Positions 1-64,000 of a DNA stretch of 64,000 nucleotides are shown piece by piece. Position numbers and translations under genes: made by a program. The DNA lies in NCBI GenBank assembly GCA_934255455.1, contig CAKQNS010000002.1, positions 11,007 to 75,006 of the forward strand, read 5' to 3'. Numbering within the stretch: position 1 is the stretch's first letter; the number at the start of each line of letters is the position of its first letter. The notes under the pieces are model-generated. The model had not been told where the DNA came from. It did not search any database and saw only the letters and a list, made by a program, of their open reading frames with translations. This stretch comes from an uncultured Alphaproteobacteria bacterium. Lineage in GTDB: Bacteria; Pseudomonadota; Alphaproteobacteria; Rs-D84.

Positions 1-334
1 CCTGGACACCCTGGGTTGCATCAACCAGAACCAACGCGCCCTCGCACGCGGCCAAACTGCGCGACACCTCGTAAGAAAAATCGACATGTCCCGGCGTATC
101 CATCAAATTCAATTGGTATGTTTGCCCATCGCGCGCATGATAATTCAGACGCACCGTTTGGGCCTTTATAGTAATGCCACGTTCGCGTTCAATATCCATA
201 GAATCCAGAACCTGGGCCTTCATCTCGCGCGATTGCAGACCGCCGGTATATTCAATCAACCGGTCCGACAGGGTCGATTTACCGTGATCGATATGTGCAA
301 CAATGGCAAAATTTCTGATATTTTTTTGGCGCAT
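1..334 (-). CDS. lepA: Elongation factor 4 (LepA), N-terminal part, truncated by window edge
   Basis: Reverse translation from 334 gives [28 protein letters not shown]...[35 protein letters not shown], which is the LepA GTPase G1-G3 motif region. ATG at 334-332. Runs off the window start. Confidence 0.9.
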
Positions 335-422
335 GCGGCAATGATACACCAGTATATTTGAACTTTCAACCGTATTTTTCACTATTTCACTGTAAAAAAA
401 TGTCGCCCCATGGCGACATTTT

Positions 423-776
423 TTACAGATTTTCCAACAATGCATCAATTCGTGCGGCGCGTTCCAATGTGTCGTCGTATTCAAATTTAATTTCTGGCAC
501 ATATTTTTGGTCCATACGCGCGGCCAATTCATACCGCACCGTGCGCGTAATTTCATCCAACCGTTTTTGTACCGCGGCAACATCGGCATTGCGCGAATAA
601 TAGAACAGACGCACAAACTGTAACCCACCATGCGCAACCGCGCCAACCAACGACACGCCACCCAACAATTTATCGTCGCTGTAATTATCGCGCAAAATTT
701 CCGCAACCAGTGTTTGCACCTTGGCCGCGACGCGTCCCGCACGATTAGAATTATTGGTATTTTGTTTTCTTGGCAT
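423..776 (-). CDS. rbfA: Ribosome-binding factor A
   Basis: 117 aa. RbfA-like pattern (…VAEILRD…[19 protein letters not shown]…[13 protein letters not shown]…IDALLENL). Sits upstream of lepA on the same strand. Confidence 0.7.
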
Positions 777-867
777 AATTAAACCCCGACTTTATACATA
801 TAATGTGATTGTAAAATATTAAATATTCAATTACAATCAAGAAAAATTTTTACCCCAGGGGAATAAA

Positions 868-1443
868 ATGAAATTTGCCGAATATATATTGAAAAAATCT
901 GAAAGCCCCGCGTACGCGTGGATGGTGTTTTTTCTGACAATATGTGAATCTATATTCCTGTTTGTCCCACCCGAGGTTTTTATGACCCCACCCATCATTG
1001 CGAACAAGAAACGCGCCCTGCCCATCACGGTGGCGGCGGCATTGGGTTCGATTGTCGGCGGCGCATTGGCATATTTAATTGGCGCATGGTTATACGATTC
1101 GGTCGGCGTTTGGCTGATAAATACTTTTTCAAACCCCGAATTGATTGAAACCGCCATAAAACCTATGTTTTCCAAATATGGCATATTGATTATAGTTTTG
1201 ACCGCGGTCACACCAATACCGTATAAATTGCTGGCGATATGGTTGGGATTTATCGGGTTCCCAATGTGGCTGTTCTTGGCGGTTTCGGCAATATTCCGCA
1301 CGGGCCGTTTTGCCATTGTCGGATATTTATTGTGGCGGTTCCAGGAACGCGCGAACGCAATTGTGAAAAAATATTTCTGGCCATTGACACTGGGCGCAAT
1401 TATCGCCGCCGGCCTGGGAATATGCATGATATCGCTGTTTTAA
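868..1443 (+). CDS. YqaA/DedA-like (VTT/SNARE-associated domain) inner-membrane protein
   Basis: 191 aa polytopic membrane protein with a COG1238-like layout. RBS AGGGGA upstream of ATG 868. Confidence 0.5.
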   Translation: MKFAEYILKKSESPAYAWMVFFLTICESIFLFVPPEVFMTPPIIANKKRALPITVAAALGSIVGGALAYLIGAWLYDSVGVWLINTFSNPELIETAIKPMFSKYGILIIVLTAVTPIPYKLLAIWLGFIGFPMWLFLAVSAIFRTGRFAIVGYLLWRFQERANAIVKKYFWPLTLGAIIAAGLGICMISLF

Positions 1444-1476
1444 GCCATCCGGCTCTGCTGGCGCGCCGCCGCTGTA

Positions 1477-1545
1477 AAAAGTTCAGAGTTCAAAGTGCAA
1501 AGTTCAAAGGATGTGTCCACCATCGGTGGACAGCATTAATAACCT
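1477..1545. repeat. Partial copy of the AAAGTTCAAA-rich palindromic repeat element (left arm plus divergent central hairpin tgtccaccatcggtggaca)
   Basis: aaaagttcagagttcaaagtgcaaagttcaaag matches the left arm of the ~98-bp elements at 8343 and 11341. The right arm is absent. Confidence 0.6.
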
Positions 1546-1741
1546 GGATCCCGGGGACACCCCGCCATGGCGGGCACCCCGGCTTCCCAGAGGGGAATTT
1601 AACTGTGTGGCTGGTACAGAGTGAATTCCCCTTCGCTGGCGAAGGGGTGGACGCGCAGCGGACGGGGCAGTGGTAAATATGTCCCCGCAACGGAAATGAA
1701 AAAGCGCGCCGTCGGCGCACTATCTATTATCTATGCTCTAA

Positions 1742-1768
1742 AAATGCGCCGATGGCGCATTTTTTATT
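1742..1768 (-). terminator. Intrinsic terminator (hairpin gcgccgatggcgc plus T-run) at the 3' end of family gene g1; part of the CTCTAAAAA-hairpin module
   Basis: GC hairpin flanked by an A-run and T-run immediately after stop codon 1764-1766 on the minus strand. Confidence 0.6.
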
Positions 1769-2195
1769 CTATCCAAATCGCGGCGTATGTGGTGGCATTT
1801 TGCCCACCAACCGGAATTTTTACATTACCCTTGGTCACGGTGACTTTACCATCGGTCTGGGATACATCGGTCACCACCGCACCCGTACCCGACGATGTGG
1901 AATCCAGCCCACTGATTGCTTCGGTCACGGCCTTTTGCGTCATTGCACCATCAGTGTTTGTACCTGTGGATGTATACAATTTGGTCACACCGGCCGTGGT
2001 ACCCGTACCCGTTGAATATGTCGTATCGGTTGCAGAAATAACAATTTTACCGGCATTCGCACCATTGGTTGGGGTTGAAACCGTGACATTATCCCCCGAA
2101 ACAATATTGGTTTTCGCCACAATATCCGCAAACGCCCCCGACCCCATAAACACGGCAACAAACAAACCGATAAAAATACCCCTAATAATTATCAT
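1764..2195 (-). CDS. Secreted Thr/Gly-rich protein, short member (g1) of the five-gene tandem family
   Basis: Signal peptide MIIIRGIFIGLFVAVFMGSGAFA. C-terminus …NATTYAAIWIE shares the Trp-containing C-terminal motif of the downstream paralogs. The ORF track starts at TTG 2210; an internal ATG at 2195 is the likely start. Confidence 0.5.
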   Translation of the reverse strand: MIIIRGIFIGLFVAVFMGSGAFADIVAKTNIVSGDNVTVSTPTNGANAGKIVISATDTTYSTGTGTTAGVTKLYTSTGTNTDGAMTQKAVTEAISGLDSTSSGTGAVVTDVSQTDGKVTVTKGNVKIPVGGQNATTYAAIWIE

Positions 2196-2282
2196 AGCCC
2201 TTGCATTCAAATATACACAATATTACCAAGACACATTCATAGTATGGCACCGCTGTCACGGCACCATACTATGCACGTTATA

Positions 2283-3341
2283 TTAACGACCGATATATTC
2301 CCAAACCAATGTTTGGGCACCACCCTCGGCAACTTTCAAGGTCAACGCATAATTACCAACCTTGGATAAATCATCGGTATTTTGTGCCAACTGTGTTGCC
2401 GAGATTTTACCCGCCGTGATAGCACTGTCGGCAATCTTTGCTGATGTGACATTTGCATCCGTAATCTTTGCGGTCGTCACGGCACTATCTGCCAATTTTT
2501 CAGTCGTGACATTTTTATCTGCAATCTTTGCGGTTGTGACATTTGCATCTGTAATCTTTGCTGTTGTCACGGCATTATCTGCCAGTTTTTCTGTTGTGAC
2601 ATTTTTATCTGCAATCTTTGCGGTCGTCACAGCATCGGCAGCCAATTTTGCAGCTGTCACATTTGCGTCTTTGATTTTTACTGTCGTCACAGCATCGGCA
2701 GCCAATTTTGCAGCTGTCACATTTGCGTCTTTGATTTTTACTGTTGTCACGGCATTATCTTCGATCATATCTGTTTTGATTTGACCAGTTATGATTTGAC
2801 CAGTGGCATTTGTGATAACGGCCAGGTTTTTATTTGCCTCCGTTTGGTTCTTATCAACCTTGCCATCAATCGAGTCTGCCAAATCTTTATTAACCGCATC
2901 AGCCGCATTTTTCGCAATTTCTTCGGCGACGGCAACGGTCGGGAACTTTACAGCCTTGTCGGTTGCATCTTTATTGTATGTTGTTTCTTTATTCGCAGAA
3001 TCTTCTTTGTCTTTTTTCAAACCATCAATTGCAGTTTTGTTTTCACCAATTGATGTTGTATGACCAGCAATTGCGTTTTTATTTGCTTCGATATCCTCTT
3101 TGATTGTTTTATCATCGTACGCAGTGCCCGTACCATCGATTGTGATTTTGCCATCAACAATTGTCACATCGATACCATTTGAACCGGCAAGATTTGCATC
3201 CGCCCCCCCAACTTTCAATGTGTCTTGTTTTGCCTTCAAACTCTCATCAACATACGTTGTTGCGGCGATATCTGCGCGGGCGGCACCGGCCGTCATAATT
3301 GCAATCATTGAAACTGCAAATATTCCCGATAATTTTTTCAT
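2283..3341 (-). CDS. Secreted repeat protein g2 of the tandem family (about 12 decapeptide repeats D-x-N/A-V-T-T-x-K-I/L-A)
   Basis: Start MKKLSGIF… at ATG 3341 with RBS AAGGAAAG. The first ~110 residues after the signal (…YVDESLKAKQDTLKVGGADANLAGSNGIDV…VKFPTVAVAEEIAKNAADAV) are nearly identical to g3. A 30-bp tandem repeat array encodes NAVTTVKIKDANVTAAKLAAD-type units. C-terminus GNYALTLKVAEGGAQTLVWEYIGR. Confidence 0.75.
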   Translation of the reverse strand: MKKLSGIFAVSMIAIMTAGAARADIAATTYVDESLKAKQDTLKVGGADANLAGSNGIDVTIVDGKITIDGTGTAYDDKTIKEDIEANKNAIAGHTTSIGENKTAIDGLKKDKEDSANKETTYNKDATDKAVKFPTVAVAEEIAKNAADAVNKDLADSIDGKVDKNQTEANKNLAVITNATGQIITGQIKTDMIEDNAVTTVKIKDANVTAAKLAADAVTTVKIKDANVTAAKLAADAVTTAKIADKNVTTEKLADNAVTTAKITDANVTTAKIADKNVTTEKLADSAVTTAKITDANVTSAKIADSAITAGKISATQLAQNTDDLSKVGNYALTLKVAEGGAQTLVWEYIGR

Positions 3342-3418
3342 TTTTCTTTCCTTTGCTTTCATTTATCAAAATTTATGCCATGGCACGCCAAACACGTACC
3401 ACGGCACTCGGTTATTTA

Positions 3419-4279
3419 TTATTCACCTGTAGCCGGGTTTTCATTCTCGGCGCGTTCAATAACTTCCCATGCGTATGCGGCGTTGTTATATGTCAAAACA
3501 CACTTGTTTGTCGGATTCTCACATTCGCCTGCTGGCTTTGGAATCGCTTCGTTAGCGGTTTTTTGTGCGGCATCCGCAGCGGACTTTGCTGTGGCGGCAT
3601 CCTCTACCCCCTTGTCTGCCTGGGTCTTGGCCTCTGTAATTTTTCCATCCAACGCAGTGTCGGCCGCAGTGTACGCATTTGTAATCGTGGTTGTTGCCGC
3701 GTCAATTTTATAATCAACCGAGCCCTCGGTGGTTTTATCGGCGTTCAATTTTGTAATTGCACTTGTATTTGTGCCAATGTTTGTTTCATTGGTGGAAACG
3801 CGCCCTTCCAATGTCGTTAAATCGGTTGAAACCGCATCAGCCGCATTTTTCGCAATTTCTTCGGCAACAGCAACGGTCGGGAACTTTACACCCTTGTCGG
3901 TTGCATCTTTATTGTATGTTGTTTCTTTATTCGCAGAATCTTCTTTGTCTTTTTTCAAACCATCAATTGCAGTTTTGTTTTCACCAATTGACGTTGTATG
4001 ACCAGCAATTGCGTTTTTATTTGCTTCGATATCCGCCTTGATTGTTTTATCATCGTACGCAGTGCCCGTACCATCGATTGTGATTTTGCCATCAACAATT
4101 TTCACATCGATACCATTTGAACCAGCAAGATTTGCATCCGCCCCCTCAACTTTCAATGTGTCTTGCTTTTTGCCGACCTCTTGGTCAACATATCCACGCG
4201 ATGCAACGGCGGCGTCGGCGCTGTTTGCGGCGACAATCCCCAACATTACGGTAAATATACCTGCGGTTAATTTTTTCAT
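3419..4279 (-). CDS. Secreted protein g3 of the tandem family
   Basis: Start MKKLTAGIF… with signal peptide. Same 5' upstream sequence (ttttttcatttttctttcctttc) as g2. Shared N-terminal domain with g2. C-terminus IPKPAGECENPTNKCVLTYNNAAYAWEVIE matches the C-terminal box of g4. Confidence 0.75.
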   Translation of the reverse strand: MKKLTAGIFTVMLGIVAANSADAAVASRGYVDQEVGKKQDTLKVEGADANLAGSNGIDVKIVDGKITIDGTGTAYDDKTIKADIEANKNAIAGHTTSIGENKTAIDGLKKDKEDSANKETTYNKDATDKGVKFPTVAVAEEIAKNAADAVSTDLTTLEGRVSTNETNIGTNTSAITKLNADKTTEGSVDYKIDAATTTITNAYTAADTALDGKITEAKTQADKGVEDAATAKSAADAAQKTANEAIPKPAGECENPTNKCVLTYNNAAYAWEVIERAENENPATGE

Positions 4280-4318
4280 TTTTCTTTCCTTTCTTTTTTT
4301 ATTGTTTTTTTAATTTGT

Positions 4319-5515
4319 TTATTCCAACGGTTCTGTCACATCCATCCAGTATGGGTTGCCATCCTTATCAACCGACAACACGCAACGTCCGGATTCGGCC
4401 GTGCAATTAACGCCTGGTTTCGGTACCGCGTATGCGGTCACGGCCTTGACGGATGTGTATTTGGTTGTGGAATCTTTGTCGGCGGTCGAAATCGCATCAA
4501 CACGGTTGGTGGTCTTTTCAACGCCATTTAATTCCGTCGTGATGTCGTTTTTGGTTGCCAAATCAGAAATTTTTGTTGTGGACATTTCATATTGCCCGGT
4601 TGCATTCACGGTTGCGATGCCGCCCGCGGTTTCGGCGGTCACACCGGTGACCTTGTCTGCCTTGGCCGCGACGGTGGTCGCCACGCCATCAATACGGGTG
4701 CCCAATGCGGTGTCGGCCTCGGTCAATGTGCTGACAGAATCGTCAACCAATGTATTCACCGCCTTGGCCGTTGGATATTGGTCGTCGGTCGAGGCCGCCG
4801 AAATTGTTGTCGTTTTGTTCGATACATCTTCCTTGCCCGCGACAGATGTTTTTAACGATGAAATATCGGTTTTATTCGTGTCAACCTGGGTCGATACGGT
4901 GCTCAACGCGGTTGCCGTGGCCAAATCGGTAATTTTGGTCGAAGAGGCTTCGTATTGGCCGCTTGCGTTCACGGTTGCGATGCCACCGGTGTTCGCCTCG
5001 GTCATACCAGAAACTTTATCAGCCTTGGCCGCCAATGCGTCGCCCATGTCGCCCGCGACAATTTGCGCAACTTTGTCTTCGGTAAATTTAACGATTGCAC
5101 CAACCGATGGATACAGTGTGCCCGACGCCTTGTTCTGGTCGGTAATTTCGGTTGCCTTGTTTGATGTATCTTCTTTGCCGGTCACGGCTTCTTGTAATGC
5201 GGCGACATTTGTTTCGGTCGTGCCAACACGCGTTGTCAAACCGTTCACCGTATTGTTGGTTGTTGTCAATGCCGCATTTGTTGCCAAATCGTCAATCTTG
5301 GTTGTTGAAACCTGGTATTGGCCATTTGCGTCAACCGTTGCGATGTTGCCGGCATTGTCGCCAACATTTGCAACCACGTTCGCCTTGGTGCCCGCCAAAT
5401 TATCAACATAGGCCTGGCTGGCAATTCGTTTTGCCGCCCCATCGGCCGCAGACGCCGCACCAACCGACATGATTGCCGCCATAAATCCAGAAAATGCGAT
5501 ATTATTTATTTTCAT
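4319..5515 (-). CDS. Secreted protein g4 of the tandem family
   Basis: Signal peptide MKINNIAFSGFMAAIMSVGAASA. ASQAYVDNLAGTK N-box. Repeated GIATVNASGQYE(A/M)S(S/T)TKI(T/S)DLAT units. C-terminus YAVPKPGVNCTAESGRCVLSVDKDGNPYWMDVTEP. RBS AAGGAAAAAA. Confidence 0.75.
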   Translation of the reverse strand: MKINNIAFSGFMAAIMSVGAASAADGAAKRIASQAYVDNLAGTKANVVANVGDNAGNIATVDANGQYQVSTTKIDDLATNAALTTTNNTVNGLTTRVGTTETNVAALQEAVTGKEDTSNKATEITDQNKASGTLYPSVGAIVKFTEDKVAQIVAGDMGDALAAKADKVSGMTEANTGGIATVNASGQYEASSTKITDLATATALSTVSTQVDTNKTDISSLKTSVAGKEDVSNKTTTISAASTDDQYPTAKAVNTLVDDSVSTLTEADTALGTRIDGVATTVAAKADKVTGVTAETAGGIATVNATGQYEMSTTKISDLATKNDITTELNGVEKTTNRVDAISTADKDSTTKYTSVKAVTAYAVPKPGVNCTAESGRCVLSVDKDGNPYWMDVTEPLE

Positions 5516-5560
5516 CTGTTTTTTCCTTGGTTATATCTTCGTTACTGTTTCCCGGTTTTA

Positions 5561-6973
5561 CTATGGTTCCACAATTACAATCTCGGACCACGCGCCACCA
5601 CCATTACCATCGGCCGCAAATATATAGTTGCCAGCCGTTTCGGGCGCCGTCATGCCACCAGTTGCCGAAATGGTATCGCCATCAATCGTGATGTTCGTGC
5701 CCGCGGTCAATTTATTTTGCTTGCCCGCCAACGCGGTGTTGATGTCGGTCTTGGTGTAATATTGGTCCGCATCAAATGTACCAGATTGGGTAATTTTCGC
5801 ATCAACCTCGGTCTTGGTATATGCGTCACCAATGCCATATCCCGCCAGGGTTGTTGCCTTGTCCGCCTTGGTCGCGATTGATGCAGTGTTTGCCTCTATC
5901 GCGGCGGTATTTGCATCTATGGCATTTTTATTTGCACTGATGTTTGTGGCATTCGCACCAATCAATGTACGCACCGCCGTGTCGTCATACGATTTCGCCG
6001 AAATGGTATCGCCATCAATCGTGATGTTCGTACCCGCGGTCAATTTATTTTGTTTGTCCGCCAATGCCGTGTTCGTTTCGGTCTTGGTATAATATTGTTC
6101 CGCATCAAATGTACCAGAATCACGGATTTTCGCATCAACTTCGGCCTTGGTATAAACATCCGTCTTGGCCGCATAGATTGCCGACAGTGCACTGATTGCA
6201 TCTGCAATCGCGGTGTTCATTTGCTCTGTTGTGGAATATGCACTTAAATCCGCCGGAGTACCGGGTTCACCCGCCGGCCCCTGGGGCCCAGTGATTTCCG
6301 CCTTGGAAATCAGAATTCGCCAATCAGCATCACCCTCGCCCGCATAGCGCCATAACAGGTCGTTGTCATTTGAACCAATTTCAACCTCGCGCCCATCCTG
6401 GCCGGCGATGCTGCCTATTTCGTCTTTTAACCCATCAACATCAACATAAATTTGATTTGTTGTATTATCAATTACAATAAAACCGTTCAGTGTCGGTTCC
6501 AGCGTATCTTGTTTGTCACCCAATTGGCTTGATAAACTATCGTCCGCTTGGTGCAGTTCCTCGGTATCGCGCTGTAATTGGTCAATTTGACGACGCAAAT
6601 CCGCCACAACCGACGGATCAGTTGTACCACCTTCGCCCGGTTCCGGACGCACAGAACTGCCCCCGCTGACGGATGTGGTGCCCCCCAAATATTTTCCAAT
6701 AGATAAACGCGGTGTTGTTGCCACACGACCCGTTGTTGTTGCGGCCACCGGCTTTGCCGTCGCCGTCGTGCCGGTTTTACCAGCCGTTGGTGTCACACGC
6801 AATGACCCCGCACGCGCCGCACCGGTCGATGTTGCATTTGATGCGGCCGACGCACTGGAGTATGTTCCAGCCCCACCCAGCGAACGCACCGACGATGCCG
6901 CGTCAGCCCCGGAAACCGTGGCGCACACCGCACACACAATCGCAAGTATCGATATTTTGGTGTTATTTTTCAT
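5561..6973 (-). CDS. Secreted protein g5 of the tandem family; collagen-like triplet and phage-tail-fibre-like repeats
   Basis: Signal peptide MKNNTKISILAIVCAVCATVSGADA. KQDTL box as in g2/g3. …WRILISKAEITGPQGPAGEPGTP… Two ~55-aa direct repeats YTK(A/T)EVDAKI…GTFDA(E/D)QYYTKT…LA(D/G)KQNKLTAGTNITIDGDTISA. C-terminus …GGGAWSEIVIVEP. Confidence 0.75.
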   Translation of the reverse strand: MKNNTKISILAIVCAVCATVSGADAASSVRSLGGAGTYSSASAASNATSTGAARAGSLRVTPTAGKTGTTATAKPVAATTTGRVATTPRLSIGKYLGGTTSVSGGSSVRPEPGEGGTTDPSVVADLRRQIDQLQRDTEELHQADDSLSSQLGDKQDTLEPTLNGFIVIDNTTNQIYVDVDGLKDEIGSIAGQDGREVEIGSNDNDLLWRYAGEGDADWRILISKAEITGPQGPAGEPGTPADLSAYSTTEQMNTAIADAISALSAIYAAKTDVYTKAEVDAKIRDSGTFDAEQYYTKTETNTALADKQNKLTAGTNITIDGDTISAKSYDDTAVRTLIGANATNISANKNAIDANTAAIEANTASIATKADKATTLAGYGIGDAYTKTEVDAKITQSGTFDADQYYTKTDINTALAGKQNKLTAGTNITIDGDTISATGGMTAPETAGNYIFAADGNGGGAWSEIVIVEP

Positions 6974-7035
6974 GACTCTCTCTGCTTACATTGATTCTAT
7001 CATATTTTGCGAATCGGGGTCAATACTTTTTCTCA

Positions 7036-7767
7036 TTAAAATTCGTATCTGACGCCAACCGAAATAGAATTATCCCAAATCATGTCGATTTTGTTTTCAA
7101 AATTGCCGTATGTCGGGGTGTTATCCTTGATACCAATGCTGTGTTTTGTGCCCGTCATACCCGCCAAACGATAACGCAAATCTAATATCAAATTGTCGTC
7201 CAATTTGGTTGAATATCCAACTGCGATGTTCGCCATTGGCGCAATTGATGTTTTGCTGCGACTGGTTCCATCGGAATATATATTTGCAAATTTAACATCC
7301 AATGTTGTCATTGGCGCGGCAATACCCAAACCACCACCAACATACACGCCGTTCAAGAAATCATAGTATCCGTTGGCCGAAATATATGGGATTTGCAGGC
7401 TGAATTCTGAACCTGCATCTTTGTCTTCGAAATGACCGATGTATCCGGCTTCGACCTCGCCCCGCCAGAAATAGCCAAAATGGCGACCGGCGGCCAAACT
7501 GCCCCCGAATACGGGTTCAAACGAATAACTGTCACTGTTGGACGACAAATCGGCACCCGCCGCCAACAAATCAGACGAGTATTTATTCTTCCAATTCAGG
7601 AAACTAATCTCGGCACGAGCGGTCATATACCAGCCTGTTTTTGCCTTGTCCGTGTAATCGTATGTCACATTATAACCGCCACGACGATCCGGTTGAATAT
7701 AGCTGGGCGCCGCGGTGGCCGCGGTTGTCATACCAACCAGCACAAACAACGAAACTAATTTTTTCAT
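7036..7767 (-). CDS. Outer-membrane beta-barrel protein (porin/OmpA-like barrel family)
   Basis: Signal peptide MKKLVSLFVLVGMTTAATAA. Alternating amphipathic beta-strand pattern. C-terminal …SVGVRYEF ends in the aromatic residue typical of OMP barrels. Strong RBS AAGGAG before ATG 7767. Confidence 0.65.
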   Translation of the reverse strand: MKKLVSLFVLVGMTTAATAAPSYIQPDRRGGYNVTYDYTDKAKTGWYMTARAEISFLNWKNKYSSDLLAAGADLSSNSDSYSFEPVFGGSLAAGRHFGYFWRGEVEAGYIGHFEDKDAGSEFSLQIPYISANGYYDFLNGVYVGGGLGIAAPMTTLDVKFANIYSDGTSRSKTSIAPMANIAVGYSTKLDDNLILDLRYRLAGMTGTKHSIGIKDNTPTYGNFENKIDMIWDNSISVGVRYEF

Positions 7768-7845
7768 GTTAAAATTCTCCTTCCAATATCTTGGGCAAAG
7801 TATATCACATTTTTGCCCTGTTTCAAAACCATAAAAAAACAAATA

Positions 7846-7874
7846 TTGACATTTTTGCAAATAATTTGTTTAAT
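7846..7874 (+). promoter_or_regulatory. Candidate sigma70-type promoter for pal (TTGACA-N17-TTTAAT)
   Basis: ttgacatttttgcaaataatttgtttaat lies 40-70 bp upstream of the pal ATG. Confidence 0.3.
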
Positions 7875-7915
7875 ATATATCAGGTGGGAATTATTCAACC
7901 GAAAAGGGAAAGATC

Positions 7916-8317
7916 ATGAAGAAAATTTTTGCTTGCATTACATTATTGGGTTTGGCGGCATGTTGTGGCGCCCCGAAAGACATTAATAATGACCAGGTTT
8001 ATTTCGCGTTTGATTCTGCAAAGATTTCGGATCAGGCACGCGACAGTCTGGATGCCCAGGCAAAATATATGAAATTACATCCCGACCAAAATGTCCGACT
8101 GGAGGGTCATTGTGACGAACGCGGTTCCACCGAATATAATTTGGCATTGGGCGCATTGCGCGCGGGCAACGCCGCACATGTTTTAATTCGTGACGGAATT
8201 GAACCAGAACGTATTAAAACTATTTCATACGGCAAAGAAAACCCGCAATACCCCGGCAGTGGCGAAGAAATATGGGCCAAAAACAGAAATGTCACAACCA
8301 AGGTTGTGGAAAAATAA
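7916..8317 (+). CDS. pal: Peptidoglycan-associated lipoprotein Pal (OmpA-family C-terminal domain)
   Basis: Lipobox LAACCG. …VYFAFDSAKISDQARDSLDAQAKYMKLHPDQNVRLEGHCDERGSTEYNLALGALRAGNAA…ISYGKENP is the canonical Pal/OmpA peptidoglycan-binding motif set. RBS AAGGGAAAG. Confidence 0.9.
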   Translation: MKKIFACITLLGLAACCGAPKDINNDQVYFAFDSAKISDQARDSLDAQAKYMKLHPDQNVRLEGHCDERGSTEYNLALGALRAGNAAHVLIRDGIEPERIKTISYGKENPQYPGSGEEIWAKNRNVTTKVVEK

Positions 8318-8319
8318 CA

Positions 8320-8343
8320 AACGGGGCATCGCCCCGTTTTTTC
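8320..8343 (+). terminator. Intrinsic terminator of pal (ggggcatcgcccc plus T-run)
   Basis: Perfect GC hairpin followed by TTTTTT, 3 bp after the pal stop. Confidence 0.7.
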
Positions 8344-8441
8344 AAAGTTCAAATACCAAAGTGCAAAGTTCAAATAATGTGTGCGCCGGATGACGCACTG
8401 CTTTATTCATTTGAACTTTGAACTCTGAACTTTGAACTTTT
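8343..8441. repeat. ~98-bp palindromic repeat element: AAAGTTCAAA-type arms around central hairpin gtgcgccggatgacgcac
   Basis: Imperfect inverted arms (aaagttcaaataccaaagtgcaaagttcaaataa … ttattcatttgaactttgaactctgaactttgaacttt). About 95% identical to the copy at 11341-11437. Confidence 0.8.
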
Positions 8442-8480
8442 CTTTTGACCCCGATTTTTTTTTTTACTAATATCCAAATC

Positions 8481-9272
8481 ATGGAAGAAAAGACAGCGAT
8501 TTCATTTGCAAATGTGGCCGCCGCGTACGACGGTGGGCGCGATGTTTTAACAGATGTTTCATTTAACATCAGTGCGGGGGCATTCTATTTCCTATCGGGC
8601 GCGTCGGGCGCGGGTAAAACCACCCTATTACGACTGATATACCAATTACACCGACCATCACGCGGGCAAATTAAATTATTCGGTCAACCAACCGACGGAA
8701 TTTCGCGCGACGATATTGCGCGCCTGCGTCACAAAATGGCGATTGTATTCCAAGAATATTCTTTGCTGTCACATTTGACGGTGTTTGACAACATTGCATT
8801 ACCGTTGCGTGTGCGCGGCCTGCCCGATGATAAAATAAAAAAATTGGTGGCCAAGGTTCTGGAATGGGTTGGCCTGGCCAAATATGCCGATGCAAACCCA
8901 ATGGCGCTGTCGGGCGGTCAACAACAACGCGTATCGGTTGCGCGTGCGATTATTAGCCAACCGGCGATATTACTGGCCGACGAACCGACCGGAAATCTGG
9001 ACGACGAAAACGCATCGCGGTTGATGGAACTGTTTATACAAATGAACAAAATGTTCGGCACAACGATAATTTTGGCCACCCATAATCAAAAATTGATGGA
9101 CACCTATAAATTCCCGGTTATTCACGTGGAAAACCATCGGGTTGGCTTTATTGGTGGCACGAAAAAGGCCCCTGCCCCGGAATCTGATGTGAAAAAGGTA
9201 TGGAAGGGCCCCAAGCCACAAAACTATTTTTCAGAATTATCAAAACAATTTGACGATATTGGGAACGCGTAA
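8481..9272 (+). CDS. ftsE: Cell-division ABC transporter ATPase FtsE
   Basis: Walker A GASGAGKTT, ABC signature LSGGQQQRV, Walker B LLADEPTGNLD. Stop overlaps the ftsX start. The ORF track begins at TTG 8445; ATG 8481 is the likely start. Confidence 0.85.
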   Translation: MEEKTAISFANVAAAYDGGRDVLTDVSFNISAGAFYFLSGASGAGKTTLLRLIYQLHRPSRGQIKLFGQPTDGISRDDIARLRHKMAIVFQEYSLLSHLTVFDNIALPLRVRGLPDDKIKKLVAKVLEWVGLAKYADANPMALSGGQQQRVSVARAIISQPAILLADEPTGNLDDENASRLMELFIQMNKMFGTTIILATHNQKLMDTYKFPVIHVENHRVGFIGGTKKAPAPESDVKKVWKGPKPQNYFSELSKQFDDIGNA

Positions 9273-10111
9273 TGAAAACACCTGTTGTATTTTCGCTGGT
9301 ACGCCAGCAATCTGTATTTATGACGGCAATTATGTCATTGCTGACATTTTTGGCGGTGCTGTCGCTGGGAATTGGATTGGCCATTGGTACCGGCGTTATG
9401 CGTTGGAATACCCAGTGGGATTTATTTGCAACGGTTCAAATAACCGATACAAAAAATGCCGCATCGGTAAAGCAAATTATTACCGATAATCACGACAAAA
9501 TGGCATCTGTTGATGAAATCACAACAACCGAAATGCAAAATTTAATGCGGCCGTGGCTGTCATCGGGTGGTGATACACTGAAAAAATACCTGCCACAAAT
9601 GTATGAAATAAAATTCAAATCTAAATCCGATTTGCAATATGTTGAACAGCAAATTTCAAATCGCGCGCGTTTTCTGACACATGCCAACGCGTTAAAGACA
9701 TCGACAAACGCGGGATGGTATTTGATTCTGATTTCAACACTGGTTTTGACAATGGTGTTGGGCACGATTGGCGTATGCATATCGTACATCGCACGCAATA
9801 CCGCAATGCTGCATAAACGCGAATTAGAAATATTAAACCAAATTGGCGCATCCGATTCGTTTGTTGCCCGCCAAATGCAAATCATTGTGGCAAAAATATC
9901 TGCAACATCGGGCCTGGTTGGGTTTATGGCGGCGGCATTGATTTTAATGATGGTGCTGGGCGCCGCACGCACCGCACGGGTTGGACTGATGGCGATGCTG
10001 GGGTTATCTGGGTGGGGATGGTTTGCATTGGCGTTGTTGCCGGTGGTAATTATGTTTTTCGCAATGGAAATTTCACGCCGTACGACATTAAAGATTCTTG
10101 AAAATAATTGA
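9272..10111 (+). CDS. ftsX: Cell-division permease FtsX
   Basis: 279 aa with four TM segments in FtsX topology (N-terminal TM, periplasmic loop, three C-terminal TM). Translationally coupled to ftsE. Confidence 0.75.
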   Translation: MKTPVVFSLVRQQSVFMTAIMSLLTFLAVLSLGIGLAIGTGVMRWNTQWDLFATVQITDTKNAASVKQIITDNHDKMASVDEITTTEMQNLMRPWLSSGGDTLKKYLPQMYEIKFKSKSDLQYVEQQISNRARFLTHANALKTSTNAGWYLILISTLVLTMVLGTIGVCISYIARNTAMLHKRELEILNQIGASDSFVARQMQIIVAKISATSGLVGFMAAALILMMVLGAARTARVGLMAMLGLSGWGWFALALLPVVIMFFAMEISRRTTLKILENN

Positions 10112-10620
10112 TGAAAATTTTAACACCATCTTTGCTGTTATTTGGATTATTCATATTGGGGGGCATAGTGTTCAAATCTATGGCCCCGACCCAATGTGGG
10201 CCAATACAATCAAACGACAGTATATTTGTTCTGACCGGGGATATGCGGCGTATACCGTTTGCAATGCGCATTGGGCGCCAATATCCCGACACGCAAATAT
10301 ACATCATTGGCGTTGGTGCCCCCACATCATACGAAATGACAAACCGCATCAATGTTGAATCGCAATCGAAATCAACATATCAAAATGCCGTGGCCATACG
10401 CGACATTGTTGCCCGCGAAAACCTGGCCCGCATTGTCGTCATAACGACCGAGGATCATATCAATCGTGCCATATATTTATTGCACGACGAATTACCCAAC
10501 ACGGACATAGTTGCATGCCCTGCTCGACTGTACGGTATGCCACCACCACAACGATTACAACGTTGGATAACCGAGTATATAAAATACATCGTCACAATGA
10601 CCGGAATCAAGGAAAGTTAA
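10108..10620 (+). CDS. DUF218 (YdcF/ElyC/SanA-family) envelope protein
   Basis: N-terminal TM, …IFVLTGDMRRI…STYQNAVAIRDI…IVVITTEDHINRA… typical of DUF218. Start overlaps the ftsX stop (ATGA). Confidence 0.6.
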   Translation: MMKILTPSLLLFGLFILGGIVFKSMAPTQCGPIQSNDSIFVLTGDMRRIPFAMRIGRQYPDTQIYIIGVGAPTSYEMTNRINVESQSKSTYQNAVAIRDIVARENLARIVVITTEDHINRAIYLLHDELPNTDIVACPARLYGMPPPQRLQRWITEYIKYIVTMTGIKES

Positions 10621-10630
10621 AGGAACAAAT

Positions 10631-11341
10631 ATGATGATAAAGACCGTGATATTTAAATTAGTATTGGCAATATATTATGTCGTGTGGTCACCAATTATTT
10701 TGATTGGATTGGTGTCCAAACCGCTGAACGATTTTCTGGTGCGGACATGTGCCGGTGGCGTTTTAGTGCTGGCCCGATTGATTGTTGGCATAAAATATGA
10801 AATACACTGTCCCCCAACCGAAGAAAACGGCATTCCATGCACGCCAAATGATAACGCGCGTCTGGACGGCAAGGCCATAATTGCCGCCAAACACATGTCT
10901 ATATTGGAAATAGCCATTTTGGCGACGCATATTCCAAATTCTTTTTTCATTGTAAAACGTGAAATTATATGGTTCCCAATTTACGGGTGGGCGTTTTGGC
11001 GTATGGGCCTGCAACCGGTGAACCGTGCGCGTGGCGCGACAAATATGCACAAATTGGCAACCAATGTGGCCGAAAAAATTATGGATGGCAAAATTCTGAT
11101 TATTTTCCCCGAGGGCACGCGTGTAAAACCAGGCCAACATATTTCATTGAAACGCGGCCTGTTGTACCTGGCCCATGAATTAAAATTACCCATTTTGCCG
11201 GTGGGAACCGATACAGGACTGTATTGGCCCAAACATGGCCGTATGCGTGGCGGCACCGCCAATGTTTGGTTTGAACCAATGCTGCCTTGCAACGCGTCAC
11301 TGGATGAAATCAGCGCAGCAATCAACCGCCACAGCGCATAA
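10631..11341 (+). CDS. plsC: 1-acyl-sn-glycerol-3-phosphate acyltransferase (LPLAT family)
   Basis: N-terminal TM; acyltransferase motifs (…AAKHMSILE… block I variant, FPEGTR block III, PILPVG block IV). Confidence 0.7.
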   Translation: MMIKTVIFKLVLAIYYVVWSPIILIGLVSKPLNDFLVRTCAGGVLVLARLIVGIKYEIHCPPTEENGIPCTPNDNARLDGKAIIAAKHMSILEIAILATHIPNSFFIVKREIIWFPIYGWAFWRMGLQPVNRARGATNMHKLATNVAEKIMDGKILIIFPEGTRVKPGQHISLKRGLLYLAHELKLPILPVGTDTGLYWPKHGRMRGGTANVWFEPMLPCNASLDEISAAINRHSA

Positions 11342-11437
11342 AAGTTCAAATACCAAAGTACAAAGTTCAAATAATGTGTGCGCCGAATGGCGCACTGCTT
11401 TATTCATTTGAACTTTGAACTCTGAACTTTGAACTTT
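11341..11437. repeat. Second full copy of the ~98-bp AAAGTTCAAA palindromic element (central hairpin gtgcgccgaatggcgcac)
   Basis: Near-identical to 8343-8441. Starts on the plsC stop codon. Confidence 0.8.
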
Positions 11438-11843
11438 ATTTGCACCATCCATCACGACGGCCACCACTGTATGGGCGCCCCAGTTTTTCGTCTATTAAAA
11501 TTTGCCCTATATCACGGTCGTCAATAAACACCAATGCATCAATCCGCCCCAAATATTTATCATCTTTTATCTGGCGCAAATCGGCCGTTTTGCCAATGGG
11601 CAACAACTGTTCCAACCGCGCGCGTGCACGATTTGCATCGCGTATCTCTGATTCACATGCACCATGAATTTCCGGCGTATCAACATTTCGTATGCGAACA
11701 CGCACGGTAATTTTTGTATCGTCGGCCAGCATAACACGCCCCGCAAAAGTATCGCCATCAATAATATAATCAACCACAACCGGCATGGCGTTTGCCACCC
11801 CAGTAACAAATAAAACCACCAAAAACGAAACTATCTTGAACAT
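11436..11843 (-). CDS. Secreted thermonuclease (SNase-like) family nuclease
   Basis: Signal peptide. …VVDYIIDGDTF…VRIRNVDTPEI… matches the staphylococcal-nuclease-like Ca-binding/active-site motifs (DGDT, DTPE). Confidence 0.6.
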   Translation of the reverse strand: MFKIVSFLVVLFVTGVANAMPVVVDYIIDGDTFAGRVMLADDTKITVRVRIRNVDTPEIHGACESEIRDANRARARLEQLLPIGKTADLRQIKDDKYLGRIDALVFIDDRDIGQILIDEKLGRPYSGGRRDGWCK

Positions 11844-11900
11844 CTATTCTCTATGCTCTATTATCTATGCTCTAAAAATGCGCCGTATGGCACATTTTTT
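11841..11900 (-). terminator. CTCTAAAAA-hairpin terminator module (copy b) at the 3' end of tolB
   Basis: catctattctctatgctctattatctatgctctaaaaatgcgccgtatggcacatttttt. Hairpin with one mismatch plus T-run. Abuts the nuclease start codon. Confidence 0.45.
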
Positions 11901-13218
11901 ATGGCAATTTGGGCGACCATGTTGGTTCAACGCCGTTTACCTCGTCGGGCAATGGAATGTCGTAAACATTTTGTCCGGTAATATCAACACTGCGAATATG
12001 GCTGATGCGTTCGATACCATCCAGGGCCTTTTCCGTTTCATAATATACCACCCGGCGCGAGCCTGGTGCCCAGGATGGGGCCTCCATATACCAGCCACCG
12101 GCCAATATTTTTTCATTGCGACCACGCGGGTCCATTACGCCTATATAGAATGTATCGTCAGCCATTTTAGTAAACGCAATAAATTGGCCATCGGGCGACC
12201 ACGCCGGTGTCGCATACCGACCCGCCCCGTATGTCAGGCGCGTTGGTTCCAATTTATCCAAATCCATAACCCATATTTGTTGGTTGCCACTGCGGTCTGA
12301 ATTAAACGCCATTTTTTTGCCATCGGGCGAATACGACGGACTGGTGTTCAATGAATTTCCAGATGTCAATTGGCGCAAAGATTTCTGTTCAATGTCGTAT
12401 TCATATATATGTGTTAAACCGTTTTTCACCAGCGACAGCGCAACACGCGACCCATCGGGCGAAAAACGCGGTGCGAAATTCATTCCGCCAAATTGCCCCA
12501 AACGACGTTGTTCACCGGTATCCAAATCCAACGTCCACACCATTGGATCATCATCGCGGAACGACAGGAAAACAACCGTTTGCATATTCGGCGAAAAATG
12601 CGGCGACATAACAAATGTATTTTTATCAGACAAATACCGCATTCCATATCCATCTTGGTCCATAATGGCCATCCGCTTTACGCGTTCACCAACCGGCCCT
12701 GTTTCGGCAATAAATACTATTTGGGTGTCGAAATATCCGATTTCCCCGGTCAGACGTTCATATATTGCATCGGCCATAATATGTGCCAAACGACGCACCG
12801 ATTTTTTGGACGATACCAGCGACTGCGCCTCAATCTGTTCTTTGCCGGCAACATCCCAAACATAAAATTCCAATTTATATCGCCCATCAGATTCCGCTTT
12901 CAATGTTGCCTGGACCAATACCTGGGCTTTAATGGCCGCCCATAACCCAAAATTAGGCATATCGCCCATCTTTACATATTCGGGCAACGCATCGTGCGAA
13001 ACAATGCGAAACAGTCCCGTTGATTTCAAATCGCGTTCAACAACATCGCGTACCATGGCGGCATCTTTGGACGATGCGCCCGCCCCTAATTCAAACTTTT
13101 GTACGGCAATTGATATAGGCTCGGTCGCACCAGCAATAATATCAACCTTTAATTCAGCATGCGCCGGCAACGCAAATGCGACACACAAAATAAACAAAGA
13201 CAATATCTTTTTTAACAT
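11899..13218 (-). CDS. tolB: Tol-Pal system periplasmic beta-propeller protein TolB
   Basis: Signal peptide MLKKILSLFILCVAFALPAHA (ATG 13218 with RBS AAAGGAAA). N-terminal TolB domain and C-terminal WD-like propeller repeats (…SPDGSRVAL…SPDGKKMAF…SPDGQFIAF…). Confidence 0.9.
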   Translation of the reverse strand: MLKKILSLFILCVAFALPAHAELKVDIIAGATEPISIAVQKFELGAGASSKDAAMVRDVVERDLKSTGLFRIVSHDALPEYVKMGDMPNFGLWAAIKAQVLVQATLKAESDGRYKLEFYVWDVAGKEQIEAQSLVSSKKSVRRLAHIMADAIYERLTGEIGYFDTQIVFIAETGPVGERVKRMAIMDQDGYGMRYLSDKNTFVMSPHFSPNMQTVVFLSFRDDDPMVWTLDLDTGEQRRLGQFGGMNFAPRFSPDGSRVALSLVKNGLTHIYEYDIEQKSLRQLTSGNSLNTSPSYSPDGKKMAFNSDRSGNQQIWVMDLDKLEPTRLTYGAGRYATPAWSPDGQFIAFTKMADDTFYIGVMDPRGRNEKILAGGWYMEAPSWAPGSRRVVYYETEKALDGIERISHIRSVDITGQNVYDIPLPDEVNGVEPTWSPKLP

Positions 13219-13374
13219 AATAAATTTCCTTTCCATACTTATACGCGTTTTATTCTATATTCATCCATTCAAAAAATCAAACATCTATTACCCGCGGCGC
13301 CATTATTCGCCCACAACGCAACCGCCCACACAGCGGTCATTACAGAGGTAATTACACCCGTATTCACATTTGTA

Positions 13375-13402
13375 TTGACAAACGCCAATACAATGTTATA
13401 GT
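13375..13402 (+). promoter_or_regulatory. Candidate sigma70-type promoter (TTGACA-N16-TATAGT) overlapping an inverted repeat tgtattg…caataca
   Basis: Near-consensus -35/-10, 45 bp upstream of the 13448 ORF. RBS TAGGAG at 13435-13440. Confidence 0.45.
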
Positions 13403-13447
13403 CATCTGTAAATACGCCAGTATTGTAGTTAGTATAGGAGTTCGTAT

Positions 13448-13672
13448 ATGCCAAATGTTATGCAGCAATTGTTCATAATGAACATAGAATCATTGCTGCG
13501 CGAATATGCCGCATACCGCGCGTTTAATAAATCAGATTGCGTTATAAATATGCGAATTCCACGCCCTATTCTGGACCGAATTAAACAGCTGGCGGACGAA
13601 CAGCATGTGCCGTATCAATCACTGATTTCGTCTGTACTGTTTTCACTGGCAAATATCGAAGATAAAAAATAA
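13448..13672 (+). CDS. CopG/RHH-type BrnA-like antitoxin-family small DNA-binding protein (orphan)
   Basis: 74 aa. …INMRIPRPILDRIKQLADEQHVPYQSLISSVLFSLAN matches the COG3514/BrnA pattern I.LRLP…L…IK.LA….VPYQSL. No BrnT-like partner ORF on either side. Confidence 0.5.
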   Translation: MPNVMQQLFIMNIESLLREYAAYRAFNKSDCVINMRIPRPILDRIKQLADEQHVPYQSLISSVLFSLANIEDKK

Positions 13673-13680
13673 ATAGTAAA

Positions 13681-13720
13681 ACAAAAAACAGGTGCCAAAT
13701 TTGGCACCTGTTTTTAATCC
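13681..13720. terminator. Bidirectional intrinsic terminator (caggtgccaaatttggcacctg flanked by A- and T-runs)
   Basis: Perfect 9-bp stem between the convergent genes at 13448-13672 (+) and 13733-14083 (-). Confidence 0.7.
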
Positions 13721-13732
13721 AACAAATGGCAA

Positions 13733-14083
13733 TTACCAATTCAAAATAACATCTGAACAACCAATTGTTCCCATACCACTTTCACTCAAGAAGAAAGACA
13801 AAACCATACCTATACCAAACAGCATCACAAAGCCAACCAACATACCGGTACCCTTGTCTTTCAAATCGTCTTTTTTAACCTCGCCTTTCGAGATATAACC
13901 CCACGCCCAACCGGCGATAACAAATGCCGCACCAACGAACGCCAACGTGCGCAATGTTTCAAACACAGCCTTCATACTGAGAATCAATTCGCACAACCCA
14001 TTGCCCCCGGGCGCCGCATGTGCCGACATCGTTACAAAAATTCCAATCAGTGCAAAATTTGCCTTGTTCAACAATTTTTTCAT
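13733..14083 (-). CDS. VirB2/TrbC-family type IV secretion pilin-like protein
   Basis: 116 aa from ATG 14083 (RBS AAGGAAAAGGGG). Cleavable signal MKKLLNKANFALIGIFVTMSAHA, then two hydrophobic helices separated by a short charged loop (…LAFVGAAFVIAGWAWGYISKG-EVKKDDLKDKGTG-MLVGFVMLFGIGMVLSFFL…), the VirB2/TrbC pilin architecture. C-terminus …VILNW. Confidence 0.5.
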   Translation of the reverse strand: MKKLLNKANFALIGIFVTMSAHAAPGGNGLCELILSMKAVFETLRTLAFVGAAFVIAGWAWGYISKGEVKKDDLKDKGTGMLVGFVMLFGIGMVLSFFLSESGMGTIGCSDVILNW

Positions 14084-14160
14084 AAAAAACCCCTTTTCCT
14101 TTTGGGGTAATTTTATCATAAATTCTGTCCCCATTCAAATACATTTTACAAACAATTACG

Positions 14161-14246
14161 CGCACCGTTTGGTGCGCGTAATATCTGTTATCTATGTTCT
14201 GTTGTCTATTCTCTAAAAAAAAATGCGCCGACGGCGCATTTTTTAT
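14161..14246 (-). terminator. CTCTAAAAA-hairpin terminator module (copy c): two hairpins (gcgcaccgtttggtgcgc; gcgccgacggcgc) plus T-run at the 3' end of the lipoprotein gene
   Basis: Same tatctgttatctatgttct…ctctaaaaa…gcgccgNNggcgc…tttttt layout as copies at 1701 and 11841. Confidence 0.5.
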
Positions 14247-14629
14247 TATTGTGCAACGATGACATAACGGCGTTTCAGCACAGGTTGACCACATGTCGCG
14301 CAACCACACGATGGGTTTGCAACCTGAACAGGTTGGGCAACCGTGACTTCGCGTGCCGCTGGGACCAAAATGCGGCGATCGTGACGCGGTTCCTGGCCCA
14401 GGTTATCGCGTTCATACAAATCTGCGCAACGGGTATTGCGATAAACGATTTTCTTGCTGTTGTCCATATCGGAAATTTCACGATTGAAACGATGACCTTC
14501 TTCGCCGATATAATATACGCAATCTTCGCCTTCTTGGGAATATTTCACGCCACCCTTGTAATAATCATAACTGCCAGCGCAGCCAACCAATGCCGTTAAA
14601 GCAAAAACAGAAACCAAAGTTTTTTTCAT
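14246..14629 (-). CDS. Hypothetical lipoprotein
   Basis: MKKTLVSVFALTALVGC lipobox. Cys-containing C-terminal region (CGCATCGQPV). No recognisable domain. Confidence 0.5.
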   Translation of the reverse strand: MKKTLVSVFALTALVGCAGSYDYYKGGVKYSQEGEDCVYYIGEEGHRFNREISDMDNSKKIVYRNTRCADLYERDNLGQEPRHDRRILVPAAREVTVAQPVQVANPSCGCATCGQPVLKRRYVIVAQ

Positions 14630-14789
14630 AATATGTGTCCCTTTGTTAAACACCGTTTTGTTTCTCTGCCATCTCCCGATTCGTGATTCTATTGTTGCAC
14701 AAAATCCGTCATTGTCAAGATTTGTTGTAAATTTTCCGCGGGCACCACCGCCACAAATATGGTATAATCACCGCAAAAGGAAATGTATT

Positions 14790-15734
14790 ATGAAATATTC
14801 TGAATTTGGTTTGGTAAACACCCGCGCAACATTTGCCGACGCAATTCGTCGCCACTATGCGGTGCCGGCATTTAATTTCTATAATATGGAAACATTGCAG
14901 GCCATTTTGTCCGCCGCACGCGACGCGCACAGCCCGGTTATTCTGGCCGTGTCTGAATCCGCGCTGAAATACATGGGCGGCGATATGCTGATGGGAATGA
15001 TACGCGGCGCGAACATTCGCGACAACGAACGCATAACATTGCACCTGGACCACGGGGCCAGTTTTGACGCATGTAAAACGGCACTGGAACTGGGATTTTC
15101 ATCCGTTATGATTGACGCCAGCAAATTGCCATTTGACGGAAACATGGAACTGTCGCGTCGCGTTGCCGAATTGGCACACAAATACGACGCATCGGTCGAA
15201 GCGGAATTGGGCACCATATCCGGCATCGAAGACGAAAATACTTTTTCCGACCATTCCAGTTATACCGACCCCAACGATGTAATAAAATTTGTGAACGCAA
15301 CCGGAATTGATTCATTGGCCATCGCCATCGGAACCAGCCACGGCGCATATAAACGCAAAAACGAAAATGAAAAACTGCGCCTGGATATATTGGATGAAAT
15401 CGCCAAACAATTACCGGAATTTCCACTGGTATTGCACGGTGCATCCAGCATTCCGCAACACTTTGTCAAAACCATAAATGAATTTGGTGGCGCACTGCCC
15501 GGTGCACTGGGCATTGACACACAACAATTACGCGCGGCGACCGAAATGAACATTTGCAAAATAAATGTCGACAGCGATTCCCGTCTGGCATTTACCGCGG
15601 GCGTCCGTGCGACGCTGGGCCAACACCCCGAAATGTTTAACCCGCGCGATTTCCTGAAATCCGCCCGCCAGAATATCTATGACAACTGCATAGATGAAAT
15701 CAAAAACATCATGGGTTCGGATAATAAGTTGTAA
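14790..15734 (+). CDS. fba: Class II fructose-bisphosphate aldolase
   Basis: …AVPAFNFYNMETLQAILSAA…PVILAVSESA…LHLDHGASF…SVMIDAS…GTSHGAYK…LVLHGASSIP… conserved class II FBA Zn-binding and active-site blocks. ATG 14790 with AAAGGAAA RBS. Confidence 0.9.
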   Translation: MKYSEFGLVNTRATFADAIRRHYAVPAFNFYNMETLQAILSAARDAHSPVILAVSESALKYMGGDMLMGMIRGANIRDNERITLHLDHGASFDACKTALELGFSSVMIDASKLPFDGNMELSRRVAELAHKYDASVEAELGTISGIEDENTFSDHSSYTDPNDVIKFVNATGIDSLAIAIGTSHGAYKRKNENEKLRLDILDEIAKQLPEFPLVLHGASSIPQHFVKTINEFGGALPGALGIDTQQLRAATEMNICKINVDSDSRLAFTAGVRATLGQHPEMFNPRDFLKSARQNIYDNCIDEIKNIMGSDNKL

Positions 15735-15743
15735 AGGCACAAA

Positions 15744-17009
15744 ATGAAATTTGCACCACGCATACATAAATTATCAAATGACCTGAATGTTATTCTGGAC
15801 AATTTTGATATCGCAACCGCATGCGTCGAAATCGCAATACACTCTGGGGCCACGGACGAATCCGACGCGTCCGAATTCGGCATAACGCACTTTGTTGAAC
15901 ACATGCTGTCCAAGGGAACGCACCAACACCCGGACACAATGGACAACACAACCAATATTCCCATATCTATTGGCGGTGTGCGCAATGCCGGAACAACATA
16001 CGACAAGATGTGTTTGTTTGGGCGCGTGCTGGCCGAAAATCTGGATAAACTGCTGGGGCTGTTTTCAGAACAATTGCGCGAATCCCTGTTTGACCCGCAC
16101 AAGATTGAAATTGAACGCGACGTAATTCTGGACGAATACAGACGCAAAATGATGGACAGCGCGGCCGTGTTTAACATATTTTCCAATGAAAAATTATTTG
16201 GCGCGCATAATATTCTGGGGACGCCAGATACTATAAAATCATTTCCACGCGAACAACTGGTATATTATTTTTATAAAATATTGTCTGCACAAAATATGAC
16301 CATCTGCATATCTGGGAAAATCATTGATTCAGAAAAAACATTACAACATTTGGAACAATTGTTCGGATGGATTCCATCATTCCCAGTGCATCACACACAA
16401 CAAAAAATTATATCAATCGTTGCACATAATCCAAAAAACAATCAGGCAAACATTCAATTGCGCTTTGCGTTTGAAAATACAATTCCCACTGATTTACAAC
16501 ATAGACCCCAAACACTGGCTGCGAACAGATTCAGTTTCTTGTTGGGAAAAAAATTGTACGAAATTATTCGCAACAAACTGGGACTGGCATACGGCATATC
16601 CACAGCACATTTTGGCAACGCATGCGTATATGCGAACAGCATAAACACATCAACCGGCCCACAAAATATTGACGCGGTAATTGCAACGATTGCGCGCGAA
16701 TGTGCCACTGCGCGCATGAAACCCGAAATTTCCGATGACGATGTTGCGCGGCTGCGCATGCTGATGAAATTACAATTTGCCGACATCATGGAATCCGCAT
16801 CAAAACGCTGTGGAAAACTGTTGGAACATTGGCATCAATATGGCGCACTTTACGATCTGATGGGGGAAATGTACATAAATGACCAAATGACAAAATCAAA
16901 CATCATTGACGCCGCAAAAAATTTCTTTGCTCCGCCGGCATCAATCCTGACCCAAGGGCCAGAGATAAGTTCTGATTTGCAAAAAATCTGGAACGATAAT
17001 TTCAAATAA
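15744..17009 (+). CDS. M16-family zinc metallopeptidase (pitrilysin/insulinase-like)
   Basis: Inverted zinc motif HFVEH (HxxEH) near the N-terminus. ~420 aa, two-domain M16 size. Confidence 0.75.
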   Translation: MKFAPRIHKLSNDLNVILDNFDIATACVEIAIHSGATDESDASEFGITHFVEHMLSKGTHQHPDTMDNTTNIPISIGGVRNAGTTYDKMCLFGRVLAENLDKLLGLFSEQLRESLFDPHKIEIERDVILDEYRRKMMDSAAVFNIFSNEKLFGAHNILGTPDTIKSFPREQLVYYFYKILSAQNMTICISGKIIDSEKTLQHLEQLFGWIPSFPVHHTQQKIISIVAHNPKNNQANIQLRFAFENTIPTDLQHRPQTLAANRFSFLLGKKLYEIIRNKLGLAYGISTAHFGNACVYANSINTSTGPQNIDAVIATIARECATARMKPEISDDDVARLRMLMKLQFADIMESASKRCGKLLEHWHQYGALYDLMGEMYINDQMTKSNIIDAAKNFFAPPASILTQGPEISSDLQKIWNDNFK

Positions 17010-17012
17010 AAA

Positions 17013-17040
17013 CACGCGCCGAATGGCGCGTGGTTTTATT
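17013..17040 (+). terminator. Intrinsic terminator (cacgcgccgaatggcgcgtg plus TTTT)
   Basis: Perfect hairpin 4 bp after the M16 peptidase stop. Confidence 0.65.
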
Positions 17041-17145
17041 ATTTCAAAAAAAAATTAGAACGGTGCAGATGGTGGGTGTGACGAAGGCGAAGTGTATTAA
17101 ACATACACGAGCCGCCGCCACGCCCGCCAGATGTGCCGTTATAAA

Positions 17146-17715
17146 TTATTTGGCGCGTTCAACATATTCCAGGGTTTCGGTGTTGACCACGATTTTTTCG
17201 CCGGCTTCGACAAACAATGGAACCTGGACGCGAATACCGTTATCCAAAACGGCCGGTTTGCCGCCACTGCTGGATGCGGTTTGGCCCTTTAACGCTGGTT
17301 CGGTTTCTTCGACAGTTGCGATAACTGTTTTTGGCAACGAGATAGATACTGGTTTACCCTCGACAAAATTCGCCTTTACATTCATTTCTGGGGCCAAGAA
17401 TTTCATTTGTTCGCCCAATGATTCAACCGGCATTGTGAATTGTTCATAATCAGACAGGTTCATAAAGAACGCATCCGTACCATCAGAATACAGATATTGG
17501 CATTCAAAATCTTCGACCATCAGTTTTTCAACCTTGTCTTCGGCACGCCAACGATCGCCGCCCTTGTTGCCAGAATCAATATCACGCAGGTCTGCCTGGA
17601 CGAACGCACCGCCCTTGCCCGGTTTTACCTTGGTAATAGATGTTACAGAATAACGACGGCCATTGTGCGAAATCACCAAACCGACGCGCATATCATTTGC
17701 AATATATGATGCCAT
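17146..17715 (-). CDS. efp: Elongation factor P
   Basis: MASYIANDMRVGLVISHNGRRYSVTSITKVKPGKGGAFVQADLRDI… has the EF-P KOW/OB layout with the conserved KPGKG loop. ATG 17715 with RBS AAGAGG. Confidence 0.9.
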   Translation of the reverse strand: MASYIANDMRVGLVISHNGRRYSVTSITKVKPGKGGAFVQADLRDIDSGNKGGDRWRAEDKVEKLMVEDFECQYLYSDGTDAFFMNLSDYEQFTMPVESLGEQMKFLAPEMNVKANFVEGKPVSISLPKTVIATVEETEPALKGQTASSSGGKPAVLDNGIRVQVPLFVEAGEKIVVNTETLEYVERAK

Positions 17716-17780
17716 TGTTTTTACCTCTTTGATTTTTAGTGTTTGGATTATAAAAACGCAACCGCCGCTATGCAAGAAAT

Positions 17781-18323
17781 TTATTGCGCCGTGCGTTTAT
17801 GTGCCCAATACCGGTCGATGCTTTCCATAATCAATTGGTCCGCCGCATCGCGATTGGCCCAACCCTTTATTTTCGACCAAGAATTAGGTTGCAAATCCTT
17901 GTAATGGCGAAAGAAATATTCGATTTTAGACCGCAATATTTCCGGTAATTGTTCCACATAGTTCGTGTTTGTATAAAACGGATCGATTTTATCCAATGGT
18001 ACGCAGATAATTTTCTCGTCCCCGCCGGCCTGGTCTTCCATAATCAATGCACCGATGGGTCGAACCTCGATCAAAACGCCGGGACGCAGTGGCGCATTAC
18101 ACACAACCACACAATCCAATGGGTCACCATCATCCCCCAATGTACCCGGGAAATATCCATAGTTCGCCGGATATGCCATCGGCGCGTGCAAAATACGATC
18201 CACCCGCAACAGACCCGATTCCTTGTTTATTTCATATTTAACAACACCATTTTCAGGAATTTCAATAATTGCATTCATTTGCTTTGGCGGCATTTTGCCA
18301 GGCGCGATTTCTTCAATATTCAT
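17781..18323 (-). CDS. ppa: Inorganic pyrophosphatase (family I)
   Basis: …NAIIEIP…KYE…DRIL…YPANYGYFPGTLGDDGDPLDCVVV… family I PPase signature DGDPLD. ATG 18323 with AAGGAAA RBS. Confidence 0.9.
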   Translation of the reverse strand: MNIEEIAPGKMPPKQMNAIIEIPENGVVKYEINKESGLLRVDRILHAPMAYPANYGYFPGTLGDDGDPLDCVVVCNAPLRPGVLIEVRPIGALIMEDQAGGDEKIICVPLDKIDPFYTNTNYVEQLPEILRSKIEYFFRHYKDLQPNSWSKIKGWANRDAADQLIMESIDRYWAHKRTAQ

Positions 18324-18422
18324 AATATGTTTCCTTTGATTACCCAAATGATACTATCAGAAAAACACCGCGTTGCAACAATGTTCATAAAAAAAATCCC
18401 GCAAATGCGGGATTTTTTTATT

Positions 18423-19541
18423 TTACATGCGCATCGGCATCAATATAAACAATGCGTCGGTGTCCTTGTCCGTCGATTTAATAATCGTTGGCGACAACGG
18501 ATCCTGCATTTCCATCTGGAATTTTTCACCTTCAACCTGGCCGGCAACATCCATCAAGAATTTCACATTAAATGTGACCGTAAACGATGCATCACCATTG
18601 TATTCAATGTCCAATTCCTGGGTTGCGGTACCGGCATCTGGGCTGGACGCATTCACAACCAATTTGTTCATTGAATATGTCAATTGCACAGATTTTGTTT
18701 TATCCATACTGGCAACAGACACCAAATCGACCGCGTTCAAGAACTGTTTTCTGTCCAGAACGGCAATTTTATCGTTGCCCTTTGGAATTACAACACGATA
18801 GTTCGGATATTGCGCATCAACCAGTTTGCTGGTCAAAATTGCCGAACCAACTGTGAAACGCGCCTTGGTATCGGACAATTCAACCGTCACATCATCAACA
18901 GTTGCATCTTCCAATAATTTGGACAATTCACCAATCACGCGACGCGGCAAAATAACCGCCGGCATTTCTGCACTGCCCGCGGGGGCCGGCATTGCACACA
19001 GCGCCATACGCTGGGCATCGGTGGCAACCGCGGTCAACATTTTTTCTTTGCCTTCGTCCGCAATGTGGAAATAAATACCACCCAAATGATAGCGAACATC
19101 GTCGGTTGGAATTGCAAATTTGGTTTGGTTTATCAAATGCGCCAAATCGCCAGTTGTCATCTGGAATTTTGTGGTCAGATTGCTGCCCGCCATGGCCGGG
19201 AAATTTTCCGCCGGCAATGTTGGCAAACGGAATACGGCGCGCCCACTGGACACAACCAATTGGTCACCCGATTGTTTGAAAGTAATTTCGGCATCATCCG
19301 GCAATTTACGAACAATATCATACAACATCTGGACCGGAACAGTTGTTTTTCCACCCAATGTAATATCGGCCGCAACATGTTCAACCAATTCCAAATCAAC
19401 ATTTGTCGCAGACAGGATTAAATCATCTGCAACCTCTAACTTTACATTCATCAATATCGGCAGTGTTGCGCGCTTTTCCACAATTGATTGCATGTGGCCC
19501 AATGCACGAATTAAAACCTGACGAAATACTGAAAATTCCAT
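18423..19541 (-). CDS. dnaN: DNA polymerase III beta sliding clamp
   Basis: 372 aa. N-terminus …ALGHMQSIVEKRATLPILMNVKLEV… aligns with DnaN along its length. RBS AGGAG. Confidence 0.9.
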   Translation of the reverse strand: MEFSVFRQVLIRALGHMQSIVEKRATLPILMNVKLEVADDLILSATNVDLELVEHVAADITLGGKTTVPVQMLYDIVRKLPDDAEITFKQSGDQLVVSSGRAVFRLPTLPAENFPAMAGSNLTTKFQMTTGDLAHLINQTKFAIPTDDVRYHLGGIYFHIADEGKEKMLTAVATDAQRMALCAMPAPAGSAEMPAVILPRRVIGELSKLLEDATVDDVTVELSDTKARFTVGSAILTSKLVDAQYPNYRVVIPKGNDKIAVLDRKQFLNAVDLVSVASMDKTKSVQLTYSMNKLVVNASSPDAGTATQELDIEYNGDASFTVTFNVKFLMDVAGQVEGEKFQMEMQDPLSPTIIKSTDKDTDALFILMPMRM

Positions 19542-19702
19542 AACACGCTCCTAGTATCTATATGTGTTCCCACATTCTTTTGTTCGATTTTACCAAAAAA
19601 TGCCGATTCGGTGCAAGGGGAAAACAAAGCCCGTACAATCGGTTTGTTATTTGCGGATAATTGCTTTTTGTCAAAAACAAAAACGCCCCAAACGGGGCGA
19701 TT

Positions 19703-20461
19703 TTACTTTGCCAGAACTTTGGACAATTTGGTTCGCAATTTTTTTATATCGTCGTACTTTGTAAATTTTCCCTTTTCGGCAATTGATATGTCACCACTTT
19801 CTTCGGATACCACCAAAACGGTCGCACTGGATAATTCCGACAACCCCAGCGCCGCACGGTGACGTGTACCATATTTCCAATTCAGATTATTTTGCGACAA
19901 TGGCAAAATTGCACCAGCATACGCAATACGATTTCGGTCTATTATTACCGCTCCATCATGCAATGGCGTTTTGTTAAAGAATATGGTCAACAACAATTCA
20001 CTGGTAATAACGGCATCTATGCGAACGCCCTTCTTTTCAATGACGCTTTCGTCCAATGTTGACGGAAACACAATCAACGCACCGGTATGTTTTGCCGACA
20101 TATATTCAACCGCACTGCAAATTGCATCCAATCCGCGGGTATCTTGGGCGCTGGCATCACCAAGATGAAATATGCGGGACCAGCCTTCGATATTTCCCAT
20201 CAACGCCATAAATTTTCGCAATTCTGGTTGGAATATAACAATCAAGCCCAATGACAAGAACAATGCCGTCCAATGCAAAAACGCCCCCAGTAAATCCAGA
20301 TGCGCCCACGACAAAATAAAACTGAGTATCCACAGCGCCGCCAGCCCAAACAACCCACGCACCAATTTTTCAGACGATGTGTTGCGAATAAAACCGCGGT
20401 AAAATAACCATACAATCGCCGCGATAATAATAACCTGAATAAAACCCAACCAATTAAACAT
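19703..20461 (-). CDS. cdaA: Diadenylate cyclase CdaA (c-di-AMP synthase), membrane-anchored
   Basis: Three N-terminal TM helices then a DAC domain with both catalytic motifs: HDGAVIIDRNRI and GTRHRAALGLSE…VLVVSEESG. Confidence 0.85.
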   Translation of the reverse strand: MFNWLGFIQVIIIAAIVWLFYRGFIRNTSSEKLVRGLFGLAALWILSFILSWAHLDLLGAFLHWTALFLSLGLIVIFQPELRKFMALMGNIEGWSRIFHLGDASAQDTRGLDAICSAVEYMSAKHTGALIVFPSTLDESVIEKKGVRIDAVITSELLLTIFFNKTPLHDGAVIIDRNRIAYAGAILPLSQNNLNWKYGTRHRAALGLSELSSATVLVVSEESGDISIAEKGKFTKYDDIKKLRTKLSKVLAK

Positions 20462-20464
20462 TTT

Positions 20465-22558
20465 TTATTTTTCCCCCTGTGTTTGTTTTGACATAATTGT
20501 TTGTTGTAATTCTGGTATCGGCAAATTCATCCATTCTGGGTCGTTGCGCATATCTGGCGCACCGCGTTCCATGGCGGTTTCGCACGGATGATCATCCGCC
20601 AGCCAATTTTCCAACAAATCCCCAGCCAGTAAACCAACGCCCGCCCCCGCGACCAAACCGATACCACCGGTAAATGGCGCCAACAACAATCCCAAACCGG
20701 TTGCTGATGCAACCTTGCCCGCGACGGCCGCACCACTGATGCGGACATCTGGCTCGGACAAATTGCCACTGATTTCTATGGAATTTACAACATTTCCGGT
20801 CAACGATAATTTCAGTCCACGCACCGGAACCGTGGTCAATGCCATTTTCATATTTTCGCCCCCCAAATTCAAATTACCTGCCAGGCGCAAATTGATAACA
20901 TTTGTTTCAACCGCAACGCCATTTTGCGTTTCGGCAACGCCATCGCGCAATTTAGTATTCAGGGCCACGCATTTAATCGTAAAACCGTTGTACTTTTTTT
21001 CGCTACGCAACGAATCTTCTATTGCGTGCCGCACCGATGTAAGAAAATCTGTTCCGTACATATATGACATCAATGCCGAATGCGCATACCCCGTGCCCGA
21101 TGATTTAATCTGGACCGGGCCGGTAATAGTCGACATCATTTCCGACAAATTGGTTCCATTGCCCTGAATATATAAATCTATGTTCGTGGGCAGCCCAGAT
21201 ATAAAATCAGATTCCCAAACCTCGTTCAATATTTGACCAATCAATATATCACGTCCAGTTGCCGCCACGGTCGCAAATATGCGTCCATCGGCATCAATGT
21301 CGCCATCGGCACCAATTTGAATATTGCCACCACCAATTGTGGCCCCCATATCAATTCGCACCACGCGGTTTTGCACTTTTGCGGTCAAATCAATTTGCCC
21401 AATTGTCAAATCACGATAAACAATCAGTTTGCCAATCTTGGCCCGAACGGTGCCATTAAATCCGCCGATTTCACGTCCAAACAGCGGGATATCATGAAAC
21501 GCGTTTAATTCACGATCGGGGTGCGTCCAATTGCCATCATATACATCGGGGAATATCTGAATCAGATTTAACGATTTTGATTCAACATTCGCATTCAATT
21601 GTGGTGTCGCCCGCGACCAATCAAATGCACCCGATATGGTCAATTCGTTCCCACGCACCACAATTGACGATTTGCGCAATGTCAGTTTTGAATGATCCAA
21701 CCCGCCCGCAATGTTCACCTGCATCTTTGGCACTTTGTGCAAGTCCAATTTCAGCAAACGCCCCACTGCACGAATGTCTGGAATGTCACCCTTGATTATA
21801 AAATCAATTGGCATACGGCTTTGGCCTTCAAGTGCGATATTTGCAATCAATGCATTTCCACCCGATGAAAAAGCAATACGCATTGGGTATACACGGCGTT
21901 CGGCGTTATATTCCGAATATGTAATTATAAATGGAAATACATCATCACCATTTTTTATCCACCCAGCGTATTCACGCGAATCTGATTTCGGAACATACCG
22001 CAATTGAAACCCAGACAATGAATATGATTCATCAAAAATATGTGCGACCAGGTTTCGAACCTCTACCCCGCCCAAGCCAGGATCTGTAAATGGGTATTTT
22101 GACTGTACAGTTTTTGTCCCATCATCTGAGGCGGTATTATCAGCCAACGCCGACACAATAGAATATGCACCATCGGCGTTTTTTTCCAGGCATACCGTCG
22201 CATCATACACCTTGATGTTTTGAATTGTTGGGCGCGATTGAAACAGTGAAAACAAATTCAATGTGACATCTATTTTTTCGGCACTGAATGCATATTTATG
22301 TTTTGCCCAATCGGCATTCGGAACGCGCACCTGGTTTAATTCAATCCGCGGACGCAGCGAAAATTTCCACGACACGGCACCATCTATTTCAACCGGCATA
22401 CCAGTCGCATTTTGTAATATCGACAAAATGTTGCCACGCAGTGTTTCCAAATTTACCTGGGATAACGCAATTACAAACGCCACAACCATACCGACGATAA
22501 ACAGCATGACTATGCGCATAATTGTCAGAAAAGATTTATTTCGTTTCCGTGTGACCAA
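20465..22558 (-). CDS. AsmA-family outer-membrane assembly protein
   Basis: 697 aa. N-terminal TM anchor then a long predicted beta-rich periplasmic domain. AsmA/DUF3971-like size and organisation. Confidence 0.5.
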   Translation of the reverse strand: MVTRKRNKSFLTIMRIVMLFIVGMVVAFVIALSQVNLETLRGNILSILQNATGMPVEIDGAVSWKFSLRPRIELNQVRVPNADWAKHKYAFSAEKIDVTLNLFSLFQSRPTIQNIKVYDATVCLEKNADGAYSIVSALADNTASDDGTKTVQSKYPFTDPGLGGVEVRNLVAHIFDESYSLSGFQLRYVPKSDSREYAGWIKNGDDVFPFIITYSEYNAERRVYPMRIAFSSGGNALIANIALEGQSRMPIDFIIKGDIPDIRAVGRLLKLDLHKVPKMQVNIAGGLDHSKLTLRKSSIVVRGNELTISGAFDWSRATPQLNANVESKSLNLIQIFPDVYDGNWTHPDRELNAFHDIPLFGREIGGFNGTVRAKIGKLIVYRDLTIGQIDLTAKVQNRVVRIDMGATIGGGNIQIGADGDIDADGRIFATVAATGRDILIGQILNEVWESDFISGLPTNIDLYIQGNGTNLSEMMSTITGPVQIKSSGTGYAHSALMSYMYGTDFLTSVRHAIEDSLRSEKKYNGFTIKCVALNTKLRDGVAETQNGVAVETNVINLRLAGNLNLGGENMKMALTTVPVRGLKLSLTGNVVNSIEISGNLSEPDVRISGAAVAGKVASATGLGLLLAPFTGGIGLVAGAGVGLLAGDLLENWLADDHPCETAMERGAPDMRNDPEWMNLPIPELQQTIMSKQTQGEK

Positions 22559-22560
22559 TT

Positions 22561-23541
22561 TTACTTTCCCTGTGGTAAATGGAATTCAAAAAATTCCATA
22601 ACCGGCGTCATAAATGCCGGTGGTGTGGCGCGAAAAGTCATTATGCGCCCCGTTGTCGGGTGCTGAAAAGTCAACTGGTACGCCAACAAGAACAAATTGT
22701 TGGTTGCAATCACACCGCCCAGCGCATTGTCAATATGCCGCCCCGCCCCATATAACGCATCACCAACGATTGGTGCATTCAAAACGCATGCGCTGTGCAC
22801 ACGCAATTGGTGTGTACGGCCGGTTTTCGGCGAAAACAAAACCCATGACAAATGATCGCCAGCATTTGCCAAAACACGATATTCCGTAATTGCACGTTGG
22901 GGGCGTTGACCGGCACCATTATTTACGCGCGCTGGACTGTCAAACACCTGGCCTTTGATCATATAGTCATCAATGATTCCATGCGACGGTTTAACATCAC
23001 CGTTTAACAATGCCAGATATTCTTTGTGCGCGGTTTTTGCCTGGAACGCGGTTGCCAAACTTTGCGCCGCACGCATATTTTTTGCAACGACCAACAAACC
23101 AGATGTTTCGCGGTCCAACCGATGCACCAATGAAATTTTGTCATACGGAAACAACGCCGCCGCCATTTTATCCACAGATTTACGAATGCCCGTGCCACCC
23201 TGGACCGCCAATCCAGCCGGTTTATTAAACACCACGATATCGTCATCATTGTGAATGATACACCTGCGCAAATCTTCCAAATCAGTTAAAGAAAATACGA
23301 CACCACTCTCAGTCTTTTTGGTGCGTTGTTCGGCATATCCGGCAATTGTGGGCGGCACACGCACCACATCACCCGCCAGTAATATCTCGGTCCCGCGCAC
23401 GCGACGTGAATTCACACGAATTTGCCCCCCACGACACAATTTGTAAAATTCGCGCTGTGGCATTGATGGAAAATGCCGCAAGAACCAGCGCAACAAACGT
23501 GTGCCCTCTTCGGTCTGTGGAACTGTGATGAATTCAGCCAT
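22561..23541 (-). CDS. RluA-family 23S rRNA pseudouridine synthase (RluC/RluD-like)
   Basis: S4-like N-terminus then catalytic motif HRLDRETSGLLVVAKN. Confidence 0.8.
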   Translation of the reverse strand: MAEFITVPQTEEGTRLLRWFLRHFPSMPQREFYKLCRGGQIRVNSRRVRGTEILLAGDVVRVPPTIAGYAEQRTKKTESGVVFSLTDLEDLRRCIIHNDDDIVVFNKPAGLAVQGGTGIRKSVDKMAAALFPYDKISLVHRLDRETSGLLVVAKNMRAAQSLATAFQAKTAHKEYLALLNGDVKPSHGIIDDYMIKGQVFDSPARVNNGAGQRPQRAITEYRVLANAGDHLSWVLFSPKTGRTHQLRVHSACVLNAPIVGDALYGAGRHIDNALGGVIATNNLFLLAYQLTFQHPTTGRIMTFRATPPAFMTPVMEFFEFHLPQGK

Positions 23542-23558
23542 TGCAATACCCGTATATA

Positions 23559-24023
23559 TTATTCGCCGTATATTATTTCAACGGTATTGTTGTTTGCGCC
23601 ATTTTTACAATTTCCCGTGGCCCCACTGTTTTTACCATTGGAATTTGTATATCCAATCGAATCAGACCAGGCCTTGGTAGCAAAATATTCACAATCAGAT
23701 TGCGCCAGCCCAGAAATAGTCACAACAAATTGGCGCGAATTAGATGGATCAACCGCCAACGCGTATGTCCCACCATACGGGTTTTGATTTGTCATACCAA
23801 TTACATTAAATATGGTGCTGTTGTTTATATGTGAATAATCGTCATATTCGCCCAGCAGTGTGCGAACCTGGGTCACCATTTGAATGACCTCGTCATTGAC
23901 AGCATTGCGCTTTTGCGTGCGCATGGCGGTTGAAATCATTCCAATCGCCCCAACAGTTATCACTCCCATGATGGCCAAAACACCCAACATTTCAATCATG
24001 GAACGCCCTGATTCTTGTCTCAT
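23559..24023 (-). CDS. Type IVb pilin (TcpA/BfpA/PilS-like major pilin)
   Basis: Class III signal MRQESG|RSMIEMLGVLAIMGVITVGAIG… with Glu at +5. N-terminal helix closely resembles TcpA (…VLGIMGVVSAGVV…AQRAIDSQN…). C-terminal Cys pair (SDCEYF…TGNCKNG) fits a D-region disulfide. Confidence 0.7.
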   Translation of the reverse strand: MRQESGRSMIEMLGVLAIMGVITVGAIGMISTAMRTQKRNAVNDEVIQMVTQVRTLLGEYDDYSHINNSTIFNVIGMTNQNPYGGTYALAVDPSNSRQFVVTISGLAQSDCEYFATKAWSDSIGYTNSNGKNSGATGNCKNGANNNTVEIIYGE

Positions 24024-24072
24024 AATATATCTCCCATTTGCTATTTGTTTTTTTTATTCTATCATATTTGAT

Positions 24073-25494
24073 ATGGATGTTCAATTTTCTGATTTAATCG
24101 CAAACAGCCCAAATGCCCCCGGGGTCTATAAAATGTACGACGCCGATGGCGCATTATTGTATGTGGGCAAGGCAAAAAACCTGTCAAACCGGCTGAAACA
24201 ATATGTGGACACATCCAAATTGGAATTGCATAAACAGGTTATGCGCAGTCTGGTCGCGCGCGTTGATTGGGAAACCGTTCCCACCGAATCGGACGCGTTA
24301 TTGCGCGAACAGGAATTGATTAAAACCCTGCGTCCCAAATATAATATTATGTTGACCGATGGGAAAATGTACCCAATGTTGGCATTGACCAATTCGGAAT
24401 ATCCGCGCCTGTTAAAATTTCGCGGTAAAATTTCCCAGCGGCGCGATGTATATGGCCCATATCCGTCGGTTGGCGCATTGAACGAAACTATTAAAACAAT
24501 TCAAAAAGTATGCCAGATTCGCACATGCAACGATACATTTATGCGCAATCGCGCGCGCCCATGCTTATTACACCAAATTGGCCGATGCAGCGCACCATGT
24601 GTATTACCCCAAACAGATTACGACGCACGCGTCGGCTTGGCGCGCCGAATCTTGACTGGGGACAGCGAACCAATCATTGCTGAATTAACACAACAAATGC
24701 AAAAATTTTCATCGGAAATGGATTTTGAATCGGCGGCGGCGGTGCGCGATAAAATCGCCGAATTAACGCATACATCAAATCGCGGTATGCGGCGTGAACG
24801 TGCACATAGCGCGAATTTTGATTGGGAAAATTCTGTCAATGATTTGGAACAATTTTCCGGTGTAAAAATACAGATAGTTGGTGTATTTGACAATTCACAT
24901 TTGTTTGGCCGCAGTCCCGTTGGTGCGATGATAACATTTGGTCACAATGGTTTCATAAAAAATGGATACCGCCATTTCAAATTACGCAATGCAGCCGCCG
25001 CCGGAAACGATATTGCAATGATGGCCGAATTTGTAACCCGCGCGACCGAAAAAAATAAACTGGATATGATTATTGTTGATGGCGGTATGGCGCAATGGCG
25101 CATTGCACACCGCGTTGCACCCAACATTCCGATTTTGGGTGTCACCAAGGGCGAGGTTCGCAACGGCGACGAACACTTTATTATGCCTGATGGCACCATC
25201 AACCGCGATGTCCCCAAGGATTCACGATTGTTTTTATTGTTGCGTGCCGTCCGGGACGAGGCACATCGTTTCGTCATAACATATCACCGCACCGTTCGCG
25301 CAAAGACAATGACATCATCGGTACTGGATGATATTGAAGATATCGGTCCAAAACGCAAACACGCCCTGCTGACACATTTCGGTGCAGTTCGTGAAATTGC
25401 CGATGCCGATATGGCCGCATTGTTGCGCGTTCCGGGGCTGGGGCGCAGTGCCGCCGAAAAAATTTATGCCTATTTCCATTCTGGGGTGGTATAA
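24073..25494 (+). CDS. uvrC: Excinuclease ABC subunit C (compact form)
   Basis: GIY-YIG motif GVYKMYDADGALLYVGKAKNLSNRLKQY. Cys cluster. UvrB-interaction region (FESAAAVRDKIAEL). C-terminal HhH (LLRVPGLGRSAAEKI). 473 aa from ATG 24073, shorter than the ~600-aa norm. Confidence 0.8.
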   Translation: MDVQFSDLIANSPNAPGVYKMYDADGALLYVGKAKNLSNRLKQYVDTSKLELHKQVMRSLVARVDWETVPTESDALLREQELIKTLRPKYNIMLTDGKMYPMLALTNSEYPRLLKFRGKISQRRDVYGPYPSVGALNETIKTIQKVCQIRTCNDTFMRNRARPCLLHQIGRCSAPCVLPQTDYDARVGLARRILTGDSEPIIAELTQQMQKFSSEMDFESAAAVRDKIAELTHTSNRGMRRERAHSANFDWENSVNDLEQFSGVKIQIVGVFDNSHLFGRSPVGAMITFGHNGFIKNGYRHFKLRNAAAAGNDIAMMAEFVTRATEKNKLDMIIVDGGMAQWRIAHRVAPNIPILGVTKGEVRNGDEHFIMPDGTINRDVPKDSRLFLLLRAVRDEAHRFVITYHRTVRAKTMTSSVLDDIEDIGPKRKHALLTHFGAVREIADADMAALLRVPGLGRSAAEKIYAYFHSGVV

Positions 25495-25521
25495 TGTGCA
25501 TACAAGCAAAGGAGAAATAAT

Positions 25522-26121
25522 ATGAAATTTTTTGTAAACTTTTTATCCGCGTTCCGTATCGCATCGGCGTTTGTTGTCGTGTTGACAATGTTGTATGGAT
25601 GGCCATGGGTCACATTTGTATTGTTTGCATTGGCGGCGGCATCTGATTGGTTTGATGGATATTTGGCGCGTAAATATAATGTATGCACAAAATTGGGCGG
25701 CGTAATGGACCACATTGGCGACAAATTGTTGGTATGCAACACATTGATTATGTTGGCCGTTATGATGCGCGTGTGGTTTGTAATCATCCCTGTAATTTTG
25801 ATGATTGCGCGCGAATTGTATATCAGCGGTCTGCGCGAATTTCTGGGCACCCAGAAAATTGAAATGCCGGTTCCCAAGGCGCGTTTTTCAATGGGTAAAA
25901 TCAAAACAACATTTCAAATGATTACCATCGTTGCGTTTCTGGGACTGTATGTTATCGGCGCATCCATCACCCCCGAAACAGACAGTCGTTTCATTATGTT
26001 CTTGTTGAATGTATTGCCGGCTATTGGTTTATATGGTTTGTGGATTTCACTGTTTGCATCCCTGTTCAGTGCCGCACAATACACCCGCACATTTATACAA
26101 AAATTAAAGCAAATTAAATAG
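25522..26121 (+). CDS. pgsA: CDP-diacylglycerol--glycerol-3-phosphate 3-phosphatidyltransferase
   Basis: CDP-alcohol phosphatidyltransferase signature DWFDGYLARKYNVCTKLGGVMDHIGDKLLV. Confidence 0.85.
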   Translation: MKFFVNFLSAFRIASAFVVVLTMLYGWPWVTFVLFALAAASDWFDGYLARKYNVCTKLGGVMDHIGDKLLVCNTLIMLAVMMRVWFVIIPVILMIARELYISGLREFLGTQKIEMPVPKARFSMGKIKTTFQMITIVAFLGLYVIGASITPETDSRFIMFLLNVLPAIGLYGLWISLFASLFSAAQYTRTFIQKLKQIK

Positions 26122-26129
26122 TAAAATAC

Positions 26130-26152
26130 CGGCAAAATTTGCCGGTATTTTT
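26130..26152 (+). terminator. Intrinsic terminator of pgsA (ccggcaaaatttgccgg plus T-run)
   Basis: Perfect hairpin followed by ttttttt. Confidence 0.7.
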
Positions 26153-26166
26153 TTACTGCAAAAAAA

Positions 26167-26200
26167 CGCACTATGTGCACTGTTTCCTGCACATAGCGCG
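26167..26200. repeat. Full palindromic copy of the GCGCTATGTGCA motif family (cgcactatgtgcactgtttcctgcacatagcgcg), also acting as the dnaJ terminator
   Basis: 13-bp arms around an 8-nt loop. Half-site copies at 43277, 52105 and 54403. Confidence 0.6.
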
Positions 26201-26204
26201 ATTT

Positions 26205-27338
26205 TTAAAACCATCCTTTTTTTGCGCTTTTTGTTTCGGCAAATTCGGTCAAAATCTTTTTCTGTTTTTCGGTCAATTTTGTTGGAATTGAAATTGCAAC
26301 ATCAATATACAAATCGCCAAAACTGCCCGTGCGACGCGTCGGCATACCGTGCCCACGAACGCGCAACTTTTCACCAACCTGGGTACCGGACGGAACCTTG
26401 ACCGACAATTTTTTATCATCAATGGTGTCTACCTCAATTTCGCCACCCAACGCCAATGTCGTAAATGGAATTTCCGTACGCGACACCAAATCATCGCCAA
26501 CGCGTTTGAAACGCGCATCGGGTGCAATATGAATATCCAAATAGAAATCGCCCGGCGTGCCACCATTCGGTGCCGCCTCGCCCTGGCCCGCCAGACGCAG
26601 ACGCGCGCCATCTTCGATGCCGGCCGGAATTTTCACATCCAGCGTCCGCGATTTATGCACCGTGCCCGTGCCATCACAAGCCGTGCACTTTTTATCAATT
26701 TTATGTCCCAGGCCACCACAATCGGGACACGGCGTTTCCATTGCGAAAAATCCCTGGCGTGTGTGGACATAACCCGACCCACCACATGTTTTGCATACGG
26801 GCGCTGGTTTTCCATCGGCGGTGCCATTGCCACCACATTTTTCACATGTAACATTACTGGAAAATTTAACAGTATGTGTTGTGCCAAAATATGCATCACG
26901 CAAGGAAATTGTCACATCATCTAACAAATCGCGACCACGATTTTGTTGTGCGCCACGCGCCGCACCGCCACCAAAATCACCAAATCCGAAACCACGCATT
27001 GCCTCGCGCAAGATGTCGTCCATACCGGCGCCGCCCCCCATATCAAAATGGAATGCGCCATTACCAAACGGATTGCCGCCACCAAACCCCGCACCCGCTG
27101 ATGCACCGTTGCCGCCGGCAAACGCCGCATCGCCAAAACGGTCATACGCCGCACGTTTTTGTGGATCTTTCAGAATATCAAACGCGTTGTTGACCTCTTT
27201 GAATTTTTCTTCGGCAGATTTATCGCCCGGATTTTTATCCGGATGATATTGCATCACCAATTTATGGTATGCCTTTTTAATATCGGTGTCCGACGCATCA
27301 CGCGCGACCCCCAAAACTTCGTACGGATTTTTGTTCAT
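26205..27338 (-). CDS. dnaJ: Chaperone DnaJ
   Basis: J-domain with HPD (MQYHPDKNPGD), G/F-rich linker, four CxxCxGxG zinc-finger repeats (CEKCGGNG, CKTCGGSG, CPDCGGLG, CTACDGTG), C-terminal domains. No dnaK adjacent. Confidence 0.9.
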   Translation of the reverse strand: MNKNPYEVLGVARDASDTDIKKAYHKLVMQYHPDKNPGDKSAEEKFKEVNNAFDILKDPQKRAAYDRFGDAAFAGGNGASAGAGFGGGNPFGNGAFHFDMGGGAGMDDILREAMRGFGFGDFGGGAARGAQQNRGRDLLDDVTISLRDAYFGTTHTVKFSSNVTCEKCGGNGTADGKPAPVCKTCGGSGYVHTRQGFFAMETPCPDCGGLGHKIDKKCTACDGTGTVHKSRTLDVKIPAGIEDGARLRLAGQGEAAPNGGTPGDFYLDIHIAPDARFKRVGDDLVSRTEIPFTTLALGGEIEVDTIDDKKLSVKVPSGTQVGEKLRVRGHGMPTRRTGSFGDLYIDVAISIPTKLTEKQKKILTEFAETKSAKKGWF

Positions 27339-27454
27339 AATTTCAGGCCTGTTATTTCTTGATGTTGAATATATAGACCGATTAGATAAAAAATCAAGCC
27401 CCGAAAACTGTTTCACTTGCGAAAAATGAAATTTTGCGCTAATAATATGATGCT

Positions 27455-29434
27455 ATGACAGAAAATAATACACACACATACGACGCATCAGATATTCAGG
27501 TACTGGAAGGTTTAGAGCCCGTTCGTCTGCGCCCCGGCATGTATATTGGCGGCACCGACGAAAAGGCATGGCATCACCTGCCGATTGAAATTATGGACAA
27601 CTCGATTGACGAGGCGGTGGCCGGTTTTGCCAAGAAAATCACCGTAAACCTGATTGATGCCAAAACAATTGAAATTACCGACGATGGTCGCGGTATTCCG
27701 GTTGATGAACACCCAAAATACCCGGGCAAATCCGCGTTAGAGGTTATTTTAACCACACTGCATTCGGGCGGTAAATTTAACAACAATGTTTATAAAACCA
27801 GTGGTGGTCTGCACGGCGTGGGCAGTGCGGTCGTAAACGCGTTGTCGCAAGAGATGATTGTGACAATTTCCCGCGATGGATATGAATGGCACCAAACTTT
27901 TTCACGCGGGAAACCTACAACCGCAATGACCCGCGGTGATGCAACACGGGCGCACGGAACAAAAATCCGCTTTACCATTGATGACGAAATATTCGGCGCA
28001 AATGCGGTGTTCAAACCGGTCAAGATTTACCGTATGGCGCGTGCGAAATCTTTCCTGTCGCGCGGGGTCAAAATTGATTGGCATTGTAATCCAGAATTAT
28101 TGACCGAGGATATGAACATCCCCGCCGATACGACATTCTATTACCCGGGTGGTGTGGCCGATTTCTTGGACGAAAAAACCCGTGACAAACCACGCATTTT
28201 GCCAAAAATTTTCAGTGGCAGTGTTGATTTCCCGGACGATTCCGGTCGCGTGGAATGGGCGTTGACGGTGTTGACCGATGAAAACGGAGCGGCGTCTGAC
28301 GATGGATTTTTTGCATCATATTGCAATACAATTGCAACAATTGATGGCGGCACACACGAAACCGGATTCAAGGCCGCAATTACCAAGGGGATAAAGGCAT
28401 ACGGCGAAAAAGTAAACAACAAATCCGCCACCACAATCATTGGTGATGATGTATTTGATTCGGTCGCCGCAATTGTATCTGTGTTCTACAAAACACCGCA
28501 ATTTTTGGGCCAGACCAAGGAAAAATTATCTAACCCTGAAATTGCACGATACACTGAAAATGCCCTGCGCGACCCATGGGAAATATTCTTGGCATCCGAC
28601 CCCAAAACGGCAAACGCGTTGTTGGATTTTGTGGTAAACCTGGCAAATGCCCGTATCAAAACCAAACAGGTCAAGGATATTGCCCGCAAAACCCCGACCA
28701 AGCGCGCCCGTATGCCGGCGAAATTGGCCGATTGTTCAAAACACGGAATCGAAGGCACCGAATTATTTATTGTCGAGGGCGAATCTGCGGGCGGCACTGC
28801 AAAACAGGCGCGCGACCGTGCGACCCAGGCAATTATGCCCCTGCGTGGCAAGGTATTAAATGTTATCTCTAATTCCGACGAACGATTCGGTGCGAACAAG
28901 GAATTAAACGAACTGATTGACATTATCGGTGCCGGCACGGCCAAGGATTGGGATGAATCCAAACTGCGCTATGAAAAAATTATCGTTATGACCGATGCCG
29001 ATGTCGATGGCAGCCATATTGCATCACTGTTGATGGCGTTTTTCTATCAGCACATGCCACAATTGATTTATGGTGGCCACCTGTACCTGTCGTGCCCACC
29101 ACTGTATAAATTCACATGCGGCACAGAATCATTTTATGTTGACAGTGACGAAGAATTGGACGCATTGCAAAACGGCAAATATAAAAATAAAAAGGTGGAA
29201 ATTTCCCGATTCAAGGGTTTGGGCGAAATGATGCCCAACCAGTTAAAGGAAACAACCATGTCGCCAAAAACGCGTCGGTTGATTCGCGTCGACCTGCCCC
29301 CGCGGACGGACGATGGCGCCGAAGACACGGAAAAAACCCGCACAATTGTTTCCGAACTGATGGGGAAAAAGCCCGAATTTCGTTTCCGCTTTATCACTGA
29401 ACACGCACAATTTGTCAAAGATTTGTTTGTCTGA
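27455..29434 (+). CDS. parE: Type IIA topoisomerase ATPase subunit, most likely topoisomerase IV ParE (659 aa); GyrB not excluded
   Basis: GHKL ATPase motifs (…EIMDNSIDEA…DDGRGIP…GLHGVGSAVVNALS…), Toprim (…ELFIVEGESAGG…DADVDGSHI…). The length fits ParE rather than GyrB (~800 aa). Confidence 0.8.
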   Translation: MTENNTHTYDASDIQVLEGLEPVRLRPGMYIGGTDEKAWHHLPIEIMDNSIDEAVAGFAKKITVNLIDAKTIEITDDGRGIPVDEHPKYPGKSALEVILTTLHSGGKFNNNVYKTSGGLHGVGSAVVNALSQEMIVTISRDGYEWHQTFSRGKPTTAMTRGDATRAHGTKIRFTIDDEIFGANAVFKPVKIYRMARAKSFLSRGVKIDWHCNPELLTEDMNIPADTTFYYPGGVADFLDEKTRDKPRILPKIFSGSVDFPDDSGRVEWALTVLTDENGAASDDGFFASYCNTIATIDGGTHETGFKAAITKGIKAYGEKVNNKSATTIIGDDVFDSVAAIVSVFYKTPQFLGQTKEKLSNPEIARYTENALRDPWEIFLASDPKTANALLDFVVNLANARIKTKQVKDIARKTPTKRARMPAKLADCSKHGIEGTELFIVEGESAGGTAKQARDRATQAIMPLRGKVLNVISNSDERFGANKELNELIDIIGAGTAKDWDESKLRYEKIIVMTDADVDGSHIASLLMAFFYQHMPQLIYGGHLYLSCPPLYKFTCGTESFYVDSDEELDALQNGKYKNKKVEISRFKGLGEMMPNQLKETTMSPKTRRLIRVDLPPRTDDGAEDTEKTRTIVSELMGKKPEFRFRFITEHAQFVKDLFV

Positions 29435-29718
29435 TGCGCCGCTGCATACCACTGAAATGGGTGCGGCGCGCATTAGGGGAAACCTGGGGCTGGCGGCGGA
29501 TGCCGATGTTGTGCGATTTTGCCGCGATGCGATTTATGGCGCCGAAATTATCCACCACGGAAAAAATTACTATGCCACACACCGCGATTTGGTGATTACA
29601 ATAAACGCAACATCATTCACGATAATAACCGCACACAAAATCAAGCAGCCACACCAGTGATTGACAATTTGATTTTTTGTATTATATTACACAAGCAATA
29701 AACAAGGAAAATATTAAA

Positions 29719-30234
29719 ATGACAAATTTAAGTAAAGTGGCACAGATACACAAAAGCCATAAAAAGAAGAATACTTATATAGTACACCTGGACGGCGAAT
29801 TTAATATGCCAGCATTCTGGGAAGAATTCAGCAAATCGCCATTGACCATTTTGGCCAAAAACGGCGAAACGGTTCAAGAAGTCGGCCGCTGTATGCGTTG
29901 CACCAAATTCCCAAACCCTGGCGCAATTCAAATGCATCGCGAATATCGCTATTTGGCCAAGGTAGATAAAAAATTGGCGTCAACCGTTGTTGAATATTTG
30001 GACAAGGACACCGGCGCACCGGTAGCATTATTGTACCCAACAGACCTGTATGTGTATGAAGAATATCGTGACAACGATTTCTTGGCACATTTGAATCATG
30101 CGTCACGTCAAGATTTTGCCCGCCAAATGGATTTGCGCACCAAAATGCTGGACAAGGCAATCACCATGGGCCAAGGATTACAAATAACGAGAAAAAAATG
30201 GCAAGCACAAAACACAAAAACACATACATTGTAA
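29719..30234 (+). CDS. Hypothetical cytoplasmic protein, paralog A of a tandem pair
   Basis: ATG 29719 with RBS AAGGAAAA. Shares K(K)NTYIV…DG…FPNPGA…EY…KLAST(V/I)VEYLDKD…PV…LYPT…HLNHA(S/T)R(Q/R)D…RQ with the next gene. No known domain recognised. Confidence 0.55.
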   Translation: MTNLSKVAQIHKSHKKKNTYIVHLDGEFNMPAFWEEFSKSPLTILAKNGETVQEVGRCMRCTKFPNPGAIQMHREYRYLAKVDKKLASTVVEYLDKDTGAPVALLYPTDLYVYEEYRDNDFLAHLNHASRQDFARQMDLRTKMLDKAITMGQGLQITRKKWQAQNTKTHTL

Positions 30235-30632
30235 AAATTGATGGCACAATGGCCGACTTGCAGGCCTTTGCCATGTGCGACCACGCTCCACTGCCAGTCG
30301 TCACATTTAATGGGGCGCCGGTTAAACAAAATGCCGGCGGGTGGATGAACTCGGTTCGTTTTCCAAACCCAGGGGCATCGTATATGTCATCGGAATATAA
30401 AAATATCGTTCCCCACTTTGGCGAAAAATTGGCATCAACAATTGTTGAATACCTGGACAAAGATAACAAAACGCCAGTTGTATATTTATACCCAACAATT
30501 ATTTTGGTTTGTGATGGATATAGTGAAACATATCAAACGCACCTTAATCATGCAACGCGTCGCGATTTGGTTCGTCAAATCAAAAAACGCATGGAAGCAT
30601 TAAATAGAATGGAACAACAAAAACAACTATAA
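30198..30632 (+). CDS. Hypothetical cytoplasmic protein, paralog B of a tandem pair
   Basis: 144 aa. Clear homolog of 29719-30234 (see motifs). Start overlaps the 3' end of paralog A in another frame. Confidence 0.55.
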   Translation: MASTKHKNTYIVKIDGTMADLQAFAMCDHAPLPVVTFNGAPVKQNAGGWMNSVRFPNPGASYMSSEYKNIVPHFGEKLASTIVEYLDKDNKTPVVYLYPTIILVCDGYSETYQTHLNHATRRDLVRQIKKRMEALNRMEQQKQL

Positions 30633-30640
30633 CAAAAACA

Positions 30641-30668
30641 CCGGCAATGCCGGTGCTTTTGTTTTCCC
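30641..30668. terminator. Bidirectional terminator (caccggcaatgccggtg flanked by A/T runs)
   Basis: Between convergent genes 30198-30632 (+) and 30679-32154 (-). Confidence 0.65.
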
Positions 30669-30678
30669 ACATCTTTGT

Positions 30679-32154
30679 TTATTGGATACCGACGCGGAAC
30701 TCGTCACCCCAACCGGCGACGGCCTGGCCGCCAACGGTACATTGCAGGGCATCAAAACCTTTTTCAACTTGATTTTTCTTGACCACATGGCTGGTAACCA
30801 AACCACCGGTCGTTCCCAGTACAACCGCAGCAATGGAATCTGATGCCAAACGTGCGGTGTTGAAATTACCCTCGGCATCTTTCCACACGGTCACCTTGAA
30901 ATCATCTTGCATGCTGTCCAATTTGCTGATGATACCACTGATTTTATTGCGCGATGTTGTTTGCTGAACCGACAACTGCGCCGCCGCGGCGTTTTGCGCC
31001 TGTTGGTTTTGCGCTGAAATAAGCGCACGCAATTGCGCCATTAAACTGTTAAATTTAATCGAATCGCGATTGCTGTCATTTGTACAGAATTCTAAAATCG
31101 CATTGATTTTGTTTTGAATTTCGGCGTTTGTTGCATATTGTTCCAACCAGGCATACAACATATTCAAATCAGATTCCGCACAGGTATATGTGGATTGGTT
31201 GTTATTATTTTGCACAACTGTGGCGCCAACACAACTGCGGCTTGATGCATTAAATGTTTTTGTCGCATCAACACATGTGCAATTCGTACCGTTCCATGTT
31301 GCAACCGACGATGGCATATAACAACATGCCTTGCCCTCGGCCGAGGAACGCGAATTCAAACATTTTTGCAACGCGCCACTTTGTACGACGCCCTTGGCCA
31401 CACATTTTTTGTTGACTGCGTCCCACACATGTTTATCGCCACAATTGCATGCCGTGCCATTCCAATTTGTAGGCTCACCCCGGGCGGCGGCCGCCACACA
31501 ATCGGACTGGGCCGCGGTCGCGCCACCATTTGATGTGTTATTACTTGCAATGCCCGCGACCGAACATTTGCCATTATTTACCACCATACCTTCAATACAC
31601 TTGGTCGCCTTGCATACAAATTTTGGTCCCTCGCGGCAAACACCTTCAAATTCAACACCATTTTGATCGGTCATTTCAATACCGCTGCATTCGATTTTGG
31701 TCAAAACACGTACGGCGCCATCCTTCATCAAATGTTGTCCAACCGGAACATCACCAAACGAATTTGTTTTGCAGACGCCGTCCTGCAATTCTTCCCACCG
31801 GTCATTTCCACCCTTGCCACCACGGAATAACAATTCCGTTTTACAGATGTACGATGCCTTGTGATTGATTATTTGTCCCTTGAATACATGTCCGACCGGC
31901 ATAGTCACAGATTGCCCCGTGGTATACCCACCAGAATTATATGCGTCACATTCGTATGCGTACCCACCACCAGAATTTTTATGTCCGGTCGTTTCATACC
32001 CATTTTTCGCCATATTATACTGTGTCGCATTTTCATACAAAAATTCGTCATCATCTGGTTTTTGTGAACCCTCGTAACTGATGATGGTTGCGCCGGCCGC
32101 AAATACCGACATTGGTGCCATTGCCAAAAACAAAACTGCTAGTATTTTTTTCAT
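30679..32154 (-). CDS. Secreted cysteine-rich repeat protein (hypothetical)
   Basis: Signal peptide MKKILAVLFLAMAPMSVFA. About 30 Cys. Internal duplicated unit (T/N)WNGT(A/N)C(N/T)C(G/V)D…(K/S)(K/R)CV(A/G)…VVQ. Cys-free Gln/Ala-rich C-terminal ~150 aa. Confidence 0.6.
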   Translation of the reverse strand: MKKILAVLFLAMAPMSVFAAGATIISYEGSQKPDDDEFLYENATQYNMAKNGYETTGHKNSGGGYAYECDAYNSGGYTTGQSVTMPVGHVFKGQIINHKASYICKTELLFRGGKGGNDRWEELQDGVCKTNSFGDVPVGQHLMKDGAVRVLTKIECSGIEMTDQNGVEFEGVCREGPKFVCKATKCIEGMVVNNGKCSVAGIASNNTSNGGATAAQSDCVAAAARGEPTNWNGTACNCGDKHVWDAVNKKCVAKGVVQSGALQKCLNSRSSAEGKACCYMPSSVATWNGTNCTCVDATKTFNASSRSCVGATVVQNNNNQSTYTCAESDLNMLYAWLEQYATNAEIQNKINAILEFCTNDSNRDSIKFNSLMAQLRALISAQNQQAQNAAAAQLSVQQTTSRNKISGIISKLDSMQDDFKVTVWKDAEGNFNTARLASDSIAAVVLGTTGGLVTSHVVKKNQVEKGFDALQCTVGGQAVAGWGDEFRVGIQ

Positions 32155-32284
32155 TCTCTTTCTCCGTAATCATGGGACGCGGTGCATTCCCATTCATATT
32201 CATCGTGTATATTTTATCATAAAACAGGCCCCAATCCAAGAGATAAACTTAAAATTAAAACCGCGCCATTTGCGCGGTTGTGCA

Positions 32285-33568
32285 TTATTTGCATTCGGCA
32301 ACCAATTGATTTATTTGCGCCGCCAAAACCAAATCTGTCTGTTTTTGTTTTTCAATTTGGGAAATAGCATATACAACCGTCGCATGGTCGCGACCGCCAA
32401 CATAACCGCCAATTTCAGACAACGACAACCCTGTTGCAGATTTCAACACCGCCATCATAACCTGGCGCGCCATAACCAATGCGCGACTGCGTCCACGGCC
32501 ACATACCGCATCATACGAAACACCCAATTTTTCGCACATTGCACGCACCATAGAAATTGGTGTTTTTGCGCGTTGTAATGTGTCGGCCAACAAACGCGAC
32601 GCAACATTCATGTCAACCGGCATTCCCATCAAATCATTATATGTTTTGATTTTCATAATAACGCCGCGAACTAAATGACCATCGGCCGCCGTGCGATGCG
32701 CCAATTCGGTTGCAACATCCGACGCAACCCCCGCACGCAACAACATTACACGACGAACATTTTCATTTGGTTGAACCATATCTGCAACCAAGCCCGACGC
32801 CATCAACGATTGTGCACGACGATCAAAACCAGTCAAATTACCCGGTGCCGCATTTGCCGTTAAAACGATGTTTTTACCGGCACTGCGCAAATCCATAATC
32901 AGTTGCATAAATTCTTCGCATGTGGCACGTTTACCAGCCAACATTTGAACATCATCCATAATAAATGTATCACAATTGCGGCAGTAATCTTTGAATGCGA
33001 AAATTGTGCGGTCATGCAACGCGCGTGCAAATTCCGAAACAAAATTACCACCAGTCATCATAATGGTGCGACCCACCGCAGCCGAATTGATGCAACGCGC
33101 CAACAACGATTTACCGCAACCCGCCGGGCCATAAATAAACAACGGCGAGAATGGTACACACCCCGCCGCCAATTTTTTGCATGCCGACACGACAAACGCA
33201 TTTTCGTCGGACGCAACAAATTCTTCGAATGTTGCGGTTGTCGCATCATCAGTCGCGCGCGCCGCCGGTGCATAGGATTGAACCGCGTTATCATTCGCAA
33301 CGGTTGCCGGCGCAACCGCCGCACCGCGCACCGCAATGCGCACCGCCAAACCAAATTCCGCCGCAACCGCGTTTAATGTTGCACCATGCACCCCCGAAAT
33401 AAAATCGGCCGAGAATTGATTTTGCGCGGTCAACACCAGTGTATTATCAGCAATTTCAAAATTCAGTGGGGAAATCCAGGACGAGAACGCAGCAGAATCC
33501 ATTTTTGCGGCAATGGCCCCCTTGATAACTTCCAAGTTAGTCATTTTTATTGTCGCCGCTGCCTGCAT
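32285..33568 (-). CDS. dnaA: Chromosomal replication initiator DnaA
   Basis: N-terminal domain (…FSSWISPLNFEIADNTLVLTAQNQF…), AAA+ (IYGPAGCGKSLL, …DDVQML…), C-terminal DNA-binding helix-turn-helix (…LSLSEIGGYVGGRDHATVVYAISQIE…). ATG 33568 chosen for its strong RBS AAGGAAGGAG; the ORF track starts at GTG 33628. Confidence 0.85.
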   Translation of the reverse strand: MQAAATIKMTNLEVIKGAIAAKMDSAAFSSWISPLNFEIADNTLVLTAQNQFSADFISGVHGATLNAVAAEFGLAVRIAVRGAAVAPATVANDNAVQSYAPAARATDDATTATFEEFVASDENAFVVSACKKLAAGCVPFSPLFIYGPAGCGKSLLARCINSAAVGRTIMMTGGNFVSEFARALHDRTIFAFKDYCRNCDTFIMDDVQMLAGKRATCEEFMQLIMDLRSAGKNIVLTANAAPGNLTGFDRRAQSLMASGLVADMVQPNENVRRVMLLRAGVASDVATELAHRTAADGHLVRGVIMKIKTYNDLMGMPVDMNVASRLLADTLQRAKTPISMVRAMCEKLGVSYDAVCGRGRSRALVMARQVMMAVLKSATGLSLSEIGGYVGGRDHATVVYAISQIEKQKQTDLVLAAQINQLVAECK

Positions 33569-33627
33569 GTCGTTTCTCCTTCCTTTCAGAGTTTCCTGCC
33601 AGCGCAAGAGTGTAAAAATCACCTGCA

Positions 33628-33671
33628 CATAAACGCTAAATTTTACTGTTCCATAAAATTTAGTGTTTATG
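33628..33671. promoter_or_regulatory. 18-bp inverted repeat (cataaacgctaaatttta-N8-taaaatttagtgtttatg) ~60 bp upstream of dnaA
   Basis: Near-perfect palindrome in the dnaA 5' region, followed by an AT-rich 200-bp intergenic stretch. Confidence 0.4.
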
Positions 33672-33873
33672 TTAGCCCTACTTTACAACCCTCTCGCTTT
33701 GGTGACTGAGATGTTTACTCTCAATCGTTTTGGATACGTCAGTTAAGTTATAAGATAAATTTTGATTTTCAACCAAATGTTAAACAATTTTTTAACATTT
33801 ATTTTTTGACAACGATTCGTTTTTTTGCCAGATTTCCGCCGTTTGTATATACAATGTATAGACAAGAAAATAT

Positions 33874-34905
33874 TCATATACGAATATATCCACTGTCAAC
33901 TTTTCGTACCAAACCCTGTAATTCCAGCACAACTAAATCGCGCTTAATTTCCGAAATATTTTTTTTGACAATTTCTGCCAATACAGATTCGGACACCGGA
34001 ATCGTCCCCAGTTTATCCAACAAGGAATTTTCACCCGTATCTTTTTTTGTTTTTTTCTGCAACGATTGGGAATTATTTTCCAGTTCTGGAAAATCGGGTA
34101 CCCCAACGCACAACTCTGCCGCCCCCGATTTTATCAGCGAATTTGGCCCCGCGCCGCGGGAATCCGCCGGATGCGACGGAATTGCATATATTTTACGGCC
34201 AAATTCCTGTGCGAATCGGGCGGTGTGCATACTGCCAGATTTCTTGTCGGCCTCGCCCAATATCAATTTTTGGCCGATTCCTGCGACCCAGCGATTGCGT
34301 TGCACAAAATTTGATGCAATTGGCGACATGCCAACTGGCATTTCACTGATCACCACCCCGCGCGAAACAATTTCCCAATACAGCGATTCGTTTTCAATCG
34401 GCCAAATGTTATCGCACCCACCCGCCAGAACGGCAATTGTTTGGGCATTGCCATCCGCGCGCAACGCACCACGATGCGCCGCCGCATCGGTACCAATTGC
34501 CATACCAGACACAACCGCAATGCCATGCGCGGCAAAATTCGTTGCCAAATTCGCCATAAATTCCATACCCGCCGCGGTTGCATGACGCGTGCCAACCATT
34601 GCGACGGCCGGGCACCGCAATGTTTCCAAATTTCCGCGTGCCGATAACACCGGTGGATGATTTTTCAGCACCCGCAACGCCGCCGGATAATACGCATCGG
34701 TGTCACATATATAATGTATGTCCAATTCTGCCGCACGGTCCATTTCACGCCGCACCGACGCAACATGCGCATCATCCGCCCCCAGGGACGCCGCCGCCGC
34801 ACGAACATCACCACCGAATCGGTCCAGCAATTTACCATAGTTCACCGGCCCAATATTCGGCATACGCAAAATCAATAATCTTTCAAACAAATCAGACATA
34901 TTCAT
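33874..34905 (-). CDS. dprA: DNA processing protein A (DprA/Smf)
   Basis: Rossmann-like DprA core (…AVAMVGTRHATAAGMEFMANLATNFAAHGIAVVSGMAIGTDAAAHRGAL…ILGEADKKSGSMHTA…) and C-terminal winged-helix-like tail. Confidence 0.85.
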   Translation of the reverse strand: MNMSDLFERLLILRMPNIGPVNYGKLLDRFGGDVRAAAASLGADDAHVASVRREMDRAAELDIHYICDTDAYYPAALRVLKNHPPVLSARGNLETLRCPAVAMVGTRHATAAGMEFMANLATNFAAHGIAVVSGMAIGTDAAAHRGALRADGNAQTIAVLAGGCDNIWPIENESLYWEIVSRGVVISEMPVGMSPIASNFVQRNRWVAGIGQKLILGEADKKSGSMHTARFAQEFGRKIYAIPSHPADSRGAGPNSLIKSGAAELCVGVPDFPELENNSQSLQKKTKKDTGENSLLDKLGTIPVSESVLAEIVKKNISEIKRDLVVLELQGLVRKVDSGYIRI

Positions 34906-34983
34906 ACTATAAGAAATATTACCCATATAATAAAAGTAAAAAAAGCGCCCCAGTCGGGGCGCCAATATAAATGCGACACTATA

Positions 34984-35820
34984 TTACGCTTCCAATGCAC
35001 GGATTAAATCGTCGTAATCCAAATTTGTGCATTCGGCGGGCTTGCCAACCGTATTCCAAATGCTGTTTTCACATTCGGCCTTTAATTCTTTCAGGCTTTG
35101 TAAAAACGCACTGTATTGTGTTGGTTTTTCTTTCTTTAACGCCAACAATTGACTGCGCAGCAATTCATCATCGGCCAATGCCTTTTGTCCCTGGACCTTG
35201 CCGCCAATCAGTTTATTTCCGAACAATTCCATTACACCAACACCAACGCCGGCGCCACCAACCGCGCCACCAACGGTCGCCCATACGCGGGCCTTTTTCT
35301 TGGCATCCAGAATGCGTTGTTGCATTTTGGCCTCGTCCACCCAGGCACCACATGTGATATTTTGTCCCCATTCATAATACTGGGTTGGAATATCCGAAAC
35401 ATCAATGCGCGAATCGGTCGATTTCATACCAACCTTAACAAAGCATGTGTTGTTTTCTGGATTCTCGGTATCCTCGGTCATGGTGGCATAATTTGATGTA
35501 TTGCTGTACCGCGACGCCCAAACGAACGTGTTGCCAACGCCAATATTATTACTTATGCATGCCTTTTTTTCAGCCTCGCGCGTGTCAACAGCCGGCTTTT
35601 CCGGTTCGGTGGGTTCCACACGAACACTGGATTTATTATCCGACGGATTTGACATAGACATAGATGCCATCGCACTCAGTTGCCCCGTTGATGCCGTGGC
35701 ACGCGGTGCACTGGCAACCATTTGCGTCTGCATTGAACGACGCGAATGTCCGGCCGCCTCTAACGCAAACGACGGCGCCACAAAAACGCTGAACACTATC
35801 AAAGAAACTATCGCTTTCAT
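34984..35820 (-). CDS. Hypothetical secreted protein
   Basis: Signal peptide MKAIVSLIVFSVFVAPSFA. Gly-rich GGAVGGAGVGVGV segment. No recognisable domain. Confidence 0.5.
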   Translation of the reverse strand: MKAIVSLIVFSVFVAPSFALEAAGHSRRSMQTQMVASAPRATASTGQLSAMASMSMSNPSDNKSSVRVEPTEPEKPAVDTREAEKKACISNNIGVGNTFVWASRYSNTSNYATMTEDTENPENNTCFVKVGMKSTDSRIDVSDIPTQYYEWGQNITCGAWVDEAKMQQRILDAKKKARVWATVGGAVGGAGVGVGVMELFGNKLIGGKVQGQKALADDELLRSQLLALKKEKPTQYSAFLQSLKELKAECENSIWNTVGKPAECTNLDYDDLIRALEA

Positions 35821-35934
35821 TATGGAATCCCCCACTACTTTGGTGGGTATTATACCACAAAATCGACCAAAAATAAAGGCCAAATGCAATACCGCAAAAA
35901 AATCGGGCCGCAAATTACGCGACCCACAATTGAT

Positions 35935-36522
35935 TTATTTTTTCCATTTCCATTCTATTTTTGATTCCTGGCCACGCAGCAATCGCGAAATATTCGCGCG
36001 ATGGCGCCACAAGCACAGCAAACCAATGGCCAGAAACGCAAATCCAACATTGGTATCAATAACAAAACCCAACACCGGCATCAAACAAAACACCACAACA
36101 GCCCCCAGTGATGAATACCCCGATGACAATGCAACAATCAACCATTCAATTGCACATATAATAAATGTCAATGGACTGACCGCCAACATAACCCCAAACA
36201 GCGACGATATGCCCTTGCCCCCATGAAATTTTAACCAAACCGGATAACAGTGCCCAACAATAGCAACAAAACCGCACCATGCGCCGAACGCGGCGCCACC
36301 AATGTAATTCCCCAAAATAACGGCGACAATCGCCTTGGCCATATCCAATAACCATGTCAGTCCCGCCAGGCGCAGCCCACCAACACGCATAACATTGGTC
36401 GCCCCGATGTTACCACTGCCCACCGTGCGTAAATCGCCCTTGCCCGCGGCCCGCGTCAACAGCAATCCCATGGGTACCGAACCCAATAAATATGAAATAA
36501 TTACAGTAAATGCGTACATCAT
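35935..36522 (-). CDS. plsY: Glycerol-3-phosphate acyltransferase PlsY
   Basis: …YLLGSVPMGLL…GSGNIGATNVMRVGG…GHCYPVWLKFHGGKG… conserved PlsY motifs. Five TM segments. Confidence 0.9.
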   Translation of the reverse strand: MMYAFTVIISYLLGSVPMGLLLTRAAGKGDLRTVGSGNIGATNVMRVGGLRLAGLTWLLDMAKAIVAVILGNYIGGAAFGAWCGFVAIVGHCYPVWLKFHGGKGISSLFGVMLAVSPLTFIICAIEWLIVALSSGYSSLGAVVVFCLMPVLGFVIDTNVGFAFLAIGLLCLWRHRANISRLLRGQESKIEWKWKK

Positions 36523-36595
36523 TTTATTTTTCCTTGATTTTATCTTTGTTTTTTATAGAATACCAAGAAACTTGAATAAATAAAAGGAAAATAAA

Positions 36596-36856
36596 GTGGC
36601 AAATCATAAGTCATCTGAAAAAAGAATCTTGGTCACGGAAAAGAAAAACGCCGTGAACACCGCCCGTCGCAGTGCTGTTAAAACAGCCACGAAAAAGGCG
36701 TTAACCGCAATTGCATCTGGGGACAAGGCCGCGGCAGCAACCGCCGCACGCAGCGCAGAAAGCAAGATTATGAAATCTGCTGGCAAAATTATGCCAAAAC
36801 AACGCGCGGCGCGTAAAATCTCGCGCTTGGCGAAAAAAGTTTCCAAAATGGCATAA
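36596..36856 (+). CDS. rpsT: 30S ribosomal protein S20
   Basis: MANHKSSEKRILVTEKKNAVNTARRSAVKTATKKA… basic alpha-helical protein of S20 size. GTG start with RBS AAAGGAAA. Confidence 0.85.
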   Translation: MANHKSSEKRILVTEKKNAVNTARRSAVKTATKKALTAIASGDKAAAATAARSAESKIMKSAGKIMPKQRAARKISRLAKKVSKMA

Positions 36857-36876
36857 TGCCATTGGCAAAACATATT

Positions 36877-36936
36877 TGGCGCACATTTGGTGCGCCTTTT
36901 GTTGTATAAAAAACGCCCAGCGGGCGTTTTTTCTTT
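36877..36936. terminator. Two consecutive intrinsic terminators (ggcgcacatttggtgcgcc; aacgcccagcgggcgtt) after rpsT
   Basis: Each hairpin is followed by a T-run. Confidence 0.65.
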
Positions 36937-36974
36937 GAGCTATGAACCCTTGCTACGGTAAATTATCGGAGGAA

Positions 36975-37026
36975 ACCGGATTGCGCACTCTCTAAAAATA
37001 AAACCGGCAATTGCCGGTTTTATTTT
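36975..37026 (-). terminator. CTCTAAAAA-hairpin terminator module (copy d) at the 3' end of the secretin gene (…gcgcactctctaaaaataaaaccggcaattgccggttttatttttt)
   Basis: Same module organisation as the copies at 1701, 11841 and 14161. Perfect hairpin aaccggcaattgccggtt. Confidence 0.55.
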
Positions 37027-38655
37027 TTAATTCAATGGTGCGCCCCAATGCTGTTGGATACTGCGTTCTGCATCCATCGGACTGACCAATACCTGGGGAG
37101 TCAAGATAACCACCAGTGTATCACGCGTGGCCGATGTTTCGCGCGACCCCGACAGTGCCATAAAGTCCGGATCACCCAAGCCATAACGCGTATCGTTATT
37201 GGTCTGTTTTTCAAATCCAGATACAACCAACATCTGGCCAGATTCCATAATAACTTCTTGCATGAAACTGCGCTCTTCAACCTCGGGCAATTGCAATGTG
37301 ACCTCGCCAATGGTTTGGGTTGACATTTTCAGCAATTCGCGAACCGACATACGGAACAGCAACAGAATCTTGCCATTTTCCAAAACATTCGGCAACAATT
37401 GCATTGAAAATCCGGTTTCCAAATCGTCCTGGTCAACGGTGCTGGATTCAACCGTTGTGAAATTACGCGATTCAAAACGTTTGATATAGCCGGTCGTTTT
37501 GGTGTTGTTTACAGGCGCAACGCGGTTGCTGCGCGTTGTCACACCAACATTTGTCACCAACGATACCTTGCCCTGTTTGGCCAAAGCCTCTATCAATGCA
37601 TTACTGCCCGCGCCACGCGCCAACGAACCGTTTTGAATTTGGTTCTGGGTATATGCACCGGCGACCGTAGAACCATTTTCTAAATGTGTTGCCCCCGTCA
37701 GTGCCGATACGGTGTTTGACAAAACAGCAATGTTCATGGAACTGGCCTCGGTCGTGGCAAGGTTATTTTTTGGATTCGCCACAATGTTCAATCCAGACGC
37801 ACTGTTGATGGCCGCCGCCAAATTCAATCCAAACGCCGAATCGTTAGACACAGATACCTGCAAAACCTTGACATCAATTGTCACCAATTGCGACAGCCGC
37901 TTGTTTTGTTTGTTGATATAATCGCCAACACGTGTCAATACCGACGGTGGCGCGGTCACGGTAATGGTTCCCAAACTGCGCGACACGGTGAACTCGGCGT
38001 TTTCAGATTTTCCGATAATACCGGAAATGGCCTTTTCAATTTCATCCCATTCTTTTAATGTAGATTCCAATGCGACCTGGTTTCCGTCATCGGTTTGAAC
38101 CGCGGTCTGGTATGAAACATCGGTTCCCAGTGCATATAATGTAAATGTTTTGGTTTCCGTTTCATAAAATACAATTGATGTTTTGTCATAATACCACAGC
38201 AAATCTAAATCGGTTGCAACCTGGGATAACAGGCCCGACAATTTGCCGGTATACGCAACATTGATGGTCTTTTTCAATTTTTCGGAATTTACCTGGCTGT
38301 CAATTTTAACCGGCAATCCGGTAATAGAATTAATGTCATTTGCCAAAACCTGTAATGTGACGGGGTCATTCAACAGAATTGTCACACCGGTATCGGTTTC
38401 GAAACGCGATGGCAAATTATTGCGATGTTCCAGCACGGTCGATTTGTTGCCCAACCATACGCCCTCGGACATGGAAACAGTGTCACCACTGGCAACCTTG
38501 GCACGAGGATTTTTAGACATTTCAAACGCATCGTACGCGTTGATAAAATCCTGGTCAACCTTGGCGGCAACCTTGGCCGATTCCTTGGTGGTGCACCCCG
38601 CCAGCGCAACCGCCAACGCACCACACGCAAATAATACTTTCATTGTTTTTATCAT
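37027..38655 (-). CDS. Lipoprotein secretin of the type IVb pilus family (PilN/TcpC/BfpB-like)
   Basis: ATG 38655 with RBS GGAGAG. Lipobox LAGC. C-terminal secretin domain (…GQMLVVSGFEKQ…RYGLGDPDFMALSGSRETSATRDTLVVILTPQVL…). ~540 aa, the size of R64 PilN and BfpB. 37 bp after the TcpQ-like gene. Confidence 0.7.
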   Translation of the reverse strand: MIKTMKVLFACGALAVALAGCTTKESAKVAAKVDQDFINAYDAFEMSKNPRAKVASGDTVSMSEGVWLGNKSTVLEHRNNLPSRFETDTGVTILLNDPVTLQVLANDINSITGLPVKIDSQVNSEKLKKTINVAYTGKLSGLLSQVATDLDLLWYYDKTSIVFYETETKTFTLYALGTDVSYQTAVQTDDGNQVALESTLKEWDEIEKAISGIIGKSENAEFTVSRSLGTITVTAPPSVLTRVGDYINKQNKRLSQLVTIDVKVLQVSVSNDSAFGLNLAAAINSASGLNIVANPKNNLATTEASSMNIAVLSNTVSALTGATHLENGSTVAGAYTQNQIQNGSLARGAGSNALIEALAKQGKVSLVTNVGVTTRSNRVAPVNNTKTTGYIKRFESRNFTTVESSTVDQDDLETGFSMQLLPNVLENGKILLLFRMSVRELLKMSTQTIGEVTLQLPEVEERSFMQEVIMESGQMLVVSGFEKQTNNDTRYGLGDPDFMALSGSRETSATRDTLVVILTPQVLVSPMDAERSIQQHWGAPLN

Positions 38656-38694
38656 ATTACTCTCCAAGATTCCCAGTTTCACACGCACCATTTA

Positions 38695-39585
38695 TTATTC
38701 TTCGGATGTTGTAATTACCAACACACGGTTTCCTTTATAAAATTTCGCATACGGAACTGGTGTCGCGCGCCCAAAATTACGAACCAATGCCGATGCTACA
38801 TCAACAAAGCGACCCTTGAACACGGCGCTGGCCTCTATCGGATATTCACGCGATGTCGCCCATACTAAATCCCAGCCCTCTTTGTCGCACCAGTTTTGCA
38901 GAACCTCGCGCAATGTTTGACCATTTGCAACAACCCACGAACGAACTTGGTCGGTCAATTTCTGGGCTGGTTCCGCATCGGCAGATGTGTCAACCGCGAT
39001 TTCTTTTTCTTCGACAATTTCACCATTTTCGTCGGTAATTGTTTTTGTCATTCCCATCTTGGCCGCGAACGCCGCATATCCATCAGATGCATTGTTGCAA
39101 TTTTTGCGACCACTGCGTGACACGGTCAGAACACTGCCCCCGTCATCTTCCAACATTTCGCGGTGCAGCAATGGCATTTCGGAACCATTATTGCATTCGT
39201 CATCAAATCCGACCGGGATCTGGTTGCCATGCAACATATTCGCCCCGCCCGACCAATCGCCATATCCGTTAGTCGCCAGATTGAAATTATTTTCCACAAC
39301 CAAATCGTTGCCAATTTTGGAAACAATTCTGATATTGTCAGATGTCGCCGATTTTTCGCACGCCGCATCACCACAGGCAACCGTAACATCGGCATCAGAC
39401 CCGGCAATCGGCCACACCGGAACCGGCATCTGCGTTTCCTGGCTGTCAACATATTGATTTTCATCAACCACATTTTCCTGGGTATAGAAAACCTCGCTCG
39501 TGACGACCTGGGGCAAAGATTCCGCCGCAAAGCAATAGCCCGCCGCGGTTGCAAACATTGCGACAATCAAAAATTTACGGAACAT
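38695..39585 (-). CDS. TcpQ/PilL-like pilus biogenesis protein (secretin partner)
   Basis: Signal peptide MFRKFLIVAMFATAAGYCFA. C-terminal …GQTLREVLQNWCDKEGWDLVWATSREYPIEASAVFKGRFVDVASALVRNF matches the TcpQ-family C-terminal domain pattern. RBS AAGGAAG before ATG 39585. Confidence 0.55.
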   Translation of the reverse strand: MFRKFLIVAMFATAAGYCFAAESLPQVVTSEVFYTQENVVDENQYVDSQETQMPVPVWPIAGSDADVTVACGDAACEKSATSDNIRIVSKIGNDLVVENNFNLATNGYGDWSGGANMLHGNQIPVGFDDECNNGSEMPLLHREMLEDDGGSVLTVSRSGRKNCNNASDGYAAFAAKMGMTKTITDENGEIVEEKEIAVDTSADAEPAQKLTDQVRSWVVANGQTLREVLQNWCDKEGWDLVWATSREYPIEASAVFKGRFVDVASALVRNFGRATPVPYAKFYKGNRVLVITTSEE

Positions 39586-39761
39586 AAAAACTTCCTTTAC
39601 TGAATAAGTTGTTTCATTTATTGCACTTATTATAACAATTTGACCGAATCTGTGCAAGACCAAATCGCACCCAACAAATTTAATATTTTCAAGATAAAAT
39701 CGCACGAATCGGTAAAAGATGTTATACTGTTCGTGTTTAATACGACATACGGGGCGAAAAA

Positions 39762-40307
39762 ATGCAAAACATATTGATTTTAACTGGAATTTCTATTGTT
39801 ATCATCATCGGCATTGCAATTATTGTCATGCTTGTGGGAATGCGTGGCCAAATGCGCGATATTACCAAGACACAAACATACCAATACAACCTGATTGTAA
39901 AAATCCAATCTGTGCTGAAAAATAAATCGGCCACAAACGCGGTTGCTGAACATGCCGAAATGATTTACCAGGATTTATTGCAAAATTTAATTCCAATTAT
40001 GGCGGCAATTGACATTATGCCACGCGCAACGCCCGAGCATCCATTGTGGCGCGCGCTGGGCGGCATTTTGGATGAATATGGCAAAAACCCATTTGTTATG
40101 GAAAAATTGCGTCGTTGCATCAAACTGGATGCCGAGGTCGCGCGCAGTGTCGACAATTACATGAGCCGCGCCGACGGATTTTTGCAACATTTAACCACAA
40201 CCGAACCAGATGGAATATTGACATCAACATTTACCGACGGCCTGTTGGGCCAATCGTTGACATTTTTTGCCCAGGCACGTGCTCTGGCCACCCAGAATAA
40301 TGAATAA
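39762..40307 (+). CDS. Hypothetical single-pass membrane protein
   Basis: N-terminal TM ILILTGISIVIIIGIAIIVMLVGM, then ~150-aa soluble domain. Divergent from the TcpQ-like/secretin operon. Confidence 0.4.
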   Translation: MQNILILTGISIVIIIGIAIIVMLVGMRGQMRDITKTQTYQYNLIVKIQSVLKNKSATNAVAEHAEMIYQDLLQNLIPIMAAIDIMPRATPEHPLWRALGGILDEYGKNPFVMEKLRRCIKLDAEVARSVDNYMSRADGFLQHLTTTEPDGILTSTFTDGLLGQSLTFFAQARALATQNNE

Positions 40308-41642
40308 ATGGCAAAACTGACCGAAAATCTTGTTCGTGATATATCAAACATTCGGCATGAACCCGAATGGTTGACCGAATGGCGCGTGGCCGCATTTAAT
40401 GCATGGCGCGCCGCGCCCGAACCACATTGGGCCGAATTTGAATATGCACCAATCAATTATGATGAATTAAATTACTATAACGAACCCCGGCCGATTGATA
40501 ATTCCGATTTGAAACAAACATACGATAAAATGGGACTGCCCGAATCGGAACAGCGCGCGTTATTGGGCATGGCAACCGACACCGTTGTTGACAGCCGTTC
40601 TGTTCATACATCATACACCGCCGAATTGGAAAAACTGGGGATTATATTCCTGCCTTTTTCCGAGGCCGTCATATCGCACCCCGAATTAGTAAAAAAATAT
40701 TTGGGTCGCGTGGTGCCCGCAACCGATAATTTCTTTGCCGCGTTAAATGCCGCGGTATTTTCGGATGGCACATTTGTTTATATTCCGCCACACACAAAAT
40801 GTCCAATTGACCTGGCCAGCTATTTCAGAATAGAAACCGCAAAAATTGGTCAATTTGAACGCACATTGATTATTGCAGACACGGGCGCTGAATTATCGTA
40901 TATGGAGGGTTGCAGTGCCCCGCGTCGTCCCAACCATCAATTGCACAGTGGCGTCGTTGAAATTATTGCTATGGATGGGGCACGCGTTAAATATGCAACC
41001 GTGCAAAATTGGTACGCCGGCGAAATGCGCGATGGAAAAAATGTTGGCGGCATTTTGAATTTCGTGACCAAACGCGGGCGGGCCGAAAAAAACGCAACAA
41101 TTGATTGGACCCAGGTTGAAATTGGCTCGGCCATGACATGGAAATACCCATCAACAATTTTGGCGGGTGATAACGCACACAGCGATTTTTATTCATTGAC
41201 CATTACGCGCGGCGCCCAATTGGCCGACACCGGGACAAAAATGATTCACATTGGCGATAATACCGTATCGAACATAGTTTCATACGGCGTGGCATTGGAC
41301 AATTCAAATCAAACATTTCGCAGTTTGGTATCTTTTACTGGGCGCGGCGGAAAGAACGCTTCGAAATGCGACACACGCATAATTGGCAATAATGCCACGG
41401 CAAACACATTGCCAACAATCATTCATACAAACGGCGAAAACACTCAAAGTCACGAGGCTACAACCGGTGCAATCGACGAGAAACAATTACTATTTTTGAT
41501 GCAATCTGGCATTCCCCAGGACCAGGCAACCGCGTTGATTATCGGCGCATCGGCGGCACCGATTATATCGCGCCTGCCAATGGAATTTTTGGTGGAATCA
41601 AAACAGCTGATTCAAATGGCACTGGCAAAGTCACAGGATTAA
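40308..41642 (+). CDS. sufB: Fe-S cluster assembly protein SufB
   Basis: 444 aa. …GTFVYIPPHTKCPIDL…ETAKIGQFERTLIIADTGAELSYMEGCSAP…VEIIAMDGARVKY…QNW… SufB/SufD beta-helix core with the SufB-type Cys region. Directly precedes sufC. Confidence 0.8.
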   Translation: MAKLTENLVRDISNIRHEPEWLTEWRVAAFNAWRAAPEPHWAEFEYAPINYDELNYYNEPRPIDNSDLKQTYDKMGLPESEQRALLGMATDTVVDSRSVHTSYTAELEKLGIIFLPFSEAVISHPELVKKYLGRVVPATDNFFAALNAAVFSDGTFVYIPPHTKCPIDLASYFRIETAKIGQFERTLIIADTGAELSYMEGCSAPRRPNHQLHSGVVEIIAMDGARVKYATVQNWYAGEMRDGKNVGGILNFVTKRGRAEKNATIDWTQVEIGSAMTWKYPSTILAGDNAHSDFYSLTITRGAQLADTGTKMIHIGDNTVSNIVSYGVALDNSNQTFRSLVSFTGRGGKNASKCDTRIIGNNATANTLPTIIHTNGENTQSHEATTGAIDEKQLLFLMQSGIPQDQATALIIGASAAPIISRLPMEFLVESKQLIQMALAKSQD

Positions 41643-41644
41643 AT

Positions 41645-42322
41645 ATGTTAGAAATAAAAAATTTATCTGTATCACTGGATGGCAAAGAATTATTGCACGA
41701 CATAAATATGACCGTTACGGCGGGCGCGCGGCATTTACTGGCGGGGCACAATGGTTCCGGCAAATCAACATTGGCCAGTGTTATCGCAGGTGCGCCGTCA
41801 TACACAATTGATGCGGGACAAATTATTTTTGATGGTCGTGATATAACACATGAAAACACAACTACACGCGCACTGTTGGGAATATTTCTGGGCGCGCAAA
41901 ATGTGCCGGAAATTCCGGGGCTGACAACATTAAGTTTTTTGAAACATTCACTGGCGTCACACGCACATTTTGAAACTGGGCGCGACCTGTCGATGGCGGA
42001 ATTCTTGGAAAAATTGGAAAGCGCGCGCGCAAAATTAAACATTCCCAAGGAATGGTTAAACCGCAGTGTAAATGTTGGTTTTTCTGGCGGGGAACGCAAA
42101 CGATTGATGTTATTGCGCCTGGTTATGACCGCACCAAAATTTGCAATTTTGGACGAACCTGATTCCGGTGCCGATGCCGAAACCCAACAGATGATTGCCG
42201 ACACCATGCACCAAATGAAAAACACAACATTTATGTTTATCAGCCATCAATCAAAATTTACCGAAATGGTATGCCCAACGCATATAACGACTTTGTCAAA
42301 TGGTCACATTATGGTAAAATAA
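41645..42322 (+). CDS. sufC: Fe-S cluster assembly ATPase SufC
   Basis: Walker A GHNGSGKST. SufC signature LNRSVNVGFSGGERKR. Walker B ILDEPDSG. Confidence 0.85.
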   Translation: MLEIKNLSVSLDGKELLHDINMTVTAGARHLLAGHNGSGKSTLASVIAGAPSYTIDAGQIIFDGRDITHENTTTRALLGIFLGAQNVPEIPGLTTLSFLKHSLASHAHFETGRDLSMAEFLEKLESARAKLNIPKEWLNRSVNVGFSGGERKRLMLLRLVMTAPKFAILDEPDSGADAETQQMIADTMHQMKNTTFMFISHQSKFTEMVCPTHITTLSNGHIMVK

Positions 42323-42354
42323 CAAAAGAATAAAAAATGAACAAAGGAACAAAA

Positions 42355-43272
42355 ATGTCACGCGAACGCACAACCGGGTTATTGTCATGGGTATTGTGGC
42401 AACCGTTGAAATTTGCATTTATATCATTTGCATTGATGTCTGTGGTATCGGCCACATATTCCATTGTTGCAAACGCGATAACCGCCGGTGCAACAACCGT
42501 GGTATGGCCAATGTGGGCATTGATTGGTGGTGCAATCGCGCTGTCGGCATGGTTGATGTTGCGGAAATTGCCCCGTGCAAATATTGACCAACGCAGTTTT
42601 ATCGCATTGAATAACGCCCAGGCAATTATATTGGCCATTGCCGTATTTATGTCGATATTTATTGCAAAATATGCCCAGGGCGCAATGATGGGGATGATGT
42701 GGCGTGGCACCACCGGCAGTGTGCAATTCATTGCAATTGCAATCGGATTAGCGTTGTATTATATGTACTTGTTCGGATTGTTCATATCGAATGTATACGC
42801 TAAATTCTGGCGTGCACGCGCGATGGGCGTATCCACATGGCGCATTATTTGCACCATGCCAATGGGGTTCGGCCTATTGTGGATTCCAGGGTATATTTTA
42901 CCAGAGCCGCCGACACGACGGCCAGCATTGCCAATTCGCACCGCATGGTATGACCATTTTACAAACTGGATTGCATCACGCGGCACAATAACGGTCATTG
43001 CATTTGCGGTGTTAACACTGTTTACCGGTTTTATGTTTGGCCCACAATCATTAATGTTGACCGGCGGCATAACATTGCTGTTTGCCGTGTGGTTGGGATT
43101 TATGGGCCCCGCCAAGTTCCGCAACAGTATGCGCGGCGCGTATTCCACATTTGCAATTATCATAAACATTTTGTTGATAATCGGTGTAATTATGTTTGCC
43201 ACAATGCGCACCGAACCAAACGTTCAAATAAACATATCAGACATACAGACAACAACAAATATAACAAAATAA
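42355..43272 (+). CDS. Hypothetical polytopic inner-membrane protein (sits where sufD is expected)
   Basis: 6-7 predicted TM helices, no soluble beta-helix domain. ATG 42355 with RBS AAAGGAA; the ORF track start is 42337. Confidence 0.5.
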   Translation: MSRERTTGLLSWVLWQPLKFAFISFALMSVVSATYSIVANAITAGATTVVWPMWALIGGAIALSAWLMLRKLPRANIDQRSFIALNNAQAIILAIAVFMSIFIAKYAQGAMMGMMWRGTTGSVQFIAIAIGLALYYMYLFGLFISNVYAKFWRARAMGVSTWRIICTMPMGFGLLWIPGYILPEPPTRRPALPIRTAWYDHFTNWIASRGTITVIAFAVLTLFTGFMFGPQSLMLTGGITLLFAVWLGFMGPAKFRNSMRGAYSTFAIIINILLIIGVIMFATMRTEPNVQINISDIQTTTNITK

Positions 43273-43317
43273 AAAACGCGCTATGTGCACGATTTACTGG
43301 GACACAAAGGATTTAAT

Positions 43318-44361
43318 ATGAATGGTTTAATACTGTTTGTTGGTGGAATGTTTTTATTGTGGATGGGTCGCACAATTTTAATTCCACTGTTGGTGGCAAC
43401 ATTTTTGTGGTATTTGATAAATGCTATATCAACATATTGTCGTATGGTTTTGCCATTTCACACCGACGATGCCCGACACGAATACCCAATTGGTGCACGC
43501 GTGTTTGATTGGGCGGCGCATTTAATTTCATTGGCGGTACTGGCGGCATTGCTGTACACATTTGCAACCCAAGTTCGGCCTATGTTTTCAGAATTATTGG
43601 CCGCCCTGCCCGCGATACAACATAAACTGATTGATTTTGGCGTGATGGCATCTGATAAATTGGGCATTGCGTTTGATACATCAATGTTGCCAAACATTAC
43701 AAAAATCGCCGGTGGCATTGGTGCATCATTGGCCGGCATCGCAACATCGGTCGGTATGATATGTGTATATCTGTTGTTTATGTTTATTGAACAAACGACA
43801 TTTGATAAAAAGTTTTCTGCACTGTTTCCAAATAAAACACAATCCAAAAAAATGCGCTATATTATCGGCAGCATAGACACCAATATGAAAAAATATTTGT
43901 TTATGAAAACACTGATTTCGGCGGCAACTGGGCTGCTGTCATATTTATGGTTGCATGCCATCGGATTGGAATTTGCCGGCGTGTGGGCGTTTATAGTATT
44001 TATCGCAAATTATATCCCAACAATTGGTGCAATTGTCGCATGCGGGCTGCCAATACTGTATGCATTGGCCGTATCGTCAACATTACATCTGCCAATACTG
44101 GTTGCGGCGGGCTTGATTGGTTTGCAAATATTACTGGGCAATATTATCGAACCAAAATTGACCGGAAAAACATTAAACCTGTCAACATTGGCAATTTTAA
44201 TAAACCTGGTATTCTGGGGAATGATTTGGGGTATTGCCGGAATGTTTTTCAGTGTTCCATTATTGGTGGCAACATTTATCATTACCGCACAATTTGATTC
44301 CACACGTTGGGTCGCGGTACTGTTGTCGGCCGACGGAAAAATCCCCGATAAAAATGATTGA
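43318..44361 (+). CDS. AI-2E family transporter (PerM/YhhT, UPF0118)
   Basis: ~350 aa, 7-8 TM, family-typical …KTLISAATGLLSYLWLHAIGLEFAGVWAFIVFIANYIPTIG… block. ATG 43318 with RBS AAAGGA. Confidence 0.65.
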   Translation: MNGLILFVGGMFLLWMGRTILIPLLVATFLWYLINAISTYCRMVLPFHTDDARHEYPIGARVFDWAAHLISLAVLAALLYTFATQVRPMFSELLAALPAIQHKLIDFGVMASDKLGIAFDTSMLPNITKIAGGIGASLAGIATSVGMICVYLLFMFIEQTTFDKKFSALFPNKTQSKKMRYIIGSIDTNMKKYLFMKTLISAATGLLSYLWLHAIGLEFAGVWAFIVFIANYIPTIGAIVACGLPILYALAVSSTLHLPILVAAGLIGLQILLGNIIEPKLTGKTLNLSTLAILINLVFWGMIWGIAGMFFSVPLLVATFIITAQFDSTRWVAVLLSADGKIPDKND

Positions 44362-44400
44362 TAAAAAACGCGCTGGATACATTAAATCCGGCGTTTTTTA

Positions 44401-44853
44401 TTATTTTATTCGTGAAATAATCGCAATGGCATTTTCCAATATTACGCGTGCCGATTCCGAATCAAGTTTTGTTTTTATATCCCCGCGGCGCACACGCCCC
44501 ATATCAGATTGTGCGGCAACGCTGGAATAACTTTCGTCGACAAAGCATATTGGTAAATCAATATACCCCGCCAATTCATTTGCGCACGCGCGCACCATTT
44601 TTGATGTCTCAGATTCCGTCCCGTCACCATGATGTGGCAAACCAATTATAATTCCAACGGCATTTTCCACGCGCGCCGCATCGGCAATTTGTTGCGCAAT
44701 TGTTGGGCCCGCACGCCGTGCCAAAATTGGCGGGCGAACAAAAGTAAATTCACGCGTTGCGTCCGACACCGCAACCCCCGTGCGCGATGCCCCCCAATCA
44801 ATTCCAACAATGCGCCCAGTGCGCGGAAAAGCCTTGAAATCTGGCAAAATCAT
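44401..44853 (-). CDS. ruvX: RuvC-like resolvase family protein YqgF/RuvX (putative pre-16S rRNA nuclease)
   Basis: …GRIVGIDWGASRTGVAVSD… N-terminal acidic motif. …VGIIIGLP… ~150 aa. Confidence 0.8.
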   Translation of the reverse strand: MILPDFKAFPRTGRIVGIDWGASRTGVAVSDATREFTFVRPPILARRAGPTIAQQIADAARVENAVGIIIGLPHHGDGTESETSKMVRACANELAGYIDLPICFVDESYSSVAAQSDMGRVRRGDIKTKLDSESARVILENAIAIISRIK

Positions 44854-44889
44854 TGTATAATTCCCTTTGATTTAATCATAGGATTTGAA

Positions 44890-45186
44890 ATGGCGTTTAG
44901 CAAGCAACAATTACAAAAATTTGCCAATCTGATTCGGATTGAAATTTCCGATGAAAAACTGGAACAAATGAATATCGATTCCGTCATTGATTGGTTGGAT
45001 AAATTACAGAAAATCGATACACGTGGTGTTGAACCAATGCTGAATCCGGCATCGCATAAATTGCCGCAACGCGCGGACAATGTGACCGATGGAAATATTC
45101 GTGATGCGGTTATGGCAAATACACCTGATAAATCGGGCGTATCACGCGGATATTTTGCAGTTCCCAAAGTTATGGATGGTGAATAA
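44890..45186 (+). CDS. gatC: Asp/Glu-tRNA(Asn/Gln) amidotransferase subunit C
   Basis: ~98 aa helical protein immediately upstream of gatA, with a 2-bp gap. ATG 44890. Confidence 0.75.
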   Translation: MAFSKQQLQKFANLIRIEISDEKLEQMNIDSVIDWLDKLQKIDTRGVEPMLNPASHKLPQRADNVTDGNIRDAVMANTPDKSGVSRGYFAVPKVMDGE

Positions 45187-45188
45187 AA

Positions 45189-46655
45189 ATGATAGATTTA
45201 ACAATTACCCAGGCATTACAGAAATTAAAATCACGCGCCATCAGCGCAACCGAATTGACCCGCGCATATTTGAACCGCATGGAAAAATTTGGTAAAAAAT
45301 TAAATTGCTATATCACGCAAACGCCCGAACGCGCATTGGCGGATGCCGCCGCGGCGGACGCACGGTATGCCGATGGTACGGCGGGCGCATTGGACGGTAT
45401 TCCAATTGGGATGAAGGATTTATTTGCAACCCGTGGCATTCGCACAACCGCGGCATCGCGTATGTTGGAAAATTTTGTTCCAGAATACGAATCAACCGTG
45501 TCACAAAAATTAATTGATGCGGGTACTGTTTTGTTGGGCAAAACAAATCTGGACGAATTTGCAATGGGCACATTCAGCAAAACCAGTTTCTTTGGCGCAC
45601 CGGTAAATCCGTGGTATCTGGACCAGAATTTAACCGCCGGCGGTTCGTCGGGTGGTTCAACCAGTGCGGTTGCAGGCGGCCTGGCCATAGCGGCAACGGG
45701 AACCGATACCGGCGGTTCGATTCGTTTCCCCGCATCGGTCACCGGCCTGGTCGGAATGAAACCAACATACGGTTTATGCAGTCGTTGGGGTTGCGTTGCA
45801 TTTGCATCCAGTTTGGACACCCCCGGCCCAATCGCACGCACCGCAGATGACGCGGCATTGATGTTGGCGGCAATGGCGGGACACGATTCAAAAGATTCGA
45901 CCAGCGAAGGAAACGGTTTCGCATTTGACGGCGAATTAAAACCTATTATTGGCGATGGCAAAAAATTGCGTGTCGGCGTTATCAAGGAATTTGCCAATGT
46001 CAAAATTTCGCCCGATATGAAGCGCATATTTGACGCCCGCATTGCCGATTTGAAATCGAACGGTGCCGAAATAGTCGAGGTATCAATTCCAAATATCTTG
46101 GACGCATTGGCGGCATATTACATCATTGCCCCAGCCGAGGCATCATCAAACCTGGCGCGATATGACGGTATGCGATATGGTTTGCGGGTCGAAGGTTCTG
46201 ATTTAATCGACACATATAAAAAGACGCGTGCCGCGGGCTTTGGAACCGAGGTTCAACGCCGTATGATTATCGGCACGGCGGTGTTGTCCAGCGAATCCTA
46301 CGAGGTTTATTTTATGCAGGCCGCGCGCGTTCGCCGTATGATTGCCGACAGTTTCACCGCCGCATTTGAACAATGCGATTTGATTGTTTGCCCGGCTGGC
46401 GCGGGCACGGCGATGCCATTGGATTCGGATTTAACACCATTGGAATATTATGCACTGGATTTGTTCACAGTGGCAATGAACCTGGCTGGAATTCCGGCGT
46501 GCAGCGTACCCGCCGGATTGGCCGAAAACGGATTACCATTGGGAATGCAGGTTGTTGGTCGTCGCTTTGACGATATGCGCGTGTTGCAATTGTCAAAACA
46601 TATCCAGGAATTCGGCGGTGTTGACAATCGTCCAACTGTAATTATGGGGGAATAA
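45189..46655 (+). CDS. gatA: Glu-tRNA(Gln) amidotransferase subunit A (amidase family)
   Basis: Amidase signature GGSSGGSTSAVAGGLAIAATGTDTGGSIRFPAS. Catalytic Lys region (…IPIGMKDLF…). Confidence 0.9.
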   Translation: MIDLTITQALQKLKSRAISATELTRAYLNRMEKFGKKLNCYITQTPERALADAAAADARYADGTAGALDGIPIGMKDLFATRGIRTTAASRMLENFVPEYESTVSQKLIDAGTVLLGKTNLDEFAMGTFSKTSFFGAPVNPWYLDQNLTAGGSSGGSTSAVAGGLAIAATGTDTGGSIRFPASVTGLVGMKPTYGLCSRWGCVAFASSLDTPGPIARTADDAALMLAAMAGHDSKDSTSEGNGFAFDGELKPIIGDGKKLRVGVIKEFANVKISPDMKRIFDARIADLKSNGAEIVEVSIPNILDALAAYYIIAPAEASSNLARYDGMRYGLRVEGSDLIDTYKKTRAAGFGTEVQRRMIIGTAVLSSESYEVYFMQAARVRRMIADSFTAAFEQCDLIVCPAGAGTAMPLDSDLTPLEYYALDLFTVAMNLAGIPACSVPAGLAENGLPLGMQVVGRRFDDMRVLQLSKHIQEFGGVDNRPTVIMGE

Positions 46656-46690
46656 AAAAACGCGCATAATGCGCGCAGACAAATAAATAG

Positions 46691-46766
46691 TGGTGGCTAG
46701 GAACGGAATCGAACCGCTGACACAGGGATTTTCAGTCCCTTGCTCTACCAACTGAGCTACCTAGCC
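46691..46766 (-). tRNA. tRNA-Phe (anticodon GAA)
   Basis: Reverse complement GGCTAGGTAGCTCAGTTGGTAGAGCAAGGGACTGAAAATCCCTGTGTCAGCGGTTCGATTCCGTTCCTAGCCACCA. Cloverleaf with anticodon loop CTGAAAA. Encoded CCA. Confidence 0.9.
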
Positions 46767-46820
46767 AACGCGAGACGAATAATAAGATACGAAAATAAAA
46801 AAAGCAAGGAAAAATAAAAA

Positions 46821-48344
46821 ATGTTTACGATAAAGGGCAAAACAACAGATTGGGAACTGGTTATCGGGCTGGAAACACACATCGAAGTGTTGTCAAATTC
46901 CAAACTTTTCAGTGGTGCGTCGGCAAATTATAACCCGACGATTGCCCCAAATACCCAGGTTTCTATGGTTGATGTGGCAATGCCCGGTATGTTGCCGGTG
47001 TTGAACGAATACTGTGTTGAACAGGCTATTAAAATGGGATTGGGCCTGAATGCCGAAATTTCACATCACAGCAAATTTGCCCGTAAACAATATTTTTACC
47101 CTGACCTGCCCCAGGGATACCAGATTTCACAACCAGCCGAAGAGCCACCGGTTGTTGGCCGCGGATGGGTTGAAATTATGGGCGATGATGGCAACCCGAA
47201 AAAGATTTTGATTGAACGCGCACATTTGGAACAAGACGCCGGTAAATTAAAACACGATGTTCACCCAACAAAATCTTTTGCCGATTATAACCGTACGGGC
47301 GTTGCATTATTGGAAATCGTGACATTTTTGGACACAAAAAATCCGGAAAACAATTCATACATTTCGTCCCCAGACGAGGCCGAGCGCTATCTGCGTGAAA
47401 TTCGTGAAATCGCACGCGCCCTGGGCGTATCCAAGGCTAATATGGAAGAAGGTTCTATGCGCGCGGATGTGAATGTTTCTGTTCGTCCAGTTGGTGATAC
47501 AAAATTCCGCACCCGCACCGAAACCAAGAATATGGTATCGTTCAAATTCATTAAATCCGCCATTGAATACGAGGCGCATCGTCAAATTGAAATATATGAA
47601 AACGGTGGCGCCGTATCCCAGGATACAATGCGTTATAACCAGGGCGACGGCACAACATCGGTTATGCGCAGCAAAGAAGACGCATTAGATTATCGCTATT
47701 TCCCAGACCCCGATTTATTGCCATTGGACATTACCGACGAACAAATTGAACGCGTTCGTAAAACTATGCCAGAATTGCCGGCGGCAACGCGTGCACGTTA
47801 TATAAACGAATATGGTTTGGCCGAATATGATGCGGCGCGTTTAACCGAAACAACCGATATTTCAAAATGGTTTGATGCCGCCGTTGGTGGCAATGCGTCG
47901 CGCGCAAAACCAATTGCAAATTGGATGATTTCGGAACTGTTTGCGCACGTCGAAAATTGGGATGTAAAAAACGCTGTGGATACAGCCGAGCCTGGCACAC
48001 CGCGGATTATTCGCCCATTTGATTTGGCCGAATTGGTTGATATGATAAGTGCATCTGAAATCAACGGTAAACAGGCCAAAGATATATTTATAAAAATGCT
48101 GGATGGCGAAACCGGCAGCCCGCGCGAAATTGCCGATAAATTTGGTATGAAACAAATTACCGACACATCTGAAATCGAGGCCGCCATAGATGCCGTTATC
48201 GCCGCATCTGCCCCCCAGGTTGCACAATACAAGGCGGGCAAAACAGGCCTGTTGGGATTCTTTGTCGGCGGCGTAATGCGTGCCACACATGGCAAGGCTA
48301 ACCCAGCCGTTGTAAATGAAATATTATTGAAAAAATTATCATAA
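46821..48344 (+). CDS. gatB: Asp/Glu-tRNA amidotransferase subunit B
   Basis: …WELVIGLETHIEVLSNSKLFSG…VAMPGMLPVLN… conserved GatB N-terminus. C-terminal YqeY-like tail. RBS AAGGAAAAA. Confidence 0.9.
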   Translation: MFTIKGKTTDWELVIGLETHIEVLSNSKLFSGASANYNPTIAPNTQVSMVDVAMPGMLPVLNEYCVEQAIKMGLGLNAEISHHSKFARKQYFYPDLPQGYQISQPAEEPPVVGRGWVEIMGDDGNPKKILIERAHLEQDAGKLKHDVHPTKSFADYNRTGVALLEIVTFLDTKNPENNSYISSPDEAERYLREIREIARALGVSKANMEEGSMRADVNVSVRPVGDTKFRTRTETKNMVSFKFIKSAIEYEAHRQIEIYENGGAVSQDTMRYNQGDGTTSVMRSKEDALDYRYFPDPDLLPLDITDEQIERVRKTMPELPAATRARYINEYGLAEYDAARLTETTDISKWFDAAVGGNASRAKPIANWMISELFAHVENWDVKNAVDTAEPGTPRIIRPFDLAELVDMISASEINGKQAKDIFIKMLDGETGSPREIADKFGMKQITDTSEIEAAIDAVIAASAPQVAQYKAGKTGLLGFFVGGVMRATHGKANPAVVNEILLKKLS

Positions 48345-48359
48345 CCCAAAGGAGCACAC

Positions 48360-48527
48360 ATGCAAATCATTGGTATTGTAAATAACAATCACATCACGGG
48401 CGTTGAATATGGTCCCATTGAAATCCATGCGCCGAAAACGGATTACAAACACGCGCAACATCGTGCACAGCAAATCAATTCAATCCAGGCACGTGCAAAA
48501 CGCAACCTGCGCACCAGACAAAAATAG
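48360..48527 (+). CDS. Small hypothetical protein (55 aa)
   Basis: Strong RBS AAAGGAG 6 nt upstream of the ATG. Sits between gatB and miaB. No similarity recognised. Confidence 0.3.
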   Translation: MQIIGIVNNNHITGVEYGPIEIHAPKTDYKHAQHRAQQINSIQARAKRNLRTRQK

Positions 48528-48532
48528 TACAA

Positions 48533-49837
48533 ATGAAAAAGTTTTTTATCCAGACATTTGGCTGTCAAATGAATGTGTATGACGGCCAACGCATTGCGGC
48601 CATGCTGGCGCACCACGGTTTAACACAAACAGACGCTGTGGCCGATGCCGATATTATTATATTAAACACTTGTTCCGTACGAGAAAAAGCAACGAACAAG
48701 GTTTATTCCGCCCTGGGGCGCATTCGCAAAGAAAAAAAGCCCACTGCCCTGTTTGGCATTGTTGGGTGTGTTGCACGCGAAAGTGGCGCCGATGCATTCA
48801 AGCGCATTCCGGATTTGAATTTTGTTTTGGGCCCACAAAGTTATCATAAATTACCAGAAATTTTGAACGACCCCGATACACGTTTATTAAATATCGATTT
48901 GGGCGGTCTGGAAAAATTTGATGAATTGCCACAAATGCAGACATCACCATCGGTCGCATATATTCCAATTCAAGAAGGATGCAATCACTGCTGTACATAC
49001 TGTATTGTGCCGTATACACGCGGTCGCGAAATTTCGCGTTCATTTAATGATGTTATGCGCGACACGGTTCACGCCGCAGAAACGGGCGCGATTGAAATAT
49101 GCTTTTTGGGTCAAAATGTAAATGGATATAAATATACCGATGAAAACGGCAAGTTATGGCGACTGTCTGATTTAATTCGGGCGACCGCGAAACTGGATAA
49201 TGTCAAACGCATTCGTTTTACATCCAGTTATCCAACCGAAATGACTGACGATTTGATTGAAATGTTTGCAATTGAACCGAAATTGTTGCCATTTCTGAAC
49301 ATGCCTATACAAAGTGGGTCGCCCAATGTATTGACACGAATGAACCGCCCATATTCATTAAATCTATATATAGATATAGTTGACAAATTACGTGCTGCAC
49401 GACCCGATATTCAAATTTCCAGCGATTTTATTGTTGGGTTCCCCGGCGAAACCGACGACGATTTCGCACAAACAATGCAAATTGCGGAAAAGGTAAAATA
49501 TATCAATTCGTATTCTTTCAAATATTCACCCCGCCCCCACACGGCGGCGGCCGTAATGCCAAATCAAATATCAGAACAGATAAAGGCCGCGCGCCTGGCA
49601 AAACTGGACGGATATTTGAACGAAATTCAACGCGCATTTAATGAAAATTGCGTTGGCAAAACATTTGAATGCCTGTGCGAGGGTCGCGACAAAACCGGTC
49701 ATCACCTGGTATACCGTACACCGTATATGCAGCAATGCATTGTTGATGCCCCGGGCGGCGCCGCACCAATAATGGCAAATATCAAAATAACCGCGGCCAA
49801 CAAGGCGTCCCTGCGCGGGGAACTGGTCAAAGAATAA
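48533..49837 (+). CDS. miaB: tRNA-i6A37 methylthiotransferase MiaB
   Basis: MTTase N-terminus FIQTFGCQMNVYDG, radical-SAM CxxxCxxC (CNHCCTYCIVPYTRG), TRAM domain. Confidence 0.85.
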   Translation: MKKFFIQTFGCQMNVYDGQRIAAMLAHHGLTQTDAVADADIIILNTCSVREKATNKVYSALGRIRKEKKPTALFGIVGCVARESGADAFKRIPDLNFVLGPQSYHKLPEILNDPDTRLLNIDLGGLEKFDELPQMQTSPSVAYIPIQEGCNHCCTYCIVPYTRGREISRSFNDVMRDTVHAAETGAIEICFLGQNVNGYKYTDENGKLWRLSDLIRATAKLDNVKRIRFTSSYPTEMTDDLIEMFAIEPKLLPFLNMPIQSGSPNVLTRMNRPYSLNLYIDIVDKLRAARPDIQISSDFIVGFPGETDDDFAQTMQIAEKVKYINSYSFKYSPRPHTAAAVMPNQISEQIKAARLAKLDGYLNEIQRAFNENCVGKTFECLCEGRDKTGHHLVYRTPYMQQCIVDAPGGAAPIMANIKITAANKASLRGELVKE

Positions 49838-49842
49838 TAAAT

Positions 49843-51381
49843 TCAGAACGCAAAACGTGCGTTAAATGACACACGATGCATTGTACCAAAATCGGTTGTG
49901 ATAATGCCGAATTCGGCACCACCGCCGGCGGCATCAAACACAGACCAGGCATCAATATGCAATGCAGCACCAACATCGCCCGATGTTTCGGCGCGCATAC
50001 GCAAACCATAATCGTATGTCAAATCATCCGTGCCACCATGCGTATCAATATCAACGCCAATGCCAGTGTTGCTTTTATTATCCGACTGGTGTGCCACCAC
50101 GGCACGGTTTATGCCGGCGCCCGCAAAGGGCGTAAAAACAAAATCACCATCCGGATTCAAATGAACCCCAACATCAAATTGACCATAAAAACTTTTACCA
50201 TTTGGCGCCGAACGCGTCTTGGCACCGTCCATAACAAAATCTGATTCAAATGTGGCAAACGATGCTCCAACAATGCCACGCGCCATAAATTCGCCGTTGT
50301 CATATTTTGCACCAATATTTGCACCGACAAACGAACCAACAAAATCATTTATATCGTCCGACACATCAACCATACCGGCATAACCCGCAACACCAACATT
50401 AAAATTATTTGTAAAGGCTACACCATACGACATACGCGCCGCGTTTATATTTGCTTCCGCATTTTTAATTACAATTGGCGCAATGTAAAAATCATTTTCA
50501 ATGTTCAAATTAAACATTTCAAACGCATCAAACACCCGCACAGGATTCATCAGATTTATCGGATTCAGCCGCACAGATTTTGCCATAACTCCACGCAATG
50601 CCTCGATATCCGGTGCGCCATCCATTGCGACCAGCAATCTGTCATGTGGAGACGCCGCACGCACCGAATGCAGGAAATTTCCAGTATTTGAATCAAGTAT
50701 CTTGCGATAGTCTGTTTCACGAACCGTTGTCACATACAGCTTGTCATTTTCTATGTATGTTTTGATTGCCATCAACGGATTATCATTTGGCGCAATAATT
50801 GTTGCAACGCCGGTACCACCAATATTATCAATTAAAATTCCATTGGCCAAATCACGCAACGAATTCACATACAATTTTACATTTCCAATCAATTGTATCA
50901 ACGACGTGTCTGCAATTGTGGAATCAATAACCAACGATGAATTTTCCAGAATTATGCGACCGCTGGTGCCACCAATTGAAACTATATCGCCCAACGATAA
51001 CATTTCGGCATTGCGAACTAATATTGAATAATCAACATCCGTTTCTAAATTTTTTATGTCATCTGACGAAGTTATCAATTGTGTCAAACGCGAATTTGTC
51101 CCCAAATAAAAATCGGCATCCATTGTGCCACTGTTTTTAATGCTCAACGCCATACCATCGGCGACATGAATATTGCCCTGGAACAAACCACGGTTTTCGA
51201 ACGCCAATGCCGCATCAATGTACAAATCTGAAATATAAACACCGCCACGCATATCAATATATACATCATCCGCCACATGATAATCAGACGCATACATACC
51301 ACCATAAAAGCGCTCACCGTATGATGTCGTCACCGACACCAGCGTCACAATGAAACCAAAGGCAATTTTTCCTATACGCAT
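49843..51381 (-). CDS. Autotransporter-like outer-membrane protein (passenger plus C-terminal beta-barrel)
   Basis: Signal peptide. Repetitive beta-rich N-terminal region. C-terminal ~250 aa with alternating aromatic/Gly beta-strand pattern ending …RVSFNARFAF (terminal Phe). Confidence 0.55.
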   Translation of the reverse strand: MRIGKIAFGFIVTLVSVTTSYGERFYGGMYASDYHVADDVYIDMRGGVYISDLYIDAALAFENRGLFQGNIHVADGMALSIKNSGTMDADFYLGTNSRLTQLITSSDDIKNLETDVDYSILVRNAEMLSLGDIVSIGGTSGRIILENSSLVIDSTIADTSLIQLIGNVKLYVNSLRDLANGILIDNIGGTGVATIIAPNDNPLMAIKTYIENDKLYVTTVRETDYRKILDSNTGNFLHSVRAASPHDRLLVAMDGAPDIEALRGVMAKSVRLNPINLMNPVRVFDAFEMFNLNIENDFYIAPIVIKNAEANINAARMSYGVAFTNNFNVGVAGYAGMVDVSDDINDFVGSFVGANIGAKYDNGEFMARGIVGASFATFESDFVMDGAKTRSAPNGKSFYGQFDVGVHLNPDGDFVFTPFAGAGINRAVVAHQSDNKSNTGIGVDIDTHGGTDDLTYDYGLRMRAETSGDVGAALHIDAWSVFDAAGGGAEFGIITTDFGTMHRVSFNARFAF

Positions 51382-51477
51382 ACAGGAAATTTAGCATATA
51401 TGAAATGTTTCTTACAATAAAAAAGCAACCCGGGATTACCCCGGGCGCCAGATTCATGAACAAATAACAATTATTTT

Positions 51478-52017
51478 TTACATTTTAGAAATGTTGCCAA
51501 TACTCCCCCATGCGGCCTTGTACCCGCCATCACGTGTCAGATACAATTTTGCATTATTCAACTGTTTTGCGGTCAACCCACGAATCATAAATGTTTCTTG
51601 CAGTTGGCCGACTCTGTCTATACGCAATGTTGGCAAAGTTATAGGCATAGCCGCATTGTCACAGCACATACCATTGGCACATGGGCCGCATTGGTGTATA
51701 CGCATTGTGTATGTCACACCTGGGCGCAGATCTTGCAAATCTGTTTCCATTTTCAAGCCCGCATCGGTTTCCATAAATTTAATATACCCCATTGCAGACT
51801 CACCACCACGGCTGCTGCGTGTGAACATTTTCGCCGCGACACGATTAACCGCGGCATCTTCGTACGTCTGATAGAACATAACAGTTTCTGCCGGTTTATT
51901 GTGTGCTGGATGATGCTTTGCTTTTTTATTGCTACACATACCCGCACATCCTGACAATATTGCTGCCATGCCAATCACAGATGACATAACAAACACTTTT
52001 TTCATCATGTCTTTCAT
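51478..52017 (-). CDS. SodC-like (Cu/Zn superoxide dismutase fold) lipoprotein, probably lacking the full set of metal-binding His
   Basis: Lipobox LSGC. …GYIKFMETDAGLKMETDLQDLRPGVTYTMRIHQCGPC… and …ITLPTLRIDRVGQ…FMIRGL…LYLTRDGG… align with the SodC Greek-key blocks (GFHVHE.G.C / …LPAL.VD.G…IHAGGD). Only one His is retained. Confidence 0.4.
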   Translation of the reverse strand: MKDMMKKVFVMSSVIGMAAILSGCAGMCSNKKAKHHPAHNKPAETVMFYQTYEDAAVNRVAAKMFTRSSRGGESAMGYIKFMETDAGLKMETDLQDLRPGVTYTMRIHQCGPCANGMCCDNAAMPITLPTLRIDRVGQLQETFMIRGLTAKQLNNAKLYLTRDGGYKAAWGSIGNISKM

Positions 52018-52104
52018 AAAGGTCTCCTTTTCCTTTGGTTTACATGCCAAATTGTATATTATTTTTATATACTTTTCGCCAGGTATGATTACCTAGGAAT
52101 CCCA

Positions 52105-52125
52105 GGAAACAATGCACATAGCGCG
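52105..52125. repeat. GGAAACAATGCACATAGCGCG motif copy
   Basis: Matches the right arm of the 26167 palindrome and the copy at 54403. Confidence 0.5.
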
Positions 52126-52129
52126 TTTT

Positions 52130-52567
52130 TTATATCACGCGTTTAATGTGCAACAGTGCGCGCACGGCAAACGGCATTGCAACCAAATTTTGTAATAACA
52201 ACGCGGCGATATAATTACGTGGAAACGCAATTATATATTGCGATAAATTTATCACATGACCTGTTTCAATAATTGGCGCAACAAATGTCATTGTTCCCGC
52301 CATACACGCCGTCATAATAAACGGCGTATATTTCATTAAACCGAATCGCATCACCGTATGATGTACCAACGGTACAACAATAAAGAAATTCAGCACAACT
52401 GCAAATGCATATATTGGCATAAACCCACGGCAAAATGTCGTTGCATTCAACACCCCATGAATCCACAGATTCAACCCCATCATACCAATGACCATAATAA
52501 AACTGTTTGCCAAACAAAATATAACCGATTCGGTTTTTGTTTCCGGTCTGATATGTACACTACTCAT
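52130..52567 (-). CDS. Hypothetical small membrane protein (four TM)
   Basis: Hydrophobic segments and internal duplication. No recognised motif. Confidence 0.4.
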   Translation of the reverse strand: MSSVHIRPETKTESVIFCLANSFIMVIGMMGLNLWIHGVLNATTFCRGFMPIYAFAVVLNFFIVVPLVHHTVMRFGLMKYTPFIMTACMAGTMTFVAPIIETGHVINLSQYIIAFPRNYIAALLLQNLVAMPFAVRALLHIKRVI

Positions 52568-52692
52568 TTTTACACCCCATAAAAAACAGTGCCACCAACT
52601 GGACTTATGTGTTGATGGCACTGCGCGTTGTTATTATTTCTTGAAATTTGCGCTGGGCATTATAAATACAAATCAGCCACGGGTCAAGTTTT

Positions 52693-54321
52693 TCAACTGT
52701 ACAATTTCAAGAAAGATTTTAACAATGTTCGTGGTGAATATTGATGTTTATTTATTGATGTTAAATCTTTATCAATTCCCATCAGATAATACACCGCCCG
52801 CTGTGCGGCACGCACAGAATATTCCATGGTGAAAACCACATCATCGGGCTGTTCGGCAAATTGGCTGACGAATGCAAAATTTTCATACCCATGCGGATTT
52901 ACATCAGGCCGGTCGCCCGGGCGCCGAGGTTGAAATTGCGAATTGATATACGGCATAATGCATGTACGGCAAATGACACCACGCATCATATCAGCTTGCT
53001 GTTTCTTGGGCACATGCAAATGTCCCATCAATTCGGTCATTATTTCGCGACCGGTGCATTTGTACATCGGCTTTTTAACATAATCGCCATCAACAAACAT
53101 ATTCAAAGAATATCCCCAGAATATATTTGTATCGGCCGGCTGATTTTTAAAATGTGGTTGACGCGCAACAACAATGGACAGGCGCCACGCCGATTCGCGG
53201 AATGTCACCAATGCCCCACCACCGGGATGATTTGTGGTGAATTTTTGAATATATCCCAATACGCCCGGGTTGCTATTTATAGTTGTCGTGAACGACATCC
53301 ACATACTTTCATCGGGACGGCCGCAAAATACATCTGGGTCGCCAAATTCCGGTCGTCCGCGCGCAATACGGCGCCACAGTTCGAACGACGGGGCCGTTTT
53401 ATCACGATTGTATTTTGCAACTGTGTCGGTTGTGGCCTCAGCCGAATTATCGGTCATACAACCATTAGCAAACAAAACTATATCCGTTGGTTTTACCTTT
53501 ATTGTGCGTTCTTTGCCGCCCTTTTCGGTGTATAGAATTTTATCAGCAACATTATTTCCCGATTTATCGGTCACAAAGTTTATATCTGTCACGGTTGTGT
53601 TCAGCGAAATTTGCACCCCATGCTGGGCCAGCCATTCCGATATTGGACGAACGACAGAATCATATTGATTAAACGCCGTACGCGCGACACCAGCCAATGT
53701 GTGTATCCGCGGGAATTCATGCATAAAGCGCAACATATACCGACGCAATTCCGCCGCACTGGACCAGGGCTGAAACGCAAATGTCGTTTGCCACATCAAC
53801 CAGAAATTAGTTGTGAAAAAATGCTTGCCAAAAACCTCGTCAATGCGTTTGGCACCCAATGACTCCTCGCTCTCCATCAGAATCAGTTTTTCCATATCCA
53901 ATCTGTCAGATGTGGAAAATCCCATACGCGTCACATCAACTTTGGTCCCATCGGCATTTACCAACCGAGCACGTGAATGCGTTTTGAATTCGTCATTAAA
54001 ATTCAAAAATTCACGTTCCATATCTATCCCGTCAAATTCAATAGACGGAACCGCACTTATCATATCTTGGAAGCATTCGTATGTCGGAATGTTTAACATT
54101 CTGCCACCGCGTATCATATATCCACGACTGGCGTCACCGGCACCATCCAAACTGCCCCCGGCAACCGGCAATGTTTCCAGTATATGAATATTTTTGCCCA
54201 GAACATGTGCATCGCGAATTAAATAAACCGATGCCGCCAATGCCCCAATACCGCCGCCGATGATATATACATTTGTATCAGACGCGCGACGTTTTATTAA
54301 ACTTTTGCCTGTTTTTGCCAT
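52693..54321 (-). CDS. ohyA: Oleate hydratase (MCRA family, FAD-dependent fatty-acid hydratase)
   Basis: N-terminal FAD fold NVYIIGGGIGALAASVYLIRDA…ILETLPVAGGSLDG. 542 aa; MCRA-family blocks along its length. Confidence 0.8.
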   Translation of the reverse strand: MAKTGKSLIKRRASDTNVYIIGGGIGALAASVYLIRDAHVLGKNIHILETLPVAGGSLDGAGDASRGYMIRGGRMLNIPTYECFQDMISAVPSIEFDGIDMEREFLNFNDEFKTHSRARLVNADGTKVDVTRMGFSTSDRLDMEKLILMESEESLGAKRIDEVFGKHFFTTNFWLMWQTTFAFQPWSSAAELRRYMLRFMHEFPRIHTLAGVARTAFNQYDSVVRPISEWLAQHGVQISLNTTVTDINFVTDKSGNNVADKILYTEKGGKERTIKVKPTDIVLFANGCMTDNSAEATTDTVAKYNRDKTAPSFELWRRIARGRPEFGDPDVFCGRPDESMWMSFTTTINSNPGVLGYIQKFTTNHPGGGALVTFRESAWRLSIVVARQPHFKNQPADTNIFWGYSLNMFVDGDYVKKPMYKCTGREIMTELMGHLHVPKKQQADMMRGVICRTCIMPYINSQFQPRRPGDRPDVNPHGYENFAFVSQFAEQPDDVVFTMEYSVRAAQRAVYYLMGIDKDLTSINKHQYSPRTLLKSFLKLYS

Positions 54322-54402
54322 AATATATCCCCCTTGGTTTTATCAAAATAATAACAATTCAACCATCACATTATCCACAGGATACAAATCACAAAAAACG
54401 CC

Positions 54403-54422
54403 GGAAACAATGCACATAGCGC
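54403..54422. repeat. GGAAACAATGCACATAGCGC motif copy, followed by terminator hairpin cacccgcaataaatgcgggtg (54428-54450)
   Basis: Identical core to the copy at 52105. Intergenic between the ohyA start and the OMP gene end. Confidence 0.5.
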
Positions 54423-54472
54423 ATAAAAACACCCGCAATAAATGCGGGTGTTTTTGGTGCAAAATGTTTATA

Positions 54473-55081
54473 TCAGAACATAAATCTGATACCAACATCG
54501 CCACCAAAATTATGCAAACCGGAATTGACATCCGCGTATGTATAACGCGCTGCGACATCCACAGCAAAGTAATCCATATCGAATGTCATACCCAATGTTC
54601 CCATTGCGGCAACGCTGCCACGGCTTTGGTGATGATCCGCAACCGCTGGGATTTTACGAGTGACTTCCGAGAACGCCGCACCAACGCCCAATCCGACGAA
54701 CGGACGAACGATTTGGTAACCGCCGAATTCCCAATATGTATTGACCAACAATGTCTGCAATTTTGCATCAATGTCGACCTGGGTGCTTGTGCCAAATGTA
54801 TCATTGTCTTTGGCTTTGCTGAATATAGACCATTCAACTTCGCTGCGGACAGTGTCACAAATTTCCAAACCCAACGCCGCGCGGCCCTGGAATTCCATAT
54901 CGGTCATAGATTCTTTGCGGTCGTTAAAGCTGTAATTCAAATTGGTGTATCCCAAACCACCACGCAATGCAATGTATGGATCCAGACCAAACAATTGCCA
55001 ATCACTGCCACCCTTTTGTGTGCCTGCAAATGCCGGGCACGCAATCAACACAGCCAGTGTCGATATAACTATTTTTTTCAT
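54473..55081 (-). CDS. Small outer-membrane beta-barrel protein (OmpA-like/opacity-type 8-strand barrel)
   Basis: Signal peptide MKKIVISTLAVLIACPAFA. Alternating beta-strand pattern. C-terminal …GGDVGIRFMF. Confidence 0.65.
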   Translation of the reverse strand: MKKIVISTLAVLIACPAFAGTQKGGSDWQLFGLDPYIALRGGLGYTNLNYSFNDRKESMTDMEFQGRAALGLEICDTVRSEVEWSIFSKAKDNDTFGTSTQVDIDAKLQTLLVNTYWEFGGYQIVRPFVGLGVGAAFSEVTRKIPAVADHHQSRGSVAAMGTLGMTFDMDYFAVDVAARYTYADVNSGLHNFGGDVGIRFMF

Positions 55082-55210
55082 GTTTTCTCCTTTTATGTTT
55101 TATTTGTTAAAAACAGTTTCATGTCATGTCAACACTGTGATTGTATCAAACAAAAAAACATCTTTGCATAGGTATGGATTCCACGGGACGTACCCAGTAA
55201 CACAACCAGA

Positions 55211-55492
55211 TTATTTTACGCGCATGCCCAGTTTTATTTCCCACACGCGCGGCAAATTCAAATCGTTTTTTGCGGTCGTTTGGGAAACATCACTGATTGC
55301 AAATTCCATGGTGCGCGCCGTGTATCCGCGATGGAACACCACATGATACCGTACGCCCGAATCAATATCACGCGCAACGCGCCCCAACCTGTCATTCCAG
55401 TATGGTTTGCATTCGCGATATTCTGACGTTTTGTCGCCCTGCGCAATCTTGTCATACCACCGCCCTGCCAAAACCAAATGCAATTTTTTCAT
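55211..55492 (-). CDS. ASCH (PUA-like) domain protein
   Basis: MKKLHLVLAGRWYDKIAQGDKTSEYRECKPYWNDRL matches the ASCH N-terminal pattern H.L.L…W…I..G.KT.E.R. Confidence 0.45.
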   Translation of the reverse strand: MKKLHLVLAGRWYDKIAQGDKTSEYRECKPYWNDRLGRVARDIDSGVRYHVVFHRGYTARTMEFAISDVSQTTAKNDLNLPRVWEIKLGMRVK

Positions 55493-55595
55493 ACAAATAT
55501 TATATCACACCCAAAAATAATCATCCACAAGACACGCCCAGAGTATTTTACGAAAACCAAATAAAAAAACGCCGACAAGCGACGCTTTTTGTTCG

Positions 55596-55671
55596 TGGTG
55601 GACGCACAGGGACTCGAACCCTGGACCCACTGATTAAGAGTCAGTTGCTCTACCAACTGAGCTATGCATCC
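55596..55671 (-). tRNA. tRNA-Lys (anticodon CUU)
   Basis: Reverse complement GGATGCATAGCTCAGTTGGTAGAGCAACTGACTCTTAATCAGTGGGTCCAGGGTTCGAGTCCCTGTGCGTCCACCA. Anticodon loop CTCTTAA. Encoded CCA. Confidence 0.85.
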
Positions 55672-55743
55672 AGAACTGTTAAACTGTGGCAATTATATAT
55701 CTTTTTGCCGCATTTGCAAGCGTTTATTGCGCGCCGCGCGACA

Positions 55744-57171
55744 TCATCGCAAATACGACGACGGGTTGTATGCCTTGGTTCCCTTGCGAATTTCAAAGTG
55801 CAATTGCGGTTTGTCGACCTTGCCCGTGGCGCCGACCGTACCAATTTTCTGGCCAACCGACACACGCGCGCCGCGACGCACCGCCATTGAATCCATGTGT
55901 GCATAAACCGTCATCCAACCACCAGAATGCTGAATTATGACCAGGTTGCCCATACCTTTGACCTCGTTCCCGGCGTATGCAACAACACCATTTTCCGCCG
56001 CTTTGACCGCCGTGCCACGCGCGGCGCTGATATTTATACCATCGTTAAACAAACCGCCCGATTTTGCGCCATAGTGAGACAAAATCTTGCCCCGGACCGG
56101 CCACGAGAATTTTGATGATGATCGCGCCGCGATTGCTGGCAATTTTTTCGTTGGGTCGGACGATATTTTTTGCTTGGCCGGTTTGGTTTGGGTGGACGTT
56201 TTGATGGTGGCCGTGGTCCCCTGTTGTGTTGTTTTTGCCGCGGGTGTCGCCGATTGCGCGGGACGCGCGGGTGATTGTGGGGCCACCGTGGTTGCACCAC
56301 GCACCGGGGCAGATGCCAGGTTTGGAACCTTTAATTTTTGACCAACCGACAATGTAAATGGTGCCGAAATATTATTCATAACCGCCAAATCATTGACCGG
56401 GACCGAATATTTACGCGACAGCGAATATAATGTATCGCCCGCACCAACGGTAATTTCCGTCAATTGTACCCGCGTTGTTGTTGGCACATTTTTTGGCGTC
56501 GCCGGCGTTGCAGATGGCACCGCCGATGCAGTCGCGGCGCGCGGCGCCGATTGGGTTATGTACAATTTCTGGCCAATCTGCAATGGCTTTGACATATCCA
56601 GGTTATTTTTATTGGCCAATGCCTCGGGCGTGGTGGCGTATTGTTGTGCCAATGAATACAGTGTATCGCCACGGGTCACGGTTATGGTCGCGTTTGCCGT
56701 CGTGGGCGCAACATCTGCGCCATTATTATATTCCGGCACCGTTAAATAATCATCGGGCACCAATGTTGTTTGCGCGGACGCGCCCCCGGTCGGCGCATCT
56801 GTTTGTGTTATAACGACCGATGTTTCGGCATCATTTGTCACCGGCACAGATTCCGGCGGTGTACCATACATAATTGTTGTTTCCGATTGGGTCGGTGGAA
56901 CGATATAATCATCGACACTGGCGTATGTGACATAGTCAGATGTATCAACCGAACCGTACAATTGTGGCGACGCGTACACACCATAGTCACTTGCCGCCGA
57001 ATTATAAATTTCGGGCTGGGCATTCGGGTCGGCCAACAATGTTGGATAACGCGCGGCGATAAAATCGCCAACCGAATCCGGCAATGATGTTATCTTTGGC
57101 TGTAAATCACACCCCGATATAATCGGCAAAACCGTCACACAAAAAAATAACCAGATTTTTTTCACACACAA
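55744..57171 (-). CDS. nlpD: LysM-domain M23 peptidase lipoprotein (NlpD-like murein hydrolase activator)
   Basis: Lipobox ISGC. Pro/Thr-rich linker. Two LysM repeats (TRGDTLYSLAQQY…; VGAGDTLYSLSRKY…). C-terminal M23 domain (…GINISAARGTAVKAAENGVVAYAG…LVIIQHSGGWMTVYAH…). Confidence 0.85.
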   Translation of the reverse strand: MCVKKIWLFFCVTVLPIISGCDLQPKITSLPDSVGDFIAARYPTLLADPNAQPEIYNSAASDYGVYASPQLYGSVDTSDYVTYASVDDYIVPPTQSETTIMYGTPPESVPVTNDAETSVVITQTDAPTGGASAQTTLVPDDYLTVPEYNNGADVAPTTANATITVTRGDTLYSLAQQYATTPEALANKNNLDMSKPLQIGQKLYITQSAPRAATASAVPSATPATPKNVPTTTRVQLTEITVGAGDTLYSLSRKYSVPVNDLAVMNNISAPFTLSVGQKLKVPNLASAPVRGATTVAPQSPARPAQSATPAAKTTQQGTTATIKTSTQTKPAKQKISSDPTKKLPAIAARSSSKFSWPVRGKILSHYGAKSGGLFNDGINISAARGTAVKAAENGVVAYAGNEVKGMGNLVIIQHSGGWMTVYAHMDSMAVRRGARVSVGQKIGTVGATGKVDKPQLHFEIRKGTKAYNPSSYLR

Positions 57172-57208
57172 ATTATATCACAAATTGTGTAATAAATGAA
57201 AAGTAATC

Positions 57209-57925
57209 TTATTCAGATGGGCCGTCCCGCATGAACAATATGCTGGATTCAAACAATATCCACATTGGCAAAGCCAATGCAATTTGCGACACAACATCTG
57301 GGGGCGTTAAAATCGCCGCCACGATAACAATCAGAACAATCGCATACCGGCGCATTTTTATCACGCGCGCACGCGACAGCACCCCAATACGATTCAACAA
57401 AACCAGCGCCAATGGCAATTGGAACGCAATGCCGAAAACCTTTAACATACCAATTGCAAAGCCCAAGTAATCGCGCGCAGCGGGAATCAATATGGCTGGC
57501 ACCGGCGCCGATGTATTTAATTCCATAAAAAATCCAAACACAAATGGGAACATTACATAAAATGCAAACGCCCCACCGATTATAAATAATATCGGCGACA
57601 AAACCAAAAACGGCCAAATAAAATTACGTTCGGTATTTTTCAGGCCCGGCGCAATATATTGCCATAACTGATACAGTCCAAACGGAATCACAAATATAAT
57701 TCCAACCAACACCGCCAATGAAAACCGTATCATTAAACCGTCGGATATATTGTTATACAGCAATGCCCCATCGGGCCACACGCGCATCAATGGCGCGGTC
57801 AATAATTCTTGAGCATGCGGGGCAATATACCACCCACAAATTACCGCCACCAAAAACATTCCGAATGTCCACAGCACACGGCGACGTAATTCGGCGAAAT
57901 GTTGCATCATAGTCATTTTTTGCAT
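57209..57925 (-). CDS. tatC: Twin-arginine translocase subunit TatC
   Basis: …HFAELRRRVL… six TM. TatC-family blocks throughout. Confidence 0.9.
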   Translation of the reverse strand: MQKMTMMQHFAELRRRVLWTFGMFLVAVICGWYIAPHAQELLTAPLMRVWPDGALLYNNISDGLMIRFSLAVLVGIIFVIPFGLYQLWQYIAPGLKNTERNFIWPFLVLSPILFIIGGAFAFYVMFPFVFGFFMELNTSAPVPAILIPAARDYLGFAIGMLKVFGIAFQLPLALVLLNRIGVLSRARVIKMRRYAIVLIVIVAAILTPPDVVSQIALALPMWILFESSILFMRDGPSE

Positions 57926-58209
57926 TTTGTGCCCCGCCCTGTCTTTCTGGTTTTCTTGGGTGCAATTGGTGTCGAAAATTCCGCCAGCACATCATCAGTC
58001 GTCGTGCGTATCAATTCATCAATTGGTTGTTCCAATTCAATGGTATTTTTTATCTGTTCAGATGCATCGGTAATTTTCCAAATTATTTGGCGTACAAATT
58101 TTACCACACGCGCAATTGCACGCGCCACATCGGGCCACATGCGCGGTGGCAAAACCAATACCGCAACCAAAATTATTACCGCAAATTCAGCCCAACTGAT
58201 TCCGAACAT
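57913..58209 (-). CDS. tatB: Twin-arginine translocase TatA/TatB-family protein (TatB-like)
   Basis: MFGISWAEFAVIILVAVLVLPPRMWPDVARAIARVVKFVRQ… N-terminal TM plus amphipathic helix. Overlaps the tatC start by 13 nt. Confidence 0.75.
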   Translation of the reverse strand: MFGISWAEFAVIILVAVLVLPPRMWPDVARAIARVVKFVRQIIWKITDASEQIKNTIELEQPIDELIRTTTDDVLAEFSTPIAPKKTRKTGRGTKCKK

Positions 58210-58220
58210 ATACCAATCCA

Positions 58221-58835
58221 TCAATCATAGAAATCGTCGCCGCCACTGGTGCTGACGGTTTTGTGTCGTGATATTTGAAAATAGTTTTTCCCGAAATCTG
58301 TTTTTGTTTTCAGCCCCGAAAACGCGACATCGGTTGTTGTGCCGGTGGCGTCAACGACACTCCACGAATTTAACTTTACGGGCTTCTTGTCAAATACAAC
58401 CGTCATGTGCCCCAAACCCTCTTGACCGCGCAAATTTAATTTTAACGAAAAAGTTCTTTTATCATCTGTGGTTTCAACAACATTTATATCGGCATTTTTC
58501 AAATCAATTTTTTTGCGAATTAAAATGCCAGCGGGGGTACTGGTCAATGGCACAGTTGTAATTTGGTCCAGTGAACTGTCAAAAAAATACAAATCGCGAC
58601 CGTCAGCAATCAATTGCACCGGCATATCGTTATAGTCCAACCGAACACGACCCGGGCGCAACATAGAAAACACACCATGCTGTTTTTTACCAGACGCAGT
58701 TTGCGTGAAATCACCGGTCAGCCCAGTTATAGAATTCAAATATTTTTCCGCCGAATTCACCAAAGCATTGTCAACCGCGGCACGGGCCGGAATTACCATC
58801 ATGCACAACAAAATTGCGGCAAATATTTTTTTCAT
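58221..58835 (-). CDS. lolA: Outer-membrane lipoprotein carrier protein LolA-like
   Basis: Signal peptide. …GDFTQTASGKKQHGVFSMLRPGRVRLDY…LYFFDSSLDQIT… LolA half-barrel pattern. Confidence 0.65.
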   Translation of the reverse strand: MKKIFAAILLCMMVIPARAAVDNALVNSAEKYLNSITGLTGDFTQTASGKKQHGVFSMLRPGRVRLDYNDMPVQLIADGRDLYFFDSSLDQITTVPLTSTPAGILIRKKIDLKNADINVVETTDDKRTFSLKLNLRGQEGLGHMTVVFDKKPVKLNSWSVVDATGTTTDVAFSGLKTKTDFGKNYFQISRHKTVSTSGGDDFYD

Positions 58836-59788
58836 AATTGCTCCTTTTTGAACAAATCCAATAATTTTGTGCGAACATTTTCCAATGTGTCGTCAATAAC
58901 AGCGCCAGCTGCGAATGTATGCCCCCCACCACCCATTGCCGTTGCAATGTGTTCAACCGGGTGACTGCGCCCGCGCAGTGACAGGCCAATCTTATTTTCT
59001 TTTTGTTCTTTTAATAACGCAATACATTCAACGCCACGTATTTGCGCCAACAAATTCAAAATCAATTCACCGCGACCATCCAAATGCTTGTAATCTTTTT
59101 TGAAAACCGTTGCCAACGCCAATTTTCCACGGAATAAAAATTCGGCATTAGAAACAACCGCGGCCTCGGTCTGGACGGCGCGACGCGGTTTGTTGTTCAT
59201 ACCATCGGCCAATTCGGCAATGTTTGCACCCGCGTCCACCAAATCGGCCATTATGCGCAAAACATCACCACGACGGGCAAATTTGAAAAAACCGGTATCG
59301 GTCAATATAGACACCGACAACAAATCGCGAACAATATCATCAGATTTCCAATTTAATTCCCGCATTATCTGATACACAATTTGACCAGCGGCCATTGCTG
59401 TATCATCGTCGATGCACAATTGTGCCACATGCGCGTCATTTATATGATGGTCGATTTCAACGGTATACCGCGCGTTTTCCAAAATAGGCATTGTGCCACC
59501 GATGTTTCGTGCCGTACCATAATCCATCACAATCGCAACATCAAACGGGCGCGCCAGATCCAAATGTTCAAAATATGTTATGCGATGCCGTTCGGGCACA
59601 TTATCCAACGCATCGGGAATATTACCATCGTATGTACAAATTGGACGACGACCATAATTTAATTCTATCAACCGCGCCAATGCCAACACGCTGCACAACG
59701 CATCACCATCGGGATTTTTATGTGCAAAAATTGCAATCGAACGCGCCGACCGAATTTTCTCGTCAAAAATTTTCAGTTTATCATCCAT
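58832..59788 (-). CDS. nrnA: DHH-DHHA1 phosphoesterase, NrnA-like (nanoRNase / pAp phosphatase)
   Basis: DHH motifs (…IFAHKNPDGDALCS…, …VEIDHHINDAH…) and DHHA1 (…GGGGHTFAAGA…). 318 aa. Confidence 0.8.
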   Translation of the reverse strand: MDDKLKIFDEKIRSARSIAIFAHKNPDGDALCSVLALARLIELNYGRRPICTYDGNIPDALDNVPERHRITYFEHLDLARPFDVAIVMDYGTARNIGGTMPILENARYTVEIDHHINDAHVAQLCIDDDTAMAAGQIVYQIMRELNWKSDDIVRDLLSVSILTDTGFFKFARRGDVLRIMADLVDAGANIAELADGMNNKPRRAVQTEAAVVSNAEFLFRGKLALATVFKKDYKHLDGRGELILNLLAQIRGVECIALLKEQKENKIGLSLRGRSHPVEHIATAMGGGGHTFAAGAVIDDTLENVRTKLLDLFKKEQL

Positions 59789-59797
59789 ATATAAATC

Positions 59798-61573
59798 CTA
59801 TATTGCAATATCTTCAACAAAGAATTGCGCACTTTTGCGGCCATTATATTCGTTTTCTTTCAACCGCCCCAGCATTGTAATTGTAGTGTTTGTGTTTGCA
59901 TCGTCCAGTAAAAAATCACCAACCGGCGTTCCAACCAGATTAAACCCGACAAACGCCAATTGACCGTTGCTGGTCATAACATTGCCGCGCAAATGCGCGC
60001 CATTACCCATAACACTGGCAAAGCGCAACGACGCCCCATGCAGAATCAACATTGGTTCGGGGTTGCCCTGGCCGAATGGTTCCAGTGCGCCCATTTGTTC
60101 AATCAATTTCATATTTGCAGCACCGGCGTCTAATTCGGCATCGGCCACAATTTCACATGTTGGGATTTCGCCATTTAATTGCGCTCGCACGGCATTTTCC
60201 AGAAATTCGCGGAACGCGGCCTCGTTTTCCGTACGCAAAGAAAATCCCGCCGCCGCCGCATGACCGCCGCCCTCGGACACAACGCCCGCCGCCAATGCAT
60301 CGTGAATAATGCGGCCTAAATCGACCCCGGCAATAGAACGGCCCGAACCATTTATCATACCATCGGCACGCGTCGCGACGCATGATGGCAAATTATATTT
60401 ATCCTTTAACCGGCCTGCAATAATTCCCATAACACCGCCATGCCAATTATCGCCACAAACAAACAAACTGCAATTGCCGGTCTGTTTGCATTTTTCGGCC
60501 TGGGCATCGGCACACAACATAATTGCATTTTGAATATCAATGCGTTCCTGGTTCATGTGGTGCAATTTATTTGCCAAATCGCCCGCAATCAATGGATTAT
60601 CGGTCAACAGCAATTCCAATGCCGGTGCGGCCGAATCCAACCGCCCCGCCGCATTCAACCGCGGCCCCAACGCAAACCCGGCCGCATATACAGATGGCCG
60701 ACGAATACCCGCAACATCCATCAATACGCGCAGCCCCAAATTTTGGTGCAACCCCAATACTTTCAGTCCCGTTGCAACAAACGCGCGGTTTAATCCAACC
60801 AACGGCATAGTGTCACAAATGGTCCCCAACGCCACCAAATCCAAATAATTCATCAAATTCAGATTATTCACGCGCGCCCGCATATCATCGGATAAATCGC
60901 GCGATTTTAATTCACGTCGCAATGCAACCATTGTCAAAAATGCAACACCAACCCCCGCCAGATATGATAACCCAGACGTGTCATCCGTGCGTTTTGGATC
61001 AATCACCGCATCGGCTGCCGGCAAAACCGCGTCGGGTGAATGGTGGTCGGTCACAACAACCCGCATTCCCAATTCGCGTGCATGTGCGACATCGGACGCG
61101 CCGGAAATTCCACAATCAACCGTTATCAGCAACTTTGCGTCCTGGGACGCAATTTCATCAATTGCATGCGCGTTCAGGCCATATCCTTCGCCCTCGCGGG
61201 TGGGCAAATGCCAAATACAATCCACCCCCAACGCCCGCAAACATTTAATGCAAATTGCGGTCGATGTAATTCCATCAACATCATAGTCACCGTATATTGC
61301 AATTTTATCACCACGCAAAACACTGTCTGCAATGATGCGCGCGGCATCGTCCATATCGTGCAGCACAGATGGATCTGGCATATATTCTTTGATACTGGGG
61401 TTCAGGAACTTTTCCTGGGCATCGGCCCCAGTCACACCACGACTGACCAAAATTTTTTGTACTAAATTATCAGCCCCGGCGGCGCCATCATCAGATGTCG
61501 CCACCATCCATGCCCGCCCCAGCATGGATTTATCTACTACTTTTCTCACGCTATACTCTTTTTTTATTATCAA
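59798..61573 (-). CDS. recJ: Single-stranded-DNA-specific exonuclease RecJ
   Basis: DHH motifs (IAIYGDYDVDGITSTA…, VVVTDHHSP), DHHA1 (…GGGHAAAAGFSL…), C-terminal OB domain. ~590 aa. Confidence 0.9.
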   Translation of the reverse strand: MIIKKEYSVRKVVDKSMLGRAWMVATSDDGAAGADNLVQKILVSRGVTGADAQEKFLNPSIKEYMPDPSVLHDMDDAARIIADSVLRGDKIAIYGDYDVDGITSTAICIKCLRALGVDCIWHLPTREGEGYGLNAHAIDEIASQDAKLLITVDCGISGASDVAHARELGMRVVVTDHHSPDAVLPAADAVIDPKRTDDTSGLSYLAGVGVAFLTMVALRRELKSRDLSDDMRARVNNLNLMNYLDLVALGTICDTMPLVGLNRAFVATGLKVLGLHQNLGLRVLMDVAGIRRPSVYAAGFALGPRLNAAGRLDSAAPALELLLTDNPLIAGDLANKLHHMNQERIDIQNAIMLCADAQAEKCKQTGNCSLFVCGDNWHGGVMGIIAGRLKDKYNLPSCVATRADGMINGSGRSIAGVDLGRIIHDALAAGVVSEGGGHAAAAGFSLRTENEAAFREFLENAVRAQLNGEIPTCEIVADAELDAGAANMKLIEQMGALEPFGQGNPEPMLILHGASLRFASVMGNGAHLRGNVMTSNGQLAFVGFNLVGTPVGDFLLDDANTNTTITMLGRLKENEYNGRKSAQFFVEDIAI

Positions 61574-61591
61574 GAGTATTATAATCGAAAA

Positions 61592-63229
61592 TTATTCAAA
61601 TAGCAACGGCAGGATACTGTCAAGAATTTTTCCCGTTGTTGGCACCGCATTCCATGCCGCCGTGCGCAATCCCCAGTTTTCTTTTATACCCTGGGGTTCG
61701 TCCAAAATCACCAATATCGTATATTGGGGTGCCGCCGCCGGGAATATTCCGGCAAATGCGGTCAAATTGCGTTTACGGTCAACACGTCCATGCGCATCAT
61801 ATTTAACCGCCGTTGCAGTTTTGCCGCCAATTTGAATTCCGGCGACACGCGCCTGTTTACCACTGGTTTCTTCGGCAATGCGCAACATTACCCCGCGCAG
61901 ACGCGCCGATATTTCATCGGACAACACGCGCACGCCACGCACCGCGCCAACATCGCGTTTTTGTAATGTTGGATAAATATATATTCCGCCATTTGTCATA
62001 GCATTTACCGCCAACAACAAATGCATTGGTGTGACCGATATACCGTGCCCGTACGACATTGTTGCGCGTTCAACAGGCCCCCATTTTGCCGGCATAATCG
62101 GATGTTCAGTTCGCCCAAATTCCAAATCCAACGGTGCATCAAAATTCAGACGATGGAAAAATTCGCGTTGGGTTCCATCAGGTAAATCCAATGCGATTTG
62201 CGCACTGCCCACATTGCACGAATGCAACATAATCTCTTCGACGGACAAATATGGACGCGGTGGTTTAAAACTGGAAACATCGGAAATTCGCGCAGCCGTG
62301 CGGCCAAATTTATCGGGAATTTTGAACGGTTCTTTGATGTAATATTCTTTGTTTATACCATTTTCCATCGCCATGGCGGTATTAAATATTTTGAATATAG
62401 ACCCCATTTCATATACGCCACGCAACGGTTTGAACAACCGATTTTGTTCAAATTCACGGTTGCGAACCTCGGGATCAAAATCGGGCAAAGACACCATTGC
62501 CAACATTTCACCTGTTCGCGAATTCATCAGCATACCCATGGCTGATTTTGCCTGGTATTTCTGCATAGCAATTGACAACTGTTCATAAAATACCGATTGA
62601 ATACGCGCATCCAGCGACAACCGCAATGGCATAGTATTTTCACGCAGGTAATCGTCGTATATGCGCTCTACCCCCTCTTGACCATGTTGACCATCACGAC
62701 TAACAAAACCAACGATGTGCGAAAACAACCGACGTTTCGGATACCTGCGCTTTTGAATCGGTTCTATTTCCACCCCCTCGATACGCGCCTTGGATATTGT
62801 TTCGCGCTGGGTGTCACTGACAAATTTTTTCAGATAAATAAATTTGCGATCTGAATTTATCAAATTCAATGCATCCGCGACCGTATAGTCAAACGGCAAC
62901 ACCTGGTGAATCAGATTGGCGGCCTTGTCCTTGTCTTTATCTTGGATGCGATTCGGATGCAATGTGATATGCCCCGACATAATATTTTTTGCCAATATAT
63001 CGCCATTGCGGTCAACAATATCGGCACGTGCCACAACCCACGCGCCATCGCCACCCGGCAACCGCGATCGGTCGGTTCCCTGGACACCCAACCACAATGT
63101 GCGCACGGCAAACAATACAAATGCAATTTTCAACAAACCATAAACAAAACGCAACCGCGAATGCGCAACGCGGTCGCCGCTGTTTGCAACAAATCCAGAT
63201 TTCAAAATGTCTTGACCGACATCAAACAT
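61592..63229 (-). CDS. ftsI: Peptidoglycan D,D-transpeptidase FtsI (PBP3; class B PBP)
   Basis: N-terminal TM, dimerisation domain, transpeptidase motifs SxxK (GSIFKIF), SxN (SCN), KTG (GGKTATA). Confidence 0.85.
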   Translation of the reverse strand: MFDVGQDILKSGFVANSGDRVAHSRLRFVYGLLKIAFVLFAVRTLWLGVQGTDRSRLPGGDGAWVVARADIVDRNGDILAKNIMSGHITLHPNRIQDKDKDKAANLIHQVLPFDYTVADALNLINSDRKFIYLKKFVSDTQRETISKARIEGVEIEPIQKRRYPKRRLFSHIVGFVSRDGQHGQEGVERIYDDYLRENTMPLRLSLDARIQSVFYEQLSIAMQKYQAKSAMGMLMNSRTGEMLAMVSLPDFDPEVRNREFEQNRLFKPLRGVYEMGSIFKIFNTAMAMENGINKEYYIKEPFKIPDKFGRTAARISDVSSFKPPRPYLSVEEIMLHSCNVGSAQIALDLPDGTQREFFHRLNFDAPLDLEFGRTEHPIMPAKWGPVERATMSYGHGISVTPMHLLLAVNAMTNGGIYIYPTLQKRDVGAVRGVRVLSDEISARLRGVMLRIAEETSGKQARVAGIQIGGKTATAVKYDAHGRVDRKRNLTAFAGIFPAAAPQYTILVILDEPQGIKENWGLRTAAWNAVPTTGKILDSILPLLFE

Positions 63230-63231
63230 AT

Positions 63232-63537
63232 CTATTTATTATCCCCCGGGACATTGCGCATTGGTAAATCATCAACAGAAACACTTTTGTGAAAACTTAT
63301 AACCTCGGGATGGGGGGGAATGTTATCAACCAAATTGCGTAATATTTCGGGGCGAACATACGATGCAAAATTAGCCTGGCGGGCGGCAATCTGTTGTTGC
63401 GTTTGGACAATTTCATCACGCACATGCCGGCGCGCCTTATTCTGTGTACGATAACATACCTGTAATGTAGTGGTCAGCAATATGACCGCCCCCAGCGACC
63501 ATACACCAATTTGAAACATTCTCTCGTCTTCATTCAT
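63232..63537 (-). CDS. ftsL: Cell-division protein FtsL
   Basis: ~100-aa bitopic protein (TM VWSLGAVILLTTTLQV, then coiled-coil-like segment) immediately upstream of ftsI. Confidence 0.6.
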   Translation of the reverse strand: MNEDERMFQIGVWSLGAVILLTTTLQVCYRTQNKARRHVRDEIVQTQQQIAARQANFASYVRPEILRNLVDNIPPHPEVISFHKSVSVDDLPMRNVPGDNK

Positions 63538-63572
63538 CCCTGTGTGCCTGTGATTTTATATGGTACAGTGTA

Positions 63573-63935
63573 TCACAAATTTTGCAAAAAACTAATCATA
63601 GAATTCACACCGTTTAACCGTCCCGCCCCCAGCGGCAACCCCAGCGCAGAAAATTCGCCCGCCAGGTCCATTTTTTTTATCTCGTCGGGACTTTTACCAT
63701 CAACCATCGCCGTTATAATTGCGACAATCCCGCGAACAATTGCAGAATCGGCACGGCCATAAAACCGATTGCCATCGCGGCAAATTTCGGCATGTGATGC
63801 GCACCCAACAATATCGCTGCACACGGCCGCATCGGGCACCGCCGGCGCATGCGCCCCAATGTCCATTACCATTTCCAGTTTTTCGGCCGGCCCGTCCACC
63901 ATGGCCAATGTCGATTTTATTTGTTCGTATGTCAT
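63573..63935 (-). CDS. sufE: SufE-like cysteine desulfuration acceptor protein
   Basis: …VCSDIVGCASHAEI… (GC.S active-site Cys) and …GRADSAIVRGIVAIITAMVDGKSPDEI…SALGLPLGAGRLNGVNSMISFLQN… align with the SufE C-terminal blocks. Confidence 0.6.
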   Translation of the reverse strand: MTYEQIKSTLAMVDGPAEKLEMVMDIGAHAPAVPDAAVCSDIVGCASHAEICRDGNRFYGRADSAIVRGIVAIITAMVDGKSPDEIKKMDLAGEFSALGLPLGAGRLNGVNSMISFLQNL

Positions 63936-64000
63936 ACAATTACCACCCATGTTCGGTTAAATCCAATTCCAATCGCGCCGCGTCCGACATACGCGACAAA

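What the first reader, a model, noticed from the sequence alone, without database searches (positions are those of the whole stretch)
5561..6973. Family member g5 looks like a domesticated phage tail fibre (collagen-like triplet plus duplicated tail-fibre-type repeat)
The protein has …WRILISKAEITGPQGPAGEPGTP… followed by two ~55-aa direct repeats (DNA ~5665-5830 and ~5995-6160, ~88% identical) with the motif YTK(A/T)EVDAKI…QYYTKT…KQNKLTAGTNITIDGDTISA. Short collagen-like runs and YTKxE…-type repeats are characteristic of phage side-tail-fibre and receptor-binding proteins. No other phage structural genes, integrase or terminase are present in the window, so this would be a stand-alone tail-fibre-like gene recruited as a surface protein, or a remnant.
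Basis: partly seen in the sequence, partly recalled or inferred. Interest (0 to 1): 0.6.

Follow-up and report, generated by a model that had tools for sequence, protein, structure and literature searches.

The report
Mosaic exported trimeric fibre gene
g5 is the first gene of a conserved five-gene chromosomal cluster in an uncultured gut alphaproteobacterium that encodes exported, fast-evolving, probably three-stranded fibre proteins assembled from building blocks also used by phage tail fibres and bacterial adhesin stalks; it is not a stray or decaying phage gene.

Summary
Window 5561-6973 (-) is an intact 470-aa ORF with a four-triplet collagen-like run and two 53-aa repeats (158 nt, 89% identical).

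g5 has no Pfam, NCBIfam or direct GenBank-phage tail-fibre match. Its modules do occur in viral contigs, and the proteins there match annotated tail fibres. The same YTKxE motif and the IxxN heptads are also hallmarks of trimeric autotransporter stalks such as NadA, so the modules are generic parts of trimeric fibres.

g5 is not stand-alone and not a remnant:
- It has a signal peptide.
- It sits among housekeeping genes near dnaA.
- In all seven related loci examined it is the first fibre gene after Pal and a small outer-membrane protein gene.
- dN/dS is 0.15, against 0.02-0.04 for neighbouring genes.

A family-specific N-terminal region defines at least 224 clusters at 50% identity. Shafts are mosaic and are swapped between near-identical strains.

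Best reading: a Sec-exported trimeric surface fibre, analogous to the Bdellovibrio MAT fibres. Its anchoring and export across the outer membrane are unknown. It is a new variant of a known kind, of moderate interest.

The parts
6994..7023 (-). Promoter-like site (TTGACC-18 nt-TAGAAT, with TG before the -10) in the 62-nt gap between the outer-membrane protein gene and g5
   Evidence: Consensus scan, 10 of 12 matches. This is a pattern match only, not evidence of function.
6899..6973 (-). g5 aa 1-25: Sec-type signal peptide MKNNTKISILAIVCAVCATVSGADA|A
   Evidence: Read directly: basic n-region, hydrophobic core, A-x-A site. Conserved in all orthologues. No lipobox. No signal-peptide predictor was available.
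6614..6898 (-). g5 aa 26-120: family-defining Ser/Thr/Gly/Ala-rich N-terminal region with three Arg/Gly motifs (ASSVRxLGGxGTY; RxGSxRV; RLSIGKYLGG). Presumed cell-proximal anchor or docking segment.
   Evidence: Invariant across 51 diverse members: R30, G33, G34, T37, R54, R59, R89, G93. 224 clusters at 50% identity carry it, always at residues about 20-170. Predicted disordered, pLDDT 30-50, in both AlphaFold runs.
6494..6613 (-). g5 aa 121-160: coiled-coil helix ending in KQDTL
   Evidence: AlphaFold helix 120-155, pLDDT 89-96.
6290..6493 (-). g5 aa 161-228: beta-hairpin (GFIVIDNTTNQIYVDVD), a helix, then a three-stranded beta-module GQDGREVEIG..LLWRYAG..DWRILISKAEI
   Evidence: AlphaFold strands 166-177 and 197-223, pLDDT 74-94. 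PHROG 19976 in 42 of 54 orthologues. 29 IMG/VR loci carry the module. No solved structural homologue found.
6254..6289 (-). g5 aa 229-240: collagen-like GPQGPAGEPGTP, four G-X-Y triplets
   Evidence: Below the Pfam Collagen threshold in g5; two longer orthologues hit PF01391 at E 9e-4.
6155..6253 (-). g5 aa 241-273: Ala-rich helix (ADLSAYSTTEQMNTAIADAISALSAIYAAKTDV)
   Evidence: AlphaFold helix 249-269. Conserved in orthologues.
5996..6154 (-). g5 aa 274-326: repeat copy A. Two YTKxE beta-layer motifs, a helix, KQNKL, and the hairpin NITIDGDTISA.
   Evidence: DNA repeat. NadA and beta-layer constructs matched by the family profile. Hairpin strands 317-324.
5822..5995 (-). g5 aa 327-384: coiled coil with four IxxNxxx heptads (Ile at a, Asn at d: I338/N341, I345/N348, I352/N355, I359/N362), then KADKATTLAGYGIGDA
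   Evidence: Read directly. AlphaFold helix 332-374, pLDDT about 90. Weak hits to a SadA fragment and to crAss-like phage cr109_1. Asn-at-d layers in trimeric autotransporter coils: PMC13580157.
5663..5821 (-). g5 aa 385-437: repeat copy B
   Evidence: 89% nt and 87% aa identity to copy A.
5564..5662 (-). g5 aa 438-470: C-terminal beta-hairpin cap APETAGNYIFAADGNGGGAWSEIVIVEP with the family-invariant Trp
   Evidence: Strands 449-454 and 460-465. Trp is invariant across 23 C-termini including paralogues g1-g4. Not detectably a T4 foldon.
7036..7767 (-). Upstream co-oriented 243-aa outer-membrane protein (probable small beta-barrel), always adjacent to g5 orthologues
   Evidence: Faint or weak PF13505 hits on orthologues. 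NCBIfam Rickettsia Adr adhesin E 4e-4. Same gene order in seven loci.
4319..5515 (-). g4: 398-aa paralogue with a signal peptide, mature N-terminus ..IASQAYVD, three 121-aa repeats, and a Cys-bridged C-terminal hairpin
3419..4279 (-). g3: 286-aa paralogue; terminator-like hairpin at 3375-3407 after it
2283..3362 (-). g2: paralogue with decapeptide repeats; terminator-like hairpin at 2238-2273 after it
   Evidence: PHROG 28766 'tail fiber protein' E 6e-39. Tandem repeats. Terminator scan.
1764..2210 (-). g1: 148-aa paralogue; terminator-like hairpin at 1703-1721 after it
   Evidence: Pfam Phage_fiber_2 E 1e-3, 19.1 bits, below the 22-bit cut-off. C-terminus conserved across arrays.

Best explanation
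g5 encodes a Sec-exported protein that most likely forms a parallel homotrimeric fibre displayed on the cell envelope. It is the lead, anchor-bearing member of a conserved chromosomal array of five such fibre genes.

Order of parts from the N-terminus:
1. A cleaved signal peptide.
2. A roughly 95-residue disordered Ser/Thr/Gly-rich segment with three invariant Arg/Gly motifs. I infer that this segment docks the fibre to an envelope component.
3. A coiled coil.
4. A small beta-module followed by a short collagen-like tract, a combination common in phage fibre proteins.
5. A shaft of two 111-residue units built from beta-layer motifs (YTKxE, KQNKL, KADK), helices with Asn at heptad position d, and beta-hairpins.
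6. A C-terminal Trp-containing hairpin that probably nucleates or caps the trimer.

Shown: the anatomy, the conserved gene order, the fast but constrained evolution, and the sharing of modules with phage fibres and adhesin stalks.

Inferred: trimer formation, surface location, an adhesive or antigenically variable role, and the way the fibre is anchored.
For: Export:
- Signal peptide read from the sequence and conserved in all orthologues.

Trimeric fibre signatures:
- The family profile matches the NadA stalk (8e-7) and GCN4-fused beta-layer constructs (3e-5) on KANxADVYTKxEVYxKxE.
- PMC4786415 describes LxxKADKxxVYTKxE as a co-optimised beta-layer tandem found in trimeric fibres, both autotransporter adhesins and the prophage tail fibre HylP1.
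- g5 has four consecutive IxxNxxx heptads. PMC13580157 shows that Asn-at-d layers sit in the core of trimeric coiled coils.
- A conserved collagen-like run is present.
- AlphaFold gives long helices, hairpins and a small beta-module with locally high confidence.

Phage-type modules:
-.

Resident chromosomal locus:
- The gene order Pal, outer-membrane protein, g5-like gene, then 2-4 further fibre genes (followed by DedA, RbfA and LepA where the contig extends that far) was seen in all seven related loci examined. TolB identity to the window is 82-98%.

Functional and fast evolving:
- Against L006, dN is 0.078 and dN/dS 0.146 for g5, compared with dN 0.005-0.013 and dN/dS 0.015-0.05 for the neighbours.
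- The shaft of the g2-slot gene is entirely replaced in a strain whose TolB is 98% identical, while the signal peptide and C-terminus are kept.
- Modules are shared among paralogues within an array.

Family breadth:
- The N-terminal region is found in 224 clusters at 50% identity, always at the N-terminus and joined to very different C-terminal parts.

Precedent:
- Bdellovibrio MAT fibres have a signal peptide, a conserved N-terminal domain, a mosaic phage-like trimeric fibre, and a shown surface location (PMC10769870).
Against: - No direct evidence of oligomeric state or location. AlphaFold was run on the monomer only (mean pLDDT 53 and 65).
- No recognisable outer-membrane anchor, lipobox, autotransporter barrel or known sorting signal. 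How a folded trimer would cross the outer membrane is unexplained.
- Paralogues g1-g4 lack the g5-type N-terminal region, so their attachment is even less clear.
- The C-terminus is conserved and the middle is variable. This is the reverse of the usual adhesin layout, where the tip varies.
- The conserved gene order comes from one clade only (TolB at least 82% identical), so adjacency to the outer-membrane protein gene may reflect shared ancestry rather than function.
Confidence: 0.6

Rival explanations
1. Domesticated or remnant prophage tail fibre: a phage receptor-binding gene left behind after prophage decay, either inert or recently co-opted.
For: - Modules are shared with viral contigs and, through them, with annotated tail fibres.
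- PHROG hits to tail-related families across the orthologues.
- g2 matches a tail-fibre PHROG at E 6e-39.
- g1 is near threshold for Phage_fiber_2.
Against: - A signal peptide is present. From general knowledge, virion fibres assemble in the cytoplasm and do not carry one.
- No phage genes in 64 kb of housekeeping context around dnaA.
- Same locus and gene order in all seven related loci examined, which span TolB identities of 82-98%.
- dN/dS of 0.146 shows selection on the protein.
- The N-terminal 120 residues are a bacterial family signature not found in the viral hits.
- An ancient phage origin of individual modules remains possible but cannot be given a direction.
Confidence: 0.08
2. A released, not cell-bound, trimeric protein: a soluble lectin, a matrix or biofilm fibre, or a bacteriocin-like targeting protein exported through a secretin.
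For: - A signal peptide but no recognisable anchor.
- A secretin and a TcpQ-like gene lie in the same window at 37027-39705.
- From memory: the Legionella collagen-like protein Lcl is exported by type II secretion.
Against: - A strongly conserved N-terminal Arg/Gly motif region across 224 clusters suggests docking to a conserved partner rather than free release.
- The secretin is 30 kb away and lies beside dprA-like and pilus-type genes, with no link shown.
- No toxin or enzymatic domain is detected.
Confidence: 0.15
3. A periplasmic structural protein, for example an Lpp-like spacer or tether between outer membrane and cell wall, suggested by the tol-pal neighbourhood.
For: - The locus lies next to pal, tolB and an outer-membrane protein gene.
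- Weak Alanine_zipper (Lpp/OprI-like) hits in g3 and six orthologues.
- No outer-membrane translocation signal is visible.
Against: - Lengths range from 150 to 1095 aa, shafts are swapped between strains, and dN is 5-10 times that of the neighbours. This fits poorly with a spacer whose length should be fixed.
- No lipobox or peptidoglycan-binding domain.
- Phage-fibre modules and hypervariability are typical of exposed proteins.
Confidence: 0.07
4. Fibres of a phage-tail-like particle or gene transfer agent encoded elsewhere in the genome.
For: - From memory: Alphaproteobacteria often carry gene transfer agents whose fibre or spike genes lie away from the main cluster.
- The module content is phage-like.
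Against: - All five proteins have signal peptides, which is incompatible with cytoplasmic particle assembly.
- No particle genes in the window.
- The N-terminal signature is absent from the viral hits.
Confidence: 0.03

Closest known systems
Bdellovibrio bacteriovorus MAT (mosaic adhesive trimer) fibres (PMC10769870)
   Same: - A signal peptide followed by an N-terminal region conserved across the family.
- A long trimeric fibre with phage-tail-fibre-like elements.
- Mosaic, swappable parts and several paralogues per genome.
- The cell-proximal N-terminus is proposed to bind an unidentified surface element.
   Different: - No sequence match to the solved MAT fragments.
- The N-terminal part here is a disordered Ser/Thr/Gly-rich segment plus a coiled coil, not a 130-aa beta-rich domain.
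- No S74 protease/chaperone domain.
- The genes form one conserved array next to pal.
- The C-termini are conserved and the middles vary.
- The host is a gut alphaproteobacterium with no evidence of predation.
Trimeric autotransporter adhesin stalks (NadA, SadA, AtaA)
   Same: - The YTKxE/KADK beta-layer tandem, with NadA as the best solved match of the family profile.
- Asn-at-d heptads (weak SadA hit).
- Segmented alternation of coiled coil and beta structure.
   Different: - No C-terminal YadA-type membrane anchor and no head domains.
- The protein ends in a 25-residue soluble hairpin.
- The conserved, presumably cell-proximal part is at the N-terminus.
Phage tail fibres and fibritin-type fibres (HylP1 of a Streptococcus prophage, T4 fibritin, tail fibres of Erwinia S6, Bacillus SP82G, Campylobacter NCTC12673)
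   Same: - The beta-module with collagen tracts, the KADKATTLxGYGITDAYTKTEVD segments, and hairpins of the GxxITIxxxxIS type occur in viral proteins that match annotated tail fibres.
- Some orthologues pass the Pfam Fibritin_C threshold on internal coil repeats.
   Different: - g5 has a signal peptide and a bacterial N-terminal signature.
- It sits in a core chromosomal locus with no virion genes.
- g5 itself hits no Pfam tail-fibre family.
- The C-terminal hairpin is not detectably a foldon.
Bacterial collagen-like surface proteins (Legionella Lcl, Burkholderia Bucl, streptococcal Scl; comparison from memory)
   Same: - A signal peptide.
- A G-X-Y tract flanked by trimerising domains.
- Variation in repeat number between strains.
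   Different: - Only four triplets in g5, so collagen is a minor element.
- No similarity outside the G-X-Y run.

Membership tests
Pfam phage tail-fibre repeat families (Phage_fiber PF03335, Phage_fiber_2 PF03406) | A hit to the family HMM at or above the gathering score | tested here: not met
   g5 has no hit even at E<=1. Paralogue g1 scores 19.1 bits against a 22-bit cut-off.
Phage tail fibre in the functional sense | Encoded with other virion or tail genes in a phage or prophage | tested here: not met
   Housekeeping flanks and window. The same core locus in seven related loci.
Phage tail fibre in the functional sense | Sequence modules shared with phage fibre proteins | tested here: met
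   PHROG 19976 in 42 of 54 orthologues. 29 plus 5 IMG/VR loci. These viral proteins match annotated tail fibres. Direct tblastn of g5 against GenBank phages gave only one weak hit.
Collagen triple-helix repeat (PF01391) | A run of G-X-Y triplets long enough to reach the family threshold | tested here: not met
   g5 has four triplets and no Pfam hit. The short run is nevertheless conserved. Two orthologues with longer runs reach E 9e-4.
Trimeric autotransporter adhesins (type Vc secretion) | C-terminal YadA-type beta-barrel membrane anchor | tested here: not met
   No YadA_anchor hit in g5 or in any of the 54 aligned family members (g5 and 53 orthologues). The C-terminus is a short hairpin.
Trimeric autotransporter adhesins (type Vc secretion) | Stalk motifs: beta-layer tandems and Asn-at-d heptads | tested here: met
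   NadA at 8e-7 with the family profile. Four IxxN heptads. Literature: PMC4786415, PMC13580157.
T4 fibritin foldon (C-terminal part of Pfam Fibritin_C) | C-terminal roughly 27-residue hairpin homologous to [27 protein letters not shown] | tested here: not met
   A profile of 23 C-termini finds none of the many foldon-tagged PDB chains. The Fibritin_C hits in two orthologues fall on internal repeats at aa 456-479. Only the general shape, a hairpin with a core Trp, is alike.
Bdellovibrio MAT superfamily | Signal peptide plus a family-conserved N-terminal domain, followed by a mosaic fibre | tested here: met
   The architecture is met by analogy.
Bdellovibrio MAT superfamily | Homology of the N-terminal domain to the MAT 130-aa beta-rich domain | not testable with these tools
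   No full-length MAT sequence was available. The solved MAT fragments were not matched. The predicted structures differ: disordered here, beta-rich in MAT (PMC10769870).
Bdellovibrio MAT superfamily | Trimeric state and surface location | not testable with these tools
   Only monomer prediction was available. There are no experimental data for this uncultured organism.
Bdellovibrio MAT superfamily | S74 protease/chaperone C-terminal domain (in 13 of 21 MATs) | tested here: not met
   No Peptidase_S74 hit in g5 or the orthologues.

The most novel reading that the evidence does not exclude
The invariant N-terminal segment (ASSVRxLGGxGTY ... RxGSxRV ... RLSIGKYLGG) may be a previously undescribed envelope-targeting device. 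It could dock the g5 trimer onto, or thread it through, the adjacent upstream outer-membrane protein, in effect an N-terminally anchored 'inverse' counterpart of trimeric autotransporters. Alternatively it could bind lipopolysaccharide through its conserved arginines. The four 'anchorless' paralogues, which all begin with IASxxYVD, might then join g5 to form a multi-protein fibre, as phage long tail fibres do. That would be a new surface-display pathway, with a cassette-swapping antigenic variation locus, in a little-known group of human gut bacteria.
Probability: 0.1. Interest if true: 0.75.

Novelty: new variant of a known kind. Interest (0 to 1): 0.42.

Why it matters
Gut Alphaproteobacteria of this clade are uncultured, and their surface biology is unknown. 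This locus is probably their most variable surface feature. That makes it a candidate determinant of adhesion, immune recognition or phage susceptibility.

The family has no match in Pfam or NCBIfam, yet it comprises at least 224 clusters at 50% identity.

It adds a second, independent example, after the Bdellovibrio MAT fibres, of bacteria building exported trimeric fibres from the module set that phage tail fibres and autotransporter stalks share. It also poses a concrete question: how such fibres are anchored and exported without a known anchor.

For annotation, it shows that YTKxE-type repeats and short collagen runs indicate 'trimeric fibre', not 'phage'.

Tried and rejected
- **Foldon hypothesis.** I suspected the C-terminal hairpin (..GNYIFAADGNGGGAWSEIVIV) was a T4 fibritin foldon. 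A profile search of PDB and hhalign gave nothing. The Fibritin_C hits in orthologues lie elsewhere in those proteins. Rejected as homology and kept only as a similarity of shape.
- **Structure comparison.**
  - The full-length monomer model was poor (pLDDT 53), and Foldseek against PDB gave nothing significant (best E 0.83, AtaA stalk).
  - The afdb50 library was unavailable.
- **Direct sequence searches with g5.**
  - PDB: nothing significant.
  - GenBank phages: one weak hit.
  - Plasmids: three short module hits.
  - NCBIfam: none.
- **Lipoprotein anchor.** The two invariant Cys residues in the signal peptide do not sit in a lipobox (read). Rejected.
- **Covalent peptidoglycan link.** I considered a link through an N-terminal Ala-Asp motif as in Brucella outer-membrane proteins (from memory). 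'AD' occurs near the cleavage site in all five proteins of this window but is not conserved in g5 orthologues, which read ...AYG|ASSVR. Not pursued.
- **N-terminal segment as a membrane beta-barrel.** The conserved stretches are short, poor in aromatic and hydrophobic residues, and predicted disordered. Kept only as a low-probability novel case.
- **Phase-variation signals.** No convincing invertible-promoter repeats or simple-sequence tracts near the g5 start.
- **Literature.** A search for GYGITDA-type motifs found nothing.
- **Source names.** Cluster look-up gave no informative names from any source for ten family members.
Full report
**1. The observation**

Window 5561-6973 on the minus strand is an intact 470-aa ORF. 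The collagen-like run is GPQGPAGEPGTP, residues 229-240, which is four G-X-Y triplets. The two repeats are 5664-5821 and 5997-6154: 158 nt, 89% identical, 333 nt apart. They correspond to residues 385-437 and 274-326, with 46 of 53 residues identical. Both features are conserved or vary in copy number among orthologues, so they are real features and not chance.

**2. Anatomy of g5**

This section combines direct reading with two AlphaFold monomer runs. The first run used 54 sequences and gave a mean pLDDT of 53. The second covered residues 1-260 with a more diverse alignment and gave pLDDT 74-96 for residues 120-260.

- Residues 1-25 form a Sec-type signal peptide ending GADA|A, with no lipobox.
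- Residues 26-120 are rich in Ser, Thr, Gly and Ala and are predicted disordered. They contain short, strongly conserved motifs: ASSVRxLGGxGTY, RxGSxRV and RLSIGKYLGG. Across 51 diverse members, R30, G33, G34, T37, R54, R59, R89 and G93 are invariant.
- Residues 121-160 form a confident helix ending in KQDTL.
- Residues 161-228 form a beta-hairpin, a helix and a three-stranded beta-module (GQDGREVEIG..LLWRYAG..DWRILISKAEI).
- Residues 229-240 are the collagen-like run.
- The shaft consists of two units of about 111 residues. Each has YTKxEVD and YYTKTE motifs, a helix, KQNKL and the hairpin NITIDGDTISA.
- The first unit continues into a confident helix (332-374) made of four IxxNxxx heptads: I338/N341, I345/N348, I352/N355 and I359/N362. 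That helix ends in KADKATTLAGYGIGDA.
- The last 30 residues form a beta-hairpin with a Trp that is invariant across the family and the paralogues.

**3. What the motifs are**

A profile of g5 plus 53 orthologues was searched against all PDB sequences. The best match was the Neisseria adhesin NadA (4cjd, E 8e-7). Next came GCN4-fused constructs made to study beta-layers (7oaa and 7oac, E 3e-5 and 1e-4). All aligned on KANxADVYTKxEVYxKxE.

Hartmann et al. (eLife 2016, PMC4786415) showed that such motifs form beta-layers, which are short triangular beta interruptions of trimeric coiled coils. [quoted passage not shown] The same paper lists the motif in the tail-fibre hyaluronidase of a Streptococcus pyogenes prophage (2C3F).

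Asn at heptad position d is typical of trimeric autotransporter stalks. It coordinates anions in the core of trimers (PMC13580157).

The YTK repeats, the IxxN heptads and the collagen run all point to a parallel trimeric fibre. None of them distinguishes a phage origin from a bacterial one.

**4. Tests of the phage tail-fibre reading**

Direct tests are weak:
- No Pfam hit to Phage_fiber, Phage_fiber_2 or Collagen.
- No NCBIfam hit.
- One weak tblastn hit among 50,697 phage records, to a hypothetical protein of crAss-like phage cr109_1 on the Asn-rich helix.
- Two weak PHROG hits: PHROG 16867, function unknown, E 2e-5; and PHROG 19976, 'tail assembly protein', E 6e-4.

At the level of modules and family the link is real:
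- 42 of 54 orthologues hit PHROG 19976 on the beta-module plus collagen tract. Others hit tail-fibre, minor-tail and fibritin PHROGs.
- 29 IMG/VR viral loci encode the GxDGREVEL..IQWRYxG..W..L..ItGPxG module. It is often tandemly repeated between collagen tracts, in proteins of 250-2300 aa.
- Five viral loci encode KADKATTLxGYGITDAYTKTEVDAKI and YTK arrays. One of them has an N-terminus that, from memory, resembles those of tail fibres.
- These viral proteins in turn match annotated tail-fibre genes of Erwinia, Pseudomonas, Bacillus and Campylobacter phages.
- Paralogue g2 matches a tail-fibre PHROG at E 6e-39 through its decapeptide repeats.

**5. Why g5 is neither stand-alone nor a remnant**

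*Organism and context.* The organism is an uncultured gut alphaproteobacterium. Identical or near-identical genes occur in human gut metagenomes, including Hadza samples. The 64-kb window is housekeeping DNA around dnaA, dnaN and gyrB, with no phage genes among the ORFs tested.

*The array.* g5 is followed on the same strand by four smaller paralogues: g4 at 4319-5515, g3 at 3419-4279, g2 at 2283-3362 and g1 at 1764-2210. It is preceded by a 243-aa outer-membrane protein gene. A promoter-like site lies just upstream of g5. Terminator-like hairpins follow g3, g2 and g1.

*Conserved gene order.* The order Pal, outer-membrane protein, g5-like gene, then 2-4 further fibre genes recurs in all seven related loci examined, followed by DedA, RbfA and LepA where the contig extends that far. 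TolB identity to the window is 82-98%. Each slot in the array keeps its own signal peptide, mature N-terminus and C-terminal hairpin, while the middle of the protein differs. For g2-g4 the mature N-terminus is ..IASxxYVD.

*Rate of evolution.* The comparison is with the closest relative, L006 (TolB 98% identical).

| Gene(s) | dN | dS | dN/dS |
|---|---|---|---|
| g5 | 0.078 | 0.53 | 0.146 |
| g4 | 0.046 | 0.35 | 0.13 |
| g3 | 0.097 | 0.47 | 0.21 |
| TolB, FtsE, FtsX, DedA, Pal | 0.005-0.013 | 0.24-0.30 | 0.015-0.05 |

The fibre genes therefore evolve 5-10 times faster at non-synonymous sites, probably with imported alleles, yet remain under purifying selection.

*Cassette exchange.* In L006 the gene in the g2 slot has the same signal peptide and C-terminus but a completely different shaft. 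Within arrays, paralogues share modules. In this window g2 and g3 share 300 nt at 96% identity. In L046 three adjacent genes share one repeat type. This is the pattern expected of a recombining, hypervariable surface-protein locus.

**6. The family**

Residues 20-165 of g5 were searched against 1.84 billion representative proteins. They matched 224 clusters at E<=1e-3 and 96 at E<=1e-10. The match was always at residues about 20-170 of proteins ranging from 150 to 1095 aa. Downstream parts are highly mosaic. They include collagen tracts, decapeptide repeats, NKP-type repeats, YTK arrays and several types of C-terminal cap. The most distant listed member whose context could be read still lies in the same locus. 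So far, therefore, the family looks confined to one clade.

**7. How it most likely works**

- *Shown:* the protein has the sequence hallmarks of an exported protein and of a segmented trimeric alpha/beta coiled-coil fibre. It belongs to a conserved, rapidly diversifying, recombining array.
- *Inferred:* after Sec export and signal-peptide cleavage, three chains associate. Association is probably nucleated by the conserved C-terminal hairpin and the coiled coils, and forms a rod. The conserved Arg/Gly motifs in the flexible N-terminal segment hold it to an envelope component. Candidates are the adjacent outer-membrane protein or lipopolysaccharide. The variable shaft is exposed.
- *Unknown:* how the fibre crosses the outer membrane. 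A secretin at 37027-38691 was noted but is not linked to it by any evidence.

The closest known analogue is the Bdellovibrio MAT family. MAT proteins have a signal peptide, a conserved N-terminal domain thought to bind an unidentified surface element, and mosaic phage-like trimeric fibres shown to be on the cell surface (PMC10769870). I found no sequence homology to solved MAT fragments, and the N-terminal part looks different. I therefore treat this as a functional analogy and not as membership.

g5 is not a trimeric autotransporter, because it has no membrane anchor. Its C-terminal hairpin is not a foldon.

**8. Verdict**

- Tail-fibre-type modules and recruitment as a surface protein: yes.
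- A phage-specific signature, a stand-alone gene, or a remnant: no.

The repeats match both worlds, because the modules are common building blocks of trimeric fibres.

Novelty: a new variant of a known kind, namely an uncharacterised family of exported mosaic fibres.

Interest is moderate. The unexplained parts are the N-terminal signature, the export route and the role of the anchorless paralogues, and these are where something new could lie.

Noticed in passing
window 2881-3180 vs 3819-4118 (also 3330-3359 vs 4268-4297): g2 and g3 share 300 nt at 96% identity, plus near-identical 5' leader and signal-peptide DNA, while their 3' halves are unrelated. This suggests a recent duplication or gene conversion inside the array.
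   Followed up: partly
L006 13812-14720, compared with window g2 (2283-3362): In a strain whose TolB is 98% identical, the g2 slot keeps the signal peptide and the C-terminal hairpin. Its shaft is replaced by two copies of an unrelated 77-aa unit (..YDDLDNKPTIPAAQVNADWNSTEG..). This is cassette replacement between close strains.
   Followed up: partly
window 4554-5395 (g4) and 2422-2751 (g2): g4 contains three 363-nt (121-aa) repeats at 60-75% identity. g2 contains a 30/60/90-nt decapeptide-repeat array that matches PHROG 28766 'tail fiber protein' at E 6e-39.
   Followed up: partly
window 7036-7767 (-): A 243-aa outer-membrane protein gene lies directly upstream of g5 on the same strand in every related locus. 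It has weak PF13505 and Rickettsia Adr-adhesin similarity. It diverges faster (49-64% identity) than housekeeping neighbours in the more distant relatives. It may be the docking partner of the fibres, but this is untested.
   Followed up: partly
window 37027-38691 and 38695-39705 (-): A secretin with a lipoprotein-like N-terminus, next to a gene with a TcpQ-like C-terminal domain, close to a DprA gene (33874-34965). It could belong to a pilus, competence or type II-like system. No link to the fibres was shown.
   Followed up: no
window 18423-33628: The window spans the replication-origin region: dnaN at 18423-19541, gyrB at 27455-29434, dnaA at 32285-33628. The fibre array therefore lies about 25 kb from dnaA.
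   Followed up: no
window 30679-32154 (-) and 49843-51381 (-): Two large ORFs (491 and 512 aa) have no Pfam hit at E<=1e-5.
   Followed up: no
mature N-termini of g1-g4 and their slot-orthologues (e.g. window g3 aa 24-33; L007, L009, L010): The anchorless paralogues in slots 2-4 (g2-g4 and their counterparts) begin, right after the signal peptide, with a conserved ..IAS(K/Q)xYVD motif. This is a beta-layer or 'neck'-type start like ATKAYVDKAI in the HylP1 tail fibre. Two slots have a Cys-x(5-6)-Cys pair in the C-terminal hairpin (PMC4786415).
   Followed up: partly
P0123 (536 aa): One database member joins the g5-type N-terminus to what looks, by reading the sequence, like a YidC-type membrane insertase C-terminus. 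This is most likely a mis-assembly or a gene-calling chimera.
   Followed up: no
L019, protein ORF 9008-10666: A viral-contig protein with two copies of the beta-module also contains ..GEAPNDGQEYVRKNEA.., which closely resembles the T4 foldon motif. True foldon-like motifs therefore do travel with these modules in phages, even though the g5 family's own C-terminus is not one.
   Followed up: no
window 19703-20461 (-) and 52693-54321 (-): A DisA-type diadenylate cyclase domain protein and an MCRA-family protein (from memory, an oleate hydratase family) are encoded in the window.
   Followed up: no

Follow-up and report, generated by a model that had tools for sequence, protein, structure and literature searches.

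BIMEs and REPs are extragenic, G+C-rich imperfect palindromes that lie at gene 3′ ends, between convergent or tandem genes, form mosaics, and are reported to act as weak terminators and as stabilizers of mRNA 3′ ends. REPs number in the hundreds per genome, have a 5′ tetranucleotide that is conserved, and are linked to the RAYT (Y1) transposase, while the hallmarks of Rickettsia palindromic elements (RPEs) are in-frame insertion within genes and sequence families of their own. Omega of pSM19035 is a ribbon-helix-helix protein whose heptads serve as operators and as parS; HutP and TRAP are, as far as is known, Bacillus-type proteins. The BIMEs and REPs of enterobacteria and pseudomonads differ between strains (Gilson, Bachellier; for RAYT, Nunvar, Bertels and Rainey). 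Omega/ParB requires at least four contiguous 7-bp heptads, in any orientation (PMC9499535), and HutP uses XAG triplets spaced ∼7 nt apart (U498, U505, U512) in sites flanking a G+C stem (PMC2425495). In the passages of PMC4679880 and PMC4692102 that draw on Mrazek (2007), heptanucleotide repeats are said to outnumber every other class of long SSR in most bacterial genomes. Arrays of this kind include STRR of Calothrix/Nostoc and GGGAATC of Xanthomonas (PMC4692102) and TAACTGA of Beggiatoaceae (PMC4679880).

In the window (the whole stretch of 64,000 nt that was analyzed), a repeat search identified copies A (8344-8440) and B (11341-11437) as a 97-nt direct repeat with 3 mismatches, the identity spanning unique and repeated parts alike. 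The first-pass annotation had placed two intergenic palindromic copies here at ∼95% identity; the places were confirmed, and the identity is 97%. Each copy has arms of 32 nt that are 84% complementary, separated by 33 nt (inverted-repeat search). That the arms consist of tandem units around a GC hairpin was also correct, with heptamer arrays inverted around a central hairpin, GTGCGCC-N4-GGCGCAC, but Tandem Repeats Finder returned a period of 7 rather than the ∼10 bp read at first. The units are AAAGTTC, AGAGTTC, and AAAGTGC, plus one odd unit, AAATACC. With at most one mismatch, AAAGTTCAAA occurs 28 times in the window versus 8.75 ± 2.7 in shuffles, and 19 of these 28 occurrences fall inside three loci, A, B, and C. 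Folding of either strand is far more favorable than that of shuffled sequence (z of −6.8 to −10.2). The hairpin of copy A carries a C.A mismatch in this strain (GACGCAC), and alone it reaches −7 kcal/mol (z of −0.7) and is not more stable than shuffled sequence. The two copies and the signals next to copy A are as follows, F1 denoting their heptamer type (arrays of copy A from the repeat search and Tandem Repeats Finder).

8319..8342, + strand: intrinsic terminator of pal, AAACGGGGCATCGCCCCGTTT plus a T-run; copy A begins 1 nt past the T-run
8344..8375, + strand: copy A left array, F1 sense, AAAGTTC AAATACC AAAGTGC AAAGTTC AAAT
8376..8409: copy A core, with linker AATGT, hairpin GTGCGCC-GGAT-GACGCAC (8381-8398, C.A mismatch), and U-rich tail TGCTTTATTCA
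8410..8440, − strand: copy A right array, F1 antisense, TTTGAAC TTTGAAC TCTGAAC TTTGAAC TTT
8445..8473, + strand: promoter-like site of ftsE, TTGACC-17-TAATAT, 4 nt after copy A
11341..11372, + strand: copy B left F1 array, overlapping the last A of the plsC stop codon
11373..11406: copy B core, with linker, perfect hairpin GTGCGCC-GAAT-GGCGCAC (11378-11395), and tail TGCTTTATTCA; terminator-like on both strands
11407..11437, − strand: copy B right F1 array, antisense, its last two T's within the stop codon of a convergent 135-aa ORF (11436-11843, − strand)

The location at gene 3′ ends likewise agrees with the earlier reading: copy A lies behind pal, and copy B takes up precisely the space from the plsC stop codon to that of the convergent ORF. 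A supposed half copy at 1477-1545 proved to be not a truncated copy but one end of a longer mosaic (copy C) that reaches 1764. A second heptamer type, F2 (TCTATTA/TCTATGC), absent from the earlier description, was found at 1703-1764, 11841-11903, and 14155-14244.

1478..1509, + strand: copy C F1 array, AAAGTTC AGAGTTC AAAGTGC AAAGTTC AAAG (repeat search, Tandem Repeats Finder)
∼1513..1532: copy C hairpin, GTGTCCACC-ATC-GGTGGACA (GTCCACC-ATC-GGTGGAC), with a stem sequence unlike that of A and B and pairing retained
1703..1764: far end of the copy C mosaic, with hairpin GCGCGCC-GTC-GGCGCAC, F2 antisense array TATCTATTATCTATGCTCT, then bidirectional terminator AAAAATGCGCCGATGGCGCATTTTT
11841..11903, − strand: tolB terminator, then F2 array AGAGCAT AGATAAT AGAGCAT AGAGAAT AG, reaching up to the ATG of the 135-aa ORF
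14155..14244, − strand: terminator, F2 array (AGAGAAT AGACAAC AGAACAT AGATAAC AGAT), hairpin ATTACGCGCACC-AAAC-GGTGCGCGTAAT, then the next promoter

The window loci, five in all, are confined to intergenic DNA within the first 15 kb; an array scan identified no period-7 arrays between 15 and 64 kb. A CopG-like gene nearby (13448-13672) has 12-nt repeats of its own and is found at the same position in species whose sites are empty.

Copies A and B belong to a mosaic family of low-copy intergenic repeats that is specific to a lineage of uncultured gut Alphaproteobacteria. The junction of array, linker, and hairpin was found at about a dozen distinct loci in related assemblies from human gut metagenomes. 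A junction search matched 24 stretches, and when these were taken together with L224, L150, and L164, 15 of the 27 had no homology to the window, so that a dispersed repeat rather than a local duplication, as first proposed, is upheld. The basic module is a half-element composed of 3 to 7 tandem heptamers of the form A-R-A-G-N-N-Y, linker AATAATGT, a hairpin with a G+C stem of 7 to 8 bp and a loop of 3 to 5 nt, and a tail rich in U, TGCTTTATTYA. The imperfect palindrome of 97 bp arises in A and B because the tail leads into a second heptamer array, in inverted orientation; at other loci, what adjoins the half-element is an array of a different heptamer type and a terminator, a ∼130-bp MITE-like insert (130 bp in L006), or nothing, as in L007, which is without the right arm. 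Other arrangements include a left arm swapped for AGAGAGC/AAAGCGC heptamers (L002) and noncomplementary arms (L164; GAGTTCA left versus TGCACAC right), and 23 junction matches sort into three right-hand types. Two alleles of one locus (L248 and L249) share hairpin and loop, with both flanks different. Half-elements and elements with noncomplementary arms are common, and the palindrome is therefore not the defining unit that it had been taken to be.

The odd unit order AAAGTTC AAATACC AAAGTGC AAAGTTC is common to five loci in at least two species, and the same linker, hairpin, tail, and unit order recur at unlinked loci. Identical unit order together with identical unique linkers at unlinked loci indicates that whole modules were copied, not grown in place. 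Among 18 distinct copies, four of the seven stem pairs show compensatory double changes, and the loops vary freely. In Rfam, the gathering threshold was passed in the window by two tRNAs only; at the element nothing came at or near threshold, the best matches, at 26 bits where 70 to 100 were required, being to miRNA precursors and reflecting a generic hairpin likeness. In one locus (L220), an array, though not a whole element, lies in frame inside an MnmE-like ORF, the sole coding case. The elements also coincide with sites of strain-level recombination or assembly breaks in gut MAGs, such as the identity break in L007.

The modules occupy a particular kind of gap. They start 0 to 6 nt past the T-run of a Rho-independent terminator, the CCA end of a tRNA, or a stop codon, and the gap ends at the −35 box of the next promoter, a convergent stop codon, or a second terminator. 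Read by eye, 15 of 22 usable junctions had the array start 0 to 6 nt from a terminator T-run or tRNA CCA; in six of the remaining seven, the array was the arm facing the promoter, in elements that occupy a gap of this same sort. Elements in L260 and L271 directly follow a tRNA 3′ end, and the same siting is seen in the window at 1740, 11875, and 14218. Comparison of orthologous sites revealed that pal-ftsE is empty in L272, L274, and L278, where the T-run of the pal terminator is followed directly by CTTTTGACC, the sequence of the ftsE promoter-like site. The plsC-ORF site is empty in L278 and L276 and holds a different element in L272. At 14155-14244, the site is empty in L276 and carries F1-type modules in L272, L007, and L257, and at 11841-11903 there are two units in other species versus four here, with no array in L278. 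These comparisons show the modules to be insertions relative to sister species, in line with the suggestion of a repeat that can insert. Orthologous arrays differ by 7, 14, or 21 bp (L264/L265/L269; L268; L252/L253), and point changes accumulate in arrays between near-identical strains.

The reading that we prefer, at a probability of about 0.5, is that of a BIME-like mosaic repeat in which the hairpin is a back-up bidirectional terminator, the arrays slip, and the modules spread by recombination. The hairpin would serve as a spare two-way terminator or insulator, and as a 3′-end hairpin on read-through RNA; at genes that have no terminator of their own, it would be the sole one. The arrays would act as simple-sequence repeats, lengthened or shortened 7 bp at a time by slippage, and recombination between copies may spread and reshuffle the modules, as their mosaicism suggests. 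The A-rich 5′ arm, stem, and U-rich 3′ arm match the A-tract, stem, and T-tract of the bidirectional terminators of this genome, which makes a two-way terminator or insulator the most likely role, and the element stem GTGCGCC..GGCGCAC is nearly that of terminators in this lineage, TGCGCC..GGCGCA (1740, 14218, and the L272 pal terminator). A terminator pattern scan listed both 11378-11395 and 8381-8398 on both strands. Other strains have a terminator behind plsC, which this strain has lost through a 29-bp deletion, so that no hairpin but that of copy B follows the gene here. In L224, two convergent stop codons are separated by 93 nt, and an element, without any other terminator, exactly occupies this interval; the orthologous 39-nt gap of the window (44362-44400) has an ordinary bidirectional terminator instead. 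A terminator role, suggested in the first-pass annotation, is plausible from the both-strand scan, the L224 gap, and the sole hairpin after plsC. Against it, the U-tract after the hairpin is interrupted (UGCUUUAUUCAUUU on one strand and ACAUUAUUUGAAC on the other), which by E. coli rules would make it a weak terminator at best; most copies lie behind a strong terminator already, so that an extra one seems redundant; and the stem damage of copy A fits relaxed constraint at that site. This role also leaves unexplained why three array types that look unrelated all keep A-R-A-G-N-N-Y with 4 to 5 units in the same phase and orientation to the hairpin, and why the elements cluster, with five loci in 15 kb.

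Movement as a classical MITE, with the inverted arrays as terminal repeats containing the sites of a remote transposase that moves the 97-bp unit and favors T-rich DNA past terminators, would account for presence and absence at orthologous sites, for the 97% identity of A and B in unique and repeated parts, and for the odd unit order at five loci in two or more species, where whole units were copied. At pal-ftsE there may be a 5-bp duplication, TTTTC, and the right arm missing from L007 is flanked by CTTTATT. However, this duplication is indistinguishable from a T-rich target, nothing consistent appeared when filled and empty plsC-ORF sites were compared, and the two filled sites have no duplication in common, T-rich targets blurring the boundaries. 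Terminal inverted repeats are not present in every copy: arms are dispensable or noncomplementary in many, including L007, type ii (which has another right heptamer), and L164, and the left flank, right flank, and center are swapped independently. None of 120 array-bearing loci shared a recurrent neighbor ORF, gene lists of related loci contained no transposase beside the elements, density is low, and 7 bp is short for a transposase site. We therefore regard MITE movement as distinctly unlikely, and the earlier MITE-like label is not supported: no target-site duplication could be resolved, no partner transposase was seen, and modules are swapped independently. An intermediate chance, still unlikely, is given to the arrays being ordinary heptanucleotide SSRs without function, products of slippage in post-terminator gaps, the only dispensable DNA of a compact genome, that hitchhike with duplicated terminator hairpins, the palindrome being incidental. 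The arrays do have the features of such repeats (7-nt units in tandem, intergenic position, and unit numbers that change from one relative to another); no long SSR class is commoner in bacteria than heptamers, for which slippage is the proposed cause; arrays of many other TGNNCTY heptamers exist; and the same class occurs in many phyla, in more than 120 stretches. Polymorphic unit number, point changes in arrays between near-identical strains, the damaged stem of copy A, and empty sites in sister species point the same way. Purely local slippage without shared unique flanks does not describe the arrays, whose unit order and linker-hairpin-tail are common to unlinked loci; module copying, covarying stems, and a constant orientation to the hairpin speak against a lack of function, as do an element in place of a conventional terminator at an orthologous convergent pair and a sole hairpin after plsC and after a tRNA.

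The arrays might instead be the functional part, offering sites for an oligomeric protein that controls termination or the adjacent promoter, in a DNA (omega-like) or an RNA (HutP-like) version; we rate this as improbable as MITE movement. The three array types differ in sequence but keep A-R-A-G-N-N-Y, that is, RAG plus a 4-nt spacer, in 4 to 5 units of fixed phase and orientation beside the hairpin, and arrays adjoin −35 boxes or run up to a start codon. The cross-phylum loci have inverted pairs in one order only, [RAGTKCA]n..[TGMACTY]n, by 16 to 0, although this count is dominated by one phylum, Acidobacteriota, and these loci show neither an orientation bias to genes nor a hairpin excess on one side of the array. 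HutP and omega/ParB supply precedents. No candidate protein is known, however, and the CopG-like gene close by has its own repeats and stays put where the sites are empty. The elements are dispensable, with empty sites in sister species, and are present between convergent genes with nothing downstream to regulate; because the right arm is antisense, the RNA would carry only one XAG-type site. More doubtful still is the specific proposal that (RAG-N4)n runs of 4 to 5 units, pointing to the hairpin from both sides, are loading sites for a putative oligomeric protein that sets terminator read-through or promoter start. Such a protein could be a ribbon-helix-helix DNA binder (omega/ParB-like, with 7-bp heptads) or a ring RNA binder (HutP/TRAP-like). 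If it were so, [RAGTKCA]n-spacer-[TGMACTY]n in Acidobacteriota, Verrucomicrobiota, Planctomycetota, Clostridia, and Patescibacteria would represent a widespread undescribed regulatory or architectural device, and the excess of heptanucleotide repeats in bacteria would gain a function.

Heptanucleotide repeats have been known since 2007 as the most overrepresented long simple repeats in bacteria, and to our knowledge no function or mechanism beyond slippage has been proposed. Here the heptamers are part of a copyable module with a covarying hairpin and a fixed place relative to terminators, and the elements alter intergenic signals ahead of cell envelope genes (ftsEX, plsC, and tol-pal). Because abundant human gut bacteria that are close relatives offer orthologous sites that are empty, filled, or filled differently, function is testable. 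Novelty is modest, in that this is a family of intergenic repeats and no new kind of system; should the hairpin prove no more than a spare terminator, and the arrays products of slippage, it would be an ordinary addition to the catalog of bacterial intergenic repeats.

The likeness to REPs and BIMEs holds for an extragenic G+C imperfect palindrome near gene 3′ ends in variable mosaics with other motifs, but not for density: the junction search of related assemblies did find copies beyond the window, yet only 4, 2, and 2 matches on contigs of 935, 590, and 432 kb, about 1 per 200 to 300 kb for the main junction type, which is not a high copy number. Further linker variants would raise the count, not by orders of magnitude. 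The flanks are tandem heptamers, the conserved flank is AATAATGT rather than GTAG, the family is not known to have a RAYT, and there is no sequence similarity. RPEs are also ∼100-bp palindromic repeats in an alphaproteobacterium, but the copies in the window are strictly intergenic, with no in-frame insertion, and heptamer-built, and nothing points to intracellular life of this uncultured gut alphaproteobacterium; the earlier RPE-like and intracellular assignments are not supported. With MITEs (Correia/NEMIS, RUP, Nezha) the family shares a size of about 100 bp, inverted ends, noncoding and intergenic character, and presence/absence polymorphism; it differs in having no demonstrable target-site duplication, ends that are 7-mers and at times absent or noncomplementary, and exchanged submodules. 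Long heptamer SSRs are similar in their ∼4 imperfect tandem 7-nt units, intergenic position, variable length, and occasional inverted pairs or placement upstream of start codons, but number hundreds per genome, use other units, and are not described in a fixed module of linker and G+C hairpin beside terminators. For omega and HutP, the resemblance is an analogy of layout only, in the 7-nt periodicity of three to four or more contiguous units, direct or inverted (omega) or flanking a stem (HutP), whereas unit sequences differ and the family elements are dispensable and chromosomal. Bidirectional Rho-independent terminators differ in having homopolymer flanks instead of heptamer arrays, and the element has an interrupted U-tract and usually follows another terminator; the two nevertheless share an A-rich 5′ flank, a G+C stem of 7 to 8 bp, and a U-rich 3′ flank, on both strands and between stop codons.

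A repeat search of the window returned a 97-nt direct repeat, 97% identical between a copy following pal (8344 to 8440; copy A) and one following plsC (11341 to 11437; copy B), in agreement with the two ~95%-identical copies placed at 8343 to 8441 and 11341 to 11437 in the first-pass annotation. Each copy carries two 32-nt arms, 84% complementary and 33 nt apart, and the central hairpin is GTGCGCC-N4-GGCGCAC. Tandem Repeats Finder gave a period of 7 for all arms of the elements; this makes the repeat units heptamers (AAAGTTC, AGAGTTC, and AAAGTGC, plus a single odd AAATACC) and not the ~10-mers originally proposed. With one mismatch or fewer, AAAGTTCAAA occurred 28 times in the window versus 8.75 ± 2.7 in shuffles. 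Copies A and B folded far better than shuffled sequences on both strands (z, −6.8 to −10.2); taken alone, the copy A hairpin, which contains a C·A mismatch in the window strain, was no better than shuffled sequence. A candidate small ORF inside the element (MCAPDDALLYSFEL) was discarded, as it had no Shine-Dalgarno sequence and was not kept in other variants.

The third copy (copy C) has an AAAGTTC-type (F1) array at 1478 to 1509 and a linker as in copies A and B, followed by a hairpin (~1513 to 1532) with a different stem that nevertheless pairs. It had been described as a half copy with a different hairpin; the different stem holds, but the hairpin-rich mosaic runs on beyond 1545. Three modules built on a second heptamer (F2), TCTATTA/TCTATGC, which reads AGAGCAT/AGATAAT on the opposite strand, were found in the follow-up.

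F2-type modules in the window
1703 to 1764: F2-type module
11841 to 11903: F2-type module
14155 to 14244: F2-type module (locus 5)

All five loci lie within the first 15 kb, and period-7 arrays were absent from the remaining 49 kb of the window. Positions 1545 to 1695 of the copy C mosaic form a ~150-nt G+C-rich, hairpin-rich segment (CCCGGGGACACCCCGCCATGGCGGGCACCCCGG.., AATTCCCCTTCGCTGGCGAAGGGG..) that had no Rfam match; at the plsC site, L272 has a different element with a similar G+C-rich center (L numbers denote related metagenome or genome stretches compared with the window).

Scanning metagenome contigs for the junction CAAAGTTCAAAKRATGTGTSC yielded 24 stretches, one of which (L270) lacks a hairpin and appears to match in part or by chance. 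The left half of the other 23 is constant: an AAAGTTC-type array (1.5 to 7 units), TAATGT, and a G+C stem of 7 to 8 bp whose loop varies by locus. Compensatory double changes were seen at four of the seven stem pairs (18 distinct copies), which argues that selection acts on the structure of the stem and leaves the loop free. Three kinds of right half are joined to this left half.

Right halves joined to the constant left half
Type i: TGCTTTATTCA plus an inverted array, as in copies A and B
Type ii: TATCTATTATCTATGCTCT plus a second terminator, as at window 1721 to 1764
Type iii: TTTATTTA plus a ~130-bp insert

A ~130-bp palindromic MITE-like element (CTGGATTGC..TCGCAATGACA..TGTCATTGCGAGC..GGCAATCCAG) sits directly after the hairpin tail TTTATTTA, often between two hairpins, in L006 (~5547 to 5690), L251 to L254, L257, L259 to L261, L264 (2318 to 2405), L267, and L271. 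It is not in the window, where one stray CTGGATTGC occurs at 42966.

Judged by their flanks, the junction matches represent about a dozen loci, with four on a 935-kb contig and two each on contigs of 590 and 432 kb. When 27 related stretches were compared with the window, 15 had no homology to it and four matched through the element itself only, while the rest mapped to the pal-ftsE, plsC, and copy C sites and locus 5. With so many nonhomologous loci, the copies are not a purely local duplication, and their earlier description as dispersed repeats stands. They also cluster: the window has five loci in 15 kb, and L249 has five arrays in 9 kb. The observation of palindromic repeats is confirmed and extended, and it is close to certain that the elements constitute a dispersed modular repeat family.

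In the window, the gene order is pal (+), copy A, ftsE, ftsX, a DUF218 gene, a gene for a PlsC-type acyltransferase (+), copy B, a 135-amino-acid ORF (−), and tolB (−). Copy A lies between the strong terminator of pal and a promoter-like TTGACC-17-TAATAT ahead of ftsE, and copy B occupies precisely the interval between two convergent stop codons, consistent with the placement at gene 3′ ends noted previously. The exact PlsC protein is present on human gut metagenome contigs (Hadza and others), FtsE homologs are labelled Alphaproteobacteria MAGs, and the gene order is retained in relatives with FtsE identities of 79 to 87%.

Several features of this neighborhood were recorded in their own right. 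A tolB-pal operon is the usual arrangement in most Proteobacteria. In this lineage as a whole (window 7916 to 13236; L272 to L279), the two genes converge, with ftsE-ftsX-DUF218-plsC and a small ORF lying between them; in L276, pal is missing from its position. The spacer between tolB and the 135-amino-acid ORF (11841 to 11903) holds a terminator and an AGAGCAT/AGATAAT array ending exactly at the ATG, with four units in the window and L002 and two in L272 and L007; the 22-nt spacer of L278 has neither array nor terminator. Amid the element cluster, a 74-amino-acid CopG-type ribbon-helix-helix gene (13448 to 13672, +) has a near-consensus promoter (TTGACA-16-TATAGT at 13375) with a set of 12-nt direct repeats on each side (13330 to 13356 and 13419 to 13448), these repeats probably being its own operator; its position is unchanged in species with empty sites. 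Four successive paralogous ORFs (2283 to 6973, −) contain 30-, 60-, and 90-nt tandem repeats and a duplicated 300-nt segment (96% identity), and their lengths vary by strain (352/302/332 and 491/470/437 amino acids). They gave weak Pfam matches only (Decapeptide and Alanine_zipper; Collagen in L272) and, adjoining an OMP beta-barrel gene, probably encode variable surface proteins.

The start of the array fell 0 to 6 nt past a terminator T-run or tRNA CCA end at 15 of 22 usable junctions, as read by eye, and at six of the remaining seven the array was the promoter-side arm of an element in a gap of this kind. Arrays of the second and third types were likewise placed after terminators. At the pal-ftsE site of L272, the terminator and T7 are followed immediately by CTTTTGACC, the −35 box; in the window, T6, C, the 97-bp element, and T precede CTTTTGACC. 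This site is also empty in L274 and L278. The gap between plsC and the ORF is 10 nt in L276 and 27 nt, with a terminator alone, in L278; it holds a type iii version in L264 and another element in L272, comprising an AGAGAGC-type array, a G+C-rich center, and a short inverted array. Locus 5 is empty in L276, carries an AGAGAAT-type array and hairpin in the window and L002, an AGAGTGC/AGAGTTC array and hairpin in L272, a complete AAAGTTC half-element (array, linker, hairpin, and U-rich tail) in L007, and a half-element with a 130-bp insert in L257. The elements are therefore acquired DNA, and the same short gaps have been occupied repeatedly. Comparison of filled with empty sites showed no target-site duplication distinguishable from the T-rich targets.

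Strain variants of the copy A and copy B sites differ by whole parts. L007 has the array, linker, hairpin, and tail but not the right arm, which in the window is flanked by the 7-nt CTTTATT; L002 carries AGAGAGC/AAAGCGC heptamers and ~170 bp in place of the left arm; and in L006 a ~130-bp palindromic insert separates arm from hairpin. At one locus, L248 and L249 share an identical hairpin, loop, and promoter-side array, and the sequences to either side of the hairpin differ. The loop has the same orientation in both alleles, which excludes a simple inversion across the arms as their origin. The plsC terminator AAAAACGCCCGAATGGGCGTTTTTT ahead of copy B in L002, L003, L006, and L007 is missing from the window (11339 to 11345), where 29 bp between two copies of ATAAAA have been deleted, which puts copy B directly on the stop codon. 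L007 matches the window at 99.7% identity as far as copy B (1 to 1130; window 10304 to 11404) and at only ~79% beyond it (1124 to 11038; window 11434 onward); the two parts were joined at the repeat either by recombination or by chimeric assembly of the metagenome. The segment from copy A to copy B (ftsEX-plsC) was rejected as a recombination cassette, since its conservation above the flanks in L001 to L006 is an ascertainment bias of their retrieval via the identical PlsC sequence.

Orthologous arrays differ in steps of 7, 14, and 21 bp and behave as simple-sequence repeats (SSRs). According to Mrazek (2007), as cited in PMC4679880, the commonest class of long SSRs in most bacterial genomes is the heptanucleotide repeat, and polymerase slippage is the proposed cause. 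Intergenic heptanucleotide arrays of ~4 units, some in inverted pairs, occur in Xanthomonas and Nostoc (PMC4692102), and TAACTGA arrays are found immediately upstream of start codons (PMC4679880). Slippage alone is insufficient here, because unit order and the unique linker are identical at unlinked loci and because all three array types follow A-R-A-G-N-N-Y, have 4 to 5 units, keep a constant phase from the T-run, and always point toward the hairpin. The arrays may instead be binding sites for a protein, a rival that we retain. A-R-A-G-N-N-Y amounts to RAG plus a 4-nt spacer, the spacing recognized by HutP on RNA next to a terminator stem (PMC2425495), and comparable 7-bp heptads are bound by omega/ParB of pSM19035, which needs at least four contiguous heptads in either orientation (PMC9499535); against this, no candidate protein is in evidence. 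A role as a DNA-uptake sequence was rejected, as GTGCGCC is only ~4-fold over its zero-order expectation, like other G+C-rich words, and word counts showed no enrichment of the heptamers outside arrays. The LexA box of Alphaproteobacteria is GTTC-N7-GTTC, and was dismissed on sight, the spacing in the arrays being N3.

Three AAGTTCA-class units gave at least 120 matches with one genome per species, against ~0.5 expected by chance (our own uniform-composition estimate); those listed came from Acidobacteriota, Planctomycetota, Verrucomicrobiota, Bacteroidota, Cyanobacteria, Patescibacteria, Clostridia, and Alphaproteobacteria. Among the matches listed, arrays built on many other heptamers were equally common, so the cross-phylum matches are partly a product of the search pattern and this distribution should not be over-read. 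The looser (TGNNCTY)x4 was useless for delimiting the family, with at least 120 matches even among viral contigs and many different NN dinucleotides. A shared mobile-element gene was rejected: when 1,944 ORFs lying no more than 3.5 kb from arrays at the 120 loci listed were compared all against all, no family was common to more than four loci. Sense transcription of the arrays across phyla was also rejected, with 23 co-oriented and 27 anti-oriented arrays in tandem-gene contexts (crude gene calls). Among the cross-phylum matches listed, hairpins were not in excess on one side and a T-run adjoined only 3 of 128 arrays; terminator adjacency is thus specific to the alphaproteobacterial lineage. 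Under strict criteria, inverted pairs were always [RAGTKCA]n..[TGMACTY]n (16 to 0 among the matches listed), but few independent lineages lie behind this figure, because most pairs came from Acidobacteriota and an Akkermansia locus (L137) was the reverse by eye.

Inverted pairs of AAGTTCA/GAGTGCA-class arrays with 20- to 130-nt spacers were seen in Acidobacteriota, Verrucomicrobiota, Planctomycetota, Clostridia, and Patescibacteria (within L128 to L247; e.g., L130, L132, L135, L144, L149, L151, L156, L219, L228, L240, and L242), and arrays in this set often grade into other heptamers (e.g., GGACTCC, GAGCGAA, and AGGAATT). The only coding-region occurrence among those seen is in L220 (~6650 to 6690; record labelled Bacteroides fragilis bin), where an AAAGTTC-type array and AAATAATG lie in frame in an MnmE-like GTPase ORF (..HVIDGGQSSEFKVQSSNNEIIVINKSDL..). 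The alphaproteobacterial matches L224, L164, and L150 (Ca. Enterousia) have the window architecture; the stem of L224 is GTGCCGGC..GCCGGCAC, and the arms of L164, GAGTTCA and TGCACAC, are noncomplementary.

The stem GTGCGCC..GGCGCAC is close to ordinary terminator stems of the lineage (AAAAATGCGCCGATGGCGCATTTTT at 1740; AAAGTGCGCCAACGGCGCATTTTTTT, the pal terminator of L272). On both strands an A-rich array lies 5′ and a U-rich array or tail 3′, the layout of a bidirectional terminator, and in a simple scan the hairpins of copies A and B each scored as terminator-like on either strand. The element is the sole hairpin after plsC in the window strain and after a tRNA in L260 and L271. In L224 it is the sole hairpin between convergent stop codons, an exact 93-nt fill, where the orthologous window pair (stops at 44359 to 44361 and 44401 to 44403) is separated by 39 nt holding a conventional bidirectional terminator. 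By position this would amount to a functional substitution, and it is the best available argument for the hairpin as a putative two-way terminator or insulator. Counting against such a function are an interrupted U-tract, the location of most copies behind an already good terminator, and the damaged stem of copy A. Terminator activity of the hairpin is accordingly put forward tentatively, at slightly less than even odds, and the whole explanation, a mosaic, recombining, terminator-type element, is given a probability of about 0.5.

No Rfam family matched the elements at gathering or E-value thresholds, plasmid collections gave no match, and phage collections gave a 31-nt array match in one record only; known RNAs and known mobile DNA were rejected on these grounds. 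The earlier interpretation is supported in part. The elements fail MITE criteria, and the defining feature of RPEs is not matched, so neither likeness could be upheld. The elements still resemble REP sequences as extragenic G+C palindromes that lie at the ends of genes and form part of variable mosaics, but copy number is far below REP-level abundance. With filled, empty, and alternatively filled orthologous sites in abundant gut bacteria, the elements are unusually well suited to testing the role of heptanucleotide arrays. They contain STRR-type heptanucleotide repeats but are more than an SSR, and they work most like BIMEs. We file them as mosaic intergenic repeats, ordinary in kind, that combine heptamer arrays with a hairpin of the terminator type.

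Follow-up and report, generated by a model that had tools for sequence, protein, structure and literature searches.

A single-copy gene of gut-associated Rs-D84 Alphaproteobacteria probably encodes a divergent VirB2/TrbC-family pilin

The stretch of DNA analysed here (the window, 64 kb in full) carries on its reverse strand a gene for a 116-residue protein (positions 13733..14083, stop codon included), which begins with MKKLLNK and ends with VILNW. Homologues number at least 564 at E <= 1e-3, with identities of 46-98%, and the central part of the protein is close to invariant among them, so the open reading frame is a genuine gene and not a chance one. The layout is that of a VirB2/TrbC-like pre-pilin. 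A Sec-type signal peptide of 23 residues (14015..14083, reverse strand) precedes a helix at residues 29-66 that includes the first transmembrane segment (TM1, 44-66), a charged, Lys/Asp-rich loop of about 13-14 residues (67-79; SKGEVKKDDLKDKG) and a helix at 71-103 that includes the second (TM2, 80-100). The initial annotation had recognised this arrangement, and it is present both in the alignment and in the secondary-structure prediction, where a conserved alanine before the cleavage site is followed by two hydrophobic helices with the short charged loop between them. Cleavage would take place at AHA|A, where the alignment has an AxA motif and an invariant Ala23. The predicted mature protein (93 residues; 13736..14014, reverse strand) is modelled by AF2 as a helical hairpin with a pLDDT of 63, and to judge from the signal peptide and the two transmembrane helices both of its termini would be periplasmic. 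Conservation differs by region: the commonest residue at a position has, on average, a share of 0.95 in TM1, 0.88 in TM2 and 0.80 in the loop, falling to 0.70 in the variable N-terminal segment of the mature protein, which carries Cys31, and to 0.59 in the short and variable C-terminal tail, which carries Cys109 and has Trp as its last residue.

The signal peptide had at first been described as long, and it turns out to be an ordinary one, since a 40-residue leader arises only with an upstream in-frame ATG at 14134 and most homologues begin at MKK. Within the extension from that ATG sit a promoter-like site and a Shine-Dalgarno sequence (14084..14138, reverse strand), located by consensus scan and by reading of the sequence. 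The promoter-like site is of sigma-70 type, with a -35 element (TTGAAT) at 14138 and a -10 element (TAAAAT, with a TG extension) ending at 14110, and the Shine-Dalgarno sequence, GGAAAAGGGG, stands six bases 5' of the ATG of the gene. Consensus promoter matches are not above expectation (five found, 4.3 expected from shuffles), so the promoter is putative. Directly after the stop codon, a scan placed an intrinsic terminator hairpin with a 14-bp stem and a T run (13684..13715, reverse strand), which is common to the pilin-like gene and a convergent CopG-like gene. A second hairpin, with a 12-bp stem, lies just upstream of the promoter-like site (14155..14182, reverse strand), and the interval towards the next gene upstream, which encodes a lipoprotein, holds a terminator-like palindrome flanked on each side by A and T runs (14218..14244, reverse strand), both likewise found by scan. 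The two hairpins that flank the pilin-like gene (13684..13715 and 14155..14182) are each unique in the window and are therefore not copies of a repeat, contrary to an earlier view of the neighbouring element as a terminator-repeat copy; a scan of the intergenic hairpins against Rfam gave no family above threshold. The gene appears to form a monocistronic unit, having a promoter-like site and a terminator of its own.

The lipoprotein gene (14246..14629, reverse strand) encodes 127 residues with the lipobox LVGC, and 238 homologues are known. The protein is rich in cysteine: C37, C68 and C113 are invariant and C110 is present in at least 90% of the aligned homologues. Far from being the unrelated neighbour for which it had been taken, it is a conserved partner: in 77 of 80 genome loci, down to 46% identity of the pilin-like protein, its gene was detected upstream at a distance of about 500 bp and in the same direction. 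Profile searches with the lipoprotein gave no Pfam, NCBIfam or PDB match, its AF2 model (pLDDT 54) is too poor for use, and the covariation of evolutionary rate between the two genes is not significant (rho 0.27, p = 0.07). The VirB7 lipoprotein associates with VirB2 and with the T-pilus (PMC2653234). VirB7 is likewise a small lipoprotein. The one described here shows genetic linkage to the pilin-like gene, is about twice as long as Ti VirB7 and has no family or PDB match. The fixed pairing of the two genes amounts to a testable relationship between a putative pilin and its candidate partner.

Bacteria of the Rs-D84/Enterousia group are widespread in the guts of humans, livestock and insects, lack respiration and most biosynthesis, and are suspected of living at the expense of partner cells; to our knowledge, the literature describes no machinery by which they would interact with these. 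A genomic study of Rs-D84 records genomes of 0.7-1.0 Mb and heavy gene loss, and type IV secretion is unmentioned in it (PMC12306168). All homologues of the pilin-like protein come from gut or rumen Alphaproteobacteria with genomes of 0.7-1 Mb, that is, from the order Rs-D84 with Candidatus Enterousia and relatives. The gene lies among envelope and housekeeping genes (TolB, OmpA-like, FtsE/X, acyltransferase), and the copies of four distant homologues are all orphans among housekeeping genes. A family HMM makes a single significant hit in the window and likewise a single one per locus in 89 related loci; no second copy is seen. In this order of gut Alphaproteobacteria with reduced genomes, the pilin-like gene belongs to the core: it is present once and inherited vertically.

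These findings bear on the suggestion, made in the initial annotation by analogy with intracellular alphaproteobacteria, that the gene belongs to a set of scattered virB2 paralogs with a role in surface or antigenic variation. In the rvh systems of Anaplasmataceae, several divergent virB2 copies are found per genome, often in tandem. In the comparison with the closest species, the pilin-like protein is indeed less conserved (87% identity) than the products of the other genes among eight neighbours (92-100%), and the changes are located in the predicted exposed termini. Nevertheless, variants within a species differ by only two or three residues, there is no tandem array, and a single copy at one syntenic position fixed across an order is not what a scattered surface-variation family looks like; we regard this explanation as very improbable. 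The host is, moreover, a gut-associated, Rs-D84/Enterousia-like bacterium and not a known intracellular rickettsia (PMC12306168).

The assignment to the VirB2/TrbC family draws first on Pfam family PF04956, for which the curated gathering score is 27.9 bits. Type IV secretion systems (T4SSs) use VirB2/TrbC proteins as their major pilin and channel subunits. The protein from the window has no match to PF04956 at E <= 10, and direct Pfam and NCBIfam scans with it returned only weak, spurious transmembrane matches (DUF5357, FraD). PF04956 is nonetheless the top Pfam match for all three consensus sequences of the family, at 23.5-25.9 bits (E 1.2e-5 to 6.4e-5), and the alignment is full-length and in register: it takes in positions 11-90 of the 98 in the profile and extends, in the protein, from the signal peptide as far as TM2. 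Individual members match less regularly (9 of 29 in one set and 8 of 38 in another, the best at 24.8 bits), DUF5357 matches more of the close members than PF04956 does (27 of 29, at about 16 bits), and 27.9 bits is reached by no member or consensus. In ten control sequences, one reversed and nine shuffled segment by segment so as to preserve topology, the score against PF04956 does not exceed 10.5 bits, which means that composition and topology alone do not explain the similarity. The profile search that had been proposed for this gene thus yields a match just below the gathering score for the family consensus sequences and none for the window protein itself.

How much weight the gathering score deserves can be judged from operon-encoded VirB2s of those plasmid T4SSs whose VirB4 is nearest to the VirB4 of Rs-D84. 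Those of Microvirga and Erythrobacter score 31.4 and 28.9 bits against PF04956, that of Sphingosinicella 22.6 bits, and that of Paracaedimonas gives no match, so that two VirB2s validated by their position also miss 27.9 bits. TraM of plasmid R46 scores 28.8 bits. The 24-26 bits of the pilin-like family are comparable with TraM and with the range of divergent alphaproteobacterial plasmid VirB2s (none to 31). On all the evidence presented here, we consider it probable, at roughly 0.6, that the gene encodes a divergent VirB2/TrbC-family pilin. More generally, pilins that fall below the threshold may be recovered by scanning with family consensus sequences alongside topology-preserving shuffle controls.

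Other comparisons are less favourable, or had little power. When the pilin-like family is aligned by hhalign, the score with Ti VirB2 is 21.5 and that with Microvirga VirB2 is 27.7 (P = 8e-4, 70 columns), and reversed controls stay at or below 15. This signal is not decisive, since known VirB2 subfamilies score no better against one another (9-36, their reversed controls 9-17). A tblastn search of 72,556 plasmids with the pilin-like protein retrieved no VirB2, as might be expected of a method without power for this family: Ti VirB2 and Microvirga VirB2 likewise retrieve only their own close kin. An HMM of the family, run against 1.84 billion representative sequences, retrieved no more than 83 clusters (50% identity), and no established VirB2 family was recognised among them. 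NCBIfam scans gave no VirB2 match for the family, profile searches against PDB sequences gave no VirB2 and only transmembrane noise of TatC type, and fold searches with the structural model returned only generic helical hairpins.

A different origin has to be weighed against these results. The gene could encode a small, lineage-specific envelope protein unrelated to T4SSs, a disulfide-stapled two-helix protein of the inner membrane which, with the adjacent lipoprotein, forms a trans-envelope pair near TolB, Pal/OmpA and FtsEX and serves envelope maintenance; its likeness to PF04956 would then be a convergence among proteins made of a signal peptide and a hairpin. The envelope and housekeeping character of the neighbourhood is in keeping with this idea, as are the lipoprotein, and not a T4SS gene, as the sole near-universal genomic partner, the narrowness of the family, the negative PDB and NCBIfam profile searches and the position of every VirB2 sequence match below curated thresholds. 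Convergence does not readily account for the gap between 24-26 bits for the family and at most 10.5 bits for topology-preserving shuffles, nor for PF04956 being the single best family over the full length of all three consensus sequences, and we judge an envelope protein of this kind to be unlikely, though deserving of serious attention.

Among known proteins, the closest are the VirB2/TrbC pilins of P-type (MPF_T) systems. Agrobacterium VirB2, TrwL of R388 and TraM of pKM101/R46 share with the pilin-like family the size of the precursor (about 100-120 residues), a cleavable signal peptide whose -1 residue is Ala, and two hydrophobic helices with a charged loop between them; for the pilin-like family a helical hairpin is predicted. 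In Ti VirB2 a cysteine stands just before helix 1, at the same aligned position as in the pilin-like family. The differences are also clear. The family lies below the Pfam gathering threshold, its loop is longer than that of Ti VirB2 (about 14 residues) and Lys/Asp-rich, the gene is generally apart from virB3-virB4, and it is chromosomal, vertically inherited and single-copy, unlike plasmid-borne VirB2 genes. It further differs from P-type VirB2/TrbC proteins in having a conserved pair of cysteines near both termini. Cys31 is the eighth residue of the mature N-terminus and Cys109 the eighth from the C-terminus; of 168 parsed full-length members, 163 have both and three have neither. That the two cysteines occur together or are missing together suggests a periplasmic disulfide. 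Some pilins of the VirB2 family, including the Ti T-pilin and IncP TrbC, are cyclised head to tail (PMC2653234), and their termini, too, are on the same periplasmic side and are brought together. The link proposed in the pilin-like family would be a disulfide and not a peptide bond, and no TraF-like cyclase was seen. It is plausible that a Cys31-Cys109 disulfide could replace cyclisation, and the paired cysteines would then suggest a second way of covalently closing the VirB2 hairpin.

Within the window the gene is an orphan, as had been noted from the start: neither tblastn nor HMMs based on seven reference systems (Ti, R388, R46, Erythrobacter, Microvirga, Sphingosinicella and Paracaedimonas) detect any VirB1, VirB3-6, VirB8-11 or VirD4 in its 64 kb. 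The initial annotation had proposed to look for virB genes elsewhere in the genome, and in related genomes such a search was rewarded in part. Over the window and the Rs-D84 loci examined, the HMMs find only VirB3, VirB4 and one PilB/GspE-type ATPase (with the VirB11 model). VirB3 and VirB4 occur in four related genomes (L064, L091, L099 and L101), and VirB5, 6, 8, 9, 10, 11 and D4 were not found in the window or in about 100 related loci. In L064, VirB3 (PF05101, 27.2 bits) is above the cutoff and VirB4 matches TIGR00929 with E = 2e-111; a VirB3-VirB4-P205 module is conserved in the other three (a profile search of the PDB with P205 gave no match). VirB4 has more than 1,320 homologues, of which the best 120 clusters are at least 83% identical. 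The gene after VirB4 encodes, in all four relatives, a novel secreted protein of HExxH type; in the reference operons examined, a VirB5-type gene stands at this place. No pilin gene is annotated or visible adjoining the VirB3-VirB4 pair in these relatives, and in L064, alone among 80 genomes, the pilin-like gene is near the pair, 4 kb downstream. A lineage that keeps a highly conserved VirB3-VirB4 pair without a visible adjoining pilin gene, and that in one genome has the pilin-like gene at the same locus, speaks further against an envelope protein unrelated to type IV secretion.

The same genes could also be the sole survivors of a decayed T4SS, with VirB2, VirB3 and VirB4 retained in a shrinking genome where, lacking a channel across the envelope, they do less than before or something else, for example the assembly of the membrane or of a pilin-like surface structure. 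In support of such a relic are the small genomes and their heavy gene loss (PMC12306168), the detection of only VirB3, VirB4 and the VirB2-like gene in the Rs-D84 sequences examined and the HExxH protein in the VirB5 position. The components not found, however, were sought in some 100 kb of distinct context, in genomes of roughly 900 kb, and the identity of VirB4 (at least 83% in the best 120 clusters) together with the near-invariant core of the pilin-like protein indicates strong purifying selection for a working machine. We think a relic quite unlikely, and markedly less likely than an envelope protein.

The rvh-type T4SSs of Rickettsiales are characterised by duplicated virB4, virB8 and virB9, multiple virB6 and no virB5. 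In Rickettsia, where the T4SS genes are scattered, virB2 likewise stood by itself, annotated as conserved hypothetical, and its product forms complexes with the VirB7 lipoprotein (PMC2653234). The pilin-like gene of Rs-D84 resembles RvhB2 of this rvh 'archipelago' in being alphaproteobacterial, chromosomal and encoded apart from other T4SS genes, and the genomes share their reduced size, the conserved-hypothetical annotation and the splitting of T4SS genes between housekeeping loci, a likeness of gene arrangement and genomic setting. They differ in the host, a gut bacterium of Rs-D84 and not an intracellular member of the Rickettsiales, and in what follows VirB3-VirB4 in the four relatives, namely the novel HExxH protein and not copies of virB6.

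If the gene does encode a VirB2/TrbC-family pilin, the following course can be envisaged. The 116-residue precursor would be exported by Sec and cleaved after Ala23, and the 93-residue product would form a helical hairpin in the inner membrane, its ends periplasmic and its Lys/Asp loop cytoplasmic. A periplasmic Cys31-Cys109 disulfide would close the open end of the hairpin, taking the role that head-to-tail peptide cyclisation has in the Ti T-pilin and in IncP (RP4-type) TrbC. Extraction of the pilin from the membrane and its polymerisation might then fall to the VirB4 ATPase, whose gene shares a separate housekeeping locus with that of VirB3 in the four related genomes; the conserved helices would be packed inside the polymer and the fast-evolving N- and C-terminal segments exposed. 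By analogy with VirB7, the Cys-rich lipoprotein may act as the outer-membrane partner.

Taken further, the whole order (Rs-D84/Candidatus Enterousia and relatives) might run a chromosomal, vertically inherited and unannotated T4SS-derived machine with its genes scattered among housekeeping loci, consisting of a disulfide-stapled VirB2 and a Cys-rich lipoprotein, a VirB3-VirB4 motor and a secreted HExxH protein; such a machine would perhaps be minimal, lacking the VirB6-B10 core, and could serve as an organelle for contact with partner cells. We put this joint picture forward tentatively and think it on the whole rather doubtful. The pilin-like gene and the VirB3-VirB4 module do suggest, however, that T4SS parts are kept under strong selection in Rs-D84/Enterousia, and these parts are concrete candidates for a contact apparatus of this group. 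In the public records examined, the pilin-like gene, VirB3 and VirB4 are all labelled 'hypothetical'.

The pilin-like gene (window 13733-14083, minus strand, 116 aa) is best described as a chromosomal, order-wide, single-copy and lipoprotein-paired variant of the VirB2-family pilin. At least 564 homologues of its product were found at E ≤ 1e-3, with identities of 46-98%, and a scan of species-representative genomes gave 80 loci carrying the gene, nearly all in MAGs from the guts of humans, chickens, horses, ruminants and termites that are named uncultured Alphaproteobacteria, Rickettsiales or Candidatus Enterousia (largest contigs up to 0.96 Mb). Enterousia is a member of the uncultured order Rs-D84, with genomes of approximately 0.75-1.0 Mb from which the TCA cycle and respiration are missing, and partner dependence has been proposed for the order; the same genome description makes no mention of type IV secretion and reports no pili (PMC12306168). 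When 1.84 billion representatives were searched exhaustively with the profile, no more than 83 clusters at 50% identity were returned, indicating that the family is narrow. The one named member of the protein's own cluster is annotated by NCBI as 'hypothetical protein'. The initial annotation had placed the gene among scattered virB2 paralogs and proposed that these be counted. The count gives one copy in the window and one per related locus, with no paralogs, so that surface variation by scattered virB2 paralogs is rejected as a very improbable explanation.

The case for homology to VirB2/TrbC rests on comparisons with the Pfam model PF04956. This model matches nine of 29 close and eight of 38 diverse family members, the best single match (24.8 bits) spanning profile positions 9-90 of 98. 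It ranks first for each of three family consensus sequences, in full-length, in-register matches of 23.5-25.9 bits (E 1.2e-5 to 6.4e-5), all of which are below the cutoff of 27.9 bits. Control sequences, comprising a reversed consensus and nine shuffles in which signal peptide, helices, loop and tail stayed in sequence, scored at most 10.5 bits and were matched in only one case of ten. Ti VirB2 (64.9 bits) and R388 TrwL (70.7 bits) score far higher, and R46 TraM reaches 28.8 bits. The operon-encoded VirB2 proteins of the plasmid T4SSs whose VirB4 is nearest that of Rs-D84 score 31.4 (Microvirga), 28.9 (Erythrobacter) and 22.6 bits (Sphingosinicella), with no hit for that of Paracaedimonas; since the consensus scores fall within this range, the family scores like a divergent true VirB2. 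When the family was aligned with hhalign, the score was 21.5 for Ti VirB2 and 27.7 for Microvirga VirB2 (P = 8e-4, 70 columns), with reversed controls at or below 15; scores between known VirB2 subfamilies span only 9-36 (reversed controls 9-17). In the HMM search proposed at the outset, the match is the sub-threshold, full-length one of the consensus sequences; for the window protein itself, Pfam and NCBIfam return weak transmembrane noise and nothing else. No VirB2 was matched among PDB sequences by the family profiles, none of the 38 members matched an NCBIfam model, tblastn against plasmids found no match to the protein, and fold searches returned generic hairpins. Homology of the family to VirB2/TrbC is rated probable rather than proven.

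Sub-threshold VirB2 statistics and a neighbourhood of envelope genes would also suit an unrelated hairpin protein of the envelope that acts with the lipoprotein, a possible but less likely reading against which stand both the loss of the PF04956 match in the shuffle controls and the conservation in related genomes of a VirB3-VirB4 pair that has no other candidate pilin in its vicinity. This pair is found in L064, a relative with 55% identity, as a VirB3 scoring above cutoff against PF05101 (27.2 bits) and an 808-aa VirB4 (TIGR00929, E = 2e-111), followed by a 203-aa secreted protein, rmlACDB and, 4 kb downstream, the pilin-like gene; no lipoprotein gene was detected beside the latter in this locus. 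An unannotated module of VirB3 (98 aa), VirB4 (approximately 808 aa) and P205, a secreted protein of approximately 205 aa, lies at L064 3285-6623, L091 9708-13041, L099 9708-13053 and L101 9708-13057, in the last three loci after ychF-SufBD-L36 and with differing genes downstream. P205 has an invariant HEDKH motif and four invariant cysteines, matches nothing in Pfam and other family collections or the PDB, and occupies the place of the VirB5-type gene in the reference operons compared. The dTDP-rhamnose genes rmlA, C, D and B and the pilin-like gene occupy L064 6719-10973, between P205 and an OMP gene. As the OMP gene directly follows P205 in L091 and the pilin-like gene in L064, these genes lie as an insert at the VirB3-VirB4 locus in the L064 lineage.

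Homologues of this VirB4 number more than 1,320; in the best 120 clusters identity is at least 83%, and those with a source name are all labelled hypothetical proteins of Alphaproteobacteria MAGs. In the public records examined, the T4SS genes of the bacteria that carry the pilin-like gene are annotated solely as hypothetical. The nearest plasmid kin of the Rs-D84 VirB4 (29-32% identity), on plasmids of Erythrobacter, Microvirga, Sphingosinicella and Ca. Paracaedimonas (L095-L098), belong to operons complete from VirB2 to VirD4, some of whose VirB4, VirB2 or VirB3 genes are annotated 'hypothetical protein'. The search for virB3-B11/D4 elsewhere was successful for VirB3 and VirB4 only, as VirB5, 6, 8, 9, 10, 11 and D4 were not seen in the window or in the Rs-D84 context covered, which amounts to approximately 100 kb of distinct sequence. 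That VirB2/3/4 are a relic set of reduced function is considered quite unlikely. The initial observation of an orphan gene is confirmed, and its interpretation supported in part. Searches by tblastn with Ti VirB1-11 and VirD4 and by HMMs from two reference-system groups found no other T4SS genes in the 64-kb window, and in four more distant members whose contexts were inspected the pilin-like genes are likewise orphans. The closest precedent for this layout is Rickettsia, where the T4SS is split into islets and virB2 was an isolated 'conserved hypothetical' gene (PMC2653234). Downstream of VirB4, at a distance of approximately 6 kb, two Rs-D84 genomes also encode a type IV pilus/T2SS-like cluster (PilO, PilP-like, GspE/PilB-type ATPase and PilC/T2SSF; L091 17394-22433, L101 17402-22424). 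Since the pilin-like protein lacks a type IV prepilin leader, it is not a component of this system.

An alternative start at an upstream ATG (14134) would extend the protein to 133 aa. The 116-aa start is favoured because MKK is the N-terminus in most homologues, a Shine-Dalgarno sequence (GGAAAAGGGG) lies six bases 5' of the ATG at 14083, and the sole promoter-like site on the minus strand here (-35 at 14138, -10 ending at 14110) falls inside the extension. The signal peptide (MKKLLNKANFALIGIFVTMSAHA, followed by the predicted mature form APGGNGLCELILSMKAVFETLRTLAFVGAAFVIAGWAWGYISKGEVKKDDLKDKGTGMLVGFVMLFGIGMVLSFFLSESGMGTIGCSDVILNW) is then an ordinary 23 residues, not the long signal originally described. 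A terminator with a 14-bp stem (13684-13715) lies 3' of the stop codon, and between the gene and the lipoprotein gene upstream stand two hairpins (14218-14244 and 14155-14182), so the gene looks monocistronic. The hairpin at 14155-14182, a perfect 12-bp stem (ATTACGCGCACC-AAAC-GGTGCGCGTAAT), is flanked by the lipoprotein terminator on one side and the promoter-like site on the other. Each of the three hairpins occurs once in the window, and hence they are not repeat copies; an Rfam scan of the intergenic hairpins found no family above threshold. The GC content of the gene (43.6%) is near that of the window (45.8%), giving no sign of recent transfer.

AF2 models the protein with modest confidence (pLDDT 63) as a hairpin of two helices (29-66 and 71-103). 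Over 121 sequences, the commonest residue has a mean share of 0.95 in TM1, 0.88 in TM2, 0.80 in the loop, 0.70 in the mature N-terminal segment and 0.59 in the C-terminal tail. In the closest species the protein is 87% identical, compared with 92-100% for seven neighbouring genes, and the substitutions fall in both terminal segments. Its two cysteines each lie eight residues from an end of the predicted mature form. The pair is complete in 163 of 168 parseable full-length members and wholly absent from two (P0292, P0298); three have an apparently single cysteine (P0249 and P0301, both of which have a foreign C-terminus, and P0255, where automatic motif placement looks wrong). The distant member P0323, which the parser could not place and which is outside the 168, has none. 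The joint presence or absence of the cysteines, both on the periplasmic side of the helix pair, suggests a Cys31-Cys109 disulfide, and the VirB2-like pilin is probably disulfide-stapled. The precursor would be exported via Sec and cut after Ala23, the mature form entering the inner membrane as a hairpin whose two ends face the periplasm. The disulfide would then shut the open end, as a counterpart to the head-to-tail cyclisation of Ti T-pilin and IncP TrbC (PMC2653234), before VirB4 with VirB3 extracts and polymerises the pilin, presumably with conserved helices packed inside and variable termini exposed.

The surroundings of the gene are a housekeeping block, syntenic over the 80 loci, in the order EF-P, M16 peptidase, FBP-aldolase-family gene, lipoprotein, pilin-like gene, CopG-like gene, TolB, SNase and acyltransferase. 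The lipoprotein gene (14246-14629, minus strand), originally dismissed as unrelated, is the most constant partner: it was detected in 77 of the 80 loci, in the same orientation and approximately 500 bp upstream, down to 46% pilin identity, and stays put where inversions or insertions shift other neighbours. Its product (127 aa, 238 homologues) has a lipobox (LVGC) and invariant C37, C68 and C113, and C110 is shared by at least 90% of the homologues aligned; the lipoprotein matches no known family, and its AF2 model is too poor for use. Rate covariation with the pilin-like gene is suggestive at most (rho 0.27, p = 0.07). By analogy with VirB7, an associate of VirB2 and the T-pilus (PMC2653234), the lipoprotein may be an outer-membrane partner.

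Convergent with the pilin-like gene is a 74-aa CopG/BrnA antitoxin-like gene (13448-13672, plus strand; PF12441, 37 bits), syntenic over the order at a median identity of 86%; it has no adjoining toxin gene and may encode a free-standing ribbon-helix-helix regulator. The conserved PF01116 (class II FBP-aldolase family) gene at 14790-15734 (plus strand) adjoins the lipoprotein gene in nearly all relatives, which contrasts with a published reconstruction in which fructose-bisphosphate aldolase is missing from Rs-D84 genomes (PMC12306168). Elsewhere in the window is a tandem run of four genes (2283-6973, minus strand) whose products are secreted proteins with lengths of 359, 286, 398 and 470 aa. 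An N-terminal motif (...YVD..KQDTLKV.GADANLAGSNGIDV...) is common to at least the first two, and the four are probably a paralogous family of surface proteins or adhesins.
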